Assembly: GCA_035400625.1 (NCBI GenBank)
Contig: DAOMZT010000001.1
Coordinates: 180,001-212,000 of the forward strand
Source: an archaeon
GTDB lineage: Archaea > Iainarchaeota > Iainarchaeia > Iainarchaeales > CSSED10-239
Length of the DNA stretch: 32,000 bases
Direction: 5' to 3'
Shown here piece after piece: positions 1 through 32,000 of the stretch. A program made the translations under genes and the position numbers. The stretch's first letter is position 1. Every line of letters starts with the position of its first letter. The notes beneath the pieces were generated by a model. The model was given only the letters and a program-made list of their open reading frames with translations, was not told where the DNA came from and made no database searches.

Positions 1-63
1 TGGCTTCTTTTCTACCAATTGCTTTGGCTTTGGTCTAATTCTTATTGCTTGCCTCTTTATCAT
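1..63 (-). CDS. N-terminal fragment of an unidentified gene continuing past the window edge
   Basis: Minus-strand ATG at 61-63, 13 nt after the DUF424 stop. The frame stays open to position 1 (MIKRQAIRIRPKPKQLVEKKP...). Too short to name. Confidence 0.3.
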   Translation of the reverse strand, partial: MIKRQAIRIRPKPKQLVEKKP

Positions 64-76
64 AAATTCTCTTTTT

Positions 77-367
77 CTATATCTTGTAAATTTGCGTGTG
101 TGCGATCTTGTCTATGTGAATTATTTGACCTTTGGTGATTATCTTTTTCTTTAATAAGATATCACAAGCACGGTTTCCAAAAACATTTGCACAATCGCAA
201 TTGTTGATTTGCTCTAGGAAGCCTTTTTCAGTGATTTTTTCTGAACCATAAAATGATTTAGAAAGATGTATTTCTATTTCTCCGTGTTTAAGTGTTTTGT
301 CCATTAACTCCTTATCGCAACAAGCAAATATTATTTTGCCATTCTGATTATGCACCTTTCCTATCAT
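77..367 (-). CDS. DUF424-family small archaeal protein
   Basis: 96 aa with an ATG start and GGAG about 8 nt upstream. The pattern ACCDKEL...FYG...NVFG...IAHTQ fits my recollection of DUF424, which commonly neighbours aIF2-beta in archaea. Confidence 0.6.
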   Translation of the reverse strand: MIGKVHNQNGKIIFACCDKELMDKTLKHGEIEIHLSKSFYGSEKITEKGFLEQINNCDCANVFGNRACDILLKKKIITKGQIIHIDKIAHTQIYKI

Positions 368-381
368 TGTTTAACTCCAAT

Positions 382-837
382 CTATAGTTTTGGCAATGGA
401 CTAACTGCACCACACGCAGTACATCTTAAAACCTTTATGTTGTTTTTGGTTACGATCTCTGTGTCTGGTTTTTTACATGCAGAACACAAGACATAGATAT
501 TTATGAACTTATCAAGTATTTGGTTTATCTTATTATAATCAAAAGTGCCATTTAAAACTAAAGAGGTATTATTAACAATAGTTGAAGAGGTGCTAATCTC
601 TTTCATAACAAATTTGTAAAGAAGGTTAGTGTCTCTATTTAGGTCTTTAGAAACCTTAACAAAATTCTTCCATATTGTCTGCTTACCCTGAATGATTGAT
701 TGAGCTGTTGGAATTTCAAATCTTTTATGCTCTTTGGCTTTTGAAGGTAGAGACATATATAGCCTATCAAGTAATTTGTTGTAATTTAAATCAATATCAG
801 TTGTTGTTTTTTCAATGTCTTTTTTTGTCTTTGCCAT
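382..837 (-). CDS. eif2b: translation initiation factor aIF-2 beta subunit
   Basis: 151 aa with a C-terminal C4 zinc ribbon (CSACKKPDT...CTACG) and typical size and architecture. TATA-like ctttataaaagc (minus sense) lies about 25 nt upstream of the ATG. Confidence 0.85.
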   Translation of the reverse strand: MAKTKKDIEKTTTDIDLNYNKLLDRLYMSLPSKAKEHKRFEIPTAQSIIQGKQTIWKNFVKVSKDLNRDTNLLYKFVMKEISTSSTIVNNTSLVLNGTFDYNKINQILDKFINIYVLCSACKKPDTEIVTKNNIKVLRCTACGAVSPLPKL

Positions 838-880
838 ATATATAATATTGCATAAATGCTTTTATAAAGCTATTTTTGAG

Positions 881-1882
881 CTAGTTAAATAATAAATTAA
901 TTAATAAACCTAAAGCGTATGATACAACTAAAACAGCAAAAGCAATAATCGTATTTTTAATAATTGTTTTTAGAATATTTTCGTTTTGGGCAATAGCTAT
1001 TAATAGATTTAAAAAAATAATTAATAATAAGCCCCAAATAATACTAACAATTATTGCAGAACTTAAAGAAAACAATAAAAACGGAAATATAAAGGACAAG
1101 GCAAAAATCAACTTGCCAATAAAAACATTGATTGCAGATTTAAGTGCTTGTTTTTTTGTTGTTCCTCTTTCTGAAATCTTTAAAGAATAAACACCTAAAG
1201 AATCAGATAAAGAATCTGCTATAGCAATACTTAAGATACCGCCAATCACAGCTAGCCTTGAAGCAGTAGCGCCCATTAACCCTACCATCACACCAAGTGT
1301 TGTTAATACTCCAGAAGATATGCCAAATGCAAACTTGCCAAAAACATCATAAAGCTTAGTGAACAAACGATCTATTGGCTTTTGTTTTTTAAGTAGCATA
1401 TCAAAGTAAGTTTGCTTTATTGGTTTTGATGTAATCTTTAATTTAGAGATTAAGGCATTCATTTCTCTTAATTTTGACTTGTCCAAAATTACAAACCCAA
1501 TAAATTTGCCTAAACCTTCAACATCATCAATATTGATAATTACAGAATGGTAAACATAGATGCTTCTTCTCTTATTAATTTGAAGCTCTTCAATATAGTT
1601 TTGGTTTAGATCTTTTACTTTTTTATCTAGAATCTTTCCAGTTATTTTTTGAGAATGTACAAATTCTTCTTTACCTAGGATATGCCGGTGGCTGTAAATA
1701 ATAGTGTCTGTATTTTTTTCTTTTCTAACTCTTAGGGTTTCGTTCGTTTTTTTGTGCTTGTAATATTTGTCTTCTTGAACAATTACCCCAATCTTCTTTG
1801 CACCAATGGCTAATAACTTGCTTCCAGAGATATTCTGCTTAAATGTTTTTGTAAATTCGTTAAATCCAGAGTTTTCTAACAT
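881..1882 (-). CDS. CYTH-like N-terminal domain fused to a VIT1/CCC1-family membrane domain
   Basis: N-terminal half: LRVRKEK...KRRSIYVYHSVIINIDDVEGLGKF resembles the CyaB/ThTPase (CYTH) fold core, but no N-terminal ExExK is evident. C-terminal half: FGISSGVLTTLGVMVGL...SIAIADSLSDSLG plus 3-4 further TM helices is typical of VIT1/CCC1 (DUF125). ATG start confirmed. Confidence 0.6.
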   Translation of the reverse strand: MLENSGFNEFTKTFKQNISGSKLLAIGAKKIGVIVQEDKYYKHKKTNETLRVRKEKNTDTIIYSHRHILGKEEFVHSQKITGKILDKKVKDLNQNYIEELQINKRRSIYVYHSVIINIDDVEGLGKFIGFVILDKSKLREMNALISKLKITSKPIKQTYFDMLLKKQKPIDRLFTKLYDVFGKFAFGISSGVLTTLGVMVGLMGATASRLAVIGGILSIAIADSLSDSLGVYSLKISERGTTKKQALKSAINVFIGKLIFALSFIFPFLLFSLSSAIIVSIIWGLLLIIFLNLLIAIAQNENILKTIIKNTIIAFAVLVVSYALGLLINLLFN

Positions 1883-1965
1883 ATATGCTCAAATTTAATA
1901 CTATATTTACTAACGATTAACTTTTAAAGTATTTAGTTCTCATAATTATATAGTGGTTTGATAAA

Positions 1966-2364
1966 ATGGCTAAAAAGAAAAAATCAGATAAACATTTAAG
2001 TTCGGATTTGTTTAAGCCAGGAAAAGTTACTATCTATGTTTATGTAATTGTTATTTGCCTTATTATTGGATTTGTAGCATTAAGTTTTGTTTCTAGCTTA
2101 AACAAAACAGACAAATACAAGACACAAGCAATTGAGGATTGTGTTGCTCTTTGTAATGAAAGGCTTGTTAAAAATGACTTGCCATCTACAGGGCCTTGCC
2201 TTTCTGAATCTATTGCTCCTGGCTGGGTTTGTGATTCTGTAAGCACTCCAAGAAACAAATATGTAGATGATCTTAAAGAAAACCAATGTGAGTCCTATCT
2301 CTCAGGAATAAACAAAAGGTTTGTAGAAGTTAGCACTAATTGTGAGTTTCTAAAGACAAACTAA
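1966..2364 (+). CDS. small membrane-anchored Cys-rich protein, unknown function
   Basis: 132 aa with a basic N-terminus, one TM helix (VTIYVYVIVICLIIGFVALSFV) and an ectodomain with 6 Cys. Its 3' end overlaps the convergent presenilin-like gene by 15 nt. Confidence 0.45.
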   Translation: MAKKKKSDKHLSSDLFKPGKVTIYVYVIVICLIIGFVALSFVSSLNKTDKYKTQAIEDCVALCNERLVKNDLPSTGPCLSESIAPGWVCDSVSTPRNKYVDDLKENQCESYLSGINKRFVEVSTNCEFLKTN

Positions 2365-3198
2365 TGTTATAACAATCACTACTAGCATCAGTGCAACCTG
2401 TATTGGCAGAGCAGGAAGTGCCTTTATTTTTGCCTTGTATTTGTCTAAGATATAGAAGGTCAAAAACAACCCAACAATTGAAGCAATCCAGATTCCAGAA
2501 ATTGGAATTAATATTTGTAATAATGAATATTTCTTAATTAATAAAGCCAAAAGACTAGAAGAAACAAGGGCAGGGACAACAAGATCTCCGCCACCAAGCT
2601 TATATTCTCTTTTTTTTGTTGGAATCAAAAACAACAATGATATTTTTTTCTTAATAATCATGTCTGCAAGAGTAATCATGTGCTTTGTAAAAAACACAGC
2701 GACAATATCATAGATTGCAAGAAGTATTAACAAAACAATTACAGGGATAATGCCTAGGCTTATGCCAATAATTGCACCAGCACCAGCAATAGCCATTGCC
2801 AAGATAATGTTGTTATACCATTTTGTGTAAATTGTTTCTTTTTTAAAGGAATATTTTATTAATAACAAAACCATAGTTGCTAGATATGCAAGAATTGTAG
2901 GCAAAAACATTGAAAAGATCAAAGACACTCCACCAAACAAAGCTAAAGCCTCAATCACTACCAGGTAATTTTGCCTTTTGAATATTTTTCTTAAAACAAT
3001 AATGATTACAGAAAATAAAATTATGTAGCCGACAATAAAAAAAGCATTCCAAACACTATTTGGATCTTTATCAACAAGTGTTAATTGCAGGTCTTGAGGA
3101 AGATAACTGATAGTCACAAAAATCGCAATCACTTGAACTAGAAAAAACAAAAACAAAAACGAAAGTAAAAATTTTCTATCCTTTAAAGCACTGTACAT
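2350..3198 (-). CDS. presenilin / signal-peptide-peptidase-type intramembrane aspartyl protease (A22 family homologue)
   Basis: Polytopic membrane protein carrying all three signature motifs in order: YD (LLAIYDIVAVF), GxGD (KLGGGDLVVPAL) and PAL (KALPALPIQ). The ORF-track start at 3225 is TTG and overlaps mcm. The first ATG, at 3198, lies 7 nt after the mcm stop. Confidence 0.8.
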   Translation of the reverse strand: MYSALKDRKFLLSFLFLFFLVQVIAIFVTISYLPQDLQLTLVDKDPNSVWNAFFIVGYIILFSVIIIVLRKIFKRQNYLVVIEALALFGGVSLIFSMFLPTILAYLATMVLLLIKYSFKKETIYTKWYNNIILAMAIAGAGAIIGISLGIIPVIVLLILLAIYDIVAVFFTKHMITLADMIIKKKISLLFLIPTKKREYKLGGGDLVVPALVSSSLLALLIKKYSLLQILIPISGIWIASIVGLFLTFYILDKYKAKIKALPALPIQVALMLVVIVITLVCL

Positions 3199-3205
3199 TT
3201 TTTTA

Positions 3206-5335
3206 TCACATTGGCTGTTGTTCAACTGGCTTAATCAGGCCAGATTTTGGCTCATAAAGCTCTCCTGATTTCTTTAATTTTAAGATGGCGTCCATTAACT
3301 TATCTCTGCTTATGTTTTGTTTTTCCATAGTCTCTGAGATTTCTGCTATTGTTACTGCTTTGCCATCTACAGTCATATCTTTAATTATGTTTAGAACCCT
3401 TTTTATAAATTGCCTTTCGCTTGTTGAGGTGCCTGTTGTTATAATGTCTATATCAATCTTTCCTGTTTCCATATCTACTGCTGTTTGCTCAAGAGAAATC
3501 TTAAAGATATTTATTGCTCTTTGTGCATCTTCAAGCTCTATTGTTGATTTTAAACGAACCTTTGCACTTGCCTCTGATAACCTTATAAGACCCTCAAGCT
3601 GTCTTGGGGTTGCTGCAAAGCTTTCTGATTTTCTGCCTAGGTCTCTCAAGTCAATATAGTAGTTTAGAATCTTTTCTGAAGCCTCTTTACTTAACTTTGG
3701 TCTAATATACTGACGAGCATATGCTACATATTTCTTGAAAATATTAGAATCTATTTTTGGAAGAACTGTGTCTTGGATTTTTTCCATTTCTTCCTTTGTT
3801 AGTTCGGTGTTTGGTTCAGAAAGTTTTTGAGCAGCCTCTTGAACATCTATTATGTGTCTTCCAAGCTCTATGTCAAGAGTTCTGTTTAGAACATCTCTAA
3901 TAATAAAATACAAATCAAATCTTGAAAGAAGAGAAAATGGCAAATCTATCTGCTCTATTGGATTCTTGAACTTATCAAATCTATTGAACTTTGGGTTTGC
4001 TGCTGCAAGAATAGAAGTATCTGCTCTAAACTTAGCATATAGTCCTGCTTTGGAAACAGAAACTGTTGCTTGGGCCATAGCTTCGTGAAGAGTGCTTCTG
4101 TCTTCATTATCCATCTTGTCAAACTCATCAATCATTGCTATTCCGCCAGAAGCTAAAACAACAGCACCGGCTTTTAGAGTCCAACCACCTTCGCCAAAGT
4201 CATCTTTAACAGCAGAAACTGTCAGACCTGCACCAGATGCACTTTTTCCAGAGACAAATATTGACTTTGGGGCAATAGTTGCTGCGTTTCTTAAAAGTTC
4301 GGACTTACCTGTAGATGGGTCACCGACTAGAAGAATATGGATGTTGCCTCTAAAGTCCTGTTTTTGAACTTTCTTTTTTACACCACCAAACATCTGGAGA
4401 GTAATTGCTTGTTTAACAATATCGTGACCATAGATCTTTGGGGCAATTGATTGAGCAAGTAACTCATAGATATCCTCTTTTTTGGCAAGCTGTTTAATCT
4501 CTTCAATCTCATCAGGAGTAATGTCAAGCTCTTCAAATTCCTGATCTACTTTTTCTAGGTGGTTTGCTATCATGTACTTATTAAACATGTTTGAATCTTT
4601 CTGTGGCTTTAGTTTTACAACGCCTGTTACAATTACCTTGTCACCAGCAGAACAAGAATTTACAAGATCATCAGAAATAAAAACCTCAACATGATTTGCT
4701 TGTTCACTGCCTTTTAAGTTTTCTATAGGTTCTTGAATTTCAAGCTTTTGGTAATCTATAAATTTGCTTTGTTCAAGGTCTAAATCAAACTCTCTAGATT
4801 TGCAGTCACACACTACTGGTTTTGTTAGAGTTTGAGATGTTTGTTTAATGTTATAAGAATTTTGACATTTTCTACAAATGAAATGGGCGTCTGTCATTTT
4901 TTGTAGCCTTTCAGTAATCTGTCTTATCATGCCTTCTGCAGACACCAAACAAGTAAGGTGCTTAGAGCCGATATCTCTAATATCTACTCTGTATTCTTCA
5001 GGGAGATTAAAGAACCTTATGTGTGGCTCAAACTTTTGATCTGTTTGCTCAAGAATTCCAACATCTATTCTTCTTAGAGCAACTGTTGCTGCTTCAATTA
5101 TTATGTTTGGGTTTTCTATCAATCTTTCTGAGATATTAAGATCATAGGCTTCTAGTTTTTTATAATCAATGTCTAGGCTTTTTTTTTCAGGATAGTTTGA
5201 TGCTAAAATTTCTATTTCTTTTTTATAGACTGCTTCTAAAAAATCAGTAAATATCGATATATATTCATCTAGAGCCAAGTTTGTTTTGCCATTTTGGCTT
5301 TCGTCAAATTCTTCTTCAAAATCAAACTCTGTCAT
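3206..5335 (-). CDS. mcm: MCM replicative helicase
   Basis: 709 aa. Zinc motif CRKCQ...CDCK, Walker A GDPSTGKS, Walker B IDEFDKM, arginine finger SRFDL. No intein. ATG preceded by aGGGGAtt. Confidence 0.95.
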   Translation of the reverse strand: MTEFDFEEEFDESQNGKTNLALDEYISIFTDFLEAVYKKEIEILASNYPEKKSLDIDYKKLEAYDLNISERLIENPNIIIEAATVALRRIDVGILEQTDQKFEPHIRFFNLPEEYRVDIRDIGSKHLTCLVSAEGMIRQITERLQKMTDAHFICRKCQNSYNIKQTSQTLTKPVVCDCKSREFDLDLEQSKFIDYQKLEIQEPIENLKGSEQANHVEVFISDDLVNSCSAGDKVIVTGVVKLKPQKDSNMFNKYMIANHLEKVDQEFEELDITPDEIEEIKQLAKKEDIYELLAQSIAPKIYGHDIVKQAITLQMFGGVKKKVQKQDFRGNIHILLVGDPSTGKSELLRNAATIAPKSIFVSGKSASGAGLTVSAVKDDFGEGGWTLKAGAVVLASGGIAMIDEFDKMDNEDRSTLHEAMAQATVSVSKAGLYAKFRADTSILAAANPKFNRFDKFKNPIEQIDLPFSLLSRFDLYFIIRDVLNRTLDIELGRHIIDVQEAAQKLSEPNTELTKEEMEKIQDTVLPKIDSNIFKKYVAYARQYIRPKLSKEASEKILNYYIDLRDLGRKSESFAATPRQLEGLIRLSEASAKVRLKSTIELEDAQRAINIFKISLEQTAVDMETGKIDIDIITTGTSTSERQFIKRVLNIIKDMTVDGKAVTIAEISETMEKQNISRDKLMDAILKLKKSGELYEPKSGLIKPVEQQPM

Positions 5336-5345
5336 AAATTAATCC

Positions 5346-5362
5346 CCTAATATTATATTAGG
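5346..5362. promoter_or_regulatory. perfect 8+1+8 palindrome (cctaatat-t-atattagg) in the mcm 5' leader
   Basis: Read directly. It lies between the TATA-like box (5372-5378) and the mcm ATG (5335), and touches the SD-like GGGGA. Confidence 0.4.
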
Positions 5363-5371
5363 TCAAATTCG

Positions 5372-5392
5372 TTATATGCCTGCCTAGTTAGG
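5372..5392 (-). promoter_or_regulatory. mcm promoter: TATA-like box preceded (minus sense) by CCTAACTAGGCAGG
   Basis: Minus sense reads cctaactaggcagg-catataa about 40 nt upstream of the ATG. The same upstream motif recurs at 22585-22601 and 23641-23654. Confidence 0.45.
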
Positions 5393-5457
5393 AAATACCC
5401 GCCATTTTGCATAAAAACCCACAAAAACAATACAGGAAGTGAGGGGGAAACATAAAA

Positions 5458-6438
5458 TCATCTGGGCTTAGAAGACATTCTTCTGTATGTTTCTTTCATT
5501 CTTTTTATTCCAGGAACAACGACCTTGACTTTTCCCTTTGTTTTTTTCCCTTTTATTAATTTTCTTTTAGCATAAACCTCATCTAAGTGTCTTTCTAGTT
5601 CTGTTTTTACAAGTTTTTTCAAAAACCGCTCTTTATCTTTTGACATCCAAAAAGGTTTTTCTATTTCTGCTGGTGTTCCAAAATGAATTCCGTTTTTGGT
5701 TTTTATTGCATAAATTTCTAAAGTTATTGGGTCAATTGCCAATTCTAGATACCCTTTTCCTAAATTCATCTTTTGTGATCTTAGTTCTTTATTTTCTCGT
5801 TTTGTTAATATATTATTTTCTGGTGAGCCAACCTGAGACTTAAAAAACATTCTTCTTACTGTTCCATCGGGCATAGTGACTTTTGCTGTTGTTATTGTAC
5901 CTGATCTTATTGCTCTTACAAAACCATCATAGGTTTCATTACATTTTTTATTAAATTCTATTATGTGGGGTTCTCTTGGAATTGTATTAGTGTGTAATGA
6001 TTTTAATGTGGGTATTACAGACCTGTGTAGTTTGTCACTTGCATAAGATTTGCTTAATTTTTTTAAGTTTATTAAAAAGACAGAAAACTTATTTGCTAGT
6101 TCAATATTAGAATATTTGTCAGAAAGCCTGACTAAAGAAGACACGATTTCTTTTTTTTCAGGGTGTGGACATTGACTTAAATATTTTAATAAAGGAATAT
6201 CAAAAAATCCTCTGATATTGAACTTTTTTCCAAAAATTTTTATTTTTGATCTATCTATTCTAGAAGAATGATAGAAATCAAAAAAATCTTCTAAGAAAAC
6301 TATTGATTTTTTTGCTAATTTTTGTTGTTCTTCGTTGTAGAAAATAATTGTTCTTTTGTTGTTTTTTTCAATTATGTTGATTGTTTGTGGTGATACCCTA
6401 AATGGTAATGAAGAATCGTAAATTAATTCTGTTTTCAT
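5458..6438 (-). CDS. hypothetical protein with a basic C-terminal tail, translationally coupled to rpa
   Basis: 326 aa. The ATG at 6438 lies only 3 nt after the rpa stop (6442-6444). I recognise no motif. The C-terminus is Lys/Arg-rich (KGKKTKGKVKVVVPGIKRMKETYRRMSSKPR). Confidence 0.6.
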   Translation of the reverse strand: MKTELIYDSSLPFRVSPQTINIIEKNNKRTIIFYNEEQQKLAKKSIVFLEDFFDFYHSSRIDRSKIKIFGKKFNIRGFFDIPLLKYLSQCPHPEKKEIVSSLVRLSDKYSNIELANKFSVFLINLKKLSKSYASDKLHRSVIPTLKSLHTNTIPREPHIIEFNKKCNETYDGFVRAIRSGTITTAKVTMPDGTVRRMFFKSQVGSPENNILTKRENKELRSQKMNLGKGYLELAIDPITLEIYAIKTKNGIHFGTPAEIEKPFWMSKDKERFLKKLVKTELERHLDEVYAKRKLIKGKKTKGKVKVVVPGIKRMKETYRRMSSKPR

Positions 6439-6441
6439 ATC

Positions 6442-7761
6442 TTACTCTATCTCAAAAGTGCTTGCCATAAACTCTAGTTGGTTTGAAAAATCATTTATCT
6501 TTGCTTTTCCTGTAACAGTGGCCTTCTTACCTAAAAGCTTACTTTCTGCCTTAGAAAATATCTTTTCTTTCTCTTCTGGTGTCAGGTCTTTTTTTAGATC
6601 TTCTTTTTTAAGATCATAAACGCTTTCTAAAAGCTGGTTGAAAAGACTTACTTTTATTACTCCTGTTGAGTCATCAAGAGTTACTGAAGAAAAGATATTC
6701 ATGTCAGGATCTACTGGCTTGTTACAAGCTTCGCAAATAAACTCGTTATTGATAATAAAGACTTTTTCTCTACATTCTGGGCATTTGAAAGATCTTAAGT
6801 TTCCCTTGTTAATTGAAATTATTGCCCCAGAGATCTTGTAGTTGTTATTGTTTTGAAGAGCACTAATCTTTTCCTCTTTAAAATCATTTGAAACAAGCTC
6901 GCTTAATGGAGGGATCTTTATTTTAGTGTTTGGGTCTTTTGTGACAGTAGAATTCCAATTAATATATAACTCCAGATCATAAAGGCCATCTTTGATTGTA
7001 ACATCAGATAATCTTATTAGGTCGCCTTTTTTTAAATTATTTGAAATCTCTTTTGCCCATGCATCAAAAGCAATACATCTTATAGTCTTTAAGCCATCGC
7101 TTATCTCAAAATTAATAACAAACCTTTCTCTTTCTTCTCTTGTAAATGTCTTTATTGGATAAAGGGCGATGATTCTGCCATAGGTATCAACTGTTCCTTC
7201 TGGTGCAGAATCAATTTCTGAAATCTTAATTACATTTTCTTTAATCTTTTTAATATCTGTTCCTTCTGGGTTTTTAATTACTTGGCCACCTTGTCTTAAG
7301 GATAGCTCTAACTTATCATTATATTGGTTGATTGCTGCATCTTTTATCAGAACCAGATCGTTCTTTTCAAAGCCCTGTTCCTTAACAATTTCTGCCTTGT
7401 CTTGCCATAGATTAAGTTTAATTATTCCTGTTTCATCTTCTAGATAGATTGCTTGGATCTTGCCAAGTCCTCCATCTTTTGACTTGTAGGTTCTAAGAGG
7501 AGGGATAGATTTTATTCTTGCATAAAGAGTAACAGAATCAATGCTTGGGGTAATTTCTGAGATTTTTGTTACAGCACTAGTCTTTTGCTTTAAGTCTAGA
7601 TTAACGCCTAGTTGCTTAGAGAGAAGAATGTTTGCTCCAACATCGCTTAAGAGGCCTTGATATTTTTCTTTTATCTCTTCTAGCTTGGAATTAAGCTCTT
7701 CATCGCTTAAGCCACTTTGGGTTTTAATAATAGAATAAATTTGTTCACTTGTTAGTTGCAT
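6442..7761 (-). CDS. rpa: replication protein A (ssDNA-binding, multi-OB-fold with zinc ribbon)
   Basis: Repeated OB-like segments plus a CPECREKV-x-CEACNKPV C4 zinc ribbon, as in archaeal RPA1-type proteins. The ORF-track start at 7770 is GTG. The ATG at 7761 has GGTGA 5 nt upstream. Confidence 0.8.
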   Translation of the reverse strand: MQLTSEQIYSIIKTQSGLSDEELNSKLEEIKEKYQGLLSDVGANILLSKQLGVNLDLKQKTSAVTKISEITPSIDSVTLYARIKSIPPLRTYKSKDGGLGKIQAIYLEDETGIIKLNLWQDKAEIVKEQGFEKNDLVLIKDAAINQYNDKLELSLRQGGQVIKNPEGTDIKKIKENVIKISEIDSAPEGTVDTYGRIIALYPIKTFTREERERFVINFEISDGLKTIRCIAFDAWAKEISNNLKKGDLIRLSDVTIKDGLYDLELYINWNSTVTKDPNTKIKIPPLSELVSNDFKEEKISALQNNNNYKISGAIISINKGNLRSFKCPECREKVFIINNEFICEACNKPVDPDMNIFSSVTLDDSTGVIKVSLFNQLLESVYDLKKEDLKKDLTPEEKEKIFSKAESKLLGKKATVTGKAKINDFSNQLEFMASTFEIE

Positions 7762-7963
7762 ATTTTTCACCTAATATATATTTAAGACCCCAATATATTA
7801 AAAAGTTACCTTGTTCTAATGCCCTATTATTTTCTTTAGTTTGTTTAAAATAAAACTCTTTTTGTTCATTGGTTTTACATTTATCCATAATTTTTAGGTT
7901 TTTTGCCAAACTAATTTCTCGCATCAATGGTGCGAGTTTTATATATTTGAAAATATTTATTTG

Positions 7964-8030
7964 GCATAAATATATAATGGCCTTAGAAAAGGGGGTTGTT
8001 TTCGGGGGGGTAGGTGTCCAGTGCGAAATT
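7964..8030 (+). repeat. direct repeat copy 1 (G-rich core ccttagaaaagggggttgttttcgggggggtaggtgtccagtgc)
   Basis: Aligns by eye at roughly 85 percent identity with 8617-8682. It ends 1 nt before the toxin stop codon and is preceded by the TATA-like aaatatataa. Confidence 0.8.
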
Positions 8031-8031
8031 G

Positions 8032-8355
8032 TTACAAAAACCCTTTTATCATTTCTTCTAATTTTAAATAAACTTCTTTTCTTTTCGCCTGATTTAAATC
8101 ACAAATATGCATAATTACCATTTCTTTTGGCAAAGTAAAAATAGCGTTTAACTTAATTGTGCTATCATACAATAACCCATCAGCTTTAGTTAATTTTATC
8201 CCTGATGCTTTTTTATTACTTGTAATTGCAGCAAGAATTATATTGCCATATTCAGAAAATAAAACAAGTGCTGGTCTTACTTTAGAACTAGTGTTATCAA
8301 TAAATGGAAAATCAATAAGAACTACTTGCCCGACTTTGGCCTCAATTTTTCCCAT
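8032..8355 (-). CDS. MazF/PemK-family type II toxin (mRNA interferase-like)
   Basis: 107 aa. GQVVLIDFPF...SSKVRPALVLFSE...ILAAITSN matches the PemK/MazF SH3-like fold signature. It lies downstream of, and overlaps, a small antitoxin-like ORF. Confidence 0.75.
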   Translation of the reverse strand: MGKIEAKVGQVVLIDFPFIDNTSSKVRPALVLFSEYGNIILAAITSNKKASGIKLTKADGLLYDSTIKLNAIFTLPKEMVIMHICDLNQAKRKEVYLKLEEMIKGFL

Positions 8356-8558
8356 TTTTCATCTTCTTTATTGTCCCAGACTTCCCTCATTTTTATTTTT
8401 TGTGCATTCATCATTAATTTGAAATAATCGTCTTTTGCTGATTTAGACTTCAATAAATTTGAAATTACATCATCAAATGATTGTCTAGGGTGCATTTTTA
8501 GTTTTTTTAAATCATTTACAACAGATTTTGATAATTGTATTGTGGTATATTCTGACAT
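8322..8558 (-). CDS. putative antitoxin (small, RHH-like N-terminus)
   Basis: 78 aa. TIQLSKSVVNDLKKLK...SFDDVISNLL resembles archaeal ribbon-helix-helix antitoxins. It overlaps the toxin ORF by 34 nt and has GGTGA 7 nt upstream of the ATG. Confidence 0.6.
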   Translation of the reverse strand: MSEYTTIQLSKSVVNDLKKLKMHPRQSFDDVISNLLKSKSAKDDYFKLMMNAQKIKMREVWDNKEDEKWEKLRPKSGK

Positions 8559-8586
8559 GCTATAATCACCTATAAGTAATTATAGC
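8559..8586. promoter_or_regulatory. nested palindrome (gctataat-N12-attatagc, inner ctataa/ttatag arms): candidate TA operator
   Basis: Read directly. It abuts the antitoxin ATG and overlaps its SD, the usual place for autoregulatory operators of type II TA loci. Confidence 0.5.
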
Positions 8587-8616
8587 AAGTTATATTTTTA
8601 AATAAATCTTTTATGT

Positions 8617-8682
8617 GCAAATATATTATAACCTTAGAAACAGGGGTTGTTTTCGGGAGGGTAGATGTCCAGTGCAAGATTT
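8617..8682 (+). repeat. direct repeat copy 2 (ccttagaaacaggggttgttttcgggagggtagatgtccagtgc)
   Basis: Same orientation as 7964-8030. It lies about 60 nt upstream of the antitoxin start and about 190 nt upstream of the ATPase ATG. Confidence 0.8.
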
Positions 8683-8798
8683 AAAAAACATTTATTTTTA
8701 AAACATTTTGATATTAATTTTTCTAATTAAAATATGTTAAAATCACGAACTTAAATATGATAATAAAAATGTCAAAGTAAAATAAATTAACAACATAT

Positions 8799-8853
8799 AT
8801 AAACATAAAGTAAGATATATATTTACTAATAAACATAAAGTAAGATTTACTAA
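8799..8853 (+). repeat. imperfect tandem repeat (ataaacataaagtaagat + [atata]tttacta, two units) in the ATPase promoter region
   Basis: Units at 8799-8828 and 8829-8853, ending 22 nt before the ATG at 8875. Confidence 0.7.
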
Positions 8854-8874
8854 AAAATATAAAATAAGAACAAG

Positions 8875-11181
8875 ATGAAGATTGGCAATTATACTGTTGG
8901 GGACTACATAGTAGATAATGAAGGTGGCAAGAAAAAGCTTATCTTTGATTGTAGACATTGTGTCTATAACACTTCTATTTCTGATGATCCTAGGTGTAGA
9001 TACCATGTCATGAAAACACTTGCAACAGTTGATGCTGATGAAGTTATTCTTGCAGAAGTCTATGAAAGAGTATATACTCAAAAGCAAACTTCCTTTCTTA
9101 AAGAAATGGTAGACCTGTTGCTTGATTTTGAGAACAGGGCTGTTTGGGTATCCTCTCATCTTAAAATAGAAGACATGGATTGTGATGAGTGTTATCCACA
9201 AAGGCATAATAATATTCTTAGGTTTGCTAGAGATCTTTTATCTTATGACCCTATAGCATCATATATCTCTCTTCTCAAAGAAGTAGAAAACACAAAAACT
9301 AGAGCAAATGAACAATCTGGAAGAGATTGTGAAAAATGCTTTAAAGCTAATCTTAAACATTTATTGTCTTTAAAAGAACAATATGATAAAACTGATTTTG
9401 TTAAGACATTAAAGCCGATACTTACAAAAATAAAGGACTATAATGATCTAACAGATGTTTATAAGACAGTATTTGAAGCACAAGTCAAGCCAGCTTTTAT
9501 TGGCTCTCAGCTTCTAAGAAGTGATGCAGAAAAATTTGAGTTGATAGATGAATATCAAGTGCTAACCACAAATGTTCAGATATTTAAACATCCAGAAAAG
9601 ATAGAGCTAATCTATAATATAAATCCACCAGAATATACTTTGTCACCAGACCATTATTTTGTTTTGTCAAAAACAAAAGACACTGTTGCTAATTATCAGC
9701 CAGGAAAAGTAACATTAACTTCTGGAACTGGCACAAGAAAATATTTCCAAAGAATATACCAAAGCACGATTGTTGATGTTGCTAGAAAATATGGAATTTC
9801 TTTAGCACCAGATGATGTTACTGCTCTTTCTGAAATTGTTACAAGATACACTATAGGCTATGGCATCTTGGAGATGGTATTATCTGATAGAAACATAACA
9901 GATGTCTATATTGATTCGCCAATCGGTGCCAGACCAATCTATATTGTGCATAGCAAATATGGTCAATGCCAAACAAACATACTTTATACAGATAAAGAAG
10001 CAGAATCTCTTGTTGGTAAAATGAGGGCAATGTCTGGAAGGCCTTTTGATGATGCTCACCCAATTTTAGATTATGATCTTCCAGATCTTAATACTAGAGT
10101 TGCTGCTATTGGCAGGCCACTAGCAACTGATGGCACTGCTTTTGCATTTAGATTGCATAAAGACACGCCATGGACCTTGCCACAACTGATTAATGTCAAG
10201 TCCCTAAATCCATTAGCTGCAGGAATGCTATCTTTTTTCATAGATAATAGCTCAACATTATTAGTTGCAGGTTCTCGTGGGTCTGGTAAAACATCTTTGA
10301 TGACTGCTTTAATGCAAGAGATTTTACAGAACAAAAGAATAATTGTTCAGGAAGACACTCTTGAATTACCAATAATGTACTTAAAAGACATTGGATTTAA
10401 TGCTCAAAGACTAAAAACAAAATCAGCAATTGGTTCTGATGAGGAGTCTGGCGAAGTCAAGCCAGAAGATGCATTAAGAACTGCTTTAAGACTTGGAGAC
10501 TCCGCTATCATTGTTGGAGAAGTTAGAAGTGTAGAAGCTAAGGTCTTATATGAAGCTATGAGAATTGGCGCTGCTGGTAATGTTGTTATGGGAACAATCC
10601 ATGCAGACTCTGCTTATGCTGTATGGGACAGAGTTGTTAATGACTTGGGGGTTCCAACAACTTCTTTTAAGGCTACAGATCTTGTCGTTGTAACTAAACC
10701 TATAAGATTTAAAGGTTCATTAAAGAGCCATAGAAGAGTAGTGCAAATAACAGAAGTCAAGAAACATTGGAATACCGATCCAGATGCTGAAGGTGGATTG
10801 ATTGATTTAATGACTTATGATGCAGGAAAAGATGCATTAATATTAAACGAAGATGCACTTAAAGATTCTGATCTTTTTACAAAGATTTCAACATTGTCTG
10901 GAATGTCAATTGAAGAGATATGGGATAATATCAAGCTTTTAGCTAAGGAAAAGGAATATCAGGTAGAGCTTGCTAGAGAATTAAAGTGTATGGAGTTGTT
11001 GGAGGCAGAATACACTATATCTATACACAATAAACTGCTTTTGATTAAGGAAGAGTGGATAGAAGAGTATGGCAAGATTGATTTTAATGCTATTCTTGTT
11101 GAGTGGAAGAAATGGCTAAAAGAGGATTTTGCCCCAACCATTGTAAAAAGAATAAATGAAAATAAGAAATTAGAAGAATAA
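8875..11181 (+). CDS. FlaI/VirB11/GspE-superfamily secretion or type IV filament ATPase with a long N-terminal extension
   Basis: 768 aa. Walker A GSRGSGKTS, Asp box RIIVQEDTLEL, Walker B IIVGEVRSVEA, His box GTIHADSA. About 450 aa precede the P-loop, including CRHC...C and CDEC Cys pairs. Confidence 0.85.
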   Translation: MKIGNYTVGDYIVDNEGGKKKLIFDCRHCVYNTSISDDPRCRYHVMKTLATVDADEVILAEVYERVYTQKQTSFLKEMVDLLLDFENRAVWVSSHLKIEDMDCDECYPQRHNNILRFARDLLSYDPIASYISLLKEVENTKTRANEQSGRDCEKCFKANLKHLLSLKEQYDKTDFVKTLKPILTKIKDYNDLTDVYKTVFEAQVKPAFIGSQLLRSDAEKFELIDEYQVLTTNVQIFKHPEKIELIYNINPPEYTLSPDHYFVLSKTKDTVANYQPGKVTLTSGTGTRKYFQRIYQSTIVDVARKYGISLAPDDVTALSEIVTRYTIGYGILEMVLSDRNITDVYIDSPIGARPIYIVHSKYGQCQTNILYTDKEAESLVGKMRAMSGRPFDDAHPILDYDLPDLNTRVAAIGRPLATDGTAFAFRLHKDTPWTLPQLINVKSLNPLAAGMLSFFIDNSSTLLVAGSRGSGKTSLMTALMQEILQNKRIIVQEDTLELPIMYLKDIGFNAQRLKTKSAIGSDEESGEVKPEDALRTALRLGDSAIIVGEVRSVEAKVLYEAMRIGAAGNVVMGTIHADSAYAVWDRVVNDLGVPTTSFKATDLVVVTKPIRFKGSLKSHRRVVQITEVKKHWNTDPDAEGGLIDLMTYDAGKDALILNEDALKDSDLFTKISTLSGMSIEEIWDNIKLLAKEKEYQVELARELKCMELLEAEYTISIHNKLLLIKEEWIEEYGKIDFNAILVEWKKWLKEDFAPTIVKRINENKKLEE

Positions 11182-11182
11182 A
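11145..11182 (+). repeat. 38-nt repeat copy A, the true 3' end of the ATPase gene (KRINENKKLEE-stop)
   Basis: Identical at 37 of 38 positions to 11346-11383. Confidence 0.85.
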
Positions 11183-11345
11183 TTTGTTTAATGGATTAAT
11201 TACATTTCATAGGTGTGTGCAAAACATATAAAAAGATGTCAGTTATAATTGACATGTTTTTAGAAGTGTGCAAAGTATAGTTTACATGTTTTTTGGGCGT
11301 GTTTGTTTAAAAATAACGTGATAGCAAGCAATAAATTTAGATATT

Positions 11346-11383
11346 AAAAAGAATAAATGAAAACAAGAAATTAGAAGAATAAA
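11346..11383 (+). repeat. 38-nt repeat copy B, an orphan duplicate of the ATPase 3' end
   Basis: Would encode the same KRINENKKLEE-stop. The single difference (aat to aac) is synonymous. It ends 2 nt before the stop of the convergent gene 11386-11613. Confidence 0.85.
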
Positions 11384-11385
11384 GT

Positions 11386-11613
11386 TTATTTCTTATTTGC
11401 TGTTTTGGTTCTTGCTTTTGGCTCAATTTGTATTTTGGAGAAAACAAAGATATACAATATTGGCAATATTCCGATTGTGTTTAAAACAAGCATAACTCCA
11501 AACCAAGGCATATGATCATTTTTACATGCTTTCCATAAAGCAAATCCTTTCCAAATCAAATCCCAAATTGTTAATGCAATAATAAGCCATAATAATGTGT
11601 TTTCTGAAATCAT
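11386..11613 (-). CDS. small two-TM Trp-rich membrane protein (DUF5652-like)
   Basis: 75 aa. IWDLIWKGFALWKACKN...WFGVMLVLNTIGILPILYIF resembles the DUF5652 miniprotein family as I recall it. It starts 31 nt after the stop of the 1056-aa gene, so it is probably co-transcribed. Confidence 0.55.
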   Translation of the reverse strand: MISENTLLWLIIALTIWDLIWKGFALWKACKNDHMPWFGVMLVLNTIGILPILYIFVFSKIQIEPKARTKTANKK

Positions 11614-11644
11614 AATAATATATATGAAAGAAAAATATTTAAAA

Positions 11645-14600
11645 TCAAAGTTTGTTCCTTTTTGGGTTTTTTCTCTTTTTTATAACAATCAGTATTATAG
11701 CAATTATTACTACTAATATTGAAAGATCTAAAAGCCAGAAAAGCCAAGTGTTTGATTTCTTTTTTTCTGAAGTTTCAGATTCTTGATTTTCTCCTGAAAC
11801 TGCAGTAATTACTGGAACACCTGTTGTGTCGGTTATTTTGTCTGTATTAGTATCATTGTTGGTTGTTGTGTTAGTGTCAGGAGAGTAAGTGATTGTTTTG
11901 TCTTTGTATGTTGTGTTGTTAGTATTATCTGCAGATGAACTTCCAGATGAGGAAGATTCATAATCGTCATCATCTTCTTCTGAAACCTCTTGTATTTTCA
12001 CACTTATATCTTGTCTTTTTGAACAACTTGTTTTATCTTTATCAGTAAATTTACCATCAAATTGTAATTTTATAGTTTTTGTGGTTGTTGACTCAAACAC
12101 ATCTGATACAATTTCTATTCTTAGGTATTCTGAATCTTTATTATTGATTTTTGTAGGCTCTTCTTTGATTGTAATGTCTAGGCCAGATGCTTGCGTTAAT
12201 GAAAGATTGGTTATATTAAAATTAAAACTTGAATCATTTGTTATTGCTATTGATTTTGTAACTGTGCTGTCTGAGTAGGTTGTTATTGATGTTGTTGTTA
12301 CCTTTAGATCTGAACAGCTTGCTTTTTCTTCTTCCTCTTCTTCCTCTTCCTCCTCTTCTCCGGTGCTACCACCACCTGAACCGCCACCGCCACCACCAGT
12401 GCCACCGCCTCCAGAAGTTGCAGGGGTGTATGCTGTAAAATCAGTAAAGTGCTTTGTCCAGATTACTAAGTCTCCATCTTTAGAAGTATAGCAATCTCCT
12501 GTATGATTTTTATCGTAATTTTCTGAATTTAAATCTTGTAAATAAGTATCAGGATCTGAAAGTTGGTTTTCATCACATTCATCAATTCCATATAAGTTGC
12601 CATCAAGTATATACCCTGCTCTTTTTCCTGCCATACCGCCTATTATTATTTTTACTGCTTTAGAAAAAAGTAATGTCTTGTTCTCATCAAGTCCAAGAGT
12701 GATTGTAATTTCAGATGTTCCTTTATCGCCTATATCATAATTATCTGTAACTGTTGGTAGTATTAGGTTACCATCCCAGCCATTAATGCCCATTATGTTT
12801 GTATCTGAATAGATTGTTACTGAGTGTTTTGTTGTGGTTGTTTGTCTTTCAAAGAAGAAATTACCGTCTTCTGGGACAATTACAGAATTATTGTCTGTAT
12901 CTAAAATTTCAGATAGATCAAAAATAACTTGTGAGTTGCTGTCTACAAATGATGGAATAACAACAGTGTAGCTAGAATCATCATGCTCAAAGCTAACATA
13001 GTTATTATCAACAATTCTTTGAAAGCTCCATTTGTTATTATCTAATACTAGATGGAAAGGAGTGTAAGGATTATTAGAATCATCAACTAATGAACAATTG
13101 GTATCGTCAATCATTATTATTGCGCCATTATTTGAATCAGTTGTATTAAAATCAATATAATATCCGTTTTCATCATTATGATAGATTGCTGAAAAAATAG
13201 CTCTGTTCACATCAATAGTTAGATAATAAAAATTTAAATCGTGCCCATCTACTAATGGTGTTATATTTAGGTTTGGTGGGTTTGTGTCTAGATTTAAATT
13301 TTCTGTAAAATATACCCTCACATGATTTTCATCATTATTGTTTGTATCAATATAGGAGAAAGGCAGTGCATTATCATCTATTGTTGTGTTGTTATCTAAA
13401 TAACTTGCATCAATTAGAGGAGATTTATTTCCAAGAATATCAACAAATGCATTTTCATCTATTTTAAAAGAGTCATTTACATCAGTAAATAATGCAAATG
13501 CAGGAGAAAAATAAATTGTTATTAAGTTATTATTTGCATCTACATCTAAAGAACTAACTACATCTTCTATTCCGTTAACAACAATTTTGTTTTTTGTGTT
13601 TTCATCAATGCAATCAAAATTAATATCTTCGTCATCAAAGCTTAAAATCATTTTATATCTGTTTGGGATTGTTATATTTTTTAATATTGGAGCCGTAGTA
13701 TCCCAAACAAAATTAAAATTAGAATCTTTTGAATTACCTGCACGGTCAGTGACTGTTAAAGTAATAGTGTAGTTGCCATCAGATGATGCATTGATGTCTG
13801 TAGATTCTAAATTAGGAGATAGAATGTTTACCTCATCAAGTGTGCTCCAATAATAAGTAGCTATACCAGAACCGTCATCACTTGCATTGGAATCGATATG
13901 TATTGTTTGATTGGTATAAACATCATTTAAGGAAATTGTTGGAGCTGTAGTATCCCAAATAAAATTAAAATCGGCTGATTGAGTGTTACCTGCACGATCT
14001 GTAACTGTTAAAGTAATAGTGTAGTTGCCATCAGATGATGCATTAATGTCTGTAGATTCTAAATTAGGAGATAGAATGTTTACCTCATCAAGTGTGCTCC
14101 AATAATAAGTAGCTATACCAGAACCGTCATCACTTGCATTGGAATCGATATGTATTGTTTGATTGGTATAAACAGTATTTAAGGAAATTGTTGGAGCATT
14201 AGTATCCCAAATAAAATTAAAATCTTCATATCCGGTATTACCAGCACGGTCAGTAACCGTTAAAGTGATATGATAGTTGCCATCGGCAGAAGCATTTATA
14301 TCTGTGACATTAGAATCATCATCACTAAAAGTAATATTTTCCTGAGGAGAAGCAGACCACTTATAACTTGCAATACCAGAAAGTTCATCTGTTGCAGTGG
14401 CAGTAACAGTTACAGTCTGGTTTGTGTCAATGTCTTCTATGGCAGAAATAACAGGAGCAGTAGTGTCAATTATCAATTCATATGTGGTTCCGTCATAATA
14501 AGTAGCGTCCTCAATAGTCATCATGGCATTTACATCATAATTGCCATCTGCTAATTCTAAAGCAATAAGACTCCAAGTGTTTGTATCATAATCTACAACT

Positions 14601-14815
14601 ACATTTGAATCTAAAGAAGTATAGCTTATTGAATTTATTATGATTATAAAATTTGCATCTCCTGATATGCCATTTAAATCAAATCTACCATTTGTATCTG
14701 GTGTACGGTCGTTTGTTACTAAAGGATTAACAGTTATGCTTGGTTCTGCAAAAACAAAACCTAAAATAAATATTAAAGACAAAGACAATAAAATCTTAGA
14801 AAGTGGTTTAGACAT
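11645..14815 (-). CDS. large C-terminally anchored surface protein with tandem Ig-like repeats (adhesin-like)
   Basis: 1056 aa. It has a signal peptide (LSLSLIFILGFVFA), three DTxAP...TVTDRAGN units, Asn/Asp/Thr-rich beta-rich regions, a Gly then Glu linker, a Ser/Thr/Asn stalk, then a TM helix with a basic tail (WLFWLLDLSILVVIIAIILIVIKKRKNPKRNKL). GAGGT lies upstream of the ATG. Confidence 0.8.
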   Translation of the reverse strand: MSKPLSKILLSLSLIFILGFVFAEPSITVNPLVTNDRTPDTNGRFDLNGISGDANFIIIINSISYTSLDSNVVVDYDTNTWSLIALELADGNYDVNAMMTIEDATYYDGTTYELIIDTTAPVISAIEDIDTNQTVTVTATATDELSGIASYKWSASPQENITFSDDDSNVTDINASADGNYHITLTVTDRAGNTGYEDFNFIWDTNAPTISLNTVYTNQTIHIDSNASDDGSGIATYYWSTLDEVNILSPNLESTDINASSDGNYTITLTVTDRAGNTQSADFNFIWDTTAPTISLNDVYTNQTIHIDSNASDDGSGIATYYWSTLDEVNILSPNLESTDINASSDGNYTITLTVTDRAGNSKDSNFNFVWDTTAPILKNITIPNRYKMILSFDDEDINFDCIDENTKNKIVVNGIEDVVSSLDVDANNNLITIYFSPAFALFTDVNDSFKIDENAFVDILGNKSPLIDASYLDNNTTIDDNALPFSYIDTNNNDENHVRVYFTENLNLDTNPPNLNITPLVDGHDLNFYYLTIDVNRAIFSAIYHNDENGYYIDFNTTDSNNGAIIMIDDTNCSLVDDSNNPYTPFHLVLDNNKWSFQRIVDNNYVSFEHDDSSYTVVIPSFVDSNSQVIFDLSEILDTDNNSVIVPEDGNFFFERQTTTTKHSVTIYSDTNIMGINGWDGNLILPTVTDNYDIGDKGTSEITITLGLDENKTLLFSKAVKIIIGGMAGKRAGYILDGNLYGIDECDENQLSDPDTYLQDLNSENYDKNHTGDCYTSKDGDLVIWTKHFTDFTAYTPATSGGGGTGGGGGGSGGGSTGEEEEEEEEEEEKASCSDLKVTTTSITTYSDSTVTKSIAITNDSSFNFNITNLSLTQASGLDITIKEEPTKINNKDSEYLRIEIVSDVFESTTTKTIKLQFDGKFTDKDKTSCSKRQDISVKIQEVSEEDDDDYESSSSGSSSADNTNNTTYKDKTITYSPDTNTTTNNDTNTDKITDTTGVPVITAVSGENQESETSEKKKSNTWLFWLLDLSILVVIIAIILIVIKKRKNPKRNKL
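12323..12415 (-). repeat. low-complexity linker coding SGGGGTGGGGGGSGGGSTG followed by 12 consecutive Glu
   Basis: Read from the translation (aa 801-831). On the plus strand it appears as ttc/ctc runs followed by a cca/ccg-rich run. Confidence 0.9.
13703..14467 (-). repeat. three tandem Ig-like domain repeats; the last two (13955-14206, 13703-13954) are near-identical 252-nt units
   Basis: aa 117-203, 204-287 and 288-371. Units 2 and 3 are identical through the central roughly 70 aa and differ only near the unit ends. Confidence 0.9.
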
Positions 14816-15019
14816 TATTAATTACCTCTAGTGTATTATCAGATATGTAAAATATATTATTTATTTAATATTATATGGCTGTTTATTTTATATATTTAAT
14901 TATTTTATGAAAAATAAAAAGAAAAAATAAATGACGATTTATGTCTATTATAATAGACAGATTTCAAGAAATAGTAAAATGAAGTTTGTGTTTTTTGGGT
15001 AGCAATATTGGTCAGCTTG

Positions 15020-15062
15020 TTGAACAAAAAGAGGCTATTTTGTTCAATGTATTGAACAAAAA
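15020..15062. promoter_or_regulatory. three alternating copies of TTGAACAAAA / TTTTGTTCAA able to form two mutually exclusive 10-bp hairpins
   Basis: ttgaacaaaaa (15020-15030), ttttgttcaa (15038-15047), ttgaacaaaaa (15052-15062). Located about 205 nt upstream of the 1056-aa gene ATG and about 200 nt downstream of the S-layer gene stop. Confidence 0.4.
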
Positions 15063-15204
15063 TAAAAGTAGTCTTTGTGGGATAAAAACAAAAATAAAAG
15101 ATTTTGGACATAAAAGTATAATACTTTATACTCCAAAATAATCACTATTTTTACAAAAATAAAGTTATCATTTAGTCTGATAGCAAGCAAGAAATTTCGA
15201 AATT

Positions 15205-15254
15205 AAAAAGAAAAAGAAAAAAATTGTAAAAGGGTATTTGCCCTTTACAATTTT
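15205..15254 (-). terminator. hairpin plus oligo-T terminator of the S-layer-like gene
   Basis: Minus sense reads aaattgtaaaggg-caaata-cccttttacaattt followed by ttttttctttttcttttt. It begins about 11 nt after the stop at 15265. Confidence 0.6.
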
Positions 15255-15264
15255 GGTTTTAGAC

Positions 15265-17484
15265 TTACTCGATTGGCCAGCTTGTGATTACGTTTATTAA
15301 TTCGCTTGCTGCTGTGCCTGTATCTGCTTTTGTCCAACCAGCAACATAGATGTTACTGTTTGCGTGTTTACCTACGATAAAGTCGTCTTCTTCAACTAAG
15401 GAATCTTCAGTTATACCTTCAGCAAACTTGTTTACAAGGTGTCCACCTACTACGATTTTAGTACCTGATATTTCCATGACATCTTTCTTTAGAAGATCGC
15501 TTGGATTTACTTGAGTTTCAATGTATGGGTGATATGGGTTTGTTTGTTCTGTGTCGCCAGGTGTTGTAATTACTCCACCAATGAATAACTCGTATTTCTT
15601 TGGATCTTCAGGTAATGATACATTGATATATCCGTTAGCTATTTTTACTACTCCACCTGTTGCTGTGTATCCTTCTTGGATATCATCGTCGTCTTCATCA
15701 TTCAAGTTGAATTTCCAATTACCATTAGCATATTTTACTTTTGGACCAGTAAAGTTATCCATTACGTCTTCATCTGCTAATTTGAAATTCTTTGTATCCA
15801 TAGAGAAGTTAATATCTTTAGGTGCGGTATCTACATCTTTTATTGTAAAGATTGTTGCATTTCTGTCGCTACCTGTGTTGAAACCATCGAAAAAATCTGT
15901 TTCGTCTCCACCAGTTATTGAAAAAGTACCTTTTTTGCCTATATTTCCATCAGTTCCTTTGAATGCAATTGCCATTTCATTAGAATTTGCTAAAATTCTA
16001 AATTGGTGTGAGGTACCTGAAGTTAAATCACTTACTATGGTGACATTTGTGTCTGCTGCAACATCGTGTGCACCAGCAATGAATTCGTCTTCATCACTTG
16101 TTTCGCTTACTGTGTAGTTGCCATCAACATCTCTTATCAAATAATAGTCTTTGTTGTCAACTGCGAACTTCATTTTTGATTCTGATCCTGTTGTAAATGC
16201 TTTCTTCAAAAACAATGGAACTTCATATGTGTACTTATAATCTGACCACTTTATTGTTTTATTAGATGTTATTTCAAAGTCGTACATTGTTTCATCTGTT
16301 AGTCCAACAAACTTTACAGAACCTAAATCATTTGGGAAGTCTGCTGAATCGCCTATTTTTAATGCTGGGAAGTCTGCATTTTCTCCAACGTCACTCCAAC
16401 CATCTGTATCTGTAACTCTTATTTCTTTAAGGTAGTGGTTTGCAGTGAATGTTTCATCCCAATTAGCAGTCCATTCTCTTTCGTCCTCGCCTGTGAAATC
16501 TTCAATCTCTTCTCCGTTGTTTAATTCTAACACAGCATTACCTTGGCTAATTTCAACATAACCTTGTTGATTATCTGCATAGTTGACTTCTGTAACAGTT
16601 ATTTCAGATATCTTGCCATTGAATGTGGTTGATTTACCTTCTCTTAAGCTTTGTGATCCAACTTGTGAAGATCCTTGCTTTAACAATAGAAGAACTCTAT
16701 CTTGTGTGATTGTTGATACTTCTACGGTGTAATCATCTATTACGAAAACGCCACCCTCTCTATATATTAACTTATTTTCTTGTTCAACTAAAGTTATTTT
16801 ATCTTCAGTAATAGATCTTATCTTATATGTTTTACCCATGAATGGAATTTCTATATCGTGTTGTCCGCCAGCATTCAATGTATAATCTGTAGCTGATGTA
16901 TCTGTTACTTTAATACCTGTACTGCCTAAATTTAGGGTGTATTTTGCAGTACCTGCTGGTATTTTTGCGATTACTGCTTGGACATCTTCATCTGCCTCAA
17001 AGTAAACGTCTGAAACATTTACATCCATAGTTTCTTTTACATTTTTTAGTGTTTTCTTTGTGTCATCGTGATCGTAATATTCTATGTCGCCATCGAATAA
17101 TTTGTTGTATTTTGTATATTTTACACTGAAATCATCATCAAGGTCAAAACCCATATCATCATCATCGAACAAAGTGCCATCATCTGTTGTTGTGCCAGGA
17201 GTGCTAGGGGTTGGTACCCATGCGTCATATTGTGGGTTTCTCTTCTTTGCACTTGTTGCGATTGCGTTTGCTATGTTCTGTGCCCATTGATCGTCGTCTC
17301 CGTTTACTCCGGTAACAATACTTACTTTTGGTTGCATTGTTGAGGTTGTGTAAACATCGCCTTTTACAACTGGACCAAATGTGTCGCCACTGTTGTTACC
17401 AGCTATTGCTACGCCCAGAACACCTACACCTAATGCAAGTGCTGCTGCGCCAGCAACTACTTTTTTTACATTTATATTCTTCAT
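15265..17484 (-). CDS. probable S-layer / major cell-envelope protein
   Basis: 739 aa. Signal peptide KKVVAGAAALALGVGVLGVAIAG, a very acidic Asp/Thr/Gly-rich body without Cys, and no C-terminal TM. The C-terminal block IVVGGHLVNKFA...YVAGWTKADTGTAASEL resembles archaeal (Methanococcales-type) S-layer C-terminal domains as I recall them. It has the strongest SD in the window (GGAGGAG) and its own terminator. Confidence 0.6.
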   Translation of the reverse strand: MKNINVKKVVAGAAALALGVGVLGVAIAGNNSGDTFGPVVKGDVYTTSTMQPKVSIVTGVNGDDDQWAQNIANAIATSAKKRNPQYDAWVPTPSTPGTTTDDGTLFDDDDMGFDLDDDFSVKYTKYNKLFDGDIEYYDHDDTKKTLKNVKETMDVNVSDVYFEADEDVQAVIAKIPAGTAKYTLNLGSTGIKVTDTSATDYTLNAGGQHDIEIPFMGKTYKIRSITEDKITLVEQENKLIYREGGVFVIDDYTVEVSTITQDRVLLLLKQGSSQVGSQSLREGKSTTFNGKISEITVTEVNYADNQQGYVEISQGNAVLELNNGEEIEDFTGEDEREWTANWDETFTANHYLKEIRVTDTDGWSDVGENADFPALKIGDSADFPNDLGSVKFVGLTDETMYDFEITSNKTIKWSDYKYTYEVPLFLKKAFTTGSESKMKFAVDNKDYYLIRDVDGNYTVSETSDEDEFIAGAHDVAADTNVTIVSDLTSGTSHQFRILANSNEMAIAFKGTDGNIGKKGTFSITGGDETDFFDGFNTGSDRNATIFTIKDVDTAPKDINFSMDTKNFKLADEDVMDNFTGPKVKYANGNWKFNLNDEDDDDIQEGYTATGGVVKIANGYINVSLPEDPKKYELFIGGVITTPGDTEQTNPYHPYIETQVNPSDLLKKDVMEISGTKIVVGGHLVNKFAEGITEDSLVEEDDFIVGKHANSNIYVAGWTKADTGTAASELINVITSWPIE

Positions 17485-17490
17485 TTATTT

Positions 17491-17526
17491 CTCCTCCATT
17501 TTAGTTTCTTTTCTTATAAAGAAACT
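17491..17526 (-). promoter_or_regulatory. S-layer gene SD (GGAGGAG) and TATA box embedded in an 8-bp inverted repeat (agtttctt-N8-aagaaact)
   Basis: Minus sense reads agtttctttataagaaaagaaact...atggaggagaaataaATG. The TATA sits about 30 nt upstream of the ATG. Confidence 0.55.
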
Positions 17527-17942
17527 TTTTTTGTTTATGAAGATTGAACCTGCGTATATCAATGACTGGTGAAAAAATAAAATCCAGTACTAAACAGATT
17601 CAGTATTCCATATATGTGGAATATAGAATTTAGAGAGCAGTAATGTTTAAAAAGGGTTGGTTTTTATAGCTCACTTTTGCGATGGCTGAAAAGGCAGGTA
17701 AAGACTGCGATAAGAGAGAAAATAAAACTATTTTTATGTATAATGTTAACAATAAAACAAGAAATTTGCAAAAAATAGAAAATTTGTTTTACTTAAGCTT
17801 TGTGTACATATATATATTATAGATAAAAATAATCTTTTTTAAAAAAAGATTTTTACTAATTTAGATGACACTCACTTATTATAATACAAACTATACATAT
17901 ATAGTGCAACATGTAAAAAGGATATCAGCTTGCTTTAGAAAA

Positions 17943-18611
17943 CTATCTCAACCTAGATAGTGCTTCATTTTCTTTCTTTAGAGTATGTATCATTTGAGCA
18001 TAGCCGTGTGTCATATCAGTAATTATCATAATTGTATTTTGTAAATCAGAAATTGTAACATTTAACTTGTCAGGCTTAAGAACTTCAACTGAGGTCGCTC
18101 CGTAAAAGTAAATTAGCTTAAATAAAGAGTTTATCTCGTTACAAGACAAAGTAGCAGAGATGTATGTAGAAAAAAGATCATCATGCACCACTATTTCTGC
18201 AAGAGTGCTATCATATATTAAATACTCTTTATCATTTTTTAAGGACTCTAGAATTTGCTCCATTCCTTTCCTTAAACTTAGTTTATCATTAGATTTAGAC
18301 TCTATGATTACTGCCACCTTTATTGTGTTTTTATCATTTTCAGACAATCTCTTTCTCTCTGTTAGCTTATCTTTAACCTCTGAAGACAAAGAATACTTGA
18401 CTGGAAAGCCCTCTTTTGTTATTAGCTTTAAAAACAGCATGTTTTTTAGAGCCTGAACAATCTGCTCATACCTGGCATTAGGGATAAGCCTTATTAGATC
18501 ATCTTCGGTCTTGGAAGAATCAGCTAAATGTTTGCCTATAAGATTTTGTAGCTCTTGAATTTCTAGTTTTTCTTTTAGTTGTAAAGCCTCGTAGTCTAAT
18601 TGTTTTTCCAT
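17943..18611 (-). CDS. hypothetical protein (possible N-terminal winged-helix, unknown C-terminal domain)
   Basis: 222 aa with an ATG start. The segment YEQIVQALKNMLFLKLITKEGFPVKYSLS looks wHTH-like. I recognise no catalytic motif. Confidence 0.45.
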   Translation of the reverse strand: MEKQLDYEALQLKEKLEIQELQNLIGKHLADSSKTEDDLIRLIPNARYEQIVQALKNMLFLKLITKEGFPVKYSLSSEVKDKLTERKRLSENDKNTIKVAVIIESKSNDKLSLRKGMEQILESLKNDKEYLIYDSTLAEIVVHDDLFSTYISATLSCNEINSLFKLIYFYGATSVEVLKPDKLNVTISDLQNTIMIITDMTHGYAQMIHTLKKENEALSRLR

Positions 18612-18692
18612 AGATAATCATAATTTTGCTTGAAATATATATAACTTATAATTAAAAAAGTATTTAAAACCTTTATAATCAATTAAATAGAT

Positions 18693-18926
18693 ATGGATTA
18701 TCTTTTATTGATTATAGGAGTACTACTAATAGTAGTTACAATATTACTTATTGGGCTAGCAAAAAACCTAATATTAAATAGCATTATTGGAGCAATGGGT
18801 TTTTTGATATGTTATTTTGTATTTAATATAAAGTTACCAATAGTAGTCACATTAATAGCATCAGCAATCTTTGGGCCAGCAGGTCTGGGGGTCATGCTTT
18901 TGTTATGGTTGTTTAAGATTATTTAA
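18693..18926 (+). CDS. small three-TM membrane protein, BofA-like
   Basis: 77 aa. NSIIGAMGFL...FN...IFGPAGLGVMLLL resembles the BofA-family pattern. TATA-like cctttataatc lies about 20 nt upstream of the ATG. The gene overlaps the convergent radical SAM stop by 4 nt. Confidence 0.45.
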   Translation: MDYLLLIIGVLLIVVTILLIGLAKNLILNSIIGAMGFLICYFVFNIKLPIVVTLIASAIFGPAGLGVMLLLWLFKII

Positions 18927-19786
18927 ATATTTCCTAGATATACGTTTTTTAGCCCTTTGGCTTTTGCTAGCTTTTCTGCAAGCTTTAATGTTTCTAGCTT
19001 TGTTGGGATTATATTTTTTAAACGATAATATGGAAAGGCCCTTGAGAAATGCAAAGGAATATCTTTAGAAACAGAATATACAAAATCAATTGTTTCTTGG
19101 ATATCTTCTGGCTTTGTGTTATAGCCTTCTATCATTAGGTTGGTGATCTCTATATGTATTTTATTTTTATGTAATTCTTTTATATTCTCTTTTATGTGCT
19201 TAAGCTTTATTCCAGGAACCAGTTCATCATATAATTTTTGAGTGCCTTTTAGATCAATGTTTATTGCATCTAGATATGGCATTATATCTTTTAAAACCTC
19301 TTTAGACATATAGCCATTACTTACCCAGATATTTTTTATATCTTGAGAGCTTGCTTTTTTCATGATGTCTAGAGCATAATCAACAAAGATTGTTGGCTCT
19401 GTATAGGTGTAAGAGATAGAAGGAGTTTTTCTTTCAATTGCTATATTTATGATCTCATCTGGAGAATAATAATCCATTGCCTCTAGATTGATGTTTTTAC
19501 AATTAGAGATGTCATAGTTTTGGCAAAATGCACAATCAAAATTACAGCCTGCTGTTCCTAATGAAAGAGTCTTGGTGTTTGGAAGAAAATGATATATTGG
19601 CTTTTTTTCTATTGGATCTAGATTAATAGAAACAGGCTTGCCATAAACCAAAGAAACAAGTTTTTGATTTTCGTTTTTTCTAACTTTACAAAAGCCAGTG
19701 TTGTTTTTTGAGATTATACAATATCTATTACAAGCAAGGCATTTGATAGAATTAGGATCAACAACTTGAAAATATTTTGAAAACAT
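18923..19786 (-). CDS. amrS: AmmeMemoRadiSam-system-type radical SAM enzyme
   Basis: 287 aa. N-terminal Cys cluster CLACNRYC...FCKVR, radical SAM CX3CX2C (CNFDCAFCQN), and size and layout typical of this PflA-like family. Confidence 0.75.
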   Translation of the reverse strand: MFSKYFQVVDPNSIKCLACNRYCIISKNNTGFCKVRKNENQKLVSLVYGKPVSINLDPIEKKPIYHFLPNTKTLSLGTAGCNFDCAFCQNYDISNCKNINLEAMDYYSPDEIINIAIERKTPSISYTYTEPTIFVDYALDIMKKASSQDIKNIWVSNGYMSKEVLKDIMPYLDAINIDLKGTQKLYDELVPGIKLKHIKENIKELHKNKIHIEITNLMIEGYNTKPEDIQETIDFVYSVSKDIPLHFSRAFPYYRLKNIIPTKLETLKLAEKLAKAKGLKNVYLGNI

Positions 19787-19825
19787 AAATTAAAAAAAAG
19801 AAAAATAAAAAGGGAGAAATTTCAT

Positions 19826-21292
19826 TTATTCCTTTTCCTTTTTATCTCTAGCAAAGAACAGGAAATAACCTAATGCACCTATTACTAACAATGCACCGAT
19901 TAACAAAGCAATGCCTGTTGATGCATTTTCAGATAGGCCTAAGAAACCTGTTGTGCCTGATGTCTTTTCAGGATTTGCTACTGCAACATTACCAGTTGTT
20001 GGAGCTGTCTCTGTTGGTGTTGCTGGTGATGGAGTTGTTGGGGTTGTTACTACTGGTTGAGGTGCAGGTGTATTAACTACTGTTGGAGTTGTAACTACTG
20101 GTTGAGGTGTTGGTGTTACTGGTGTTGGTGTTGGGTTAACTGTTGGTGTGGTTGTAGTTCCTGTTACTCTTCTGCCGCCTCCGCTTCTCCTTATTATTGT
20201 TATTGCATCAACTTTATCTTCTTTTTTGTTTCCAAGTTCATCTGTTGCAGAATACCAAACTGTGTGTGTTCCTCTTGGCAATCTATCTAATTGTACACTC
20301 CAATTTCCATTTGGATCTATAGAGTTTACAACGTAATCTTTGCCATTTACTGTTATTTTAAACTCAGTTATATCGGTTAAATCCTCTACATTACCAGTTA
20401 ACATTGGCTCTCTGGTTGGTGTAGAAATTGGGTCTACAATAACAATTGGTTCAGTTCTATCAATTGTTAAATTAATGTCTTTTTCTGTAATATTTCCTGC
20501 TGCGTCGAAAGCTTTGATTTTTAGTTTATATTCTTTACTATCTTCTTTAAAATCTGTATTGTCTAAATCCTCTACTTTAAAATAACATGTGAATTGTTTT
20601 TCCTTAGATAATCCAGGATTTACTTCTGCAGTTGGTAGTTCTAGTTTACAAGAAATTGGTTTTTGGATTTTGTTGTTAAGTAATATATCTGCCTCTACCT
20701 TTGCATTCTGGATAACGGTCTCGACAATTTCATTCTCATTTAAAAATAAAACTCCAGTTATATTGAAATCTTTGTTGTGTTGTCTTGGTTTTGTGTCTAT
20801 TTTCATTTCTAGAGATATTGTATCTTTCATTATTTTAGCATACTTTTCTAATTCCTGTGCGTTAAAAAGTGTAATTTTAACACTAACCTTTATCTCGCCA
20901 TCTTTTAAATCATTTAATTTAGCTGTGTTTTCCTTATCATAGACAATTATCTTTTCTTCTTTTACTGCAAATTTATTAAATAACACATCGGTTGTACCAT
21001 CGCTAAAAGTAACTTCTAATGATTTAATACATTTTTCGCTGATTTTATTATTTAATAAGATGTTGCCAGAATAATTGTCTATATTTACAGAATTAATAGA
21101 TACAAAATTAATTTCTTTTATTTCAACAGCTGTAGGGCATTTCACATCTCTTGCACCTATAGAGTCAGTAGATGGGGCTTGTGCAGAAACGACTTGTTTA
21201 GGCTCTGTTGAAATTAGTTGCCCAGCATATATTGGAGTCAATAATGCGAAAACAAAGAACACCCCTAATAAAATTTTAATTTTTGAGTTCAT
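19826..21292 (-). CDS. secreted surface protein, paralogue A (Ig-like domains, Pro/Thr stalk, C-terminal TM anchor)
   Basis: 488 aa. Signal peptide MNSKIKILLGVFFVFALLTPIYAG, FDAAGN and TDELGN Ig-like signatures, a PT-rich stalk, and LLIGALLVIGALGYFLFFARDKKEKE. AGGAG lies upstream of the ATG. Confidence 0.75.
   Translation of the reverse strand: MNSKIKILLGVFFVFALLTPIYAGQLISTEPKQVVSAQAPSTDSIGARDVKCPTAVEIKEINFVSINSVNIDNYSGNILLNNKISEKCIKSLEVTFSDGTTDVLFNKFAVKEEKIIVYDKENTAKLNDLKDGEIKVSVKITLFNAQELEKYAKIMKDTISLEMKIDTKPRQHNKDFNITGVLFLNENEIVETVIQNAKVEADILLNNKIQKPISCKLELPTAEVNPGLSKEKQFTCYFKVEDLDNTDFKEDSKEYKLKIKAFDAAGNITEKDINLTIDRTEPIVIVDPISTPTREPMLTGNVEDLTDITEFKITVNGKDYVVNSIDPNGNWSVQLDRLPRGTHTVWYSATDELGNKKEDKVDAITIIRRSGGGRRVTGTTTTPTVNPTPTPVTPTPQPVVTTPTVVNTPAPQPVVTTPTTPSPATPTETAPTTGNVAVANPEKTSGTTGFLGLSENASTGIALLIGALLVIGALGYFLFFARDKKEKE
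20043..20110 (-). repeat. 45-nt periodic repeat encoding PQPVVTTPT in the Pro/Thr stalk
   Basis: gttgtWactactggttgaggtg occurs at 20043 and again at 20088. Confidence 0.7.
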
Positions 21293-21450
21293 AAATTCTC
21301 TTTTCTCCTTTTTATTTTTCTTTTTTAATTTAAATTTTGTTTATTTAAATTAAATTTTTTTAAATTGTTTTTTTGTTTTGTTTATTTATTTTTTTGTTTT
21401 GGTTTTAAAATTACTGTTTGATTGGTTTTTTGTTAATATTATTGTTCGGT

Positions 21451-21508
21451 CTTATGTTAATCAAACACATAAGATCTCTTAATTGAAACATAAGATCTCT
21501 TAATTGAA
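21451..21508. repeat. array of ACATAAGATC sites: one inverted copy plus a 21-nt unit (acataagatctcttaattgaa) repeated in tandem
   Basis: Tandem units at 21467-21487 and 21488-21508. The inverted partner g(g)tcttatgt is at about 21449-21457. Located 175-215 nt upstream of the paralogue A ATG. Confidence 0.7.
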
Positions 21509-21575
21509 CTGTTTTGTAAAATCAGATATTAAGCTTGTAAGGTCAATACTTAATATATACTAGTGAGGGAAACCC

Positions 21576-21592
21576 TTTATAAACCTGTCGTG
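21576..21592 (-). promoter_or_regulatory. TATA box (tttataaa) with a degenerate copy of the shared upstream motif (cctgtcgtg), paralogue A
   Basis: Read directly. Unusually far (about 284 nt) from the ATG at 21292. Confidence 0.35.
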
Positions 21593-21735
21593 TTTGGTAA
21601 TTTAACCTGTTCATTTATAAAAGGTAATGGCCATCTAAAGAGCCTATTTTTGTGTTTTAGCAGATAAATAATGGAAAAAAAGAGTTGGGTAGAAGAAAAT
21701 AAAGAAAGAAATAAATGTGCTATTGCTAATCTAAA

Positions 21736-22488
21736 TTATTTCTGTACCCTATAGATTTTCAGATCGAAATCTTTTGCCCTTATGTTTCCTATATCATCTT
21801 GTGCTATAAATTTTATCTTGTATTTGTCACTATCTTCAAAAAGAGAAATATCAAAGTCACAAGTAAATTCTGCAAACCTAGAAACCATGGTTGGTGATTC
21901 GCTTATGTAACAAGTAACCCAATTGTCAGATAATTTAACACCATCTAGTGATGTCTGCACTATTAAAGTTGAAGAACGGTCTATTCTTCCACGTATTTGA
22001 AAATCAGCTTTCTTTTTTAAAGAAGTATATCTTTCATAGATCTTCAAATAAGGAGCAACGGTGTATTTGATATTTCTTTTTGTAACTCCACATCTTGCAT
22101 TATCAAAAGAAACAACAACAGAGATGTTGCCATCTTGTAAACTTGACAAATCTATGTTTTTAATAGTTAGGCTATTGATGTTTGGCCTTATGTTGTCTTT
22201 TGTAATAGAGACAGATTGAGAAGGATAATCTTCATTTATAAAAGATATATTTAATTCTTGGATAGTTACTTTTTTTTTGAACTTTAAAATGATTGAATAA
22301 TCATTTTGATTAACATTATTAATTGGAACTAATTTGAACTTGACGATGTCTGCGACTTTACTACCTGAACTGCAAGGTCCAGAAGACGCCATAGATATTG
22401 CATTTTTAGATAATGTGCCTGCATATATTGGAGCCAATAATGCAAATACAAAGAAAATACCTAATATTATTTTAATTTTTGAATTCAT
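21736..22488 (-). CDS. secreted protein, paralogue B (no C-terminal anchor)
   Basis: 250 aa. Signal peptide MNSKIKIILGIFFVFALLAPIYAG. The C-terminal module (TVAPYLKIYE...FQIRGRI...STLIVQT...CDFDISLFEDSDKYKIKFIAQDDIGN) aligns with paralogue C and, more loosely, with paralogue A. Confidence 0.75.
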   Translation of the reverse strand: MNSKIKIILGIFFVFALLAPIYAGTLSKNAISMASSGPCSSGSKVADIVKFKLVPINNVNQNDYSIILKFKKKVTIQELNISFINEDYPSQSVSITKDNIRPNINSLTIKNIDLSSLQDGNISVVVSFDNARCGVTKRNIKYTVAPYLKIYERYTSLKKKADFQIRGRIDRSSTLIVQTSLDGVKLSDNWVTCYISESPTMVSRFAEFTCDFDISLFEDSDKYKIKFIAQDDIGNIRAKDFDLKIYRVQK

Positions 22489-22576
22489 AAATTTTTTTCC
22501 TTTTTTTATTTTGTTTTAAATACATCAAATAATATAAATTATAACAAATATTTTGATATACTTGTAAGAGAAATAC

Positions 22577-22601
22577 TTTATAAACCTGCCGAGTATGAAG
22601 G
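22577..22601 (-). promoter_or_regulatory. shared promoter module, paralogue B (minus sense ctcggcagg-tttataaag-tatttctc)
   Basis: TATA about 89 nt upstream of the ATG at 22488. Near-identical to the module at 23625-23654. Confidence 0.5.
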
Positions 22602-22730
22602 TTTAGTCTTTCGTTTATAGAAGTTTATAAAGACAAAAAAAGTTTTTAAAAAAATAGAGAAAAAACCACAAGAAAATAAGATTGTTTCTTATTTCTTGTA
22701 GATTCTAACTAACTTTGTCTGCGCACAGAT

Positions 22731-23510
22731 CTATCTGTTGATAGATAGATAGATGTCTTCAGTTTTAATATTTCTTGTAGTGTTATCTTCTGCGACAAAT
22801 TTAATCATATATCTATCGCTATCTTCAACAAGAGAAATATTAAAGTAACATATGAAATCTAAATAATTAGATACCATGTTTGGTGAATCATTTGGGTTGC
22901 TTGTATGGCATGAGAACCAATCAACATCAAAATCAACACCATTTAATAATGTCTGCACAGTTAAAGTTGCTGAGTCAGCAATTCTTCCACGTATGTAAAA
23001 ATCTGTGTTCTTTCTTATTGTCTTTTTTTCAAAAATTTCCAATCTAGGAGCGACTGTGTTTTTTGTAATTGTTGTTCGAACACCGCATCTATCATTAAAT
23101 CCGCATCTTAAATTATTATATGAAACTGTTACAGTGTTTGTCCCATCTTGTAAATTGGACAAATCTAAATTTTCCATAGTTATGCTAGATTGGCTACCAG
23201 GTAATGAATTAATTTCATCTTCTTTCATATCGAACTGCTCGTATTCACCTGTTCCATCTGCAAAAAAAGCTCTTAAATGAGTGATTGGAGTAGTGTTTCC
23301 TTCTATGAAATGAACAGTAAATGAATAATTATCTTGATTTACATTACTTATTGGCTGTAGTTCTATATAATCAATTAGATTTGTATTATTATATGTCTCA
23401 GGAAATACATTTGGATTTGTTAAGTGTGTTAATGGTCTTCCAGCATATATTGGAGTCAATAATGCGAAAACAAAGAAAACACCAAATAATATTTTCATTT
23501 TAGAATTCAT
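22731..23510 (-). CDS. secreted protein, paralogue C (no C-terminal anchor)
   Basis: The ORF-track start at 23582 is TTG. The ATG at 23510 gives MNSKMKILFGVFFVFALLTPIYAG and has AGGAG 8 nt upstream, matching its paralogues. 259 aa. Confidence 0.75.
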   Translation of the reverse strand: MNSKMKILFGVFFVFALLTPIYAGRPLTHLTNPNVFPETYNNTNLIDYIELQPISNVNQDNYSFTVHFIEGNTTPITHLRAFFADGTGEYEQFDMKEDEINSLPGSQSSITMENLDLSNLQDGTNTVTVSYNNLRCGFNDRCGVRTTITKNTVAPRLEIFEKKTIRKNTDFYIRGRIADSATLTVQTLLNGVDFDVDWFSCHTSNPNDSPNMVSNYLDFICYFNISLVEDSDRYMIKFVAEDNTTRNIKTEDIYLSINR

Positions 23511-23632
23511 AATCTTTTTCTCCTTTTTTAGTTTTTTTGTTTTTGTGTTAAATCTTGTTATATTAATATATAGTATATCCAATAAACAAAATGTAACAAC
23601 ATAACAGAATAATACATTTGTTAGAGAAATAC

Positions 23633-23661
23633 TTTATAAACCTGCCGAGTTAGGAAGCCTA
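23633..23661 (-). promoter_or_regulatory. shared promoter module, paralogue C (minus sense cctaactcggcagg-tttataaag-tatttctc)
   Basis: TATA about 123 nt upstream of the ATG at 23510. gttagg-aag-cctaac (plus sense) also forms a 6-bp hairpin. Confidence 0.5.
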
Positions 23662-23733
23662 ACCAGCCCTTATATAAAAATAACATAGACCCAACAAATA
23701 TATTTTAATAGTTTTTTAACATAATAATTAAAT

Positions 23734-25011
23734 ATGAAATATAATATTGATCTGCACATACATTCGCCTTATGCTTCGGGAGTATCTAAAAATATGAGTA
23801 TACCAATACTTGCAAAAGAAGCAAAGCTAAAAGGCCTAAATGTCTTGGGAACAGGAGATATCTTACACCCTGATTGGTTTAAGCATGTTAAAGAAAATCT
23901 AATATTAGAAAAAGATTGTTATATTTTTAAAAATGACAAAAACTCAGATAACAAAACATATTTTATATTGACAACAGAAGTTGAAACAACAGGAAGAGTG
24001 CATCATCTTTTGTTTTTCAGAGAACTTTCGCAAGTCTTAGAATTTAAAAAAGAAATTGAAAGATTTTCAAGCGACATGAGTGTTTATGGAGGGGGTAGGC
24101 CAAGACTTTCTATTACTCCAAGCACATTATTGGATATTTGCATTAAACATGATGTGTTGATTGGGCCAGCACATGCATTTACCCCATATTTTGGAATATA
24201 CTCAGGAAGTGATTACCTAAAAGAAGCATATGGAGAAAACTACAAAGAAGTAAGATTTATTGAACTAGGGCTGTCTGCTGACAGTAATAGCGCAAATGTT
24301 ATTCCTGAACTTAAAGATCTAAAATTTTTCTCATTTTCAGATGCACATTCTCCTAATAGCTATAGAATAGGAAGAGAATATGTTTGTGCAGAACTAGAAA
24401 AGCCAAACTTTGAATCTATTAAAAATCTATTATATAATCTAGGAAATAATAAGATATTGTTTAATGTAGGGTATAACCCAAAAGAAGGAAAATATAATAG
24501 GACAGCTTGTAGAGATTGTAAGAAAATACATACTCTTAATGACGCAATAAAAAACAACTGGAGATGCCTAAAGTGCAGAGGCATATTAAAGAAAGGAGTA
24601 GAAGATAGAATCATTGAGATAGCTAAACTTCAAGGAAATACAGAACTTAAACAAATAACAGAAAGGCCAGATTACAAATATTTAATCCCGCTTGCTCAGA
24701 TTATTCAAATGAAGATTGGAAAAGGAGAACTTTATAATAAAAGAGTACTGGAAAAATATGAAAAGCTAATCACAAGACATACAGAAATAGAAATTGTCTT
24801 GGAACTGCCAGAAGAAAAGCTAAAAGAACTAGATGAAGATATAGCAAAACTTGTGATGGCTTTTAGAAAAGGATTGGTGGTGTTTAGACCAGGCGGTGGT
24901 GGACACTACGGAGTGCCATTCATTTGCTTTACAGAAGAAGAAAGAAAAGCTAAAGAAGCAGAAATATTAAAAGAACAAAAAATACCATATATTCAAAAAA
25001 CACTATTTTGA
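23734..25011 (+). CDS. endoQ: endonuclease Q-like PHP-domain nuclease (TIGR00375-type)
   Basis: 425 aa. The N-terminus IDLHIHSPYASGVSKNMSIPILAKEAKLKGLNVLGTGDILHPDW closely resembles the EndoQ N-terminus as I recall it. An internal C4 zinc finger (CRDCKK...CLKCRG) and the length match Pyrococcus EndoQ. Confidence 0.7.
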   Translation: MKYNIDLHIHSPYASGVSKNMSIPILAKEAKLKGLNVLGTGDILHPDWFKHVKENLILEKDCYIFKNDKNSDNKTYFILTTEVETTGRVHHLLFFRELSQVLEFKKEIERFSSDMSVYGGGRPRLSITPSTLLDICIKHDVLIGPAHAFTPYFGIYSGSDYLKEAYGENYKEVRFIELGLSADSNSANVIPELKDLKFFSFSDAHSPNSYRIGREYVCAELEKPNFESIKNLLYNLGNNKILFNVGYNPKEGKYNRTACRDCKKIHTLNDAIKNNWRCLKCRGILKKGVEDRIIEIAKLQGNTELKQITERPDYKYLIPLAQIIQMKIGKGELYNKRVLEKYEKLITRHTEIEIVLELPEEKLKELDEDIAKLVMAFRKGLVVFRPGGGGHYGVPFICFTEEERKAKEAEILKEQKIPYIQKTLF

Positions 25012-25575
25012 ACCGTGTATTCTTGGATTATAGTCGCCTTTGCCATGATATTTTTTATTGATTGGTTCAGGCTTTAATATATCTTTTATTTGATTATATT
25101 CTTTTAGGAAATTTTCTACTTGTATCTCCATTTCTACAAACCTAAACATACTTGGCTTTGGGTTGTTAATAAATTCTATCAACTTTGCTGATAATACCCT
25201 TTGGCGACCTTCTATAACATTTAATAATTTCAAAATAGGCTCGTTGCCACTTGCTATTTTTCTTAATGACTGAATGTTTTGTTTGCCATGTAGATAAACA
25301 TCTGAGATTTTAGAGACATACCTTTCGGACTCTGGATAGCTTCTTTTTATATGCTTTTTGAATTGTGATTCTAGTTTTAGTATGTGATTTTTCTTTTCTA
25401 AAAATGATCTTATTGGTTCAGAGGTTGTTTTTTTTATATTGCCACTAACTCTAGTTGTTTTTGGTTTAACTACCCTGTCTCCGGCAATGCTTGGTTCTTT
25501 AACAATCGGTTTCTTAACGATTGGTTTTTTAACAACTGGTTTTTTTATAGTTGTTGCTCTTCTCATAACGCGCAT
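25003..25575 (-). CDS. hypothetical protein with a basic KKP(V/I)V-repeat N-terminus
   Basis: 190 aa. IKKPVVKKPIVKKPIVKEP is followed by a helical domain. It overlaps the convergent endoQ by 9 nt. No motif recognised. Confidence 0.45.
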   Translation of the reverse strand: MRVMRRATTIKKPVVKKPIVKKPIVKEPSIAGDRVVKPKTTRVSGNIKKTTSEPIRSFLEKKNHILKLESQFKKHIKRSYPESERYVSKISDVYLHGKQNIQSLRKIASGNEPILKLLNVIEGRQRVLSAKLIEFINNPKPSMFRFVEMEIQVENFLKEYNQIKDILKPEPINKKYHGKGDYNPRIHGSK

Positions 25576-25636
25576 AACAAATCACATTTGACTATATAAC
25601 ATAATAAGTAAAACAAAGCATTTAAAAAGTATAAAG

Positions 25637-25954
25637 TTATGATTTCTTGCCATACATCTTTTCTGTTCGTTTATAGATCTTTTCTGTTTTCTTGTCTATG
25701 TCCTGAACAACAAGCTTAACTTTTTCTATATCTTTTGAGATGTCATTTTTATGTTGATAGATGCGAAGAGCAGAAATTCTTGAGAATTGTATGTCTAGTT
25801 TGTTGTATTTGTCTTCCATATCTTTTAATCTTTCGTTTGTGTCTGTTATTTGCTCTTTAAATTTAGTAACAACAAACCTGATCATAAATACAAATAACAA
25901 TATCAAAAGAATAGAATTGACAATTAAAACAAATAAAATTAATGTTGATTCCAT
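25637..25954 (-). CDS. hypothetical single-TM coiled-coil protein
   Basis: 105 aa with an N-terminal TM (LILFVLIVNSILLILLFVFMI) followed by a charged helical region. Confidence 0.45.
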   Translation of the reverse strand: MESTLILFVLIVNSILLILLFVFMIRFVVTKFKEQITDTNERLKDMEDKYNKLDIQFSRISALRIYQHKNDISKDIEKVKLVVQDIDKKTEKIYKRTEKMYGKKS

Positions 25955-26021
25955 AAGCTTTAACTTTTATATTTTATTAAAAAGAAACAACAAATAGTTT
26001 ATAAATGGCTGTTGTTTTTAA

Positions 26022-26261
26022 TCAAATCACGTTTTTGGGCCTTTTGGCAATATTAGATTTTTTATTTTTTAGTTTGAATTGCTCATGAAGCCTTTTATCT
26101 AAAGAAACTAATTGCTCATTTGTACAGAAATCTAGTTTGCATTTTTGGCAAGATTGATAAGGCTCATTTTTGATTACGATTTTCCCAGCATCAAAATTAA
26201 TGTCCCTGTATTTGGTTACTGTCTTGCCATTACAAAATGGGCATCTAACATCATTTTTCAT
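26022..26261 (-). CDS. YgiT-type zinc-ribbon protein
   Basis: 79 aa. CPFC...x...CQKC with the spacing typical of the MqsA-N-terminal/YgiT zinc finger, then a basic tail. It starts 18 nt after the prs stop. Confidence 0.5.
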   Translation of the reverse strand: MKNDVRCPFCNGKTVTKYRDINFDAGKIVIKNEPYQSCQKCKLDFCTNEQLVSLDKRLHEQFKLKNKKSNIAKRPKNVI

Positions 26262-26279
26262 ATCAATGCCTTTTATTTA

Positions 26280-27293
26280 TTAGTCCTTGTCAAAGAGCTG
26301 GTTAATAGATTTTTTAAAATGAAGATTAAAGATTGCCTGTGCAAAGTAGTCACTTATTGGGATAATCTCAAGCCAAGGGTGATTCTCTGCAAAATCATTT
26401 TCAAAATAGACTGCATCTGTTGCTATGATCTTTTCTAGAAGACCGTTATCATAAAGCTCGTCCATTCTTTCAACAGCCTTATCGTTTAATAGACAAAGAG
26501 AACAAGCAAAATAAACCTTGTTTGCCCCTTTTTCTTTTAAGATCTTTACTGCATTATAGACTGTTCCGCCAGTATCTAGAATGTCATCAATTAAAAAAAC
26601 ATCTTTGTCTTTGACCTTGCCAATAACTTCCATTGTTTCTACTTGGTTAATCTTTGAATAGTCCCTTTCTTTGTAGATTGTGATTACCCCTACACCAAGC
26701 TTAGATGCAAGAATTGTTGCTCTTTTCATACCCCCGACATCAGGAGACGAAATCAAAAGATTGTTAAAAGGGATATTGTCCAGTATGTATTTTTTAATGG
26801 CTTTACGAGCATAAAGATTTTCAAGAATTGCATTCTGGAAAAAACCAGCAATTGCAGGATTGTGAATATCCAAAGAAATGATTGTTTTTGCACCTGCTAG
26901 CTCCAGCTCTCTAGAGACAAGCCTTGCTGTTAGACATTCTCTGCCCCAAATCTTGTCTTGACGAGCATAAGGAAAAACAGGTATTACCACAGTTATATTT
27001 TTTGCACTAGCTACTCTTGCTGCATCAATTAATGTTGTTAATGCCCTGATATTATCATCAACAGACATACCGTATCTATTGTTAGAAACATCTTGGATAA
27101 TAAAAACATTGCAACCTCTTATTGACTCTAGGATATTAGATTTTATTTCTGTATTTGCAAACCTGATCTCTTGAACAGGAGTTAAAGTAATTTCTGGCTC
27201 GTTATTCTCAGAAAGCAGTTCATTAAGGTGCTTTAAAACACTCTTTGCGAAATGCTCACCAGACCTACAAGAAAGTAATTTTATGTCATGCAT
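26280..27293 (-). CDS. prs: ribose-phosphate pyrophosphokinase (PRPP synthetase)
   Basis: 337 aa. PYARQDK flexible-loop motif and the PRPP-binding loop DVFLIDDILDTGGT. Confidence 0.9.
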   Translation of the reverse strand: MHDIKLLSCRSGEHFAKSVLKHLNELLSENNEPEITLTPVQEIRFANTEIKSNILESIRGCNVFIIQDVSNNRYGMSVDDNIRALTTLIDAARVASAKNITVVIPVFPYARQDKIWGRECLTARLVSRELELAGAKTIISLDIHNPAIAGFFQNAILENLYARKAIKKYILDNIPFNNLLISSPDVGGMKRATILASKLGVGVITIYKERDYSKINQVETMEVIGKVKDKDVFLIDDILDTGGTVYNAVKILKEKGANKVYFACSLCLLNDKAVERMDELYDNGLLEKIIATDAVYFENDFAENHPWLEIIPISDYFAQAIFNLHFKKSINQLFDKD

Positions 27294-27316
27294 ATATTTT
27301 CACGGATTTTTATTTT

Positions 27317-28687
27317 TTAACCAGTAATTACAACTTTGGGTTTTAAGCTAAATGCCTTTTTACAAAGACCAGCATCAACCACTGAATCAACAACCACTTT
27401 TGAGGACTTATAAGCTGCTGGTTGCTCTTCTCTTAAAACATTCTCTGAATGTCCAGAAAGATAAATTCCTTTTTTTAAGAGCTTTTGCTTTAGATCTTTT
27501 GCAGAGATTTTTGACTTTGCTTTATCTCTAGACATTACTCTCCCACAGCCGTGAGGAAGAGTAGAAAATGTCTCTTTTCTCATTTTTTCTTTTGGCAATA
27601 AAACATAAGTATCATCTAACATTGAGCCTGGCAAAATCACAGGAGTGCCACTCTCTAAAAACTCTGAATGATCAGATAATCTTTCAGAGATTATTCCCCT
27701 TATTGCGCCTTTTCTGGTAACCAGATACCTTTTCTTATTACGAGTTTCTATTTTTGCAAAATTATGTGAGCAATCGTAAAGGAGACGGGCGTTGATGGTG
27801 CCATGTCCAAGATTTAGTGCATTTTCTAAAGCATCTATTATTCTTTTAGAAAGAACAGCCCTGTTTACAAAAGCGTAGTTTGCAGCTGCGCACATTGTCT
27901 TGTAATAATGAGAGCCATCTTTTGAATTTAAATATAAATATTCGATTGGATCTTTGTGCTTGCATTTTTTTGTAAACTCATCAGCAACTTGATAACCAAG
28001 CCCTCTTGAGCCTGTATGAAGCATAATAAGAATTTGATCTTTCTCTATCTTGTGCCTTTTACAAAAAAACTTATCAAAGATTTTGTCAACAACCAACAGA
28101 TCAATAAAATGATTGCCTTGCCCAAGTGTTCCAAGCTGAGTCAGGCCTTTTTCTATTGCTGTCTTTGATAGATATTTTGGACTTGCATCACGAAAACAAC
28201 CTTGCCTATCAACATATAGCTTATCAAACTTATTTGCGTAGCTGTTTTTTACTGCCCATTCCAGACCTTGATAACAAATCTCTTTTAAATCCTGTTTTGT
28301 TATCTTTATTCCGTCTTTTGAAAGGCCAATAGGTAACTTCTCAAAAGCCTTTACTATTTCTTTGTATTGCTTTTCAGAAATATCTTTAGATTTGAGATTT
28401 GTCCTAATAAGACGAATACCACAATTTATGTCTGTCCCTATTGCTTTTGGACTGATTATTGGATCATTATCAGCATCAACTACAAAACAAGAACCAACAG
28501 GCACACCATGACCAACATGAAGATCTGGAAAGCCATATACATAATCGCAAATTCCTGGTAATTTAGAAATAGAATAAAGTTGTTCTATACAAGATTTGTC
28601 CAGTTTAGAAAATAGAGATTTACTAGAAATGATTTTTACTTTGTTGTTTTCATCAACAAAAATATTTTTTTTTGTTTGTTTAAACAT
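27317..28687 (-). CDS. rtcB: RNA-splicing ligase RtcB
   Basis: Metal and GMP-site motifs PDLHVGHG, DINCGIR, GQGNHFIDL, LHTGSRGLG, SHNF, PHGCGR. The ORF-track start at 28741 is TTG, so I prefer the first ATG at 28687 (MFKQTKK...). The start remains uncertain. Confidence 0.9.
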   Translation of the reverse strand: MFKQTKKNIFVDENNKVKIISSKSLFSKLDKSCIEQLYSISKLPGICDYVYGFPDLHVGHGVPVGSCFVVDADNDPIISPKAIGTDINCGIRLIRTNLKSKDISEKQYKEIVKAFEKLPIGLSKDGIKITKQDLKEICYQGLEWAVKNSYANKFDKLYVDRQGCFRDASPKYLSKTAIEKGLTQLGTLGQGNHFIDLLVVDKIFDKFFCKRHKIEKDQILIMLHTGSRGLGYQVADEFTKKCKHKDPIEYLYLNSKDGSHYYKTMCAAANYAFVNRAVLSKRIIDALENALNLGHGTINARLLYDCSHNFAKIETRNKKRYLVTRKGAIRGIISERLSDHSEFLESGTPVILPGSMLDDTYVLLPKEKMRKETFSTLPHGCGRVMSRDKAKSKISAKDLKQKLLKKGIYLSGHSENVLREEQPAAYKSSKVVVDSVVDAGLCKKAFSLKPKVVITG

Positions 28688-28773
28688 TTTATTGCAAATT
28701 TTAAATTTTTTAAAAAAATCTAAAGATAAATAGATTTGCAAGTTTACTAATTATGATGCTATCAAAAAGATAT

Positions 28774-29082
28774 TTAGTTTTTAAGCTCAATACCTATTTG
28801 TAGATCTGCAGGGACATCAACTCTCATTATTCTTCTAAGAATCTTGTCATCTGCCTTAATATCAATTATTCGCTTATGGATTCGTAACTGATATTTTTCA
28901 TAAGTTTCTGTTCCGCCAGCAGAAACGCCTCTTCTTACTGGCACAACTAACTTCTTAGTCTTCAAAGGGATTATGCCTGTGTGCTTTACTCCGCTCTTTG
29001 AAGCTACATCTATAATTTCCTTGCAAAATTCTGTAACTTTCTTGTAATCAGTTCCTGTGACTATTACTCTTGCTGTTTGCAT
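28774..29082 (-). CDS. rps10: 30S ribosomal protein uS10
   Basis: 102 aa. ARVIVTG...LRIHKRIIDI...IELK pattern, and the conserved position immediately downstream of tuf. Confidence 0.9.
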   Translation of the reverse strand: MQTARVIVTGTDYKKVTEFCKEIIDVASKSGVKHTGIIPLKTKKLVVPVRRGVSAGGTETYEKYQLRIHKRIIDIKADDKILRRIMRVDVPADLQIGIELKN

Positions 29083-29129
29083 TTTATCACTTGTATTTTT
29101 TTAGAAAAAATATTAAAAGAAAAGCAAAT

Positions 29130-30386
29130 TTATTGCTTTTTCTTTATTTCTTGTATTACTCCTGCTGCAACGGTCTTGCCCATGTCTCTGATAGCAAATC
29201 TGCCAAGTTGTGGGAAGTCTTTGTAGGTCTCACAAGCAAGTGGCTGTAATGGCTTGATTCTTACAATTGCAGCATCACCTGTCTTTAAGAACTTTGGAGC
29301 ATCTTCAACTGTTGGAGCAACCTTTTTTACTAACTCAACAATTGCACAAGACATTTGTGCGGTGTGTATGTGGAATACTGGAGTGTAACCAGCTGTGATT
29401 GCTGTTGGGTGGTTTAGAACAATTATTTGAGCAGTAAATTCTGCTGCAACTGTTGGTGGGTTATTCTCTGGGCCAACAACAGAACCTCTCTTAATTGCTC
29501 CTTTATCAACATTTTTGATATTGAAACCGATGTTGTCTCCAGGTAATGCTTCAGGTAATTGTTCGTGGTGTGCTTCAACACTTTTTACTTGTGTTGCAAT
29601 TCCTTCTGGCATTATTATAACCTTGTCGTTAGGTCTAAGTATTCCTGTTTCAACTCTACCAACAGGAACCATACCAACACCTTTAATTGAATAAACATCT
29701 TGTATTGGAAGTCTTAATGGTTTTCCAGTTAATACTTCTGGTGCTTTGAAATTATTCATTGCATCAAATAAGCAAGGGCCCTTATACCAAGGCATCTTCT
29801 CTGATGCTTTGATTATGTTTTCTCCGTGCCATGCAGAGATTGGTACGACTACATATTGGTCTTCTTTAAACTTACCTTTGAAAAGAGTATCTATATCTGC
29901 TTTAACTTTATTAAAGCCCTCTTCACTGTAATTAACATCGTCCATCTTATTTACTGCAACAATTATTTGCTTAATACCCATTACTTGAGCAAGGAATGCG
30001 TGCTCTTTAGTTTGAGACATTACTCCGTCTTTTGAAGCAACGACTAAAACAGCAGCATCAGATTGAGCAGTACCAGTAATCATGTTCTTGACATAGTCTT
30101 GGTGGCCAGGAGCATCAATTACTGTGAAACTATATTTATCAGATTCTAATTTTTTATAGTTAACATCAATTGTAATTCCTCTATCTCTTTCTTCTTTAGT
30201 TACATCCATCATGTATGCGAAAGCAAAGGTTCCTTTTCCTTTTTCTTCAGCTAATGCTTGTAACTTTCTATAATCTTGGTCACTTAAGTTTTTTGTGTCG
30301 AACATCAAACGACCAACTGTTGTTGATTTACCGTGATCAATGTGACCAATAAAAACAACATTGATTTTTGGTTTTGGTGAAGCCAT
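29130..30386 (-). CDS. tuf: translation elongation factor aEF-1 alpha
   Basis: 418 aa. G1 GHIDHGKST, G3 DAPGH, G4 NKMD. AAGGAGGA lies upstream of the ATG. Confidence 0.95.
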   Translation of the reverse strand: MASPKPKINVVFIGHIDHGKSTTVGRLMFDTKNLSDQDYRKLQALAEEKGKGTFAFAYMMDVTKEERDRGITIDVNYKKLESDKYSFTVIDAPGHQDYVKNMITGTAQSDAAVLVVASKDGVMSQTKEHAFLAQVMGIKQIIVAVNKMDDVNYSEEGFNKVKADIDTLFKGKFKEDQYVVVPISAWHGENIIKASEKMPWYKGPCLFDAMNNFKAPEVLTGKPLRLPIQDVYSIKGVGMVPVGRVETGILRPNDKVIIMPEGIATQVKSVEAHHEQLPEALPGDNIGFNIKNVDKGAIKRGSVVGPENNPPTVAAEFTAQIIVLNHPTAITAGYTPVFHIHTAQMSCAIVELVKKVAPTVEDAPKFLKTGDAAIVRIKPLQPLACETYKDFPQLGRFAIRDMGKTVAAGVIQEIKKKQ

Positions 30387-30642
30387 ATATATTCCTCCTT
30401 GTTTTTTTTACAGATTTTCTTTAAAAATTATAATCAAAATCTATTGCAATTTAAAGGTCTTTGTATGCAATTGACTTTATTAAATTATATATAATATAGA
30501 AGGTAAAACTTTATAAATGGATAATCTGCTATATTCCAAACTTTATTTTGAGATTTTATTTGAATAACATAAAAATCATAATCTATATAAAATAAATTAC
30601 CCTTAAATTATATATTATTTGCAATAAAAGAAGATCAGAAAA

Positions 30643-31701
30643 ATGGAAATTGAATTAATTCAGATAATATTGATTATTTGTATTGCTATAGTGTTTGGGG
30701 TAATTTTTGCCTTTATTAATTTAAAGAGAAAAATCACAAGGCCAGTAACTAAAGAACAAAATTCTTGGCAAAAAATAGAAGCACTAAACGATCAGAAAAA
30801 AGAGCTACTTAAAAAAAAAGAAGAGCTGTCTTACAAGTATAGTGCAAGAAGCATTAGTGACGATGTATATTCTAGCGATTTAAAAAATATTACATCTGAG
30901 CTTTTAAAAATAGATAATGAAATAAATAACGAAGTTTCTAAATTAACAGAGCTACAAAAAATGCAGGACAATAATAGTGATCAAAAATCTCAAAATATAA
31001 AGCTTAAAGGCGAGCTTAACGAAATCAAACTAGAAAGAGATAATCTGAAAAACAGAATAAACGAACTTGAAGAAATTATAAAAAACATTTCTGGAACAAA
31101 AAACCTTTCGCCATCTATTAAAGACAATTTTCAAAATAAATATTATGAACAAATTTTAGACAAATATAAAGAACTGATTAATAAGCAAGAACAAAAAACA
31201 ATAGCCCAAATAAAAGAAACAGTTAACCCAAATGATTTGACAATAAAAAGCATAATCTCAAAACACAAGCCAGTAGGGTATGAATATAACAAGGACTATT
31301 TAGAAATACTTAGAAAGATTTATTCGTTTTTAGATGCAGAGATTGAAGTTGTAAAAACAGATGTTAAGGTATTATATTGGCTTGATGCAACAGAGATTTT
31401 AAAAAACAAAATTGCAGACGAACAAGATATTTCTGCTCTTTTGTGTTCTGCAATGCAAGGGTTAAATGATCAAGAGGCGCAAGTTTATGTTGTGCTTTTA
31501 GAGGATGATAACACCCATGCCTTTGTCAAGACAAAATATAAAAACCAATATTTTATATTCGATTTAGCACAAAAAGGGCCATTTGAGATGTTTACAAATA
31601 CTGATGAAAAGAAACTATTAGAAGATTACAAGTATAATGGTTTGAAAATTAAAAAAATAATATATCGCTATAATCAAAATAGCTACATAGATACAGAATA
31701 A
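30643..31701 (+). CDS. N-terminally anchored coiled-coil protein with a possible transglutaminase-like (Cys-His-Asp) C-terminal domain
   Basis: 352 aa. TM helix (IILIICIAIVFGVIFAFI), about 150 aa of heptad-like Lys/Glu/Asn-rich sequence, then LLCSAMQGL...THAFVK...YFIFDL, whose C, H and D spacing resembles the transglutaminase-like core. Confidence 0.45.
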   Translation: MEIELIQIILIICIAIVFGVIFAFINLKRKITRPVTKEQNSWQKIEALNDQKKELLKKKEELSYKYSARSISDDVYSSDLKNITSELLKIDNEINNEVSKLTELQKMQDNNSDQKSQNIKLKGELNEIKLERDNLKNRINELEEIIKNISGTKNLSPSIKDNFQNKYYEQILDKYKELINKQEQKTIAQIKETVNPNDLTIKSIISKHKPVGYEYNKDYLEILRKIYSFLDAEIEVVKTDVKVLYWLDATEILKNKIADEQDISALLCSAMQGLNDQEAQVYVVLLEDDNTHAFVKTKYKNQYFIFDLAQKGPFEMFTNTDEKKLLEDYKYNGLKIKKIIYRYNQNSYIDTE

Positions 31702-31708
31702 GAAGAAC

Positions 31709-32000
31709 ATGAAAAAACTAGAAGTAACAAGCACAGCTTTTTTTTATATAATTAAAGAACTACAAGAAGAAATTTTAGGCGGGTATATTAATAACCTTCA
31801 ACTTGTTAATCATGAAGACAATAATCTGATTAAAATAAAGATACATAAGAAAAAAACAAAAGAACTGATTGTGTCCCCAAACATCTTGTTTTTAACAGAA
31901 CTTGCCTATCCTGTTAATCCAGAAAGTGGAGGGCTTATTAAGTTTCTTAAAAAGAAACTATATAATCAGAAGATACAAGAAATTAAACAAGACAAAAACA
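31709..32000 (+). CDS. NFACT-family (Rqc2/FbpA-like) protein, N-terminal part, truncated by the window end
   Basis: Not in the ORF track because it has no stop in the window. ATG at 31709, 8 nt after the preceding stop. MKKLEVTSTAFFYIIKELQEEILGGYINNLQ...LIKIKIHKKK...LIVSPNILFLTE...GLIKFLKKKLYNQKIQEIKQ matches the NFACT-N pattern. Confidence 0.55.
   Translation, partial: MKKLEVTSTAFFYIIKELQEEILGGYINNLQLVNHEDNNLIKIKIHKKKTKELIVSPNILFLTELAYPVNPESGGLIKFLKKKLYNQKIQEIKQDKN

Follow-up and report, generated by a model that had tools for sequence, protein, structure and literature searches.

The window analysed here, a 32-kb stretch of archaeal DNA, contains a variable spot between two conserved genes, which encode an RPA-type ssDNA-binding protein and a FlaI/VirB11-type ATPase. 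This spot is occupied by a toxin-antitoxin (TA) pair, the remnant of a nuclease gene and two copies of a direct repeat, each with an A/T block and a G-rich box. The features are, in order:

6442..7770, minus strand: RPA-type ssDNA-binding protein gene, conserved left border (Pfam and synteny)
7826..7948, minus strand: pseudogene remnant (123 nt) of yhcG, a DUF1016/PDDEXK nuclease gene (tblastn, blastn and a weak Pfam DUF1016_N match)
7939..8030, plus strand: repeat copy 1, extended; apparent head module of the adjacent yhcG unit, now decayed (repeat search)
7966..7979, no strand assigned: A/T block of copy 1, ATAAATATATAATG
7992..8024, plus strand: G-rich box of copy 1, GGGGTTGTTTTCGGGGGGGTAGGTGTCCAGTGC, with a central CG at 8003/8004
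8032..8355, minus strand: mazF/pemK-type toxin gene (Pfam PF02452, 1.7e-11)
8322..8558, minus strand: antitoxin gene of the PF02697 VAPB_antitox type, "putative antitoxin" (Pfam 7e-07; ORF table)
8559..8586, no strand assigned: palindrome over the SD and start of the antitoxin gene (inverted pair, arms 8555-8572/8573-8590)
8590..8602, minus strand: TATA-like box of the TA operon itself, TTTAAAAATATAA
8590..8681, plus strand: repeat copy 2, extended; apparent head module of the vapB-mazF unit (repeat search and co-occurrence in L051/L052)
8619..8631, no strand assigned: A/T block of copy 2, AAATATATTATAA (read from the sequence)
8643..8675, plus strand: G-rich box of copy 2, with a central CG at 8654/8655
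8678..8689, minus strand: T/A-rich box directly behind the G-rich box of copy 2, TTTTTTAAATC
8875..11181, plus strand: FlaI/VirB11-type (T2SSE) ATPase gene, conserved right border (Pfam; orthologues)

The RPA border is syntenic in L013, L030, L045, L047, L048, L050 and L053 (L numbers denote the loci used for comparison). A repeat search of the window yielded one direct-repeat family (7939-8030 versus 8590-8681; 92 nt, 78% identity, offset 651). Counted from the repeat alignment over a span of 67 nt, the copies are identical at 55 positions (55/67), and their G-rich boxes (7992-8024 and 8643-8675) have mismatches at 2/33 positions, i.e. 31/33 are identical. With up to three mismatches allowed, the box occurred only twice in the 32 kb, and 0 occurrences were expected from 100 shuffles. 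The two direct copies described by the first-pass annotation were thus confirmed, as was its statement that a G-rich core stands out from AT-rich DNA, since the box is G+C-rich and the window has a GC content of about 30%. Its coordinates for the second copy were 1-2 nt off, which is immaterial.

The A/T block of copy 1 lies at a fixed distance from the box, in a register that is gapless in all close copies, and could be either a TATA-like element or an A/U-rich leader. The T/A-rich box behind copy 2 is a candidate TATA box for leftward transcription. The same TTTTTTAAATC box also occurs behind the core in L015 and L030 X, boxes of the TTTATAAA type are found there in L014, L003, L053, L051 and L065, and similar TTTAWAAA boxes precede other genes of the window.

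The 586 nt between the copies comprise exactly two genes (PF02452 and PF02697), which form one VapB–MazF operon. This agrees with the earlier claim of exactly one functional unit at this position. The genes for antitoxin and toxin overlap by 34 nt according to the ORF table, and the stop codon of the toxin gene is 1 nt away from copy 1; both observations had been made before and hold. The palindrome, likewise noticed earlier, is real and invariant in three other TA homologues (L013, L052 and L053), and it is probably the autoregulatory operator of the operon. The TATA-like box of the operon is kept in all four TA homologues. In L053, this box and the operator are kept and the head module is absent, which argues that the module is unnecessary for transcription of the TA genes. 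With a PemK-fold toxin, a preceding and overlapping antitoxin and a palindromic operator, the TA pair itself is an ordinary example of a type II (MazF/PemK) operon, with nothing unusual about it.

Copy 1 is apparently the head of the neighbouring yhcG gene, which has now decayed to the remnant of 123 nt. The remnant is identical to residues 93-133 of the L045 YhcG at 27/41 positions (tblastn, E 8e-16), and blastn gave 74% over 129 nt. An assignment to the yhcG type of L015 was rejected, because tblastn was negative for it; the remnant is of the L045 type. Homologues of yhcG with 65% identity occur in Nitrospirae. On the minus strand, the window therefore shows, in tandem, copy 2 with vapB and mazF, then copy 1 with the yhcG remnant, and then the RPA gene. 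The TA pair looks bracketed by repeats because two headed units stand in tandem.

Comparison with related genomes revealed that these units are mobile. In the near-identical strain represented by L030, the RPA, MazF, VapB and ATPase proteins are identical to those of the window, and an extra unit of two genes (TrmB-like and DUF6036) is present. Both repeats flanking this unit align to copy 1 of the window, and its breakpoints lie inside the repeat (L030 1-3405 corresponds to window 4626-8030, and L030 5077-11582 to window 7951-14450). In alignments with L030, the left flank of copy 1 corresponds to that of L030 core X and the right flank to that of L030 core Y. Copy 2 is 92% identical to core X over 65 nt, and the two head different genes. 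The TA pair together with its upstream repeat was also found at an unrelated locus beside a PPDK-like gene (L051/L052); at the second TA locus in L052, a box lies 5' of vapB-mazF and none after mazF. YhcG with a module occupies the RPA-ATPase spot in L045, where the TA pair is absent and the one repeat heads yhcG, and other loci in L047, L053, L063 and L065; at six loci the box lies on the 5' side of yhcG. In more distant relatives, the RPA-ATPase spacer is empty and without a module (L048/L049 with a spacer of 184 nt, and L050). The first-pass annotation had proposed a search for an empty site in relatives, and L048 and L050 indeed carry neither the repeat nor the TA pair, and L045 carries one repeat. 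Among strains, the aligned copies are mosaics of one another, and several short contigs terminate inside copy 1. These comparisons demonstrate gain, loss and exchange of whole units at the copies by recombination; for its mechanism, ordinary homologous recombination is favoured over a dedicated enzyme.

A search for the core beyond the window, also proposed earlier, showed that the box (GGGGTTGTTTTCGGG[G/A]GGGTAGNTGTCCAGTG) belongs to a low-copy family. Exact-pattern scans and a subsequent profile search detected 28 distinct copies at other loci in AT-rich contigs of the Diapherotrites/Iainarchaeum type, with unrelated genes behind them. Genuine copies from the exact-pattern scans were confined to archaeal contigs of 26-33% GC. 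About 2-5 copies were seen per genome, and one 293-kb contig of the species to which the window belongs contains at least four. Matches to the pattern in high-GC contigs (L002, L006, L008, L009, L011, L012, L017, L018, L021 and L025) were dismissed as chance, because they lack both the A/T block and the remainder of the box. Three pattern scans of viral contigs gave 0 matches or chance ones in high-GC contigs, and on these scans a viral or plasmid origin of the box was rejected.

Most copies have one orientation and lie directly ahead of an accessory gene; one precedes radA. The accessory genes encode YhcG, Bro-N, ORF6N, Schlafen/AlbA_2, a Cas4-like nuclease, TrmB with DUF6036, or VapB–MazF; the partner genes represent unrelated Pfam families. 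In about 14/20 units the ATG of the partner gene is 0-14 nt from the A/T block, whose distance is fixed in nearly all copies. At L065, two divergent genes each possess their own module, and the modules face each other. Homologues of the L045 YhcG at new loci again had a 5' module (L063 and L065; nhmmer E 2e-4 and 8e-9), and for the yhcG homologue of L068 the module was recognised by eye as a diverged form. Diverged copies (L013', L024c, L051 and L053) have another sequence in place of the first half of the box, and in them the conserved half lies at a changed distance from the A/T block. Repair genes adjoin several copies, namely uvrA (L003, L005, L019), radA (L010, L068), radC (L065) and rpa-mcm (window); this association is a count over about a dozen loci, all of which were found via the repeat itself.

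The explanation we favour, with a probability of roughly 55%, is that the repeats are copies of a portable gene-head module of the promoter/operator type, which is also a recombination substrate and gives rise to arrays that are integron-like without possessing integron parts. Such a module consists of the A/T block, a spacer of about 12 nt, the 33-bp G-rich box and usually a T/A-rich box behind it, and is placed in one fixed orientation directly ahead of the start codons of accessory genes in a clade of Diapherotrites/Iainarchaeum-type (DPANN) archaea. Copy 2 is the head of the TA unit and moves with the TA pair to another locus. For the gene that it heads, the module would act as a portable promoter/operator region. 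Its promoter activity and the direction of transcription are deduced from geometry: the start codons of the partner genes abut the A/T block, which suggests that on the minus strand their own promoter is located within the box or behind it. TATA-like blocks occur on both sides of the box at distances suitable for an archaeal promoter. Repeatedly, the headed units immediately precede uvrA, radA, radC or rpa-mcm and share their orientation, and for this reason the module may be linked to a shared stress or DNA-damage control. The same 35-80 bp head adjacent units in direct orientation; whole units are inserted, deleted or exchanged by recombination between the copies, and strains differ by unit-sized indels as a result.

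Several observations weigh against a promoter. Between copy 2 and vapB, the TA operon possesses a TATA-like box and an operator of its own, and the diverged copies do not keep the spacing of the A/T block. The surrounding DNA is so rich in A/T that TATA-like strings come cheap, and 33 bp that are near-perfect across loci and genera exceed what an archaeal promoter or operator normally needs; identity of this degree would better fit a recombination site or an RNA. The first-pass annotation had offered two readings, and both survive in part. From the mobile cassette, the modular, recombining architecture stands (the extra unit of L030, relocation of the TA pair, L045 and L048/L050), but not the duplication of a target, as copy 2 belongs to the TA unit and copy 1 to the decayed yhcG unit. 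From the promoter or leader, the promoter-type element stands, in view of the A/T block at a fixed distance in nearly all copies, but it is not restricted to the plus strand, and neither a conserved RNA fold nor an Rfam family was found.

Alternatively, a dedicated gene-cassette system with site-specific recombination could use the box as its attachment site, analogous to attC/attI of integrons, with the recombinase encoded elsewhere in the genome; units would then circularise and reinsert at boxes. We regard this as unlikely. It would account for direct-orientation arrays with a box at each unit boundary (window; L030 with three boxes; L023/L024; L013), for homology between related genomes that ends exactly at the box edge CCAGT (L019 versus L020 versus L026), for the circular permutation of the TrmB/DUF6036 pair between L030 and L026, and for an identity of the box beyond the need of a promoter. 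TA systems, nucleases and NTases are also the usual cargo of integron cassettes (Ghaly 2022, PMC9668308), and attC clusters without an integrase (CALINs) are already known (PMC9668308). However, neither inverted repeats nor a hairpin are common to the two copies: the repeat search detected no inverted pair inside them, RNA folding of each copy in either strand gave z values of +0.04 to +1.24, and DNA folds were inconsistent, with z -2.5 for copy 1, caused by an upstream A/T palindrome that is missing in copy 2, and z -1.2 and -0.6 for copy 2. When the sequence was read for R' (GTTRRRY) and R'' (RYYYAAC), the only GTT seen was one followed by GTTT; the GTTRRRY-type core and a RYYYAAC partner are both absent from the box. 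An attC site lies at the 3' end of the cassette ORF, whereas the box lies 5' of vapB-mazF and yhcG and moves with the 5' end of the unit. The gene tables of about 25 loci, with flanks of ±6-8 kb, listed no Pfam match to an integrase (PF00589), resolvase or transposase; a crude regex scan for the box-II motif gave no matches, and no integrase was among the top 25 Pfam families listed for 71 ORFs near the arrays. For the window, the earlier statement that it lacks an integrase agrees with the Pfam results for 19 of about 26 ORFs. Moreover, the patchwork copies resemble gene conversion, and in the RPA-ATPase spot the insertion points differ between L045 and the window.

Each copy might instead be a small plus-strand RNA gene that starts at the central CG and uses the A/T block as TATA box. 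All such RNAs would share the 5' module GGGGGGGUAGNUGUCCAGU, and the RNA of copy 1 would be antisense to the 3' end of mazF. The distance of the A/T block indeed puts the predicted start on the C-G at 8003/8004 and 8654/8655, with the conserved half of the box downstream of it. Some copies run on into GC-rich tails that end in T-runs and share the motif CGGTT[G/T]CGC..GCGCA[G/A], and within the tails a stem of 6 bp shows compensatory changes across three genomes (CAACCG/CGGTTG, GAATCG/CGATTC and TAACCG/CGGTTA). Nevertheless, short copies fold no better than shuffled sequence. Covariation-aware folding had been suggested for the copies; run on the tandem tail units with RNAalifold, it gave 4 pairs without covariation and no consensus structure. 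Rfam searches at the gathering threshold and at E<=10 yielded no family for the window, the repeat region and 15 related loci. Behind CCAGTGC, the window copies continue into A/T-rich DNA only, L051 and L053 do not keep the distance between A/T block and conserved half, and a 20-mer that is conserved in sequence only and has no pairing partner is atypical of RNA. A small RNA is considered improbable. An att site in a tRNA or split tRNA was rejected, as ARAGORN detected no tRNA at any copy and a by-eye comparison with a tRNA 5' half failed at the D-arm.

Very improbable is an ORB-like site for an Orc1/Cdc6-type winged-helix protein, which would make the copies either an origin next to MCM and RPA or operators of an Orc1-2-like damage regulator. 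Several copies (L023, L026, L053) contain TCCAGTGGAA(AC), the ORB dyad of the archaeal consensus CTTCCAGTGGAAACGAAAGGGGT (PMC4153887; PMC4164010), with a G-run 6 nt from the dyad. The cumulative GC skew of the window reaches its lowest value at 8-9 kb, next to MCM and RPA, and the DNA-damage regulator of Sulfolobales is an Orc1 paralogue (PMC6061795). An ORB has the dyad TCCA-N-TGGAAAC followed by GGGG(T) on the same strand, in inverted pairs around an A/T-rich DUE and with an orc1/cdc6 neighbour. Here, only some copies have the dyad, and the G-run precedes it, on the opposite side and strand. The window copies read TCCAGTGC and not TCCAGTGGA, the copies are direct rather than inverted around an unwinding element, are spread over many loci and are missing in the orthologous spacer of L048 and L050, and no orc1/cdc6 gene is adjacent in the window.

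A simple local duplication, or duplication of the target site on insertion of the TA pair, with no wider meaning for the repeats, would fit the occurrence of only two boxes in 32 kb; it is already refuted by the 28 distinct copies ahead of unrelated genes at other loci and in other genomes, and by L045, where copy 1 heads yhcG without a TA pair. A coding repeat was also rejected: just two of the first six copies have an ATG for the plus-frame peptide (M)xxxKGVVFGGVGVQC, and third codon positions are not preferred among the differences between copies. A G-quadruplex was discarded, as four G-tracts are not conserved (three or fewer in copy 2, L014 and L015), and a MITE or IS-derived repeat was excluded by the lack of terminal inverted repeats, the 2-5 copies seen per genome and flanks without short duplications.

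DPANN archaea have tiny genomes, and the acquisition and shuffling of their defence and addiction genes are poorly known. The repeat described here is defined by sequence, presumably carries a promoter and marks the boundaries of accessory units in one DPANN lineage, in which units are gained, lost and relocated at population level in an integron-like layout without attC hairpins or a linked integrase. If the gene-head module is a real shared promoter/operator, imported genes such as yhcG would gain ready-made expression signals, and a first handle on a regulon in the uncultured Iainarchaeia would be available. In practice, the repeat breaks metagenome assemblies at these loci and might serve as a marker for variable islands. 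More speculatively, and with little probability, the box could be both the operator of a stress or DNA-damage regulon and the site where a native cassette system of archaea recombines; an Orc1/Cdc6-like winged-helix protein might be the binder, which is proposed because of the ORB-type dyad. Captured defence, TA and nuclease genes would then come directly under this regulon, beside uvrA, radA, radC and rpa-mcm, and the platform would be integron-like with a promoter, and not a hairpin, as its "att" site.

Among known systems, type II MazEF/PemIK operons resemble the TA pair in having the antitoxin first, overlapping genes and a palindromic operator that covers SD and start, but the antitoxin here is of the PF02697 type and not MazE. 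ORB and Orc1-2 damage elements share the dyad TCCAGTGGA and a G-run with part of the copies, as well as the vicinity of replication and repair genes; they differ in the side of the G-run, in the dyad, which is imperfect in the window, in the dispersed and direct copies and in the missing orc1/cdc6 neighbour. The attL/attR partial gene copies that elements leave behind on integration into tRNA or other small RNA genes are similar in that direct repeats, some tens of nt long, lie on either side of inserted genes, and some copies here extend into longer GC-rich "full-length" tails. Unlike in those systems, the copies are part of no recognisable RNA gene (ARAGORN, Rfam), no integrase is found and the arrays have no full-length end copy.

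Integron cassette arrays and CALINs have been reported in Archaea, too (Ghaly et al. 2022, PMC9668308). Like these, the arrays described here line up small accessory units (TA, nucleases, NTases) that all point the same way, and every boundary is marked by a repeated site; they show unit-sized presence and absence between strains, and include TA units. The site differs: attC sites are conserved in structure, whereas this one is conserved in sequence, lacks the R''-L''/L'-R' inverted repeats, the hairpin and the GTTRRRY core, lies at the 5' end of the unit together with TATA-like elements, is seen in about 2-5 copies per genome and has no gene for IntI or another recombinase nearby. A further counterpart is the purely descriptive class of putative mobile promoters, which was defined in bacteria (Matus-Garcia, Nijveen & van Passel 2012; summary in PMC3575422). 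These elements share at least 80% of their sequence over at least 50 nt and precede non-homologous genes, both inside one genome and in different genomes; they carry no IS element and match nothing in Rfam. The repeats show the same features, with 92% identity over 65 nt between copy 2 and L030 core X and 55/67 between the two window copies, ahead of genes from unrelated Pfam families. Beyond this, the copies described here also mark recombination breakpoints, form tandem arrays and occur in DPANN archaea.

The repeat search of the window detected a single long direct repeat (7939-8030 and 8590-8681, hereafter copy 1 and copy 2) with 78% identity over 92 nt, and 55 of 67 positions were identical over the 67 nt marked in the first-pass annotation; the pair is thus real. 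The 33-nt G-rich boxes of the copies differ at two of 33 positions. With up to three mismatches allowed, no other match occurred in the 32-kb window (0 expected by chance).

Boxes and genes of the repeat-bracketed unit in the window
7992-8024, G-rich box of copy 1
8032-8355, minus strand, PemK/MazF toxin gene (Pfam 1.7e-11)
8322-8558, minus strand, PF02697-type antitoxin gene, overlapping the toxin gene (Pfam 7e-07)
8643-8675, G-rich box of copy 2

As had been described, exactly these two genes lie between the copies, only 1 nt separates the stop codon of the toxin gene from copy 1, and a palindrome, recovered by the inverted-repeat search, covers SD and start of the antitoxin gene. The bracketed unit is an ordinary MazF-type toxin-antitoxin (TA) operon. 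Other products encoded in the window (about 30% G+C) are MCM, RPA, RtcB, EF-1alpha and a FlaI/VirB11-type ATPase, whose homologues are named 'Candidatus Diapherotrites' or 'Ca. Iainarchaeum' by the sources, which identifies the host as a DPANN archaeon.

Close copies align without gaps. The leftmost part is an A/T block (AATAATATAT or AAATATAT[A/T]AT), followed by a semi-conserved spacer of about 12 nt and by the box, GGGGTTGTTTTCGGG[G/A]GGGTAGNTGTCCAGT; conservation ends sharply just after CCAGT(G). In the diverged copies L013', L024c, L051 and L053 (L numbers denote loci from other genomes or metagenome contigs) other sequence may stand in place of the first half of the box while TTTTCGGGGGGGTAGNTGTCCAGTG is retained, and the second half is therefore the core. 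Immediately behind the box, most copies possess a T/A-rich box, which reads TTTTTTAAA[T/G], TTTATAAAC or CTATAAAT on the opposite strand and is similar to the TTTAWAAA boxes that precede other window genes. These elements together are referred to as a module, and the gene or genes headed by one module as a unit.

The repeat is a family: searches for the box in other genomes revealed 28 distinct copies at many loci, which rules out the plain local duplication considered in the first-pass annotation. When one genome of each species was scanned with an exact pattern, the box was detected in two archaeal MAGs with two loci each; the single bacterial match was a chance hit. Among metagenome contigs 23 loci were found, and all real matches lay in contigs of 26-33% G+C; none of the matches in high-GC contigs was real, the rest of the box being absent in all. 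A profile built from 14 copies recovered additional, more diverged ones. At least four copies are present on a 293-kb contig that is almost the same as the window in sequence, namely the TA-flanking pair and, elsewhere, L014 and L015. The scanned viral contigs contained no copy.

In about 14 of 20 units, a gene encoded on the opposite strand starts at a distance of 0-14 nt from the A/T block, often with an SD (GGTGAT) in between. The headed genes are mutually unrelated and encode Bro-N proteins (three kinds), YhcG/DUF1016 nucleases (two paralogues), ORF6N, Schlafen/AlbA_2 with HATPase_c_4, a TrmB-like protein with a DUF6036 nucleotidyltransferase, a wHTH protein, a Cas4-like PDDEXK nuclease, VapB-MazF and, in L010, RadA. 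In the reverse test, three new loci with homologues of the L045 YhcG were inspected for a module. It was present at the 5' end of the homologue in L063 and L065 (profile E 2e-4 and 8e-9), and a diverged form was seen by eye in L068. In L065, a 186-nt spacer contains two modules facing each other, one per divergent gene. Reverse test and divergent pair show that the module has a single orientation and is tied to the 5' end of 'its' gene. Where the ATG touches the A/T block, a promoter is only possible in or behind the box. Mainly on account of this geometry, the module probably serves as promoter/leader region for the gene it heads, which in the window means the minus strand. The alternative of a small-RNA module, proposed in the same earlier reading, appears unlikely: folding of both RNA strands of both window copies was no better than that of shuffled sequence, and no tRNA or Rfam family coincided with any copy.

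At the same locus in a related species (L013), the block of box, A/T block, TA promoter, operator, vapB and mazF is conserved, and L051/L052 keep it beside a PPDK-like gene, where the box after mazF is absent. Copy 2 belongs to the TA unit and copy 1 to the neighbouring unit, a yhcG remnant. Window positions 7826-7948 encode 41 residues with 66% identity to residues 93-133 of the L045 YhcG nuclease (E 8e-16; blastn agrees), and L045 possesses an intact yhcG between the RPA and ATPase genes, headed by one module, and no TA pair. On the minus strand the order is ATPase gene, copy 2 with vapB-mazF, copy 1 with the yhcG remnant, RPA gene. The 'exact bracketing' represents two headed units in tandem.

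Within the yhcG remnant (7907-7925) lies a perfect palindrome, CTCGCATCAATGGTGCGAG. At the same position L030 (3296-3314; also L039) has a different perfect palindrome, CTCCAACCGTTGGTTGGAG, and L045 (~7671-7689) reads CTGCAACCAATAGCCGCAG, located there in the spacer downstream of the core (7570-7629) and outside the intact yhcG (6596-7576). These strain-specific palindromes look like quasi-palindrome correction or a selected hairpin. Homologues roughly 65% identical to the L045 YhcG are annotated in Nitrospirae bacteria and Woesearchaeota/Nanoarchaeia, which suggests a recent inter-domain transfer of yhcG. The low-coverage 1-kb contig L007 (680-1, reverse strand) matches copy 2 plus 45 nt beyond and continues with two unrelated small ORFs in place of the ATPase upstream region; this may be a further variant or else a chimera of the assembly.

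Recombination occurs at the copies. L030, with RPA, MazF, VapB and ATPase proteins identical to those of the window, has three boxes, of which the first and second enclose an extra 1.7-kb unit (TrmB-like and DUF6036). According to the alignment coordinates (L030 1-3405 with window 4626-8030; L030 5077-11582 with window 7951-14450), both boxes flanking this unit map onto copy 1, with an 80-nt overlap. The copies are a patchwork among strains; in copy 1 of L027 the left flank is that of L030-X, the middle that of copy 2 and the right flank that of L030-Y. Furthermore, L026, L019 and L020 share uvrA, a small ORF, Bro-N and the box at 84-97% identity, and their homology ends exactly at CCAGT. What follows on the right is a tail of 110 nt, a stretch of 2.3 kb containing three genes, or one of 1.5 kb containing three other genes. 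Seven short contigs terminate within copy 1, which is assembler behaviour where the population branches. The TrmB-like/DUF6036 pair of L030 (3433-5065) is about 80% identical to that of L026 (11342-12408), with circularly permuted gene order, and in L030 20 nt from the 3' end of TrmB recur ahead of DUF6036.

Contents of the spacer between RPA and ATPase genes in other loci
L045: yhcG and module
L013: AlbA_2 gene, module, TA pair, module
L053: yhcG, 475-aa gene and TA pair; two modules and one truncated box
L047: other genes, degenerate box
L050: 167-aa gene, module absent
L048/L049: 184 nt, empty

The YhcG proteins of L045 and L047 are 75% identical and encoded at different loci, with a module at each. 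From this relocation and the spacer contents it follows that modules come and go with units and do not belong to the conserved promoters of the RPA or ATPase genes. An empty site, suggested as a check, exists in L048/L049 in so far as the TA pair is missing, but there is no repeat copy either.

Past some copies (L001/L010, L003/L024, L019, L047, L051, L053) the plus strand runs into GC-richer tails, which are absent from the window copies.

Positions of tails
L019: 2590-2760, minus strand
L053: 120-440 and 1440-1860, minus strand
L047: 14840-14960
L026: 5433-5545
L010: 9303-9385

The tails of L019 and L053 consist of tandem units of 85-165 nt, starting with ...CCCCTTTTGAAAAAAG and ending with ...GGTTGACGCGCAGCC..TTTGTGTAT.GCTCTACTGGAG; these ends are conserved, and each unit looks like a T-rich box plus G-rich box in decay. 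Neither a consensus RNA fold nor an Rfam match was obtained for the tail units; a short stem just 5' of GGTTGAC shows compensatory changes in three genomes. Tentatively, the tails are seen as probable 'ghost' modules left behind by unit loss.

A unit, circular or flanked, might enter or leave through any box, by homologous recombination or gene conversion between direct repeats of 35-80 bp. A dedicated site-specific system acting at the boxes, as in the earlier mobile-cassette reading, would also fit the indels; the 33-bp identity across genera exceeds what promoters usually show, and integrase-less attC clusters are common (PMC9668308). However, the copies are mosaics of each other, and the insertion points are unequal: the L045 unit lies on the RPA side of the sequence homologous to window ~7900-7945, the window units on its ATPase side. 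Moreover, single-strand DNA folding of the two window copies gave no hairpin in common, and no recombinase gene was detected in about 25 locus gene tables or by motif scan. For these reasons ordinary homologous recombination or gene conversion is favoured; what stands of the cassette reading is that units are gained, lost and relocated at the repeats. In superintegron arrays it is established that a TA pair opposes the loss of its neighbours (PMC9668308), and by analogy the TA pair of the window may do so for neighbouring units.

Repair or replication genes were repeatedly found to follow closely after headed units and to share their orientation: uvrA (L003/L026, L005/L028, L019), radA (L010 directly; L068 after yhcG-ORF6N), radC (L065/L066) and rpa-mcm (window, L013, L045, L053). 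L023 and L014 have a putative uvrC and a putative endonuclease III-type gene, identified by reading the translations, as convergent neighbours. Part of the copies contain the dyad known from archaeal origin recognition boxes, TCCAGTGGAA(AC) (PMC4153887, PMC4164010), and the damage-response regulator of Sulfolobales is an Orc1 paralogue (PMC6061795). A relation of the box to origin recognition boxes or Orc1-type damage control might be a lead, but the G-run is on the wrong side of the dyad and the window copies read TCCAGTGC instead. Repair neighbourhood and dyad could likewise hint at a common control of the headed units, although it was by way of the repeat that these loci had been found. The cumulative GC skew of the window (1-32000) has its minimum near 8000-9000, at the RPA-ATPase spacer beside MCM and RPA; since gene orientation also flips there, this alone is no sign of an origin.

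The ATPase 3' end is a second indel hot spot with a duplicated gene 3' end. The last ~37 nt of the ORF (11147-11185) recur 200 nt downstream (11347-11385), with a non-coding insert in between, which is missing in some strains (L034); in L038 the spot is occupied by an AAA_14/DUF4143 gene. The A/T-rich region preceding the ATPase gene contains a 21-nt direct repeat, ATAAACATAAAGTAAGAT[A/T]TA, at 8799-8819 and 8829-8849 (30 nt spacing). In L047, a separate purine-rich 97-nt intergenic repeat is present three times (13693-13789, 14953-15049, 16546-16642) in a same-strand accessory array that lies downstream of the ATPase gene (AbiEii, three AAA_14/DUF4143, YhcG); an array of this kind also occurs in L050. 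The PKD/Ig-repeat surface protein comprises 1056 aa in the window (11645-14815) and 1314 aa in the near-identical strain of L030 (8771-12715), due to internal repeat copy number.

The mobile-cassette and promoter/leader readings are both partly right and mutually compatible. In each defining test run for attC sites and integrons, the repeat differed from these elements, whereas its arrays and integron arrays are alike in architecture and population dynamics. Within the class of 'putative mobile promoters' (PMC3575422) the repeat represents a new case confined to one lineage, and it additionally behaves as a cassette boundary.

Follow-up and report, generated by a model that had tools for sequence, protein, structure and literature searches.

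Why does a conserved archaeal gene end twice within a few hundred nucleotides? In the Iainarchaeota archaeon CSSED10-239 (GCA_035400625.1, contig DAOMZT010000001.1, positions 180,001-212,000 of the forward strand; this whole stretch of 32,000 nt is the window below), the last 38 nt of a gene for a FlaI/VirB11-type ATPase of 768 aa (8875-11181, + strand; Pfam T2SSE, E 3.6e-20) recur a short distance downstream. The duplication that a first-pass annotation had reported is real, with 37 of 38 positions matching between 11145-11182 and 11346-11383 (38 of 39 when the preceding t is included, i.e., 11144-11182 and 11345-11383). Likewise, the only mismatch (T at 11163 versus C at 11364) is indeed an AAT/AAC difference that is synonymous in the ATPase frame, and both copies encode KRINENKKLEE-stop. 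No second match to the repeat appeared in 100 dinucleotide-preserving shuffles, and the genome holds no additional copy of the 38-nt repeat.

The two copies have different genetic contexts. The left repeat A(L) (11144-11182, + strand) comprises the functional last 11 codons of the ATPase gene plus its stop, and its T at the SNP position is the state found in other species. The right repeat A(R) (11345-11383, + strand) is an orphaned ATPase tail that ends 2 nt short of the stop codon of a convergent gene for a DUF5652 membrane protein of 75 aa (11386-11613, - strand; Pfam DUF5652, E 1.1e-23). Orthologues of the ATPase are present in 41 of 41 related genomes, marking it as a conserved core gene, and its locus in these relatives keeps the upstream synteny while the downstream side is variable, starting at the ATPase stop codon. 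An A(R)-type tail adjoining DUF5652 is the sole arrangement in one contig with an empty slot (L054, described below) and in genome G008, where the DUF5652 homologue overlaps the ATPase stop by 6 nt; the native state is an ATPase stop directly abutting the DUF5652 stop. In every allele, the T-rich antisense of the ATPase tail directly follows the DUF5652 stop as the native 3' flank of this gene and is probably its terminator. In the window, the left copy is the coding one, and the right copy probably has no role beyond that of flank and terminator for DUF5652. The first-pass annotation had considered such a conserved 3' flank as an alternative to insertion; the right copy is a native flank, as in the empty allele and G008, but this is a consequence of the insertion and not an alternative to it.

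Public assemblies of the same species show that the repeats bracket a strain-variable slot between the ATPase and DUF5652 genes, for which three states are on record. The short allele (at least 11 records) has the 163-nt filling seen in the window with T in the left and C in the right copy, and the long allele (14 records) has a 1443-nt filling with the pair reversed (C left, T right) and a single gene inside. Records of these two alleles together amount to around 26 contigs, and a metagenome pattern scan found 1 additional contig, which carries the long allele. The empty allele is Logan contig L054 (ERR6175487), with 1 repeat copy and flanks of 1400 nt on each side that are 100% identical to the window. 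This empty state is one k=31 Logan contig, and if its sample held both short and long alleles, the assembly of L054 could conceivably have crossed from one to the other at the 39-nt node that they share, giving a chimera; no long-allele contig from the same run is on record. Looking for alleles without the insert or with a longer element, as had been proposed, thus returned both kinds. The junctions themselves do not look like an assembly artefact: independent samples gave the same ones whether the assembly came from MEGAHIT (k141, k127, k119), SPAdes, JGI, NCBI, or Logan, and the SNP leaves no 31-mer common to both copies in the window allele.

The gene in the long allele matches Pfam AAA_14 (1.7e-38) and DUF4143 (2.2e-27) as well as, over its full length, the PADLOC model PDC-S01 (2.5e-111). 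It is the sole gene of the filling, and its neighbors are the T2SSE ATPase, DUF5652, and an Ig-like surface protein. PDC-S01/COG1373 proteins are ATPases fused to a PD-(D/E)XK domain (PMC12988326, PMC3424549), and the family is abundant, archaea-enriched, and among the commonest candidate prokaryotic defence genes (PMC12988326). A layout in which these genes are flanked by repeats and movable is not described in the literature that we found on the family. The long allele carries a candidate defence gene as cargo that the window has lost: no PDC-S01-type gene is present in the window genome, and the promoter alone remains.

This promoter makes up most of the 163-nt filling. Nucleotides 35-157 of the filling (11217-11339, - strand) are identical at 120 of 123 positions (97.6%) to the last ~125 nt of the long filling, directly upstream of the intact gene, and represent the orphan promoter/operator of the lost AAA_14/DUF4143 (PDC-S01) gene; the earlier impression of a decayed remnant of inserted DNA was correct in this respect. 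The sub-repeats pointed out in the filling are likewise present (gtgtgcaaaacata at 11215-11228 and gtgtgcaaagtata at 11266-11279; gacatgttttt and tacatgttttt; and the palindrome atgtca-N8-tgacat at 11236-11255). Because 11217-11339 is 97.6% identical to the upstream region of an intact gene, we read them as promoter/operator elements and not as MITE ends. They comprise a TATA-like box (11226-11235, - strand), located around 21-33 nt before the ATG in the long allele and homologous cassettes, an operator palindrome (11236-11255), and a second TATA-like/TTTGCAC unit (11266-11279), and the intact allele has kept all of them. Of 10 upstream regions of DUF4143 genes that we looked at, 5 have analogous palindromes of the TGTCA-N-TGACA or TTGAC type. 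The orphan promoter may still be active, in antisense direction into the ATPase tail. The predicted RNA fold is not more stable than that of shuffled sequences (z -0.17), and neither Rfam (gathering and E-value modes) nor tRNA models gave a match.

The internal sub-repeats and palindrome had suggested a MITE-like remnant, but the filling lacks both terminal inverted repeats and further copies and is therefore not MITE-like. A search of the 818-kb host genome for further copies of the 163-nt insert, which the first-pass annotation had expected to be informative, found none except for the last ~27 nt. There is also no short target duplication, with 38 nt far exceeding those made by transposases, and together with the agreement of independent assemblies this makes it scarcely credible that the locus is what a MITE or transposon left behind with its target-site duplication, or that it arose during assembly. 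We also considered the GTGTGCAAA sub-repeats of the filling as instances of a G-rich gene-head module that has 11 copies in the genome, and rejected this since an nhmmer profile built from these copies matched the filling no better than E 3.7 and E 38. Two copies of this module in the window (7952-8058 and 8604-8706) bracket the toxin-antitoxin unit upstream of the ATPase gene. Their repeat belongs to a different class, and therefore the two "junctions" on either side of the ATPase gene are not of one kind, contrary to what had been proposed.

The two ends of the filling have other sources. On the left (11183-11207, - strand), a spacer tttgtt that is common to the long allele is followed by what appears to be a relic of the 3' end of a VapC (PIN) gene (..VINP..). 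Here, 11190-11203 is a 14-nt exact match to the end of the VapC gene that abuts the ATPase stop in species G006, and VapC abuts the ATPase in contigs of the G006 species and of a third species. By itself the 14-mer is not significant genome-wide (E 0.067), and we infer its homology from the identical offset, which would make it the relic of an older VapC gene end. No VapBC-filled allele was found in the window species, and VapC look-ups gave the G006 species and one third species, neither with tail repeats. The left 28 nt of the short allele, including this relic, are not derived from the long allele, and its history therefore has at least one step beyond the model proposed below.

On the right, the filling ends in E1 (11319-11345, tgatagcaagcaaTaaatttagatatt), a copy of the sequence after the terminator of an S-layer gene (15265-17484, - strand). 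It recurs 3.8 kb away as E2 at 15178-15204, immediately beyond the hairpin and T-run that terminate the S-layer gene, and with the adjoining aaaaagaa this unit spans 15178-15212. In the long lineage, a 20-nt core is identical between E1 and E2 (20/20). The first 8 nt of A(R), aaaaagaa, are the same as the 8 nt following E2, and the junction therefore lies at a microhomology, which for 8 nt in A-rich DNA is weak evidence by itself. A module homologous to E2 also follows the S-layer gene in G007, and AAA_14-type genes lie directly behind the S-layer gene in relatives (ATPase / AAA_14 / S-layer in G013, and similarly in G009 and G007). In strain L094 of our contig set, the place behind E2 is taken by an ATPase_2/DUF234 gene. 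A look-up of the S-layer protein returned short-lineage contigs only, and no haplotype of the window species had the order expected of a donor without repeats (ATPase / PDC-S01 / E / S-layer, with DUF5652 absent).

A purely local origin without foreign DNA is a further reading. Replication slippage or tandem duplication of the ATPase tail with ordinary spacer in between, or retention of the right copy as DUF5652 terminator, would fit the T-rich tail antisense behind the DUF5652 stop in every allele and the lack of other genomic copies of the repeat. However, a tandem duplication should have copied the whole 201-nt unit and not 38 nt, and such a local origin is contradicted by the 123 of 163 nt that are the upstream region of a gene in sister strains and by the 27 nt copied from 3.8 kb away, with around 20 nt more being the VapC relic. 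We consider it very improbable.

Instead, we think it probable that an old insertion, made without a recombinase at the convergence of the ATPase and DUF5652 genes, left the 38 nt as its target duplication (an "insertion with long target duplication") of which the window preserves a decayed relic. One strain lineage has a single-gene PDC-S01 cassette with its own promoter between two copies of the ATPase tail; in the window lineage the gene is gone, and what is left are its promoter/operator, the E1 end, and the ~20-nt relic of an older VapC gene. A sister haplotype may have supplied the cassette from its neighboring variable slot, the one behind the S-layer gene. One side would have been joined to the ATPase tail through the microhomology aaaaagaa, and the other resolved by homology within the ATPase gene. 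Such a process would amount to insertion-duplication or homology-facilitated illegitimate recombination. With a break located 38 nt ahead of the stop, the ATPase tail would have been copied, and both converging genes would therefore have kept their ends. Once in place, the tail copies could offer a short stretch of homology for recombination: if they cross over with each other, the filling would pop out as in the empty contig, crossovers to the left or right of the lone SNP could reverse the T/C pair between the two lineages, and deletion bias may have taken out the open reading frame in the window lineage. Alternatively, the reversal could stem from two hits at one site (about 1-2% by chance).

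The first-pass annotation had instead suggested an att-type footprint. A larger integrative element could have entered there through an attP that matched the 38-nt end of the ATPase gene. Subsequent loss of the integrase and of the bulk of the cargo would have left attL and attR around a defence gene (long allele) or a stub (window), in the manner of a cis-mobilisable element that lacks an integrase. Direct repeats that restore the 3' end of the target gene, the coexistence of an empty site and a longer allele, and toxin-antitoxin and defence genes as typical survivors of decayed elements all agree with this, as do duplicated tRNA 3' ends in the window genome (at C3 44322/50146 and C1 134916/135783) and a tRNA-like 27-mer flanking one DUF4143 cassette in G017. 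However, no integrase or transposase lies in or beside any allele among the ~26 short- and long-allele contigs, and the one Xer-like tyrosine recombinase of the genome is 41 kb away. A fixed crossover point with one element and one target would not be expected to reverse the T/C pair between lineages, the E1/E2 pair would go unexplained, and no relatives of the cassette gene were found on viral contigs. The footprint of an insertion therefore stands, supported by the empty and longer alleles, but the integrase does not, and we regard integrase-mediated integration as unlikely, also in view of the diversity of comparable sites in this and sister genomes.

Other genes with duplicated 3' ends, which the first-pass annotation had recommended looking for, do exist in the window genome: a 58-nt repeat of the ftsY tail surrounds an AbiE pair, and a 33-nt repeat of the ERCC4 tail surrounds a gene of 198 aa. 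Neither showed strain polymorphism among exact-protein contigs, and ftsY has a different gene neighborhood in relatives. The recombinase-free insertion proposed above gains support from sister genomes, in which DUF4143 genes are often flanked by duplications of 27-555 nt of neighboring sequence: flanking repeats were found at 7 of 30 DUF4143 loci versus 1 of 156 control ORFs (p 1e-5, with a control drawn partly from another genome and with related genomes that are non-independent). In G003, a DUF4143 gene lies between 29-34-nt copies of a CDC48 tail at a site that is empty in the window genome, and in G018, a 555-nt repeat across the same ATPase junction surrounds a DUF4143 gene and spans parts of both converging genes. 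Across 10 analogous cassettes the repeats differ in length and sequence, and no motif is common to the cassette ends. A search for donor-site homology gave marginal matches only for the cassettes of G003 and G008. Mismatches at three repeat sites are synonymous in 3 of 4 cases, a number too small to carry meaning. This variation in length and sequence without a common core speaks against an integrase, as does the mosaic structure of the G018 repeat, which reaches into both converging genes and has 3 differences in 312 nt of the tail part versus 23 in 243 nt of the rest (p 2e-6).

The same sites allow another reading in which the cassette drives its own insertion: the PD-(D/E)XK domain of PDC-S01 would break tight gene junctions, and host repair of the break would bring in a copy of the cassette and leave a long target duplication, similar to the idea of the Kobayashi group for restriction-modification units. 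The gene product has a predicted nuclease domain (PMC3424549; PMC12988326), and Furuta et al. suggested double-strand breakage as a common property (PMC2853133). The family reaches up to 7 copies per 0.7-0.9 Mb genome, and the enrichment of flanking repeats at DUF4143 loci given above fits this reading as well. However, a like footprint surrounds cassettes other than DUF4143, namely AbiE, the 198-aa membrane protein, and an extra T2SSE ATPase in G008. Moreover, the DUF4143 gene of G018 is 83% identical to those of G012/G021, like the ATPase, and looks vertically inherited with a far younger repeat. On balance, an insertion driven by the nuclease of the cassette itself seems improbable to us.

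A broader proposal would be that single-gene defence cassettes, chiefly PDC-S01, form a recombinase-free mobile class in small-genome archaea and bacteria: the target would be opened either by the nuclease that the cassette encodes or by some host process acting at tight junctions, and repair would bring the cassette in along with a duplication of 27-555 nt that spares the neighbors and serves as homology for pop-out and for re-entry into sister genomes. We offer this tentatively and with considerable doubt; if true, the full, decayed, and empty states with a flipping SNP in one species would be a natural record of the cycle.

The closest known counterpart is insertion with long target duplication, a variable direct duplication of more than 30 bp around restriction-modification units (Nobusato et al. 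2000, cited as ref. 37 in PMC2853133). Taking the criteria for this class from Furuta et al. 2010 (PMC2853133), in whose screen no archaeal case survived, we find a repeat of more than 30 bp (38-39 nt, the same around the 1443-nt allele), no mobility gene, and defence-type cargo in the long allele. The empty site is represented by L054, one short-k contig whose single copy aligns with both flanks, and by the same abutting gene pair in G008. Shared features are thus a small defence-type unit with no mobility gene, a target duplication of more than 30 bp that looks site-specific but is variable and often overlaps the 3' end of a neighbor, empty-site genomes that align with a single copy, and genes that are repeat-flanked far more often than average genes. 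Unlike in the known cases, the cargo is a PDC-S01 ATPase-nuclease and not a restriction-modification system, the host is an archaeon, the window holds only a decayed relic (promoter and repeat), and the second repeat pair E1/E2 with the microhomology at the junction points to a nearby donor slot.

What this locus adds concerns how defence genes spread between genomes without a recombinase, in an insertion class that has been on record since 2000. One species offers a full cassette, a decayed stub, and an apparently empty site, and E1/E2 with the junction microhomology hint at the source of the cassette. A simple recombination route for PDC-S01 would explain the patchy, multi-copy distribution of this family in DPANN genomes. 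For annotation, the lesson is that orphan last codons beside a converging gene mark a former cassette slot and not a regulatory element or MITE.

Three other systems invite comparison. Integrases insert elements into the 3' ends of genes between attL and attR, and in these elements and their integrase-less, CIME-type derivatives the repeats restore the gene end. As in our case, the displaced original end stays beside its old neighbor and the filling can be lost precisely, but the slot described here has no integrase, analogous sites have no common core and repeats of 27-555 nt, and the position of the crossover within the repeat apparently varies. Integron cassettes, which together with integrase-less attC clusters are reported also in Archaea, are similar as compact promoter-plus-gene or gene-only units, often of toxin-antitoxin or defence type, stacked in a variable slot. 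Unlike them, our cassettes have no attC-like imperfect palindrome at their ends, no IntI, and no conserved boundary structure, and their repeats copy the local target and not an element-borne site. Homology-facilitated illegitimate recombination was reportedly observed by de Vries and Wackernagel (2002) and Prudhomme et al. (2002) in naturally transformable bacteria in the laboratory. This process and Campbell-type insertion-duplication share with our locus homology on one side and a microhomology of few bases on the other, a duplication that is the shared segment itself, and reversibility by recombination between the copies; here, in contrast to the laboratory cases, the process is deduced from the sequence of an uncultured archaeon and would have used 38 nt of homology.

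The T2SSE/FlaI-type ATPase gene (8875-11181, 768 aa) ends in a 38-nt stretch (11145-11182) that recurs at 11346-11383 with a single mismatch, T at 11163 versus C at 11364 (38/39 when the preceding t is counted), and 100 dinucleotide-preserving shuffles gave no second match to this tail. As the first-pass annotation had described, both copies encode KRINENKKLEE-stop with a synonymous T/C difference, and the sub-repeats and palindrome that it listed for the insert are present as well. A convergent 75-aa gene (DUF5652, 11386-11613) has its stop 2 nt beyond the end of the right copy. The host genome is archaeal (818 kb, 30% G+C, five contigs); MCM, RPA and archaeal ribosomal proteins neighbor the locus, a MazF/VapB-type pair lies upstream of the ATPase, and an Ig-like surface protein and then an S-layer gene lie downstream. 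The ATPase is found in 40/40 related genomes with its upstream synteny kept (MCM, RPA, sometimes a toxin-antitoxin pair), and the DNA past its stop changes by species, being occupied by VapBC, Bro-N, AbiE or AAA_14/DUF4143 genes. The most distant member of the genus, G008, has a DUF5652 homologue that converges on the ATPase with a 6-nt overlap of its stop, which indicates that an ATPase tail directly against DUF5652 is a natural arrangement, and the right copy shows this same adjacency. The left copy is coding, and the right copy forms the native 3' flank of DUF5652, probably serving as its terminator given the T-rich antisense strand. The MazF/VapB pair is itself bracketed by a module of ~100 nt (7952-8058 and 8604-8706; a TATA-like box, then GAAA..GGGGTTGTTTTCGGGGGGGTAGGTGTCCAGTGCGAAA) that occurs at nine other places in the genome (e.g., C1:60571, 65545, 123258, 160601; C2:59872, 91180; C3:91958; C5:8541), and on C3 it pairs with an inverted partial copy in a 16-bp hairpin; in relatives, it is also found upstream of Bro-N and other accessory genes.

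Exact-protein look-ups, first with DUF5652 and the ATPase and later with the protein of the cassette, recovered ~30 public contigs from JGI, ENA, NCBI and Logan that had been built by several assemblers, and alleles lacking and lengthening the insert, for which the first-pass annotation had proposed to search, were both among them. The short allele of the window (at least 11 records) has a 163-nt filling with T in the left and C in the right copy, the long allele (14 records) has a 1443-nt filling with C left and T right, and the empty allele (one record, L054 from run ERR6175487) has no filling and a single copy with T, leaving 3 nt between the ATPase and DUF5652 stops. T is also the base at this position in the other species of the genus. 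All short-allele contigs equal the window over the 1400-nt left flank, and most match it fully on the right flank (5-12 differing sites in three); both 1400-nt flanks of L054 are identical to those of the window, and long-allele contigs diverge from the window by ~1.9% in the ATPase gene. L054 is a k=31 contig. The short allele lacks any 31-mer that contains the T together with DUF5652 flank sequence, so that this allele alone could not yield L054 in a k=31 graph. It could be a chimera only if the sample also holds the long allele, and no long-allele contig from ERR6175487 is on record. A mosaic strain (L043/L095, JGI 3300049640) differs from the window by 1.9% on the ATPase side versus only 0.36% on the DUF5652/Ig-like side, so that recombination breakpoints cluster at the ATPase/DUF5652 junction.

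The only gene in the long filling is on the minus strand and encodes 431 aa (AAA_14, 1.7e-38; DUF4143, 2.2e-27; PADLOC PDC-S01, 2.5e-111); it is here called the cassette gene; PDC-S01-type proteins are ATPases fused to a PD-(D/E)XK nuclease domain and common candidate defence genes (PMC3424549; PMC12988326). The genome of the window has no AAA_14/DUF4143 gene, and nt 35-157 of its short filling (11217-11339) match the long filling's final ~125 nt, directly 5' of the cassette ATG, at 97.6% identity. On the minus strand, this stretch carries a TATA-like box ~21-33 nt before the ATG position, the palindrome ATGTCA-N8-TGACAT and a second TATA-like/TTTGCAC unit, and homologous cassettes in relatives place their TATA box likewise. 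This shared layout identifies what had been called a repeat-rich insert as an orphan promoter and operator. The proposed MITE-like remnant has to be abandoned, as the filling has neither terminal inverted repeats nor, its last 27 nt apart, further copies in the genome, and its sub-repeats are promoter and operator elements. Even taken jointly, a MITE, a local duplication or an artefact are very improbable explanations of a filling that is the promoter region of a sister-strain gene, has no other copies and ends in one member of a second repeat pair (E1/E2). Palindromes of the form TGTCA-N6-8-TGACA or TTGACTAGTATACTAGTCAA (TTGAC-type) occur in 5/10 DUF4143-gene upstream regions examined (the long allele, at window 11236-11255, and G003, G007, G018 and G019), which, together with an HTH-like stretch in the DUF4143 protein (Pfam HTH_11, weak), suggests that these genes may be autoregulated. 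The promoter region of the filling matches no Rfam family, and its predicted fold is no more stable than those of shuffled sequences (z -0.17); the orphan promoter could drive an antisense transcript into the ATPase tail. At the other end of the filling, the short and long alleles share the 6 nt that follow the left copy (tttgtt), and the next ~20 nt of the short filling match the VapC 3' end of the related genome G006 at the same offset (11190-11203 exactly, a 14-mer that alone is not significant genome-wide). VapC adjoins the ATPase stop in G006 and in a third species, and from this position we infer that the ~20 nt may be left over from an earlier VapBC occupant.

The filling ends in a 27-nt stretch (E1, 11319-11345) with a second copy at 15178-15204 (E2), just beyond the S-layer gene's terminator (a hairpin and T-run), and the 20-nt core of E1 and E2 is identical (20/20) in the long lineage. 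Both are followed by aaaaagaa, which after E1 is the start of the orphan tail and after E2 the start of the terminator's T-run. A module homologous to E follows the S-layer gene in G007, and AAA_14-type genes stand directly behind this gene in relatives (G013 has the order ATPase / AAA_14 / S-layer with nothing else between). Within the species, contig L094 (JGI 3300010347) carries an extra ATPase_2/AAA_14/DUF234 gene (native 2337-3767) directly behind E2. The simplest reading is that the cassette came from this S-layer-side slot via microhomology: cassette, promoter and E would once have been located past the S-layer terminator, in a sister haplotype of the slot between the ATPase and S-layer genes, and the cassette would later have become attached to the beginning of the 38-nt tail through the 8-nt microhomology aaaaagaa. 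No pure donor haplotype of this slot was found. The extra gene of L094 sits between the S-layer gene and that of the large Ig-like protein, the length of which varies by strain (1056, 1140 and 1314 aa), and many assemblies (L089-L093) end within ~100 nt of both S-layer gene ends, as expected at borders of strain-variable DNA.

Other duplicated gene 3' ends, another suggestion of the first-pass annotation, were revealed at two further loci by scanning the genome of the window for direct repeats (minimum length 28 nt, maximum spacing 8 kb). At ftsY, the final 58 nt reappear 1527 nt downstream, beyond an AbiEi/AbiEii pair (C3:75086-75143, 76613-76670). The two mismatches between these copies are synonymous, their stops are TGA in one and TAA in the other, and 22 nt separate the right copy from a converging gene for a periplasmic-binding protein. 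At the second locus, an ERCC4/XPF-type nuclease gene has its terminal 33 nt repeated 678 nt downstream (C1:365495-365527, 366173-366205), with the gene of a 198-aa Cys-rich membrane protein in between and a converging 117-aa gene adjoining the right copy. No strain without the AbiEi/AbiEii pair was seen at ftsY, and no strain polymorphism at the ERCC4 tail repeat. Duplicated tRNA-like 3' ends are present as well (C3:44322-44351 / 50146-50175, 5.8 kb; C1:134916-135005 / 135783-135872, 0.87 kb), possibly as classical integration scars or as paired tRNA genes.

Among relatives, G003 has a DUF4143 gene between 29-34-nt copies of a CDC48 tail (L133, C13, 1265-1293 and 2654-2682; stops TAA and TGA), inserted between a CDC48-like gene and its converging neighbor, and the same pair is uninterrupted in the genome of the window (C1:240134-240139), an empty site. 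Across the family, genomes have up to 7 DUF4143 genes, and 7/30 loci examined are flanked by direct repeats of 27-115 nt (E <= 1e-5) that include protein tails with stop codons and a tRNA-like 3' end. Besides those of G003 and G018, DUF4143 genes with such repeats are found at L119, L129, L131, L132, L137 and L144 (in G014, G017, G019, G012, G016 and G008), and further repeat-flanked genes at L025 (11034/12441) and L036 (9266/10775). By comparison, only 1/156 similar-size ORFs of the window's genome is repeat-flanked (p 1e-5, with kin not being independent), and among 69 ORFs around the ATPase in relatives only three DUF4143 genes, one AbiEi gene and one extra T2SSE ATPase are. This extra ATPase (G008) is flanked on both sides by the first ~25 nt of tmk, the AbiEi gene of G011 lies between 221-nt repeats that include the ~100-nt MazF/VapB-bracketing module, and contig C108 of G016 (1717 nt with identical 55-nt ends) is a collapsed repeat or a circle.

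These comparisons bear on how the scar arose. The att-type integration footprint that had been proposed holds as far as an insertion scar with a decayed remnant is concerned, but the alleles have no att/integrase system: none contains a mobility gene, the single Xer-like tyrosine recombinase of the genome is 41 kb off, no relatives of the cassette gene were found on viral contigs, and the repeats are local and different at each site with no common motif at cassette ends. Integrase-mediated integration with later decay, left without its enzyme and a fixed core, is therefore unlikely. Self-insertion driven by the cassette's own nuclease agrees with the enrichment of flanking repeats at DUF4143 genes, but we consider it similarly doubtful, as the same scar surrounds non-nuclease cassettes and the timing in G018, from another genus, does not fit. 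There, a 555-nt direct repeat around a DUF4143 gene (L031, C2, oriented 8005-8557 and 10329-10882) takes in 311 nt from the end of the same ATPase gene, the spacer and the 3' end of a pilin-like gene that converges on it, and is a mosaic with 3/312 differences in the ATPase part versus 23/243 in the rest (p 2e-6). The enclosed gene diverges from those of G012 and G021 as much as the ATPase does and looks vertically inherited, so that the repeat must have formed, from two diverged sequences, after the gene had settled there.

We favor, as moderately probable, a recombinational insertion-duplication followed by pop-out and loss of the open reading frame in the lineage of the window. Insertion would have used homology on the ATPase side and microhomology at the joint of E and tail, the cassette would have popped out by recombination between the 38-nt repeats, and its open reading frame would have been deleted in the window's lineage. 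Pop-out by a crossover on one side of the SNP and re-entry by a crossover on the other would convert C-left/T-right to T-left/C-right in a single process; with plain mutation, one site would have to be hit twice.

The site is a member of a known, mechanistically open class, the "insertion with long target duplication" named by the Kobayashi group for a footprint at restriction-modification units (PMC2853133, which cites Nobusato et al. 2000 for it). In both, there is no mobility gene and the repeat exceeds 30 bp, there often over a neighbor's 3' end as here. A one-copy empty-site genome has its counterpart in L054, a single k=31 contig, and repeats are far commoner than around average genes, as at DUF4143 genes. 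Double-strand breakage has been suggested as the mechanism of these insertions, and the Furuta screen kept no archaeal cases (PMC2853133); the PDC-S01 papers found do not mention a repeat-flanked layout. To this class, the window contributes a decayed relic and, within one species, an allele series of three states, together with a reversed SNP and the E1/E2 pair and the microhomology at its junction, and the main interest of the site lies in this allele series and its junction clues.

Follow-up and report, generated by a model that had tools for sequence, protein, structure and literature searches.

Between an EndoQ-family gene on one side and an AmmeMemoRadiSam radical-SAM gene on the other, the window (the whole stretch of 32,000 nucleotides analysed here) carries three neighbouring genes, A, B and C, all of them on the minus strand, as are the features of the locus given below, and all coding for related Ig-like proteins with an export signal. 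We consider it fairly likely that they constitute a lineage-specific, cassette-variable surface adhesin locus. Comparison of strains demonstrates allelic replacement in gene A, with mapped breakpoints, together with variation in the number of paralogues. The host, labelled Candidatus Diapherotrites by NCBI, is a DPANN-type, small-genome archaeon, and its genome contains the archaeal genes MCM, RPA, EF-1alpha, aIF2-beta and RtcB.

Architecture of genes A, B and C

The three open reading frames lie on the minus strand where the first-pass annotation had placed them, with the N-termini given there, and BLASTP established their homology: B and C share 42% identity (E 4e-60), A and B 33% (E 3e-22), and A and C 29% (E 1e-20). 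Gene A (19826-21292) is predicted to encode a 488-aa anchored surface protein composed of a putative Sec-type signal peptide, the domains D1 and D2, a Big_13 domain, a Pro/Thr stalk and a transmembrane anchor. Its variable ectodomain D1-D2 (aa 25-280, 20453-21220) is homologous to the entire mature part of B and C, and no Pfam family was matched by either domain. The third domain, D3 (aa 291-363, 20204-20422), matched the Big_13 Ig-like family (Pfam PF19077, E 7e-10; 39.7 bits vs a cutoff of 27), and among the three proteins only A has it. The stalk (aa 376-436, 19985-20167) is rich in Thr, Pro and Val (23 T, 16 P and 10 V in 61 residues) and contains imperfect direct repeats, designated repeat family D2. 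At the C-terminus, the motif TSGxTGFLGL, invariant across 10 aligned alleles, precedes a hydrophobic segment read from the sequence as a transmembrane anchor, GIALLIGALLVIGALGYFLFFA (19850-19918), which is followed by RDKKEKE; no NCBIfam sorting-signal model matched this C-terminus. The earlier claim that an extra Ig-like domain, a Pro/Thr stalk and a membrane anchor occur in A only is thus borne out by the Pfam match, the composition and the hydrophobic C-terminus.

AF2 modeling of the A ectodomain gave three beta-sandwich domains (pLDDT 78), for which the best Foldseek matches were the tandem Ig-like adhesins MpIBP (5irb) and SiiE (2yn3), with E values of 7e-11 to 1e-10. Beyond this lineage, a deep HMM profile search yielded nothing but short matches to Ig repeats of giant proteins. 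Outer domains combined with a stalk and an anchor suggest that the outer domains are held off the cell, as in an adhesin or receptor, and we infer surface display and an adhesin or virus-receptor role for the A protein.

Genes B (21736-22488) and C (22731-23510) are predicted to encode exported proteins of 250 and 259 aa, in each of which the signal peptide is followed by two Ig-like domains and no anchor; the AF2 model of B is all-beta with two domains, at low confidence (pLDDT 54). The exact B protein is present on 21 contigs from public assemblies. Between strains, the dN/dS of B is 0.22-0.29, significantly higher than that of the flanking genes; C shares 98-99% identity with its sister-strain copies, has a dN/dS of 0.08-0.21, and is missing in strain L011 and in the loci of species 2. 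B and C are truncated, unanchored paralogues maintained by purifying selection (dN/dS 0.08-0.29 overall). A hairpin with T-runs 3' of gene C (22648-22699), read directly from the sequence, is probably a terminator parting the transcription units of C and B. In the history that we propose, A would be the original gene of the locus, and B and C would have been born in this lineage through tandem duplication of a unit extending from the promoter through D2; since that unit would stop at the D2/D3 boundary, its copies would be exported, unanchored, two-domain proteins.

Promoter blocks and signal peptides

Upstream of B and C lies an exact 28-nt TATA-containing repeat, ACTCGGCAGGTTTATAAAGTATTTCTCT, for which 0 matches are expected by chance. 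The block of C (23623-23650) comprises a AACTNGGCAGG element, TTTATAAA and GTATTTCTCT, the block of B (22567-22594) is identical to it, and both are invariant in all strains, although the sequence flanking them upstream is only ~65-70% identical between B and C. The shared element noticed earlier is therefore real and longer than had been claimed. Gene A has a variant block, ACACGACAGGTTTATAAAGGGTTTCCCT (21566-21593), which agrees at 23 of the 28 positions, and a counterpart of it is present in the species-2 loci and in MAG AMR_MDS_2622. The segment 3' of the A block (21506-21565), a conserved part of the leader, is hardly changed in L012, L013 and L017; over 92 nt (21506-21597: leader, block and 4 nt) the window is 88% identical, ungapped, to positions 9856-9947 of L008, vs ~69% for coding sequence. 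The A block and leader are kept in two further lineages.

Because the genome is archaeal, the upstream blocks are read as TATA-type archaeal promoters with a long leader rather than as bacterial ones. The AACTNGGCAGG-plus-TATA arrangement also occurs upstream of MCM in the same orientation, and EF-1alpha has TTTATAAAG at -131 together with a GGAGG ribosome-binding site. AT-rich TATA-like sequences are also present closer to the start codons, and the sequence directly upstream of the TATA box bears no resemblance to a textbook BRE. Promoter activity, transcription start, leader and the orientation of the palindromic TATA box are accordingly putative assignments made from sequence: each gene would be transcribed from its own TATA-box promoter, its leader would measure ~65-260 nt, and a GGAG/AGGA ribosome-binding site would serve translation. 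The blocks start 106 nt (B), 140 nt (C) and 301 nt (A) upstream of the start codon. In the window an insertion of ~190 nt places the A block 283 nt away from its ATG, so that A may use another promoter than its block.

The idea of a common promoter/Shine-Dalgarno/signal-peptide module holds in part: block and signal peptide are shared, but the block is not adjacent to the Shine-Dalgarno sequence. Near the start codons the similarity consists of an A-rich GGAG/AGGA tract, 55-60% identical without gaps. The Shine-Dalgarno region and start codon of A, AAGGAGAAAAGAGAATTTATG (21290-21310), include GAAAAATAAAAAGGAGAAAA, which is conserved in species-2 orthologues; the corresponding regions are weak in B (AGGA, 22486-22503) and carry GGAG in C (23508-23525).

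The signal-peptide coding segments are MNSKIKILLGVFFVFALLTPIYAG in A (21221-21292), MNSKIKIILGIFFVFALLAPIYAG in B (22417-22488) and MNSKMKILFGVFFVFALLTPIYAG in C (23439-23510). Within these first 72 nt, coding for 24 residues, 61 positions are identical between A and B, 64 between A and C and 62 between B and C (85-89%); in codon alignments of the rest of the genes, nucleotide identity is 49%, 49% and 62%, respectively. In none of the three pairs is any other 24-codon window as conserved as the first, confirming that the 5' ends of the coding sequences (~70 nt) are far more conserved than the remainder. This is not a signal peptide common to most secreted proteins of the genome: on a 293-kb sister-strain contig and in all other sequence compared, it was found only in A/B/C homologues, and two other exported proteins of the window have different signal peptides.

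The first-pass annotation had considered it plausible that gene conversion homogenises the 5' ends. Synonymous sites in the signal peptides nevertheless differ among the paralogues (pS 0.33-0.47), the signal peptide shows no significant excess over the body in codon identity at identical residues (Fisher p 0.12-0.39), and diagnostic synonymous codons are paralogue-specific and kept by each paralogue in all strains. Recent conversion among the signal peptides is thus not supported. Between species, the dS of the signal peptide is saturated (2.8), yet the protein is 70% identical, which argues for selection on the peptide and not on the DNA; the A signal peptide is 100% identical in protein across all four strains. 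Strong purifying selection on the peptide itself explains its conservation.

Antigenic or phase variation within a population, by conversion through homogenised 5' ends or by expression switching as in Mycoplasma vlp/vsa or Neisseria pilE/pilS, therefore finds little room, and we regard it as very unlikely. It would fit a 5' module common to tandem paralogues, the apparent loss of C in one strain by recombination between upstream regions, the A-runs flanking the B Shine-Dalgarno sequence, whose length varies between strains, and codons 7-9 of the B signal peptide, which equal the A codons in L010 and the C codons in L007 and L011 and could be a micro-conversion tract. Against it, besides the retained paralogue-specific codons and the substantial synonymous divergence, stand at least four independent metagenome assemblies that are 100% identical over 4.1 kb of the locus as assembled consensus, and a fifth that is 99.97% identical; switching within populations is thus not shown. 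No A allele body closely resembles B or C, and these two genes are complete and of the expressed type, not silent cassettes; each has a promoter block, a ribosome-binding site and a signal peptide of its own and is under purifying selection. No invertible element or recombinase was seen in the window, and the suggestion of switching among copies is not supported. The variable lipoprotein families vlp, vsa and vsp of Mycoplasma are similar in their small genome, tandem paralogues, conserved 5' region with signal peptide and divergent mature parts. They differ in that A, B and C lack a lipobox cysteine and their variable part shows no in-frame expansion of tandem repeats, that no promoter homopolymer or invertase switch has been demonstrated here, and that variation is between strains and not within assembled populations.

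Allelic replacement in gene A

When the window is compared with strains L007 and L010, the flanks are ~96-97% identical, and the segment from 21220 to ~20455 cannot be aligned. The promoter, leader and signal peptide of A are identical between related strains. Relative to L007, nucleotide identity drops from 1.0 in the signal-peptide segment to 0.18 in the next 60-nt bin, and the 5' breakpoint falls exactly at the predicted signal-peptide cleavage site, at the 3' edge of the coding segment given above. At the protein level, D1-D2 shares only 23-26% identity with its counterparts in L007 and L010, and the allele bodies share just the last 40-75 residues of D2. Identity gradually recovers over Big_13 (61-63% in protein and 0.58-0.87 in nucleotides between allele classes), and in the same comparisons the stalk and anchor are 93-94% identical; the stalk nucleotides are 90-100% identical between strains with different ectodomains. 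A constant export end joined to a variable ectodomain, as proposed from the single sequence, is thus real and has its boundary at the signal-peptide edge; the variation, however, is found in gene A between strains and not among the three paralogues of one genome.

In species 2 the syntenic position is occupied by four different alleles of 391-730 aa, which have unrelated ectodomains, and a breakpoint lies 81 nt downstream of the ATG. A different signal peptide is carried by two alleles, P0012 in L015 and a 763-aa protein of L017, so the signal peptide is not an obligatory boundary. P0012, an allele of species 2, contains domains of the D1 type like those in B and C, and L017 has five repeats of them, a sign of shuffling at the level of domains. 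No donor of any A ectodomain allele was identified.

The loss of identity over 60 nt, from 100% to 18%, combined with a saturated body dS (1.2-1.3 vs L007 and L010, against 0.02-0.10 in flanking genes), argues for recombination, though very fast divergence could mimic replacement. Ordinary fast-evolving tandem paralogues, diverging by point mutation and indels under relaxed or positive selection, with the signal peptide as the most constrained part and no exchange of cassettes, would be compatible with the protein-level explanation of signal-peptide conservation and with the weak homology remaining at the D2 end of the allele bodies. They would also suit the comparison with the same-class allele of L011, in which the A body has 32 non-synonymous and 7 synonymous changes (dN/dS 1.14, vs 0.07-0.17 in the flanks; p 8e-8). 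We nonetheless judge this account unlikely. Within the same strain pair, dS in the body exceeds dS in the neighbouring signal peptide, stalk and flanking genes by a factor of 10-30, which protein-level selection cannot produce; moreover, the 5' boundary is a step inside one 60-nt bin, and the B/C-like domains of P0012 and L017 point to shuffling.

A diversity-generating retroelement (DGR) or another targeted mutator acting on the A ectodomain has a negligible probability. DPANN archaea are known as DGR hosts and the variable part is the predicted surface-exposed, ligand-binding region, but the alleles differ over ~750 nt, including indels and domain content, rather than at scattered adenine-templated sites. 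With no reverse transcriptase in the window and no template/variable repeat pair in or near the genes, a DGR at this window is effectively refuted.

Exchange of cassettes by homologous recombination remains the favoured reading. The promoter, leader and signal peptide on one side and Big_13, stalk and anchor on the other would be the only homologous tracts around the ectodomain, and recombination through them with DNA of related strains or species could exchange the D1-D2 cassette of A. Paralogue copies could likewise be lost or gained by unequal recombination between these tracts. A chimeric junction and copy-number variation, both looked for, were found: the locus holds 3, 2 or 1 paralogues depending on strain or species, and L011, the strain lacking C, has a chimeric upstream junction. 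Outer domains that differ wholesale between close strains usually mark an adhesin or virus receptor that is subject to diversifying selection, and such selection would be the driver of the ectodomain variation in A.

Comparison with known surface-protein systems

The locus appears to be of a known kind, resembling bacterial M-protein and SlpA-cassette loci. In Streptococcus pyogenes, the M and M-like genes mrp-emm-enn belong to the Mga regulon and encode coiled-coil proteins anchored by LPXTG and sortase. The likeness lies in tandem paralogous surface-protein genes with a similar promoter element for each, a conserved signal peptide followed by a hypervariable distal N-terminal part, and a conserved Pro-rich region (wall-spanning in M proteins) with a C-terminal anchor; in both, copy number depends on the strain and alleles differ by recombination plus point mutation. 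There is, however, no relation in sequence or fold, coiled coils standing against Ig-like beta-sandwiches; the predicted A anchor is a plain transmembrane helix, B and C have no anchor at all, and the host is archaeal and has TATA-type promoters; no Mga-equivalent regulator was identified in it.

The bacterial BIg/Big_13 adhesins SiiE and MpIBP are similar through the fold match of the three-domain A ectodomain and the Big_13 HMM match, and giant Ig-repeat proteins through short repeat-level HMM matches. SiiE and MpIBP are nonetheless giant, type-1-secreted, Ca-stabilised repeat proteins, in contrast to the 250-490-aa archaeal proteins, which are predicted to be Sec-exported. Replacement-type flexible genomic islands coding for cell-surface structures, known for example from Haloquadratum and marine bacteria, likewise occupy a fixed position between conserved housekeeping genes and hold mutually unrelated surface-structure variants in co-occurring strains; in the present locus, what is replaced is a cassette of ~0.8-1.1 kb inside one gene, between its signal peptide and stalk, not a multi-gene island.

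The S-layer cassette types (SLCT) of slpA in Clostridioides difficile share a variable exposed part and a conserved cell-proximal part. SlpA is a phage receptor, and a receptor role, which for gene A is putative, would explain the selection. SlpA makes up the S-layer, and its cleavage yields LMW and HMW parts with cell-wall-binding domains, whereas the product of gene A is predicted to be stalked, membrane-anchored and Ig-like, and a separate S-layer-like protein is encoded at 15265-17484 of the window.

The three paralogues and their signal peptide

Genes A (19826–21292), B (21736–22488) and C (22731–23510) are present as three minus-strand ORFs with the N-termini described in the first-pass annotation. 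Their homology was confirmed, with 42% identity between B and C (E 4e-60), 33% between A and B, and 29% between A and C, and only A carries a Big_13 domain, a Thr/Pro/Val-rich stalk and a C-terminal hydrophobic anchor. The excess conservation claimed for the 5′ ends was recovered in codon alignments: the first 72 coding nucleotides are 85–89% identical compared with 49–62% for the remainder, and the first 24-codon window is the best conserved in all three pairs.

By direct reading, the signal peptide (MNSKIK, ILLGVFFVFALLTPI, YA↓G) has a putative class I (Sec-type) layout, defined by a basic n-region, a hydrophobic h-region and small residues at the cleavage site; neither a lipobox Cys nor a class III (K/R-G) motif could be read in it. 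The earlier reading would have lost its point if most secreted proteins of this genome shared this signal peptide. Judged from one 293-kb sister-strain contig and the loci compared, it is instead specific to A, B and C. A degenerate DNA pattern for FF[VIM]FALLxPIYAG recovered only the three clustered genes in that contig and nothing else in the metagenome collection, matches to a looser peptide pattern were confined to family members across the loci compared, and the signal peptides of the window's two other large exported proteins are unrelated. The degenerate pattern had no match in GTDB representative genomes, so the species is not represented among them. A 44-aa profile searched against a collection of 5.8 billion proteins returned one partial protein and missed A, B and C themselves, which makes it uninformative on distribution.

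Homogenisation of the 5′ ends by gene conversion had been considered plausible. In comparisons among A, B and C, dN is 0.04–0.09 in the signal peptide versus 0.47–0.74 in the body; pS is 0.33–0.47 versus 0.51–0.71, and synonymous sites therefore differ noticeably even within the conserved segment. Identical residues are encoded by the same codon in 65–72% of cases in the signal peptide and 50–65% in the body, a difference that is not significant (Fisher p 0.12–0.39). Each paralogue has synonymous codons of its own, such as AAC at codon 2 in A, TCT at codon 3 in C and GTA TTT at codons 14–15 in B, and these signatures persist in every strain examined. Between the window and the second species, the signal peptide of A is 70% identical as protein with a saturated dS of 2.8, and together with the stalk and the anchor it is among the best-conserved parts of the protein. 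The synonymous differences, the paralogue-specific codons and the saturated dS between species argue against recent gene conversion, and the high nucleotide identity follows from strong peptide-level selection in a genome biased towards AT. The sole hint of conversion lies in codons 7–9 of B, which vary among strains, the variants being codons of A or C; with so few sites, it is only suggestive.

Upstream block and leader

The upstream sequence shared by B and C is an exact 28-mer, ACTCGGCAGGTTTATAAAGTATTTCTCT (22567–22594 and 23623–23650), which is not expected by chance, and the degenerate third copy noticed upstream of A lies at 21566–21593 with 23 of 28 positions matching. The block contains a palindromic TATA-like TTTATAAA and is identical in B and C, where the surrounding upstream DNA is only ~65–70% identical; it is also invariant across all strains compared, while adjacent bases vary. 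For A, the block and ~60 nt downstream are kept in the second species (88% over 92 nt versus ~69% for coding sequence), and the block and leader are kept in the third lineage as well, whose allele differs in ribosome-binding site and signal peptide. Directly 5′ of the TATA-like box lies AACTNGGCAGG, and this element abuts a TATA-like box in the same orientation upstream of the MCM gene, too (5372–5389); EF-1alpha combines TTTATAAAG at −131 with a GGAGG ribosome-binding site. Archaeal promoters have a TATA box ~25 nt upstream of the transcription start and an adjacent purine/A-rich BRE; the hexamer upstream of TTTATAAA is unlike this textbook element. Given the TATA-like box, the identity in B and C, the invariance, the conservation in other lineages and the parallels at MCM and EF-1alpha, we read the block as a putative archaeal promoter directed at the genes, with predicted leaders of ~65 nt (B), 100 nt (C) and 260 nt (A). 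No Rfam family was found in the window at gathering thresholds, so the block is not a known RNA.

The site upstream of MCM (gene at 3206–5335) reads AACTAGGCAGGCATATAA on the minus strand and includes AACTNGGCAGG. Four matches occur in the window versus 0.36 expected, and the shared sequence may point to a cis-element or regulator site that MCM and the surface-protein genes have in common.

The long distance between block and gene in A results from an insertion of ~190 nt that is absent from the second species. This long upstream region holds an exact 21-nt tandem duplication (two copies of ACATAAGATCTCTTAATTGAA, 21467–21508, plus strand), which is present in the window strain and reduced to a single copy in the sister strains L007, L010 and L011. 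A conserved 5′ leader hairpin serving as an mRNA stabiliser can be drawn for all three genes, but the folding energies are no better than those of shuffled sequences (z of −0.6 for A, −1.2 for B and +1.0 for C; −1.7 and −0.7 for two species-2 A leaders), and this candidate was rejected. An inverted repeat of 26–36 nt pairs the Shine-Dalgarno region of A (AAAAAAGAAAAATAAAAAGGAGAAA, 21291–21326) with the T-rich tract after its stop codon (19794–19829), with a predicted RNA duplex of −27.5 kcal/mol versus −12.2 ± 2.8 for shuffles. Both arms are kept at three species-2 loci, and a further allele of that species (L015) has lost the 5′ arm; the repeat could mediate pairing of the mRNA 5′ and 3′ ends, or could be a coincidence of an A-rich leader and an oligo-T terminator. 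The A-runs around the weak AGGA site of B (22489–22510; L007, L011) vary as A7-GG-A7, A6-GG-A5 and A6-GGG-A4.

Variation of gene A between strains and species

Switching among copies, the other mechanism proposed, was not seen at the consensus level: over 19700–23800, the window is matched at 100% identity by four independent assemblies and at 99.97% by a fifth. Sister strains L007 and L010 have flanks ~96–97% identical to the window, with C 98–99% and B 94% identical (dN/dS 0.08–0.29). In gene A of these strains, the promoter, leader and signal peptide are identical to those of the window, and identity drops from 1.0 to 0.18 in the 60-nt bin starting at the cleavage site (~21220). The body is unalignable to ~20455, with proteins 23–26% identical and dS 1.2–1.3, after which identity recovers gradually over Big_13 (61–63% at the protein level) and reaches 93–94% in the stalk and anchor. 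The dS of the body is 10–30 times that of the neighbouring sequence, a difference beyond the reach of selection on the protein, which argues that the A ectodomain was replaced by recombination. The picture of a constant 5′ end joined to a variable body holds for A between strains; conversion among the three copies and switching are not supported as its mechanisms. Cassette-type allelic replacement, as in the SlpA SLCT types, is defined by conserved synteny with low-dS flanks, a saturated or unalignable central segment and sharp breakpoints, and this arrangement was found in both species 1 and species 2. Within a single allele class (window versus L011), the A body has accumulated 32 non-synonymous and 7 synonymous differences, giving a dN/dS of 1.14 against 0.07–0.17 in the flanks (p 8e-8). 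The two allele classes are carried by ERZ795044 and ERZ795051, whose accession numbers are neighbours; the organism is also present in JGI 3300010357.

In the second species, the interval between the EndoQ and radical-SAM genes contains one A-type gene only, represented by four different alleles of 391–730 aa with near-identical stalk and anchor; in one allele pair, similarity ends 81 nt past the ATG. Domains have also moved between lineages: a D1-type domain resembling the ones in B and C is present in one species-2 allele, and the third lineage has five D1-type domains in tandem. The third-lineage allele, of 763 aa (L017, 1211–3502; MAG ‘archaeon isolate AMR_MDS_2622’), is apparently at the same locus, as its upstream spacer can be aligned with those on the EndoQ side in the window and in a species-2 locus (L008). 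Promoter and leader sequence are the same, the signal peptide that precedes its Ig-like domains is different, and an Asn/Gly/Asp-rich linker replaces the Pro/Thr stalk.

Copy-number variation, which the first-pass annotation had suggested looking for, was observed between strains and species, ranging from three copies (window, L007, L010) through two (L011) to one (species 2). The EndoQ–B spacer of L011 is a chimera of the EndoQ–C and C–B spacers of the window, with the junction just 5′ of the block, which fits a presumed loss of C through unequal recombination between the duplicated upstream regions. We propose that recombination would resolve in homologous tracts, formed by the promoter, leader and signal peptide on the 5′ side and by Big_13, stalk and anchor on the 3′ side, while B and C are duplicates of the unit from promoter to D2, specific to this lineage, devoid of an anchor and maintained by purifying selection. 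The locus offers a natural example of a strongly conserved signal peptide that marks a recombination boundary without conversion among paralogues.

It is also a natural example of how cassette-variable surface loci break up metagenome assemblies. Several alleles are known only from 2–7 kb contigs, and MAG AMR_MDS_2622 has relatives of the gene on two short contigs, L017 and L016, the latter with a different C-terminal fragment of the family that starts near the contig end. Local strain heterogeneity would explain both the short-contig alleles and the split relatives in this MAG. The number of distinct sequences per 90% cluster was left unused as a microdiversity measure, being confounded by clusters of the conserved flanking genes that include species 2.

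Domain architecture, related systems and setting of the locus

Gene A is predicted to encode a stalked, membrane-anchored Ig-like surface protein, whose two distal domains, D1 and D2, would form an exchangeable cassette. Big_13 (PF19077) was detected at aa 291–363 of A with 39.7 bits (gathering threshold 27, E 7.2e-10); B and C, which had no Pfam match at E ≤ 0.1, are equivalents of D1–D2 and stop precisely at the D2/D3 linker. When 1.84 billion representative proteins were searched with a profile built from the shared module, full-length relatives were confined to this lineage, and the remaining matches were giant repeat proteins in which a ~50-residue stretch, corresponding to the C-terminal strands of the Ig-like repeat, was matched many times. 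AF2 modeling of the A ectodomain (12-sequence alignment, pLDDT 78.4) yielded three all-beta (beta-sandwich) domains, with best Foldseek PDB matches to 5irb (MpIBP), 2yn3 (SiiE) and the titin I9–I11 tandem (5jde) at E 7e-11 to 2e-10; global TM-scores were low (0.3–0.4) owing to inter-domain geometry. The modeled ectodomain fits the tandem Ig-like beta-sandwich adhesin fold. The fold search was run on the A model only, since the B model (3-sequence alignment, pLDDT 54, low confidence) was too poor. Big_13/BIg adhesins are the fold-level home of the A, B and C proteins, although D1 and D2 match no Pfam family.

A sorting signal of the archaeosortase/PGF-CTERM type was not found at the A-type C-terminus: NCBIfam/TIGRFAM models of archaeal C-terminal sorting domains had no match at E ≤ 0.1 in A or in two comparison proteins (P0007 and P0012, the latter being the L015 allele). 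The segment NP..TSGxTGFLGL (19919–19970; A aa 441–458), ~8 residues ahead of the C-terminal transmembrane helix, is invariant across the 10 alleles aligned, which come from two species; the segment resembles a sorting signal (cf. PGF-CTERM) and matches no known model.

In function, the nearest analogues would be the emm-like clusters in group A streptococci and the C. difficile slpA cassette types, and the A locus can also be compared with replacement-type flexible islands. The phase-variable Vlp/Vsa lipoproteins of Mycoplasma have a lipobox, a variable part with in-frame tandem repeats, and a switch element, either a promoter homopolymer or invertible DNA. In A, B and C, no Cys follows the signal peptide, D1 and D2 contain no repeat arrays, and no invertible element or recombinase was seen in the window; the A-runs by the ribosome-binding site of B differ between strains, yet assemblies are identical across samples. 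Membership of this family was rejected. A DGR target gene would have a reverse transcriptase close by and a template/variable pair of repeats that differ specifically at adenines; this candidate was also rejected, as neither the window ORFs nor nine Pfam-scanned proteins include a reverse transcriptase, and no such repeat pair was found. The locus is new and lineage-restricted, while the kind of system it represents is already known. The principle of flanking a variable ectodomain with conserved modules for export and anchoring is familiar from bacteria, and hence the general significance is moderate; the chief interest is a candidate determinant of host or virus specificity in DPANN archaea.

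The window has ~30% G+C and archaeal gene content, including MCM, an RPA-like protein, aIF2-beta, EF-1alpha, ribosomal protein S10, RtcB and a FlaI-type ATPase; ARAGORN detected zero tRNA genes in it. An exact match to protein B was present on each of 21 contigs read, drawn from JGI, ENA, NCBI and Logan assemblies; the longest of them, Ga0116249_10000002, spans 813 kb, and the matching MAG proteins are labelled ‘archaeon’ or ‘Candidatus Diapherotrites archaeon’ at NCBI. On this basis, the organism is a DPANN-type archaeon with a small genome, encountered repeatedly across many metagenomes. No relative of the family turned up in two scans of IMG/VR viral contigs. The locus is readily located between a divergently transcribed EndoQ-family gene (23734–25011, plus strand) and an AmmeMemoRadiSam radical-SAM gene (18923–19786, minus strand).

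To our knowledge, host recognition and virus evasion are little understood in DPANN archaea, for which very few candidates for specificity determinants have been described. The present candidate is compact, a single stalked Ig-like protein whose exposed domains are wholly different in strains ~97% identical elsewhere, and the locus could be useful both for distinguishing strains and as a target in experiments on attachment or adsorption. The driver is likely diversifying selection on an exposed adhesin or virus receptor, a role suggested by architecture and evolutionary pattern only. A more far-reaching and rather doubtful reading is that the two conserved ends act as homology arms through which ectodomain cassettes are traded across DPANN strains and even species, that the locus is the main determinant of host attachment or virus adsorption, and that B and C are secreted decoys or soluble co-receptors derived from earlier cassettes; it draws on the D1-type domains, recurrent in a species-2 allele and five-fold amplified in the third lineage.

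In relatives, the radical-SAM gene is followed by a small gene (55–59 aa) and a GNAT acetyltransferase of 174–176 aa, a toxin-antitoxin-like pair (L007 6538–7068, L010 10365–11062, L011 5060–5757, L012 7134–7827, L013 5096–5789); the pair is missing from the window strain at the corresponding position (~18611–18926), where the window-type contigs L003 and L004 end. Another Ig-like surface protein, of 1056 aa (11645–14815, minus strand), carries tandem PKD/Big_13 repeats that are nearly identical, a linker rich in Gly and Glu, and a transmembrane anchor at its C-terminus; it is only ~65% identical to its L008 counterpart. A 739-aa exported protein (15265–17484, minus strand), which has no Pfam or NCBIfam match and may be an S-layer candidate, has syntenic orthologues of 778 aa (L008), 762 aa (L010) and 758 aa (L011); its termini are conserved and its middle is clearly replaced in L007 (801 aa), making it a second surface gene with mosaic variation between strains.
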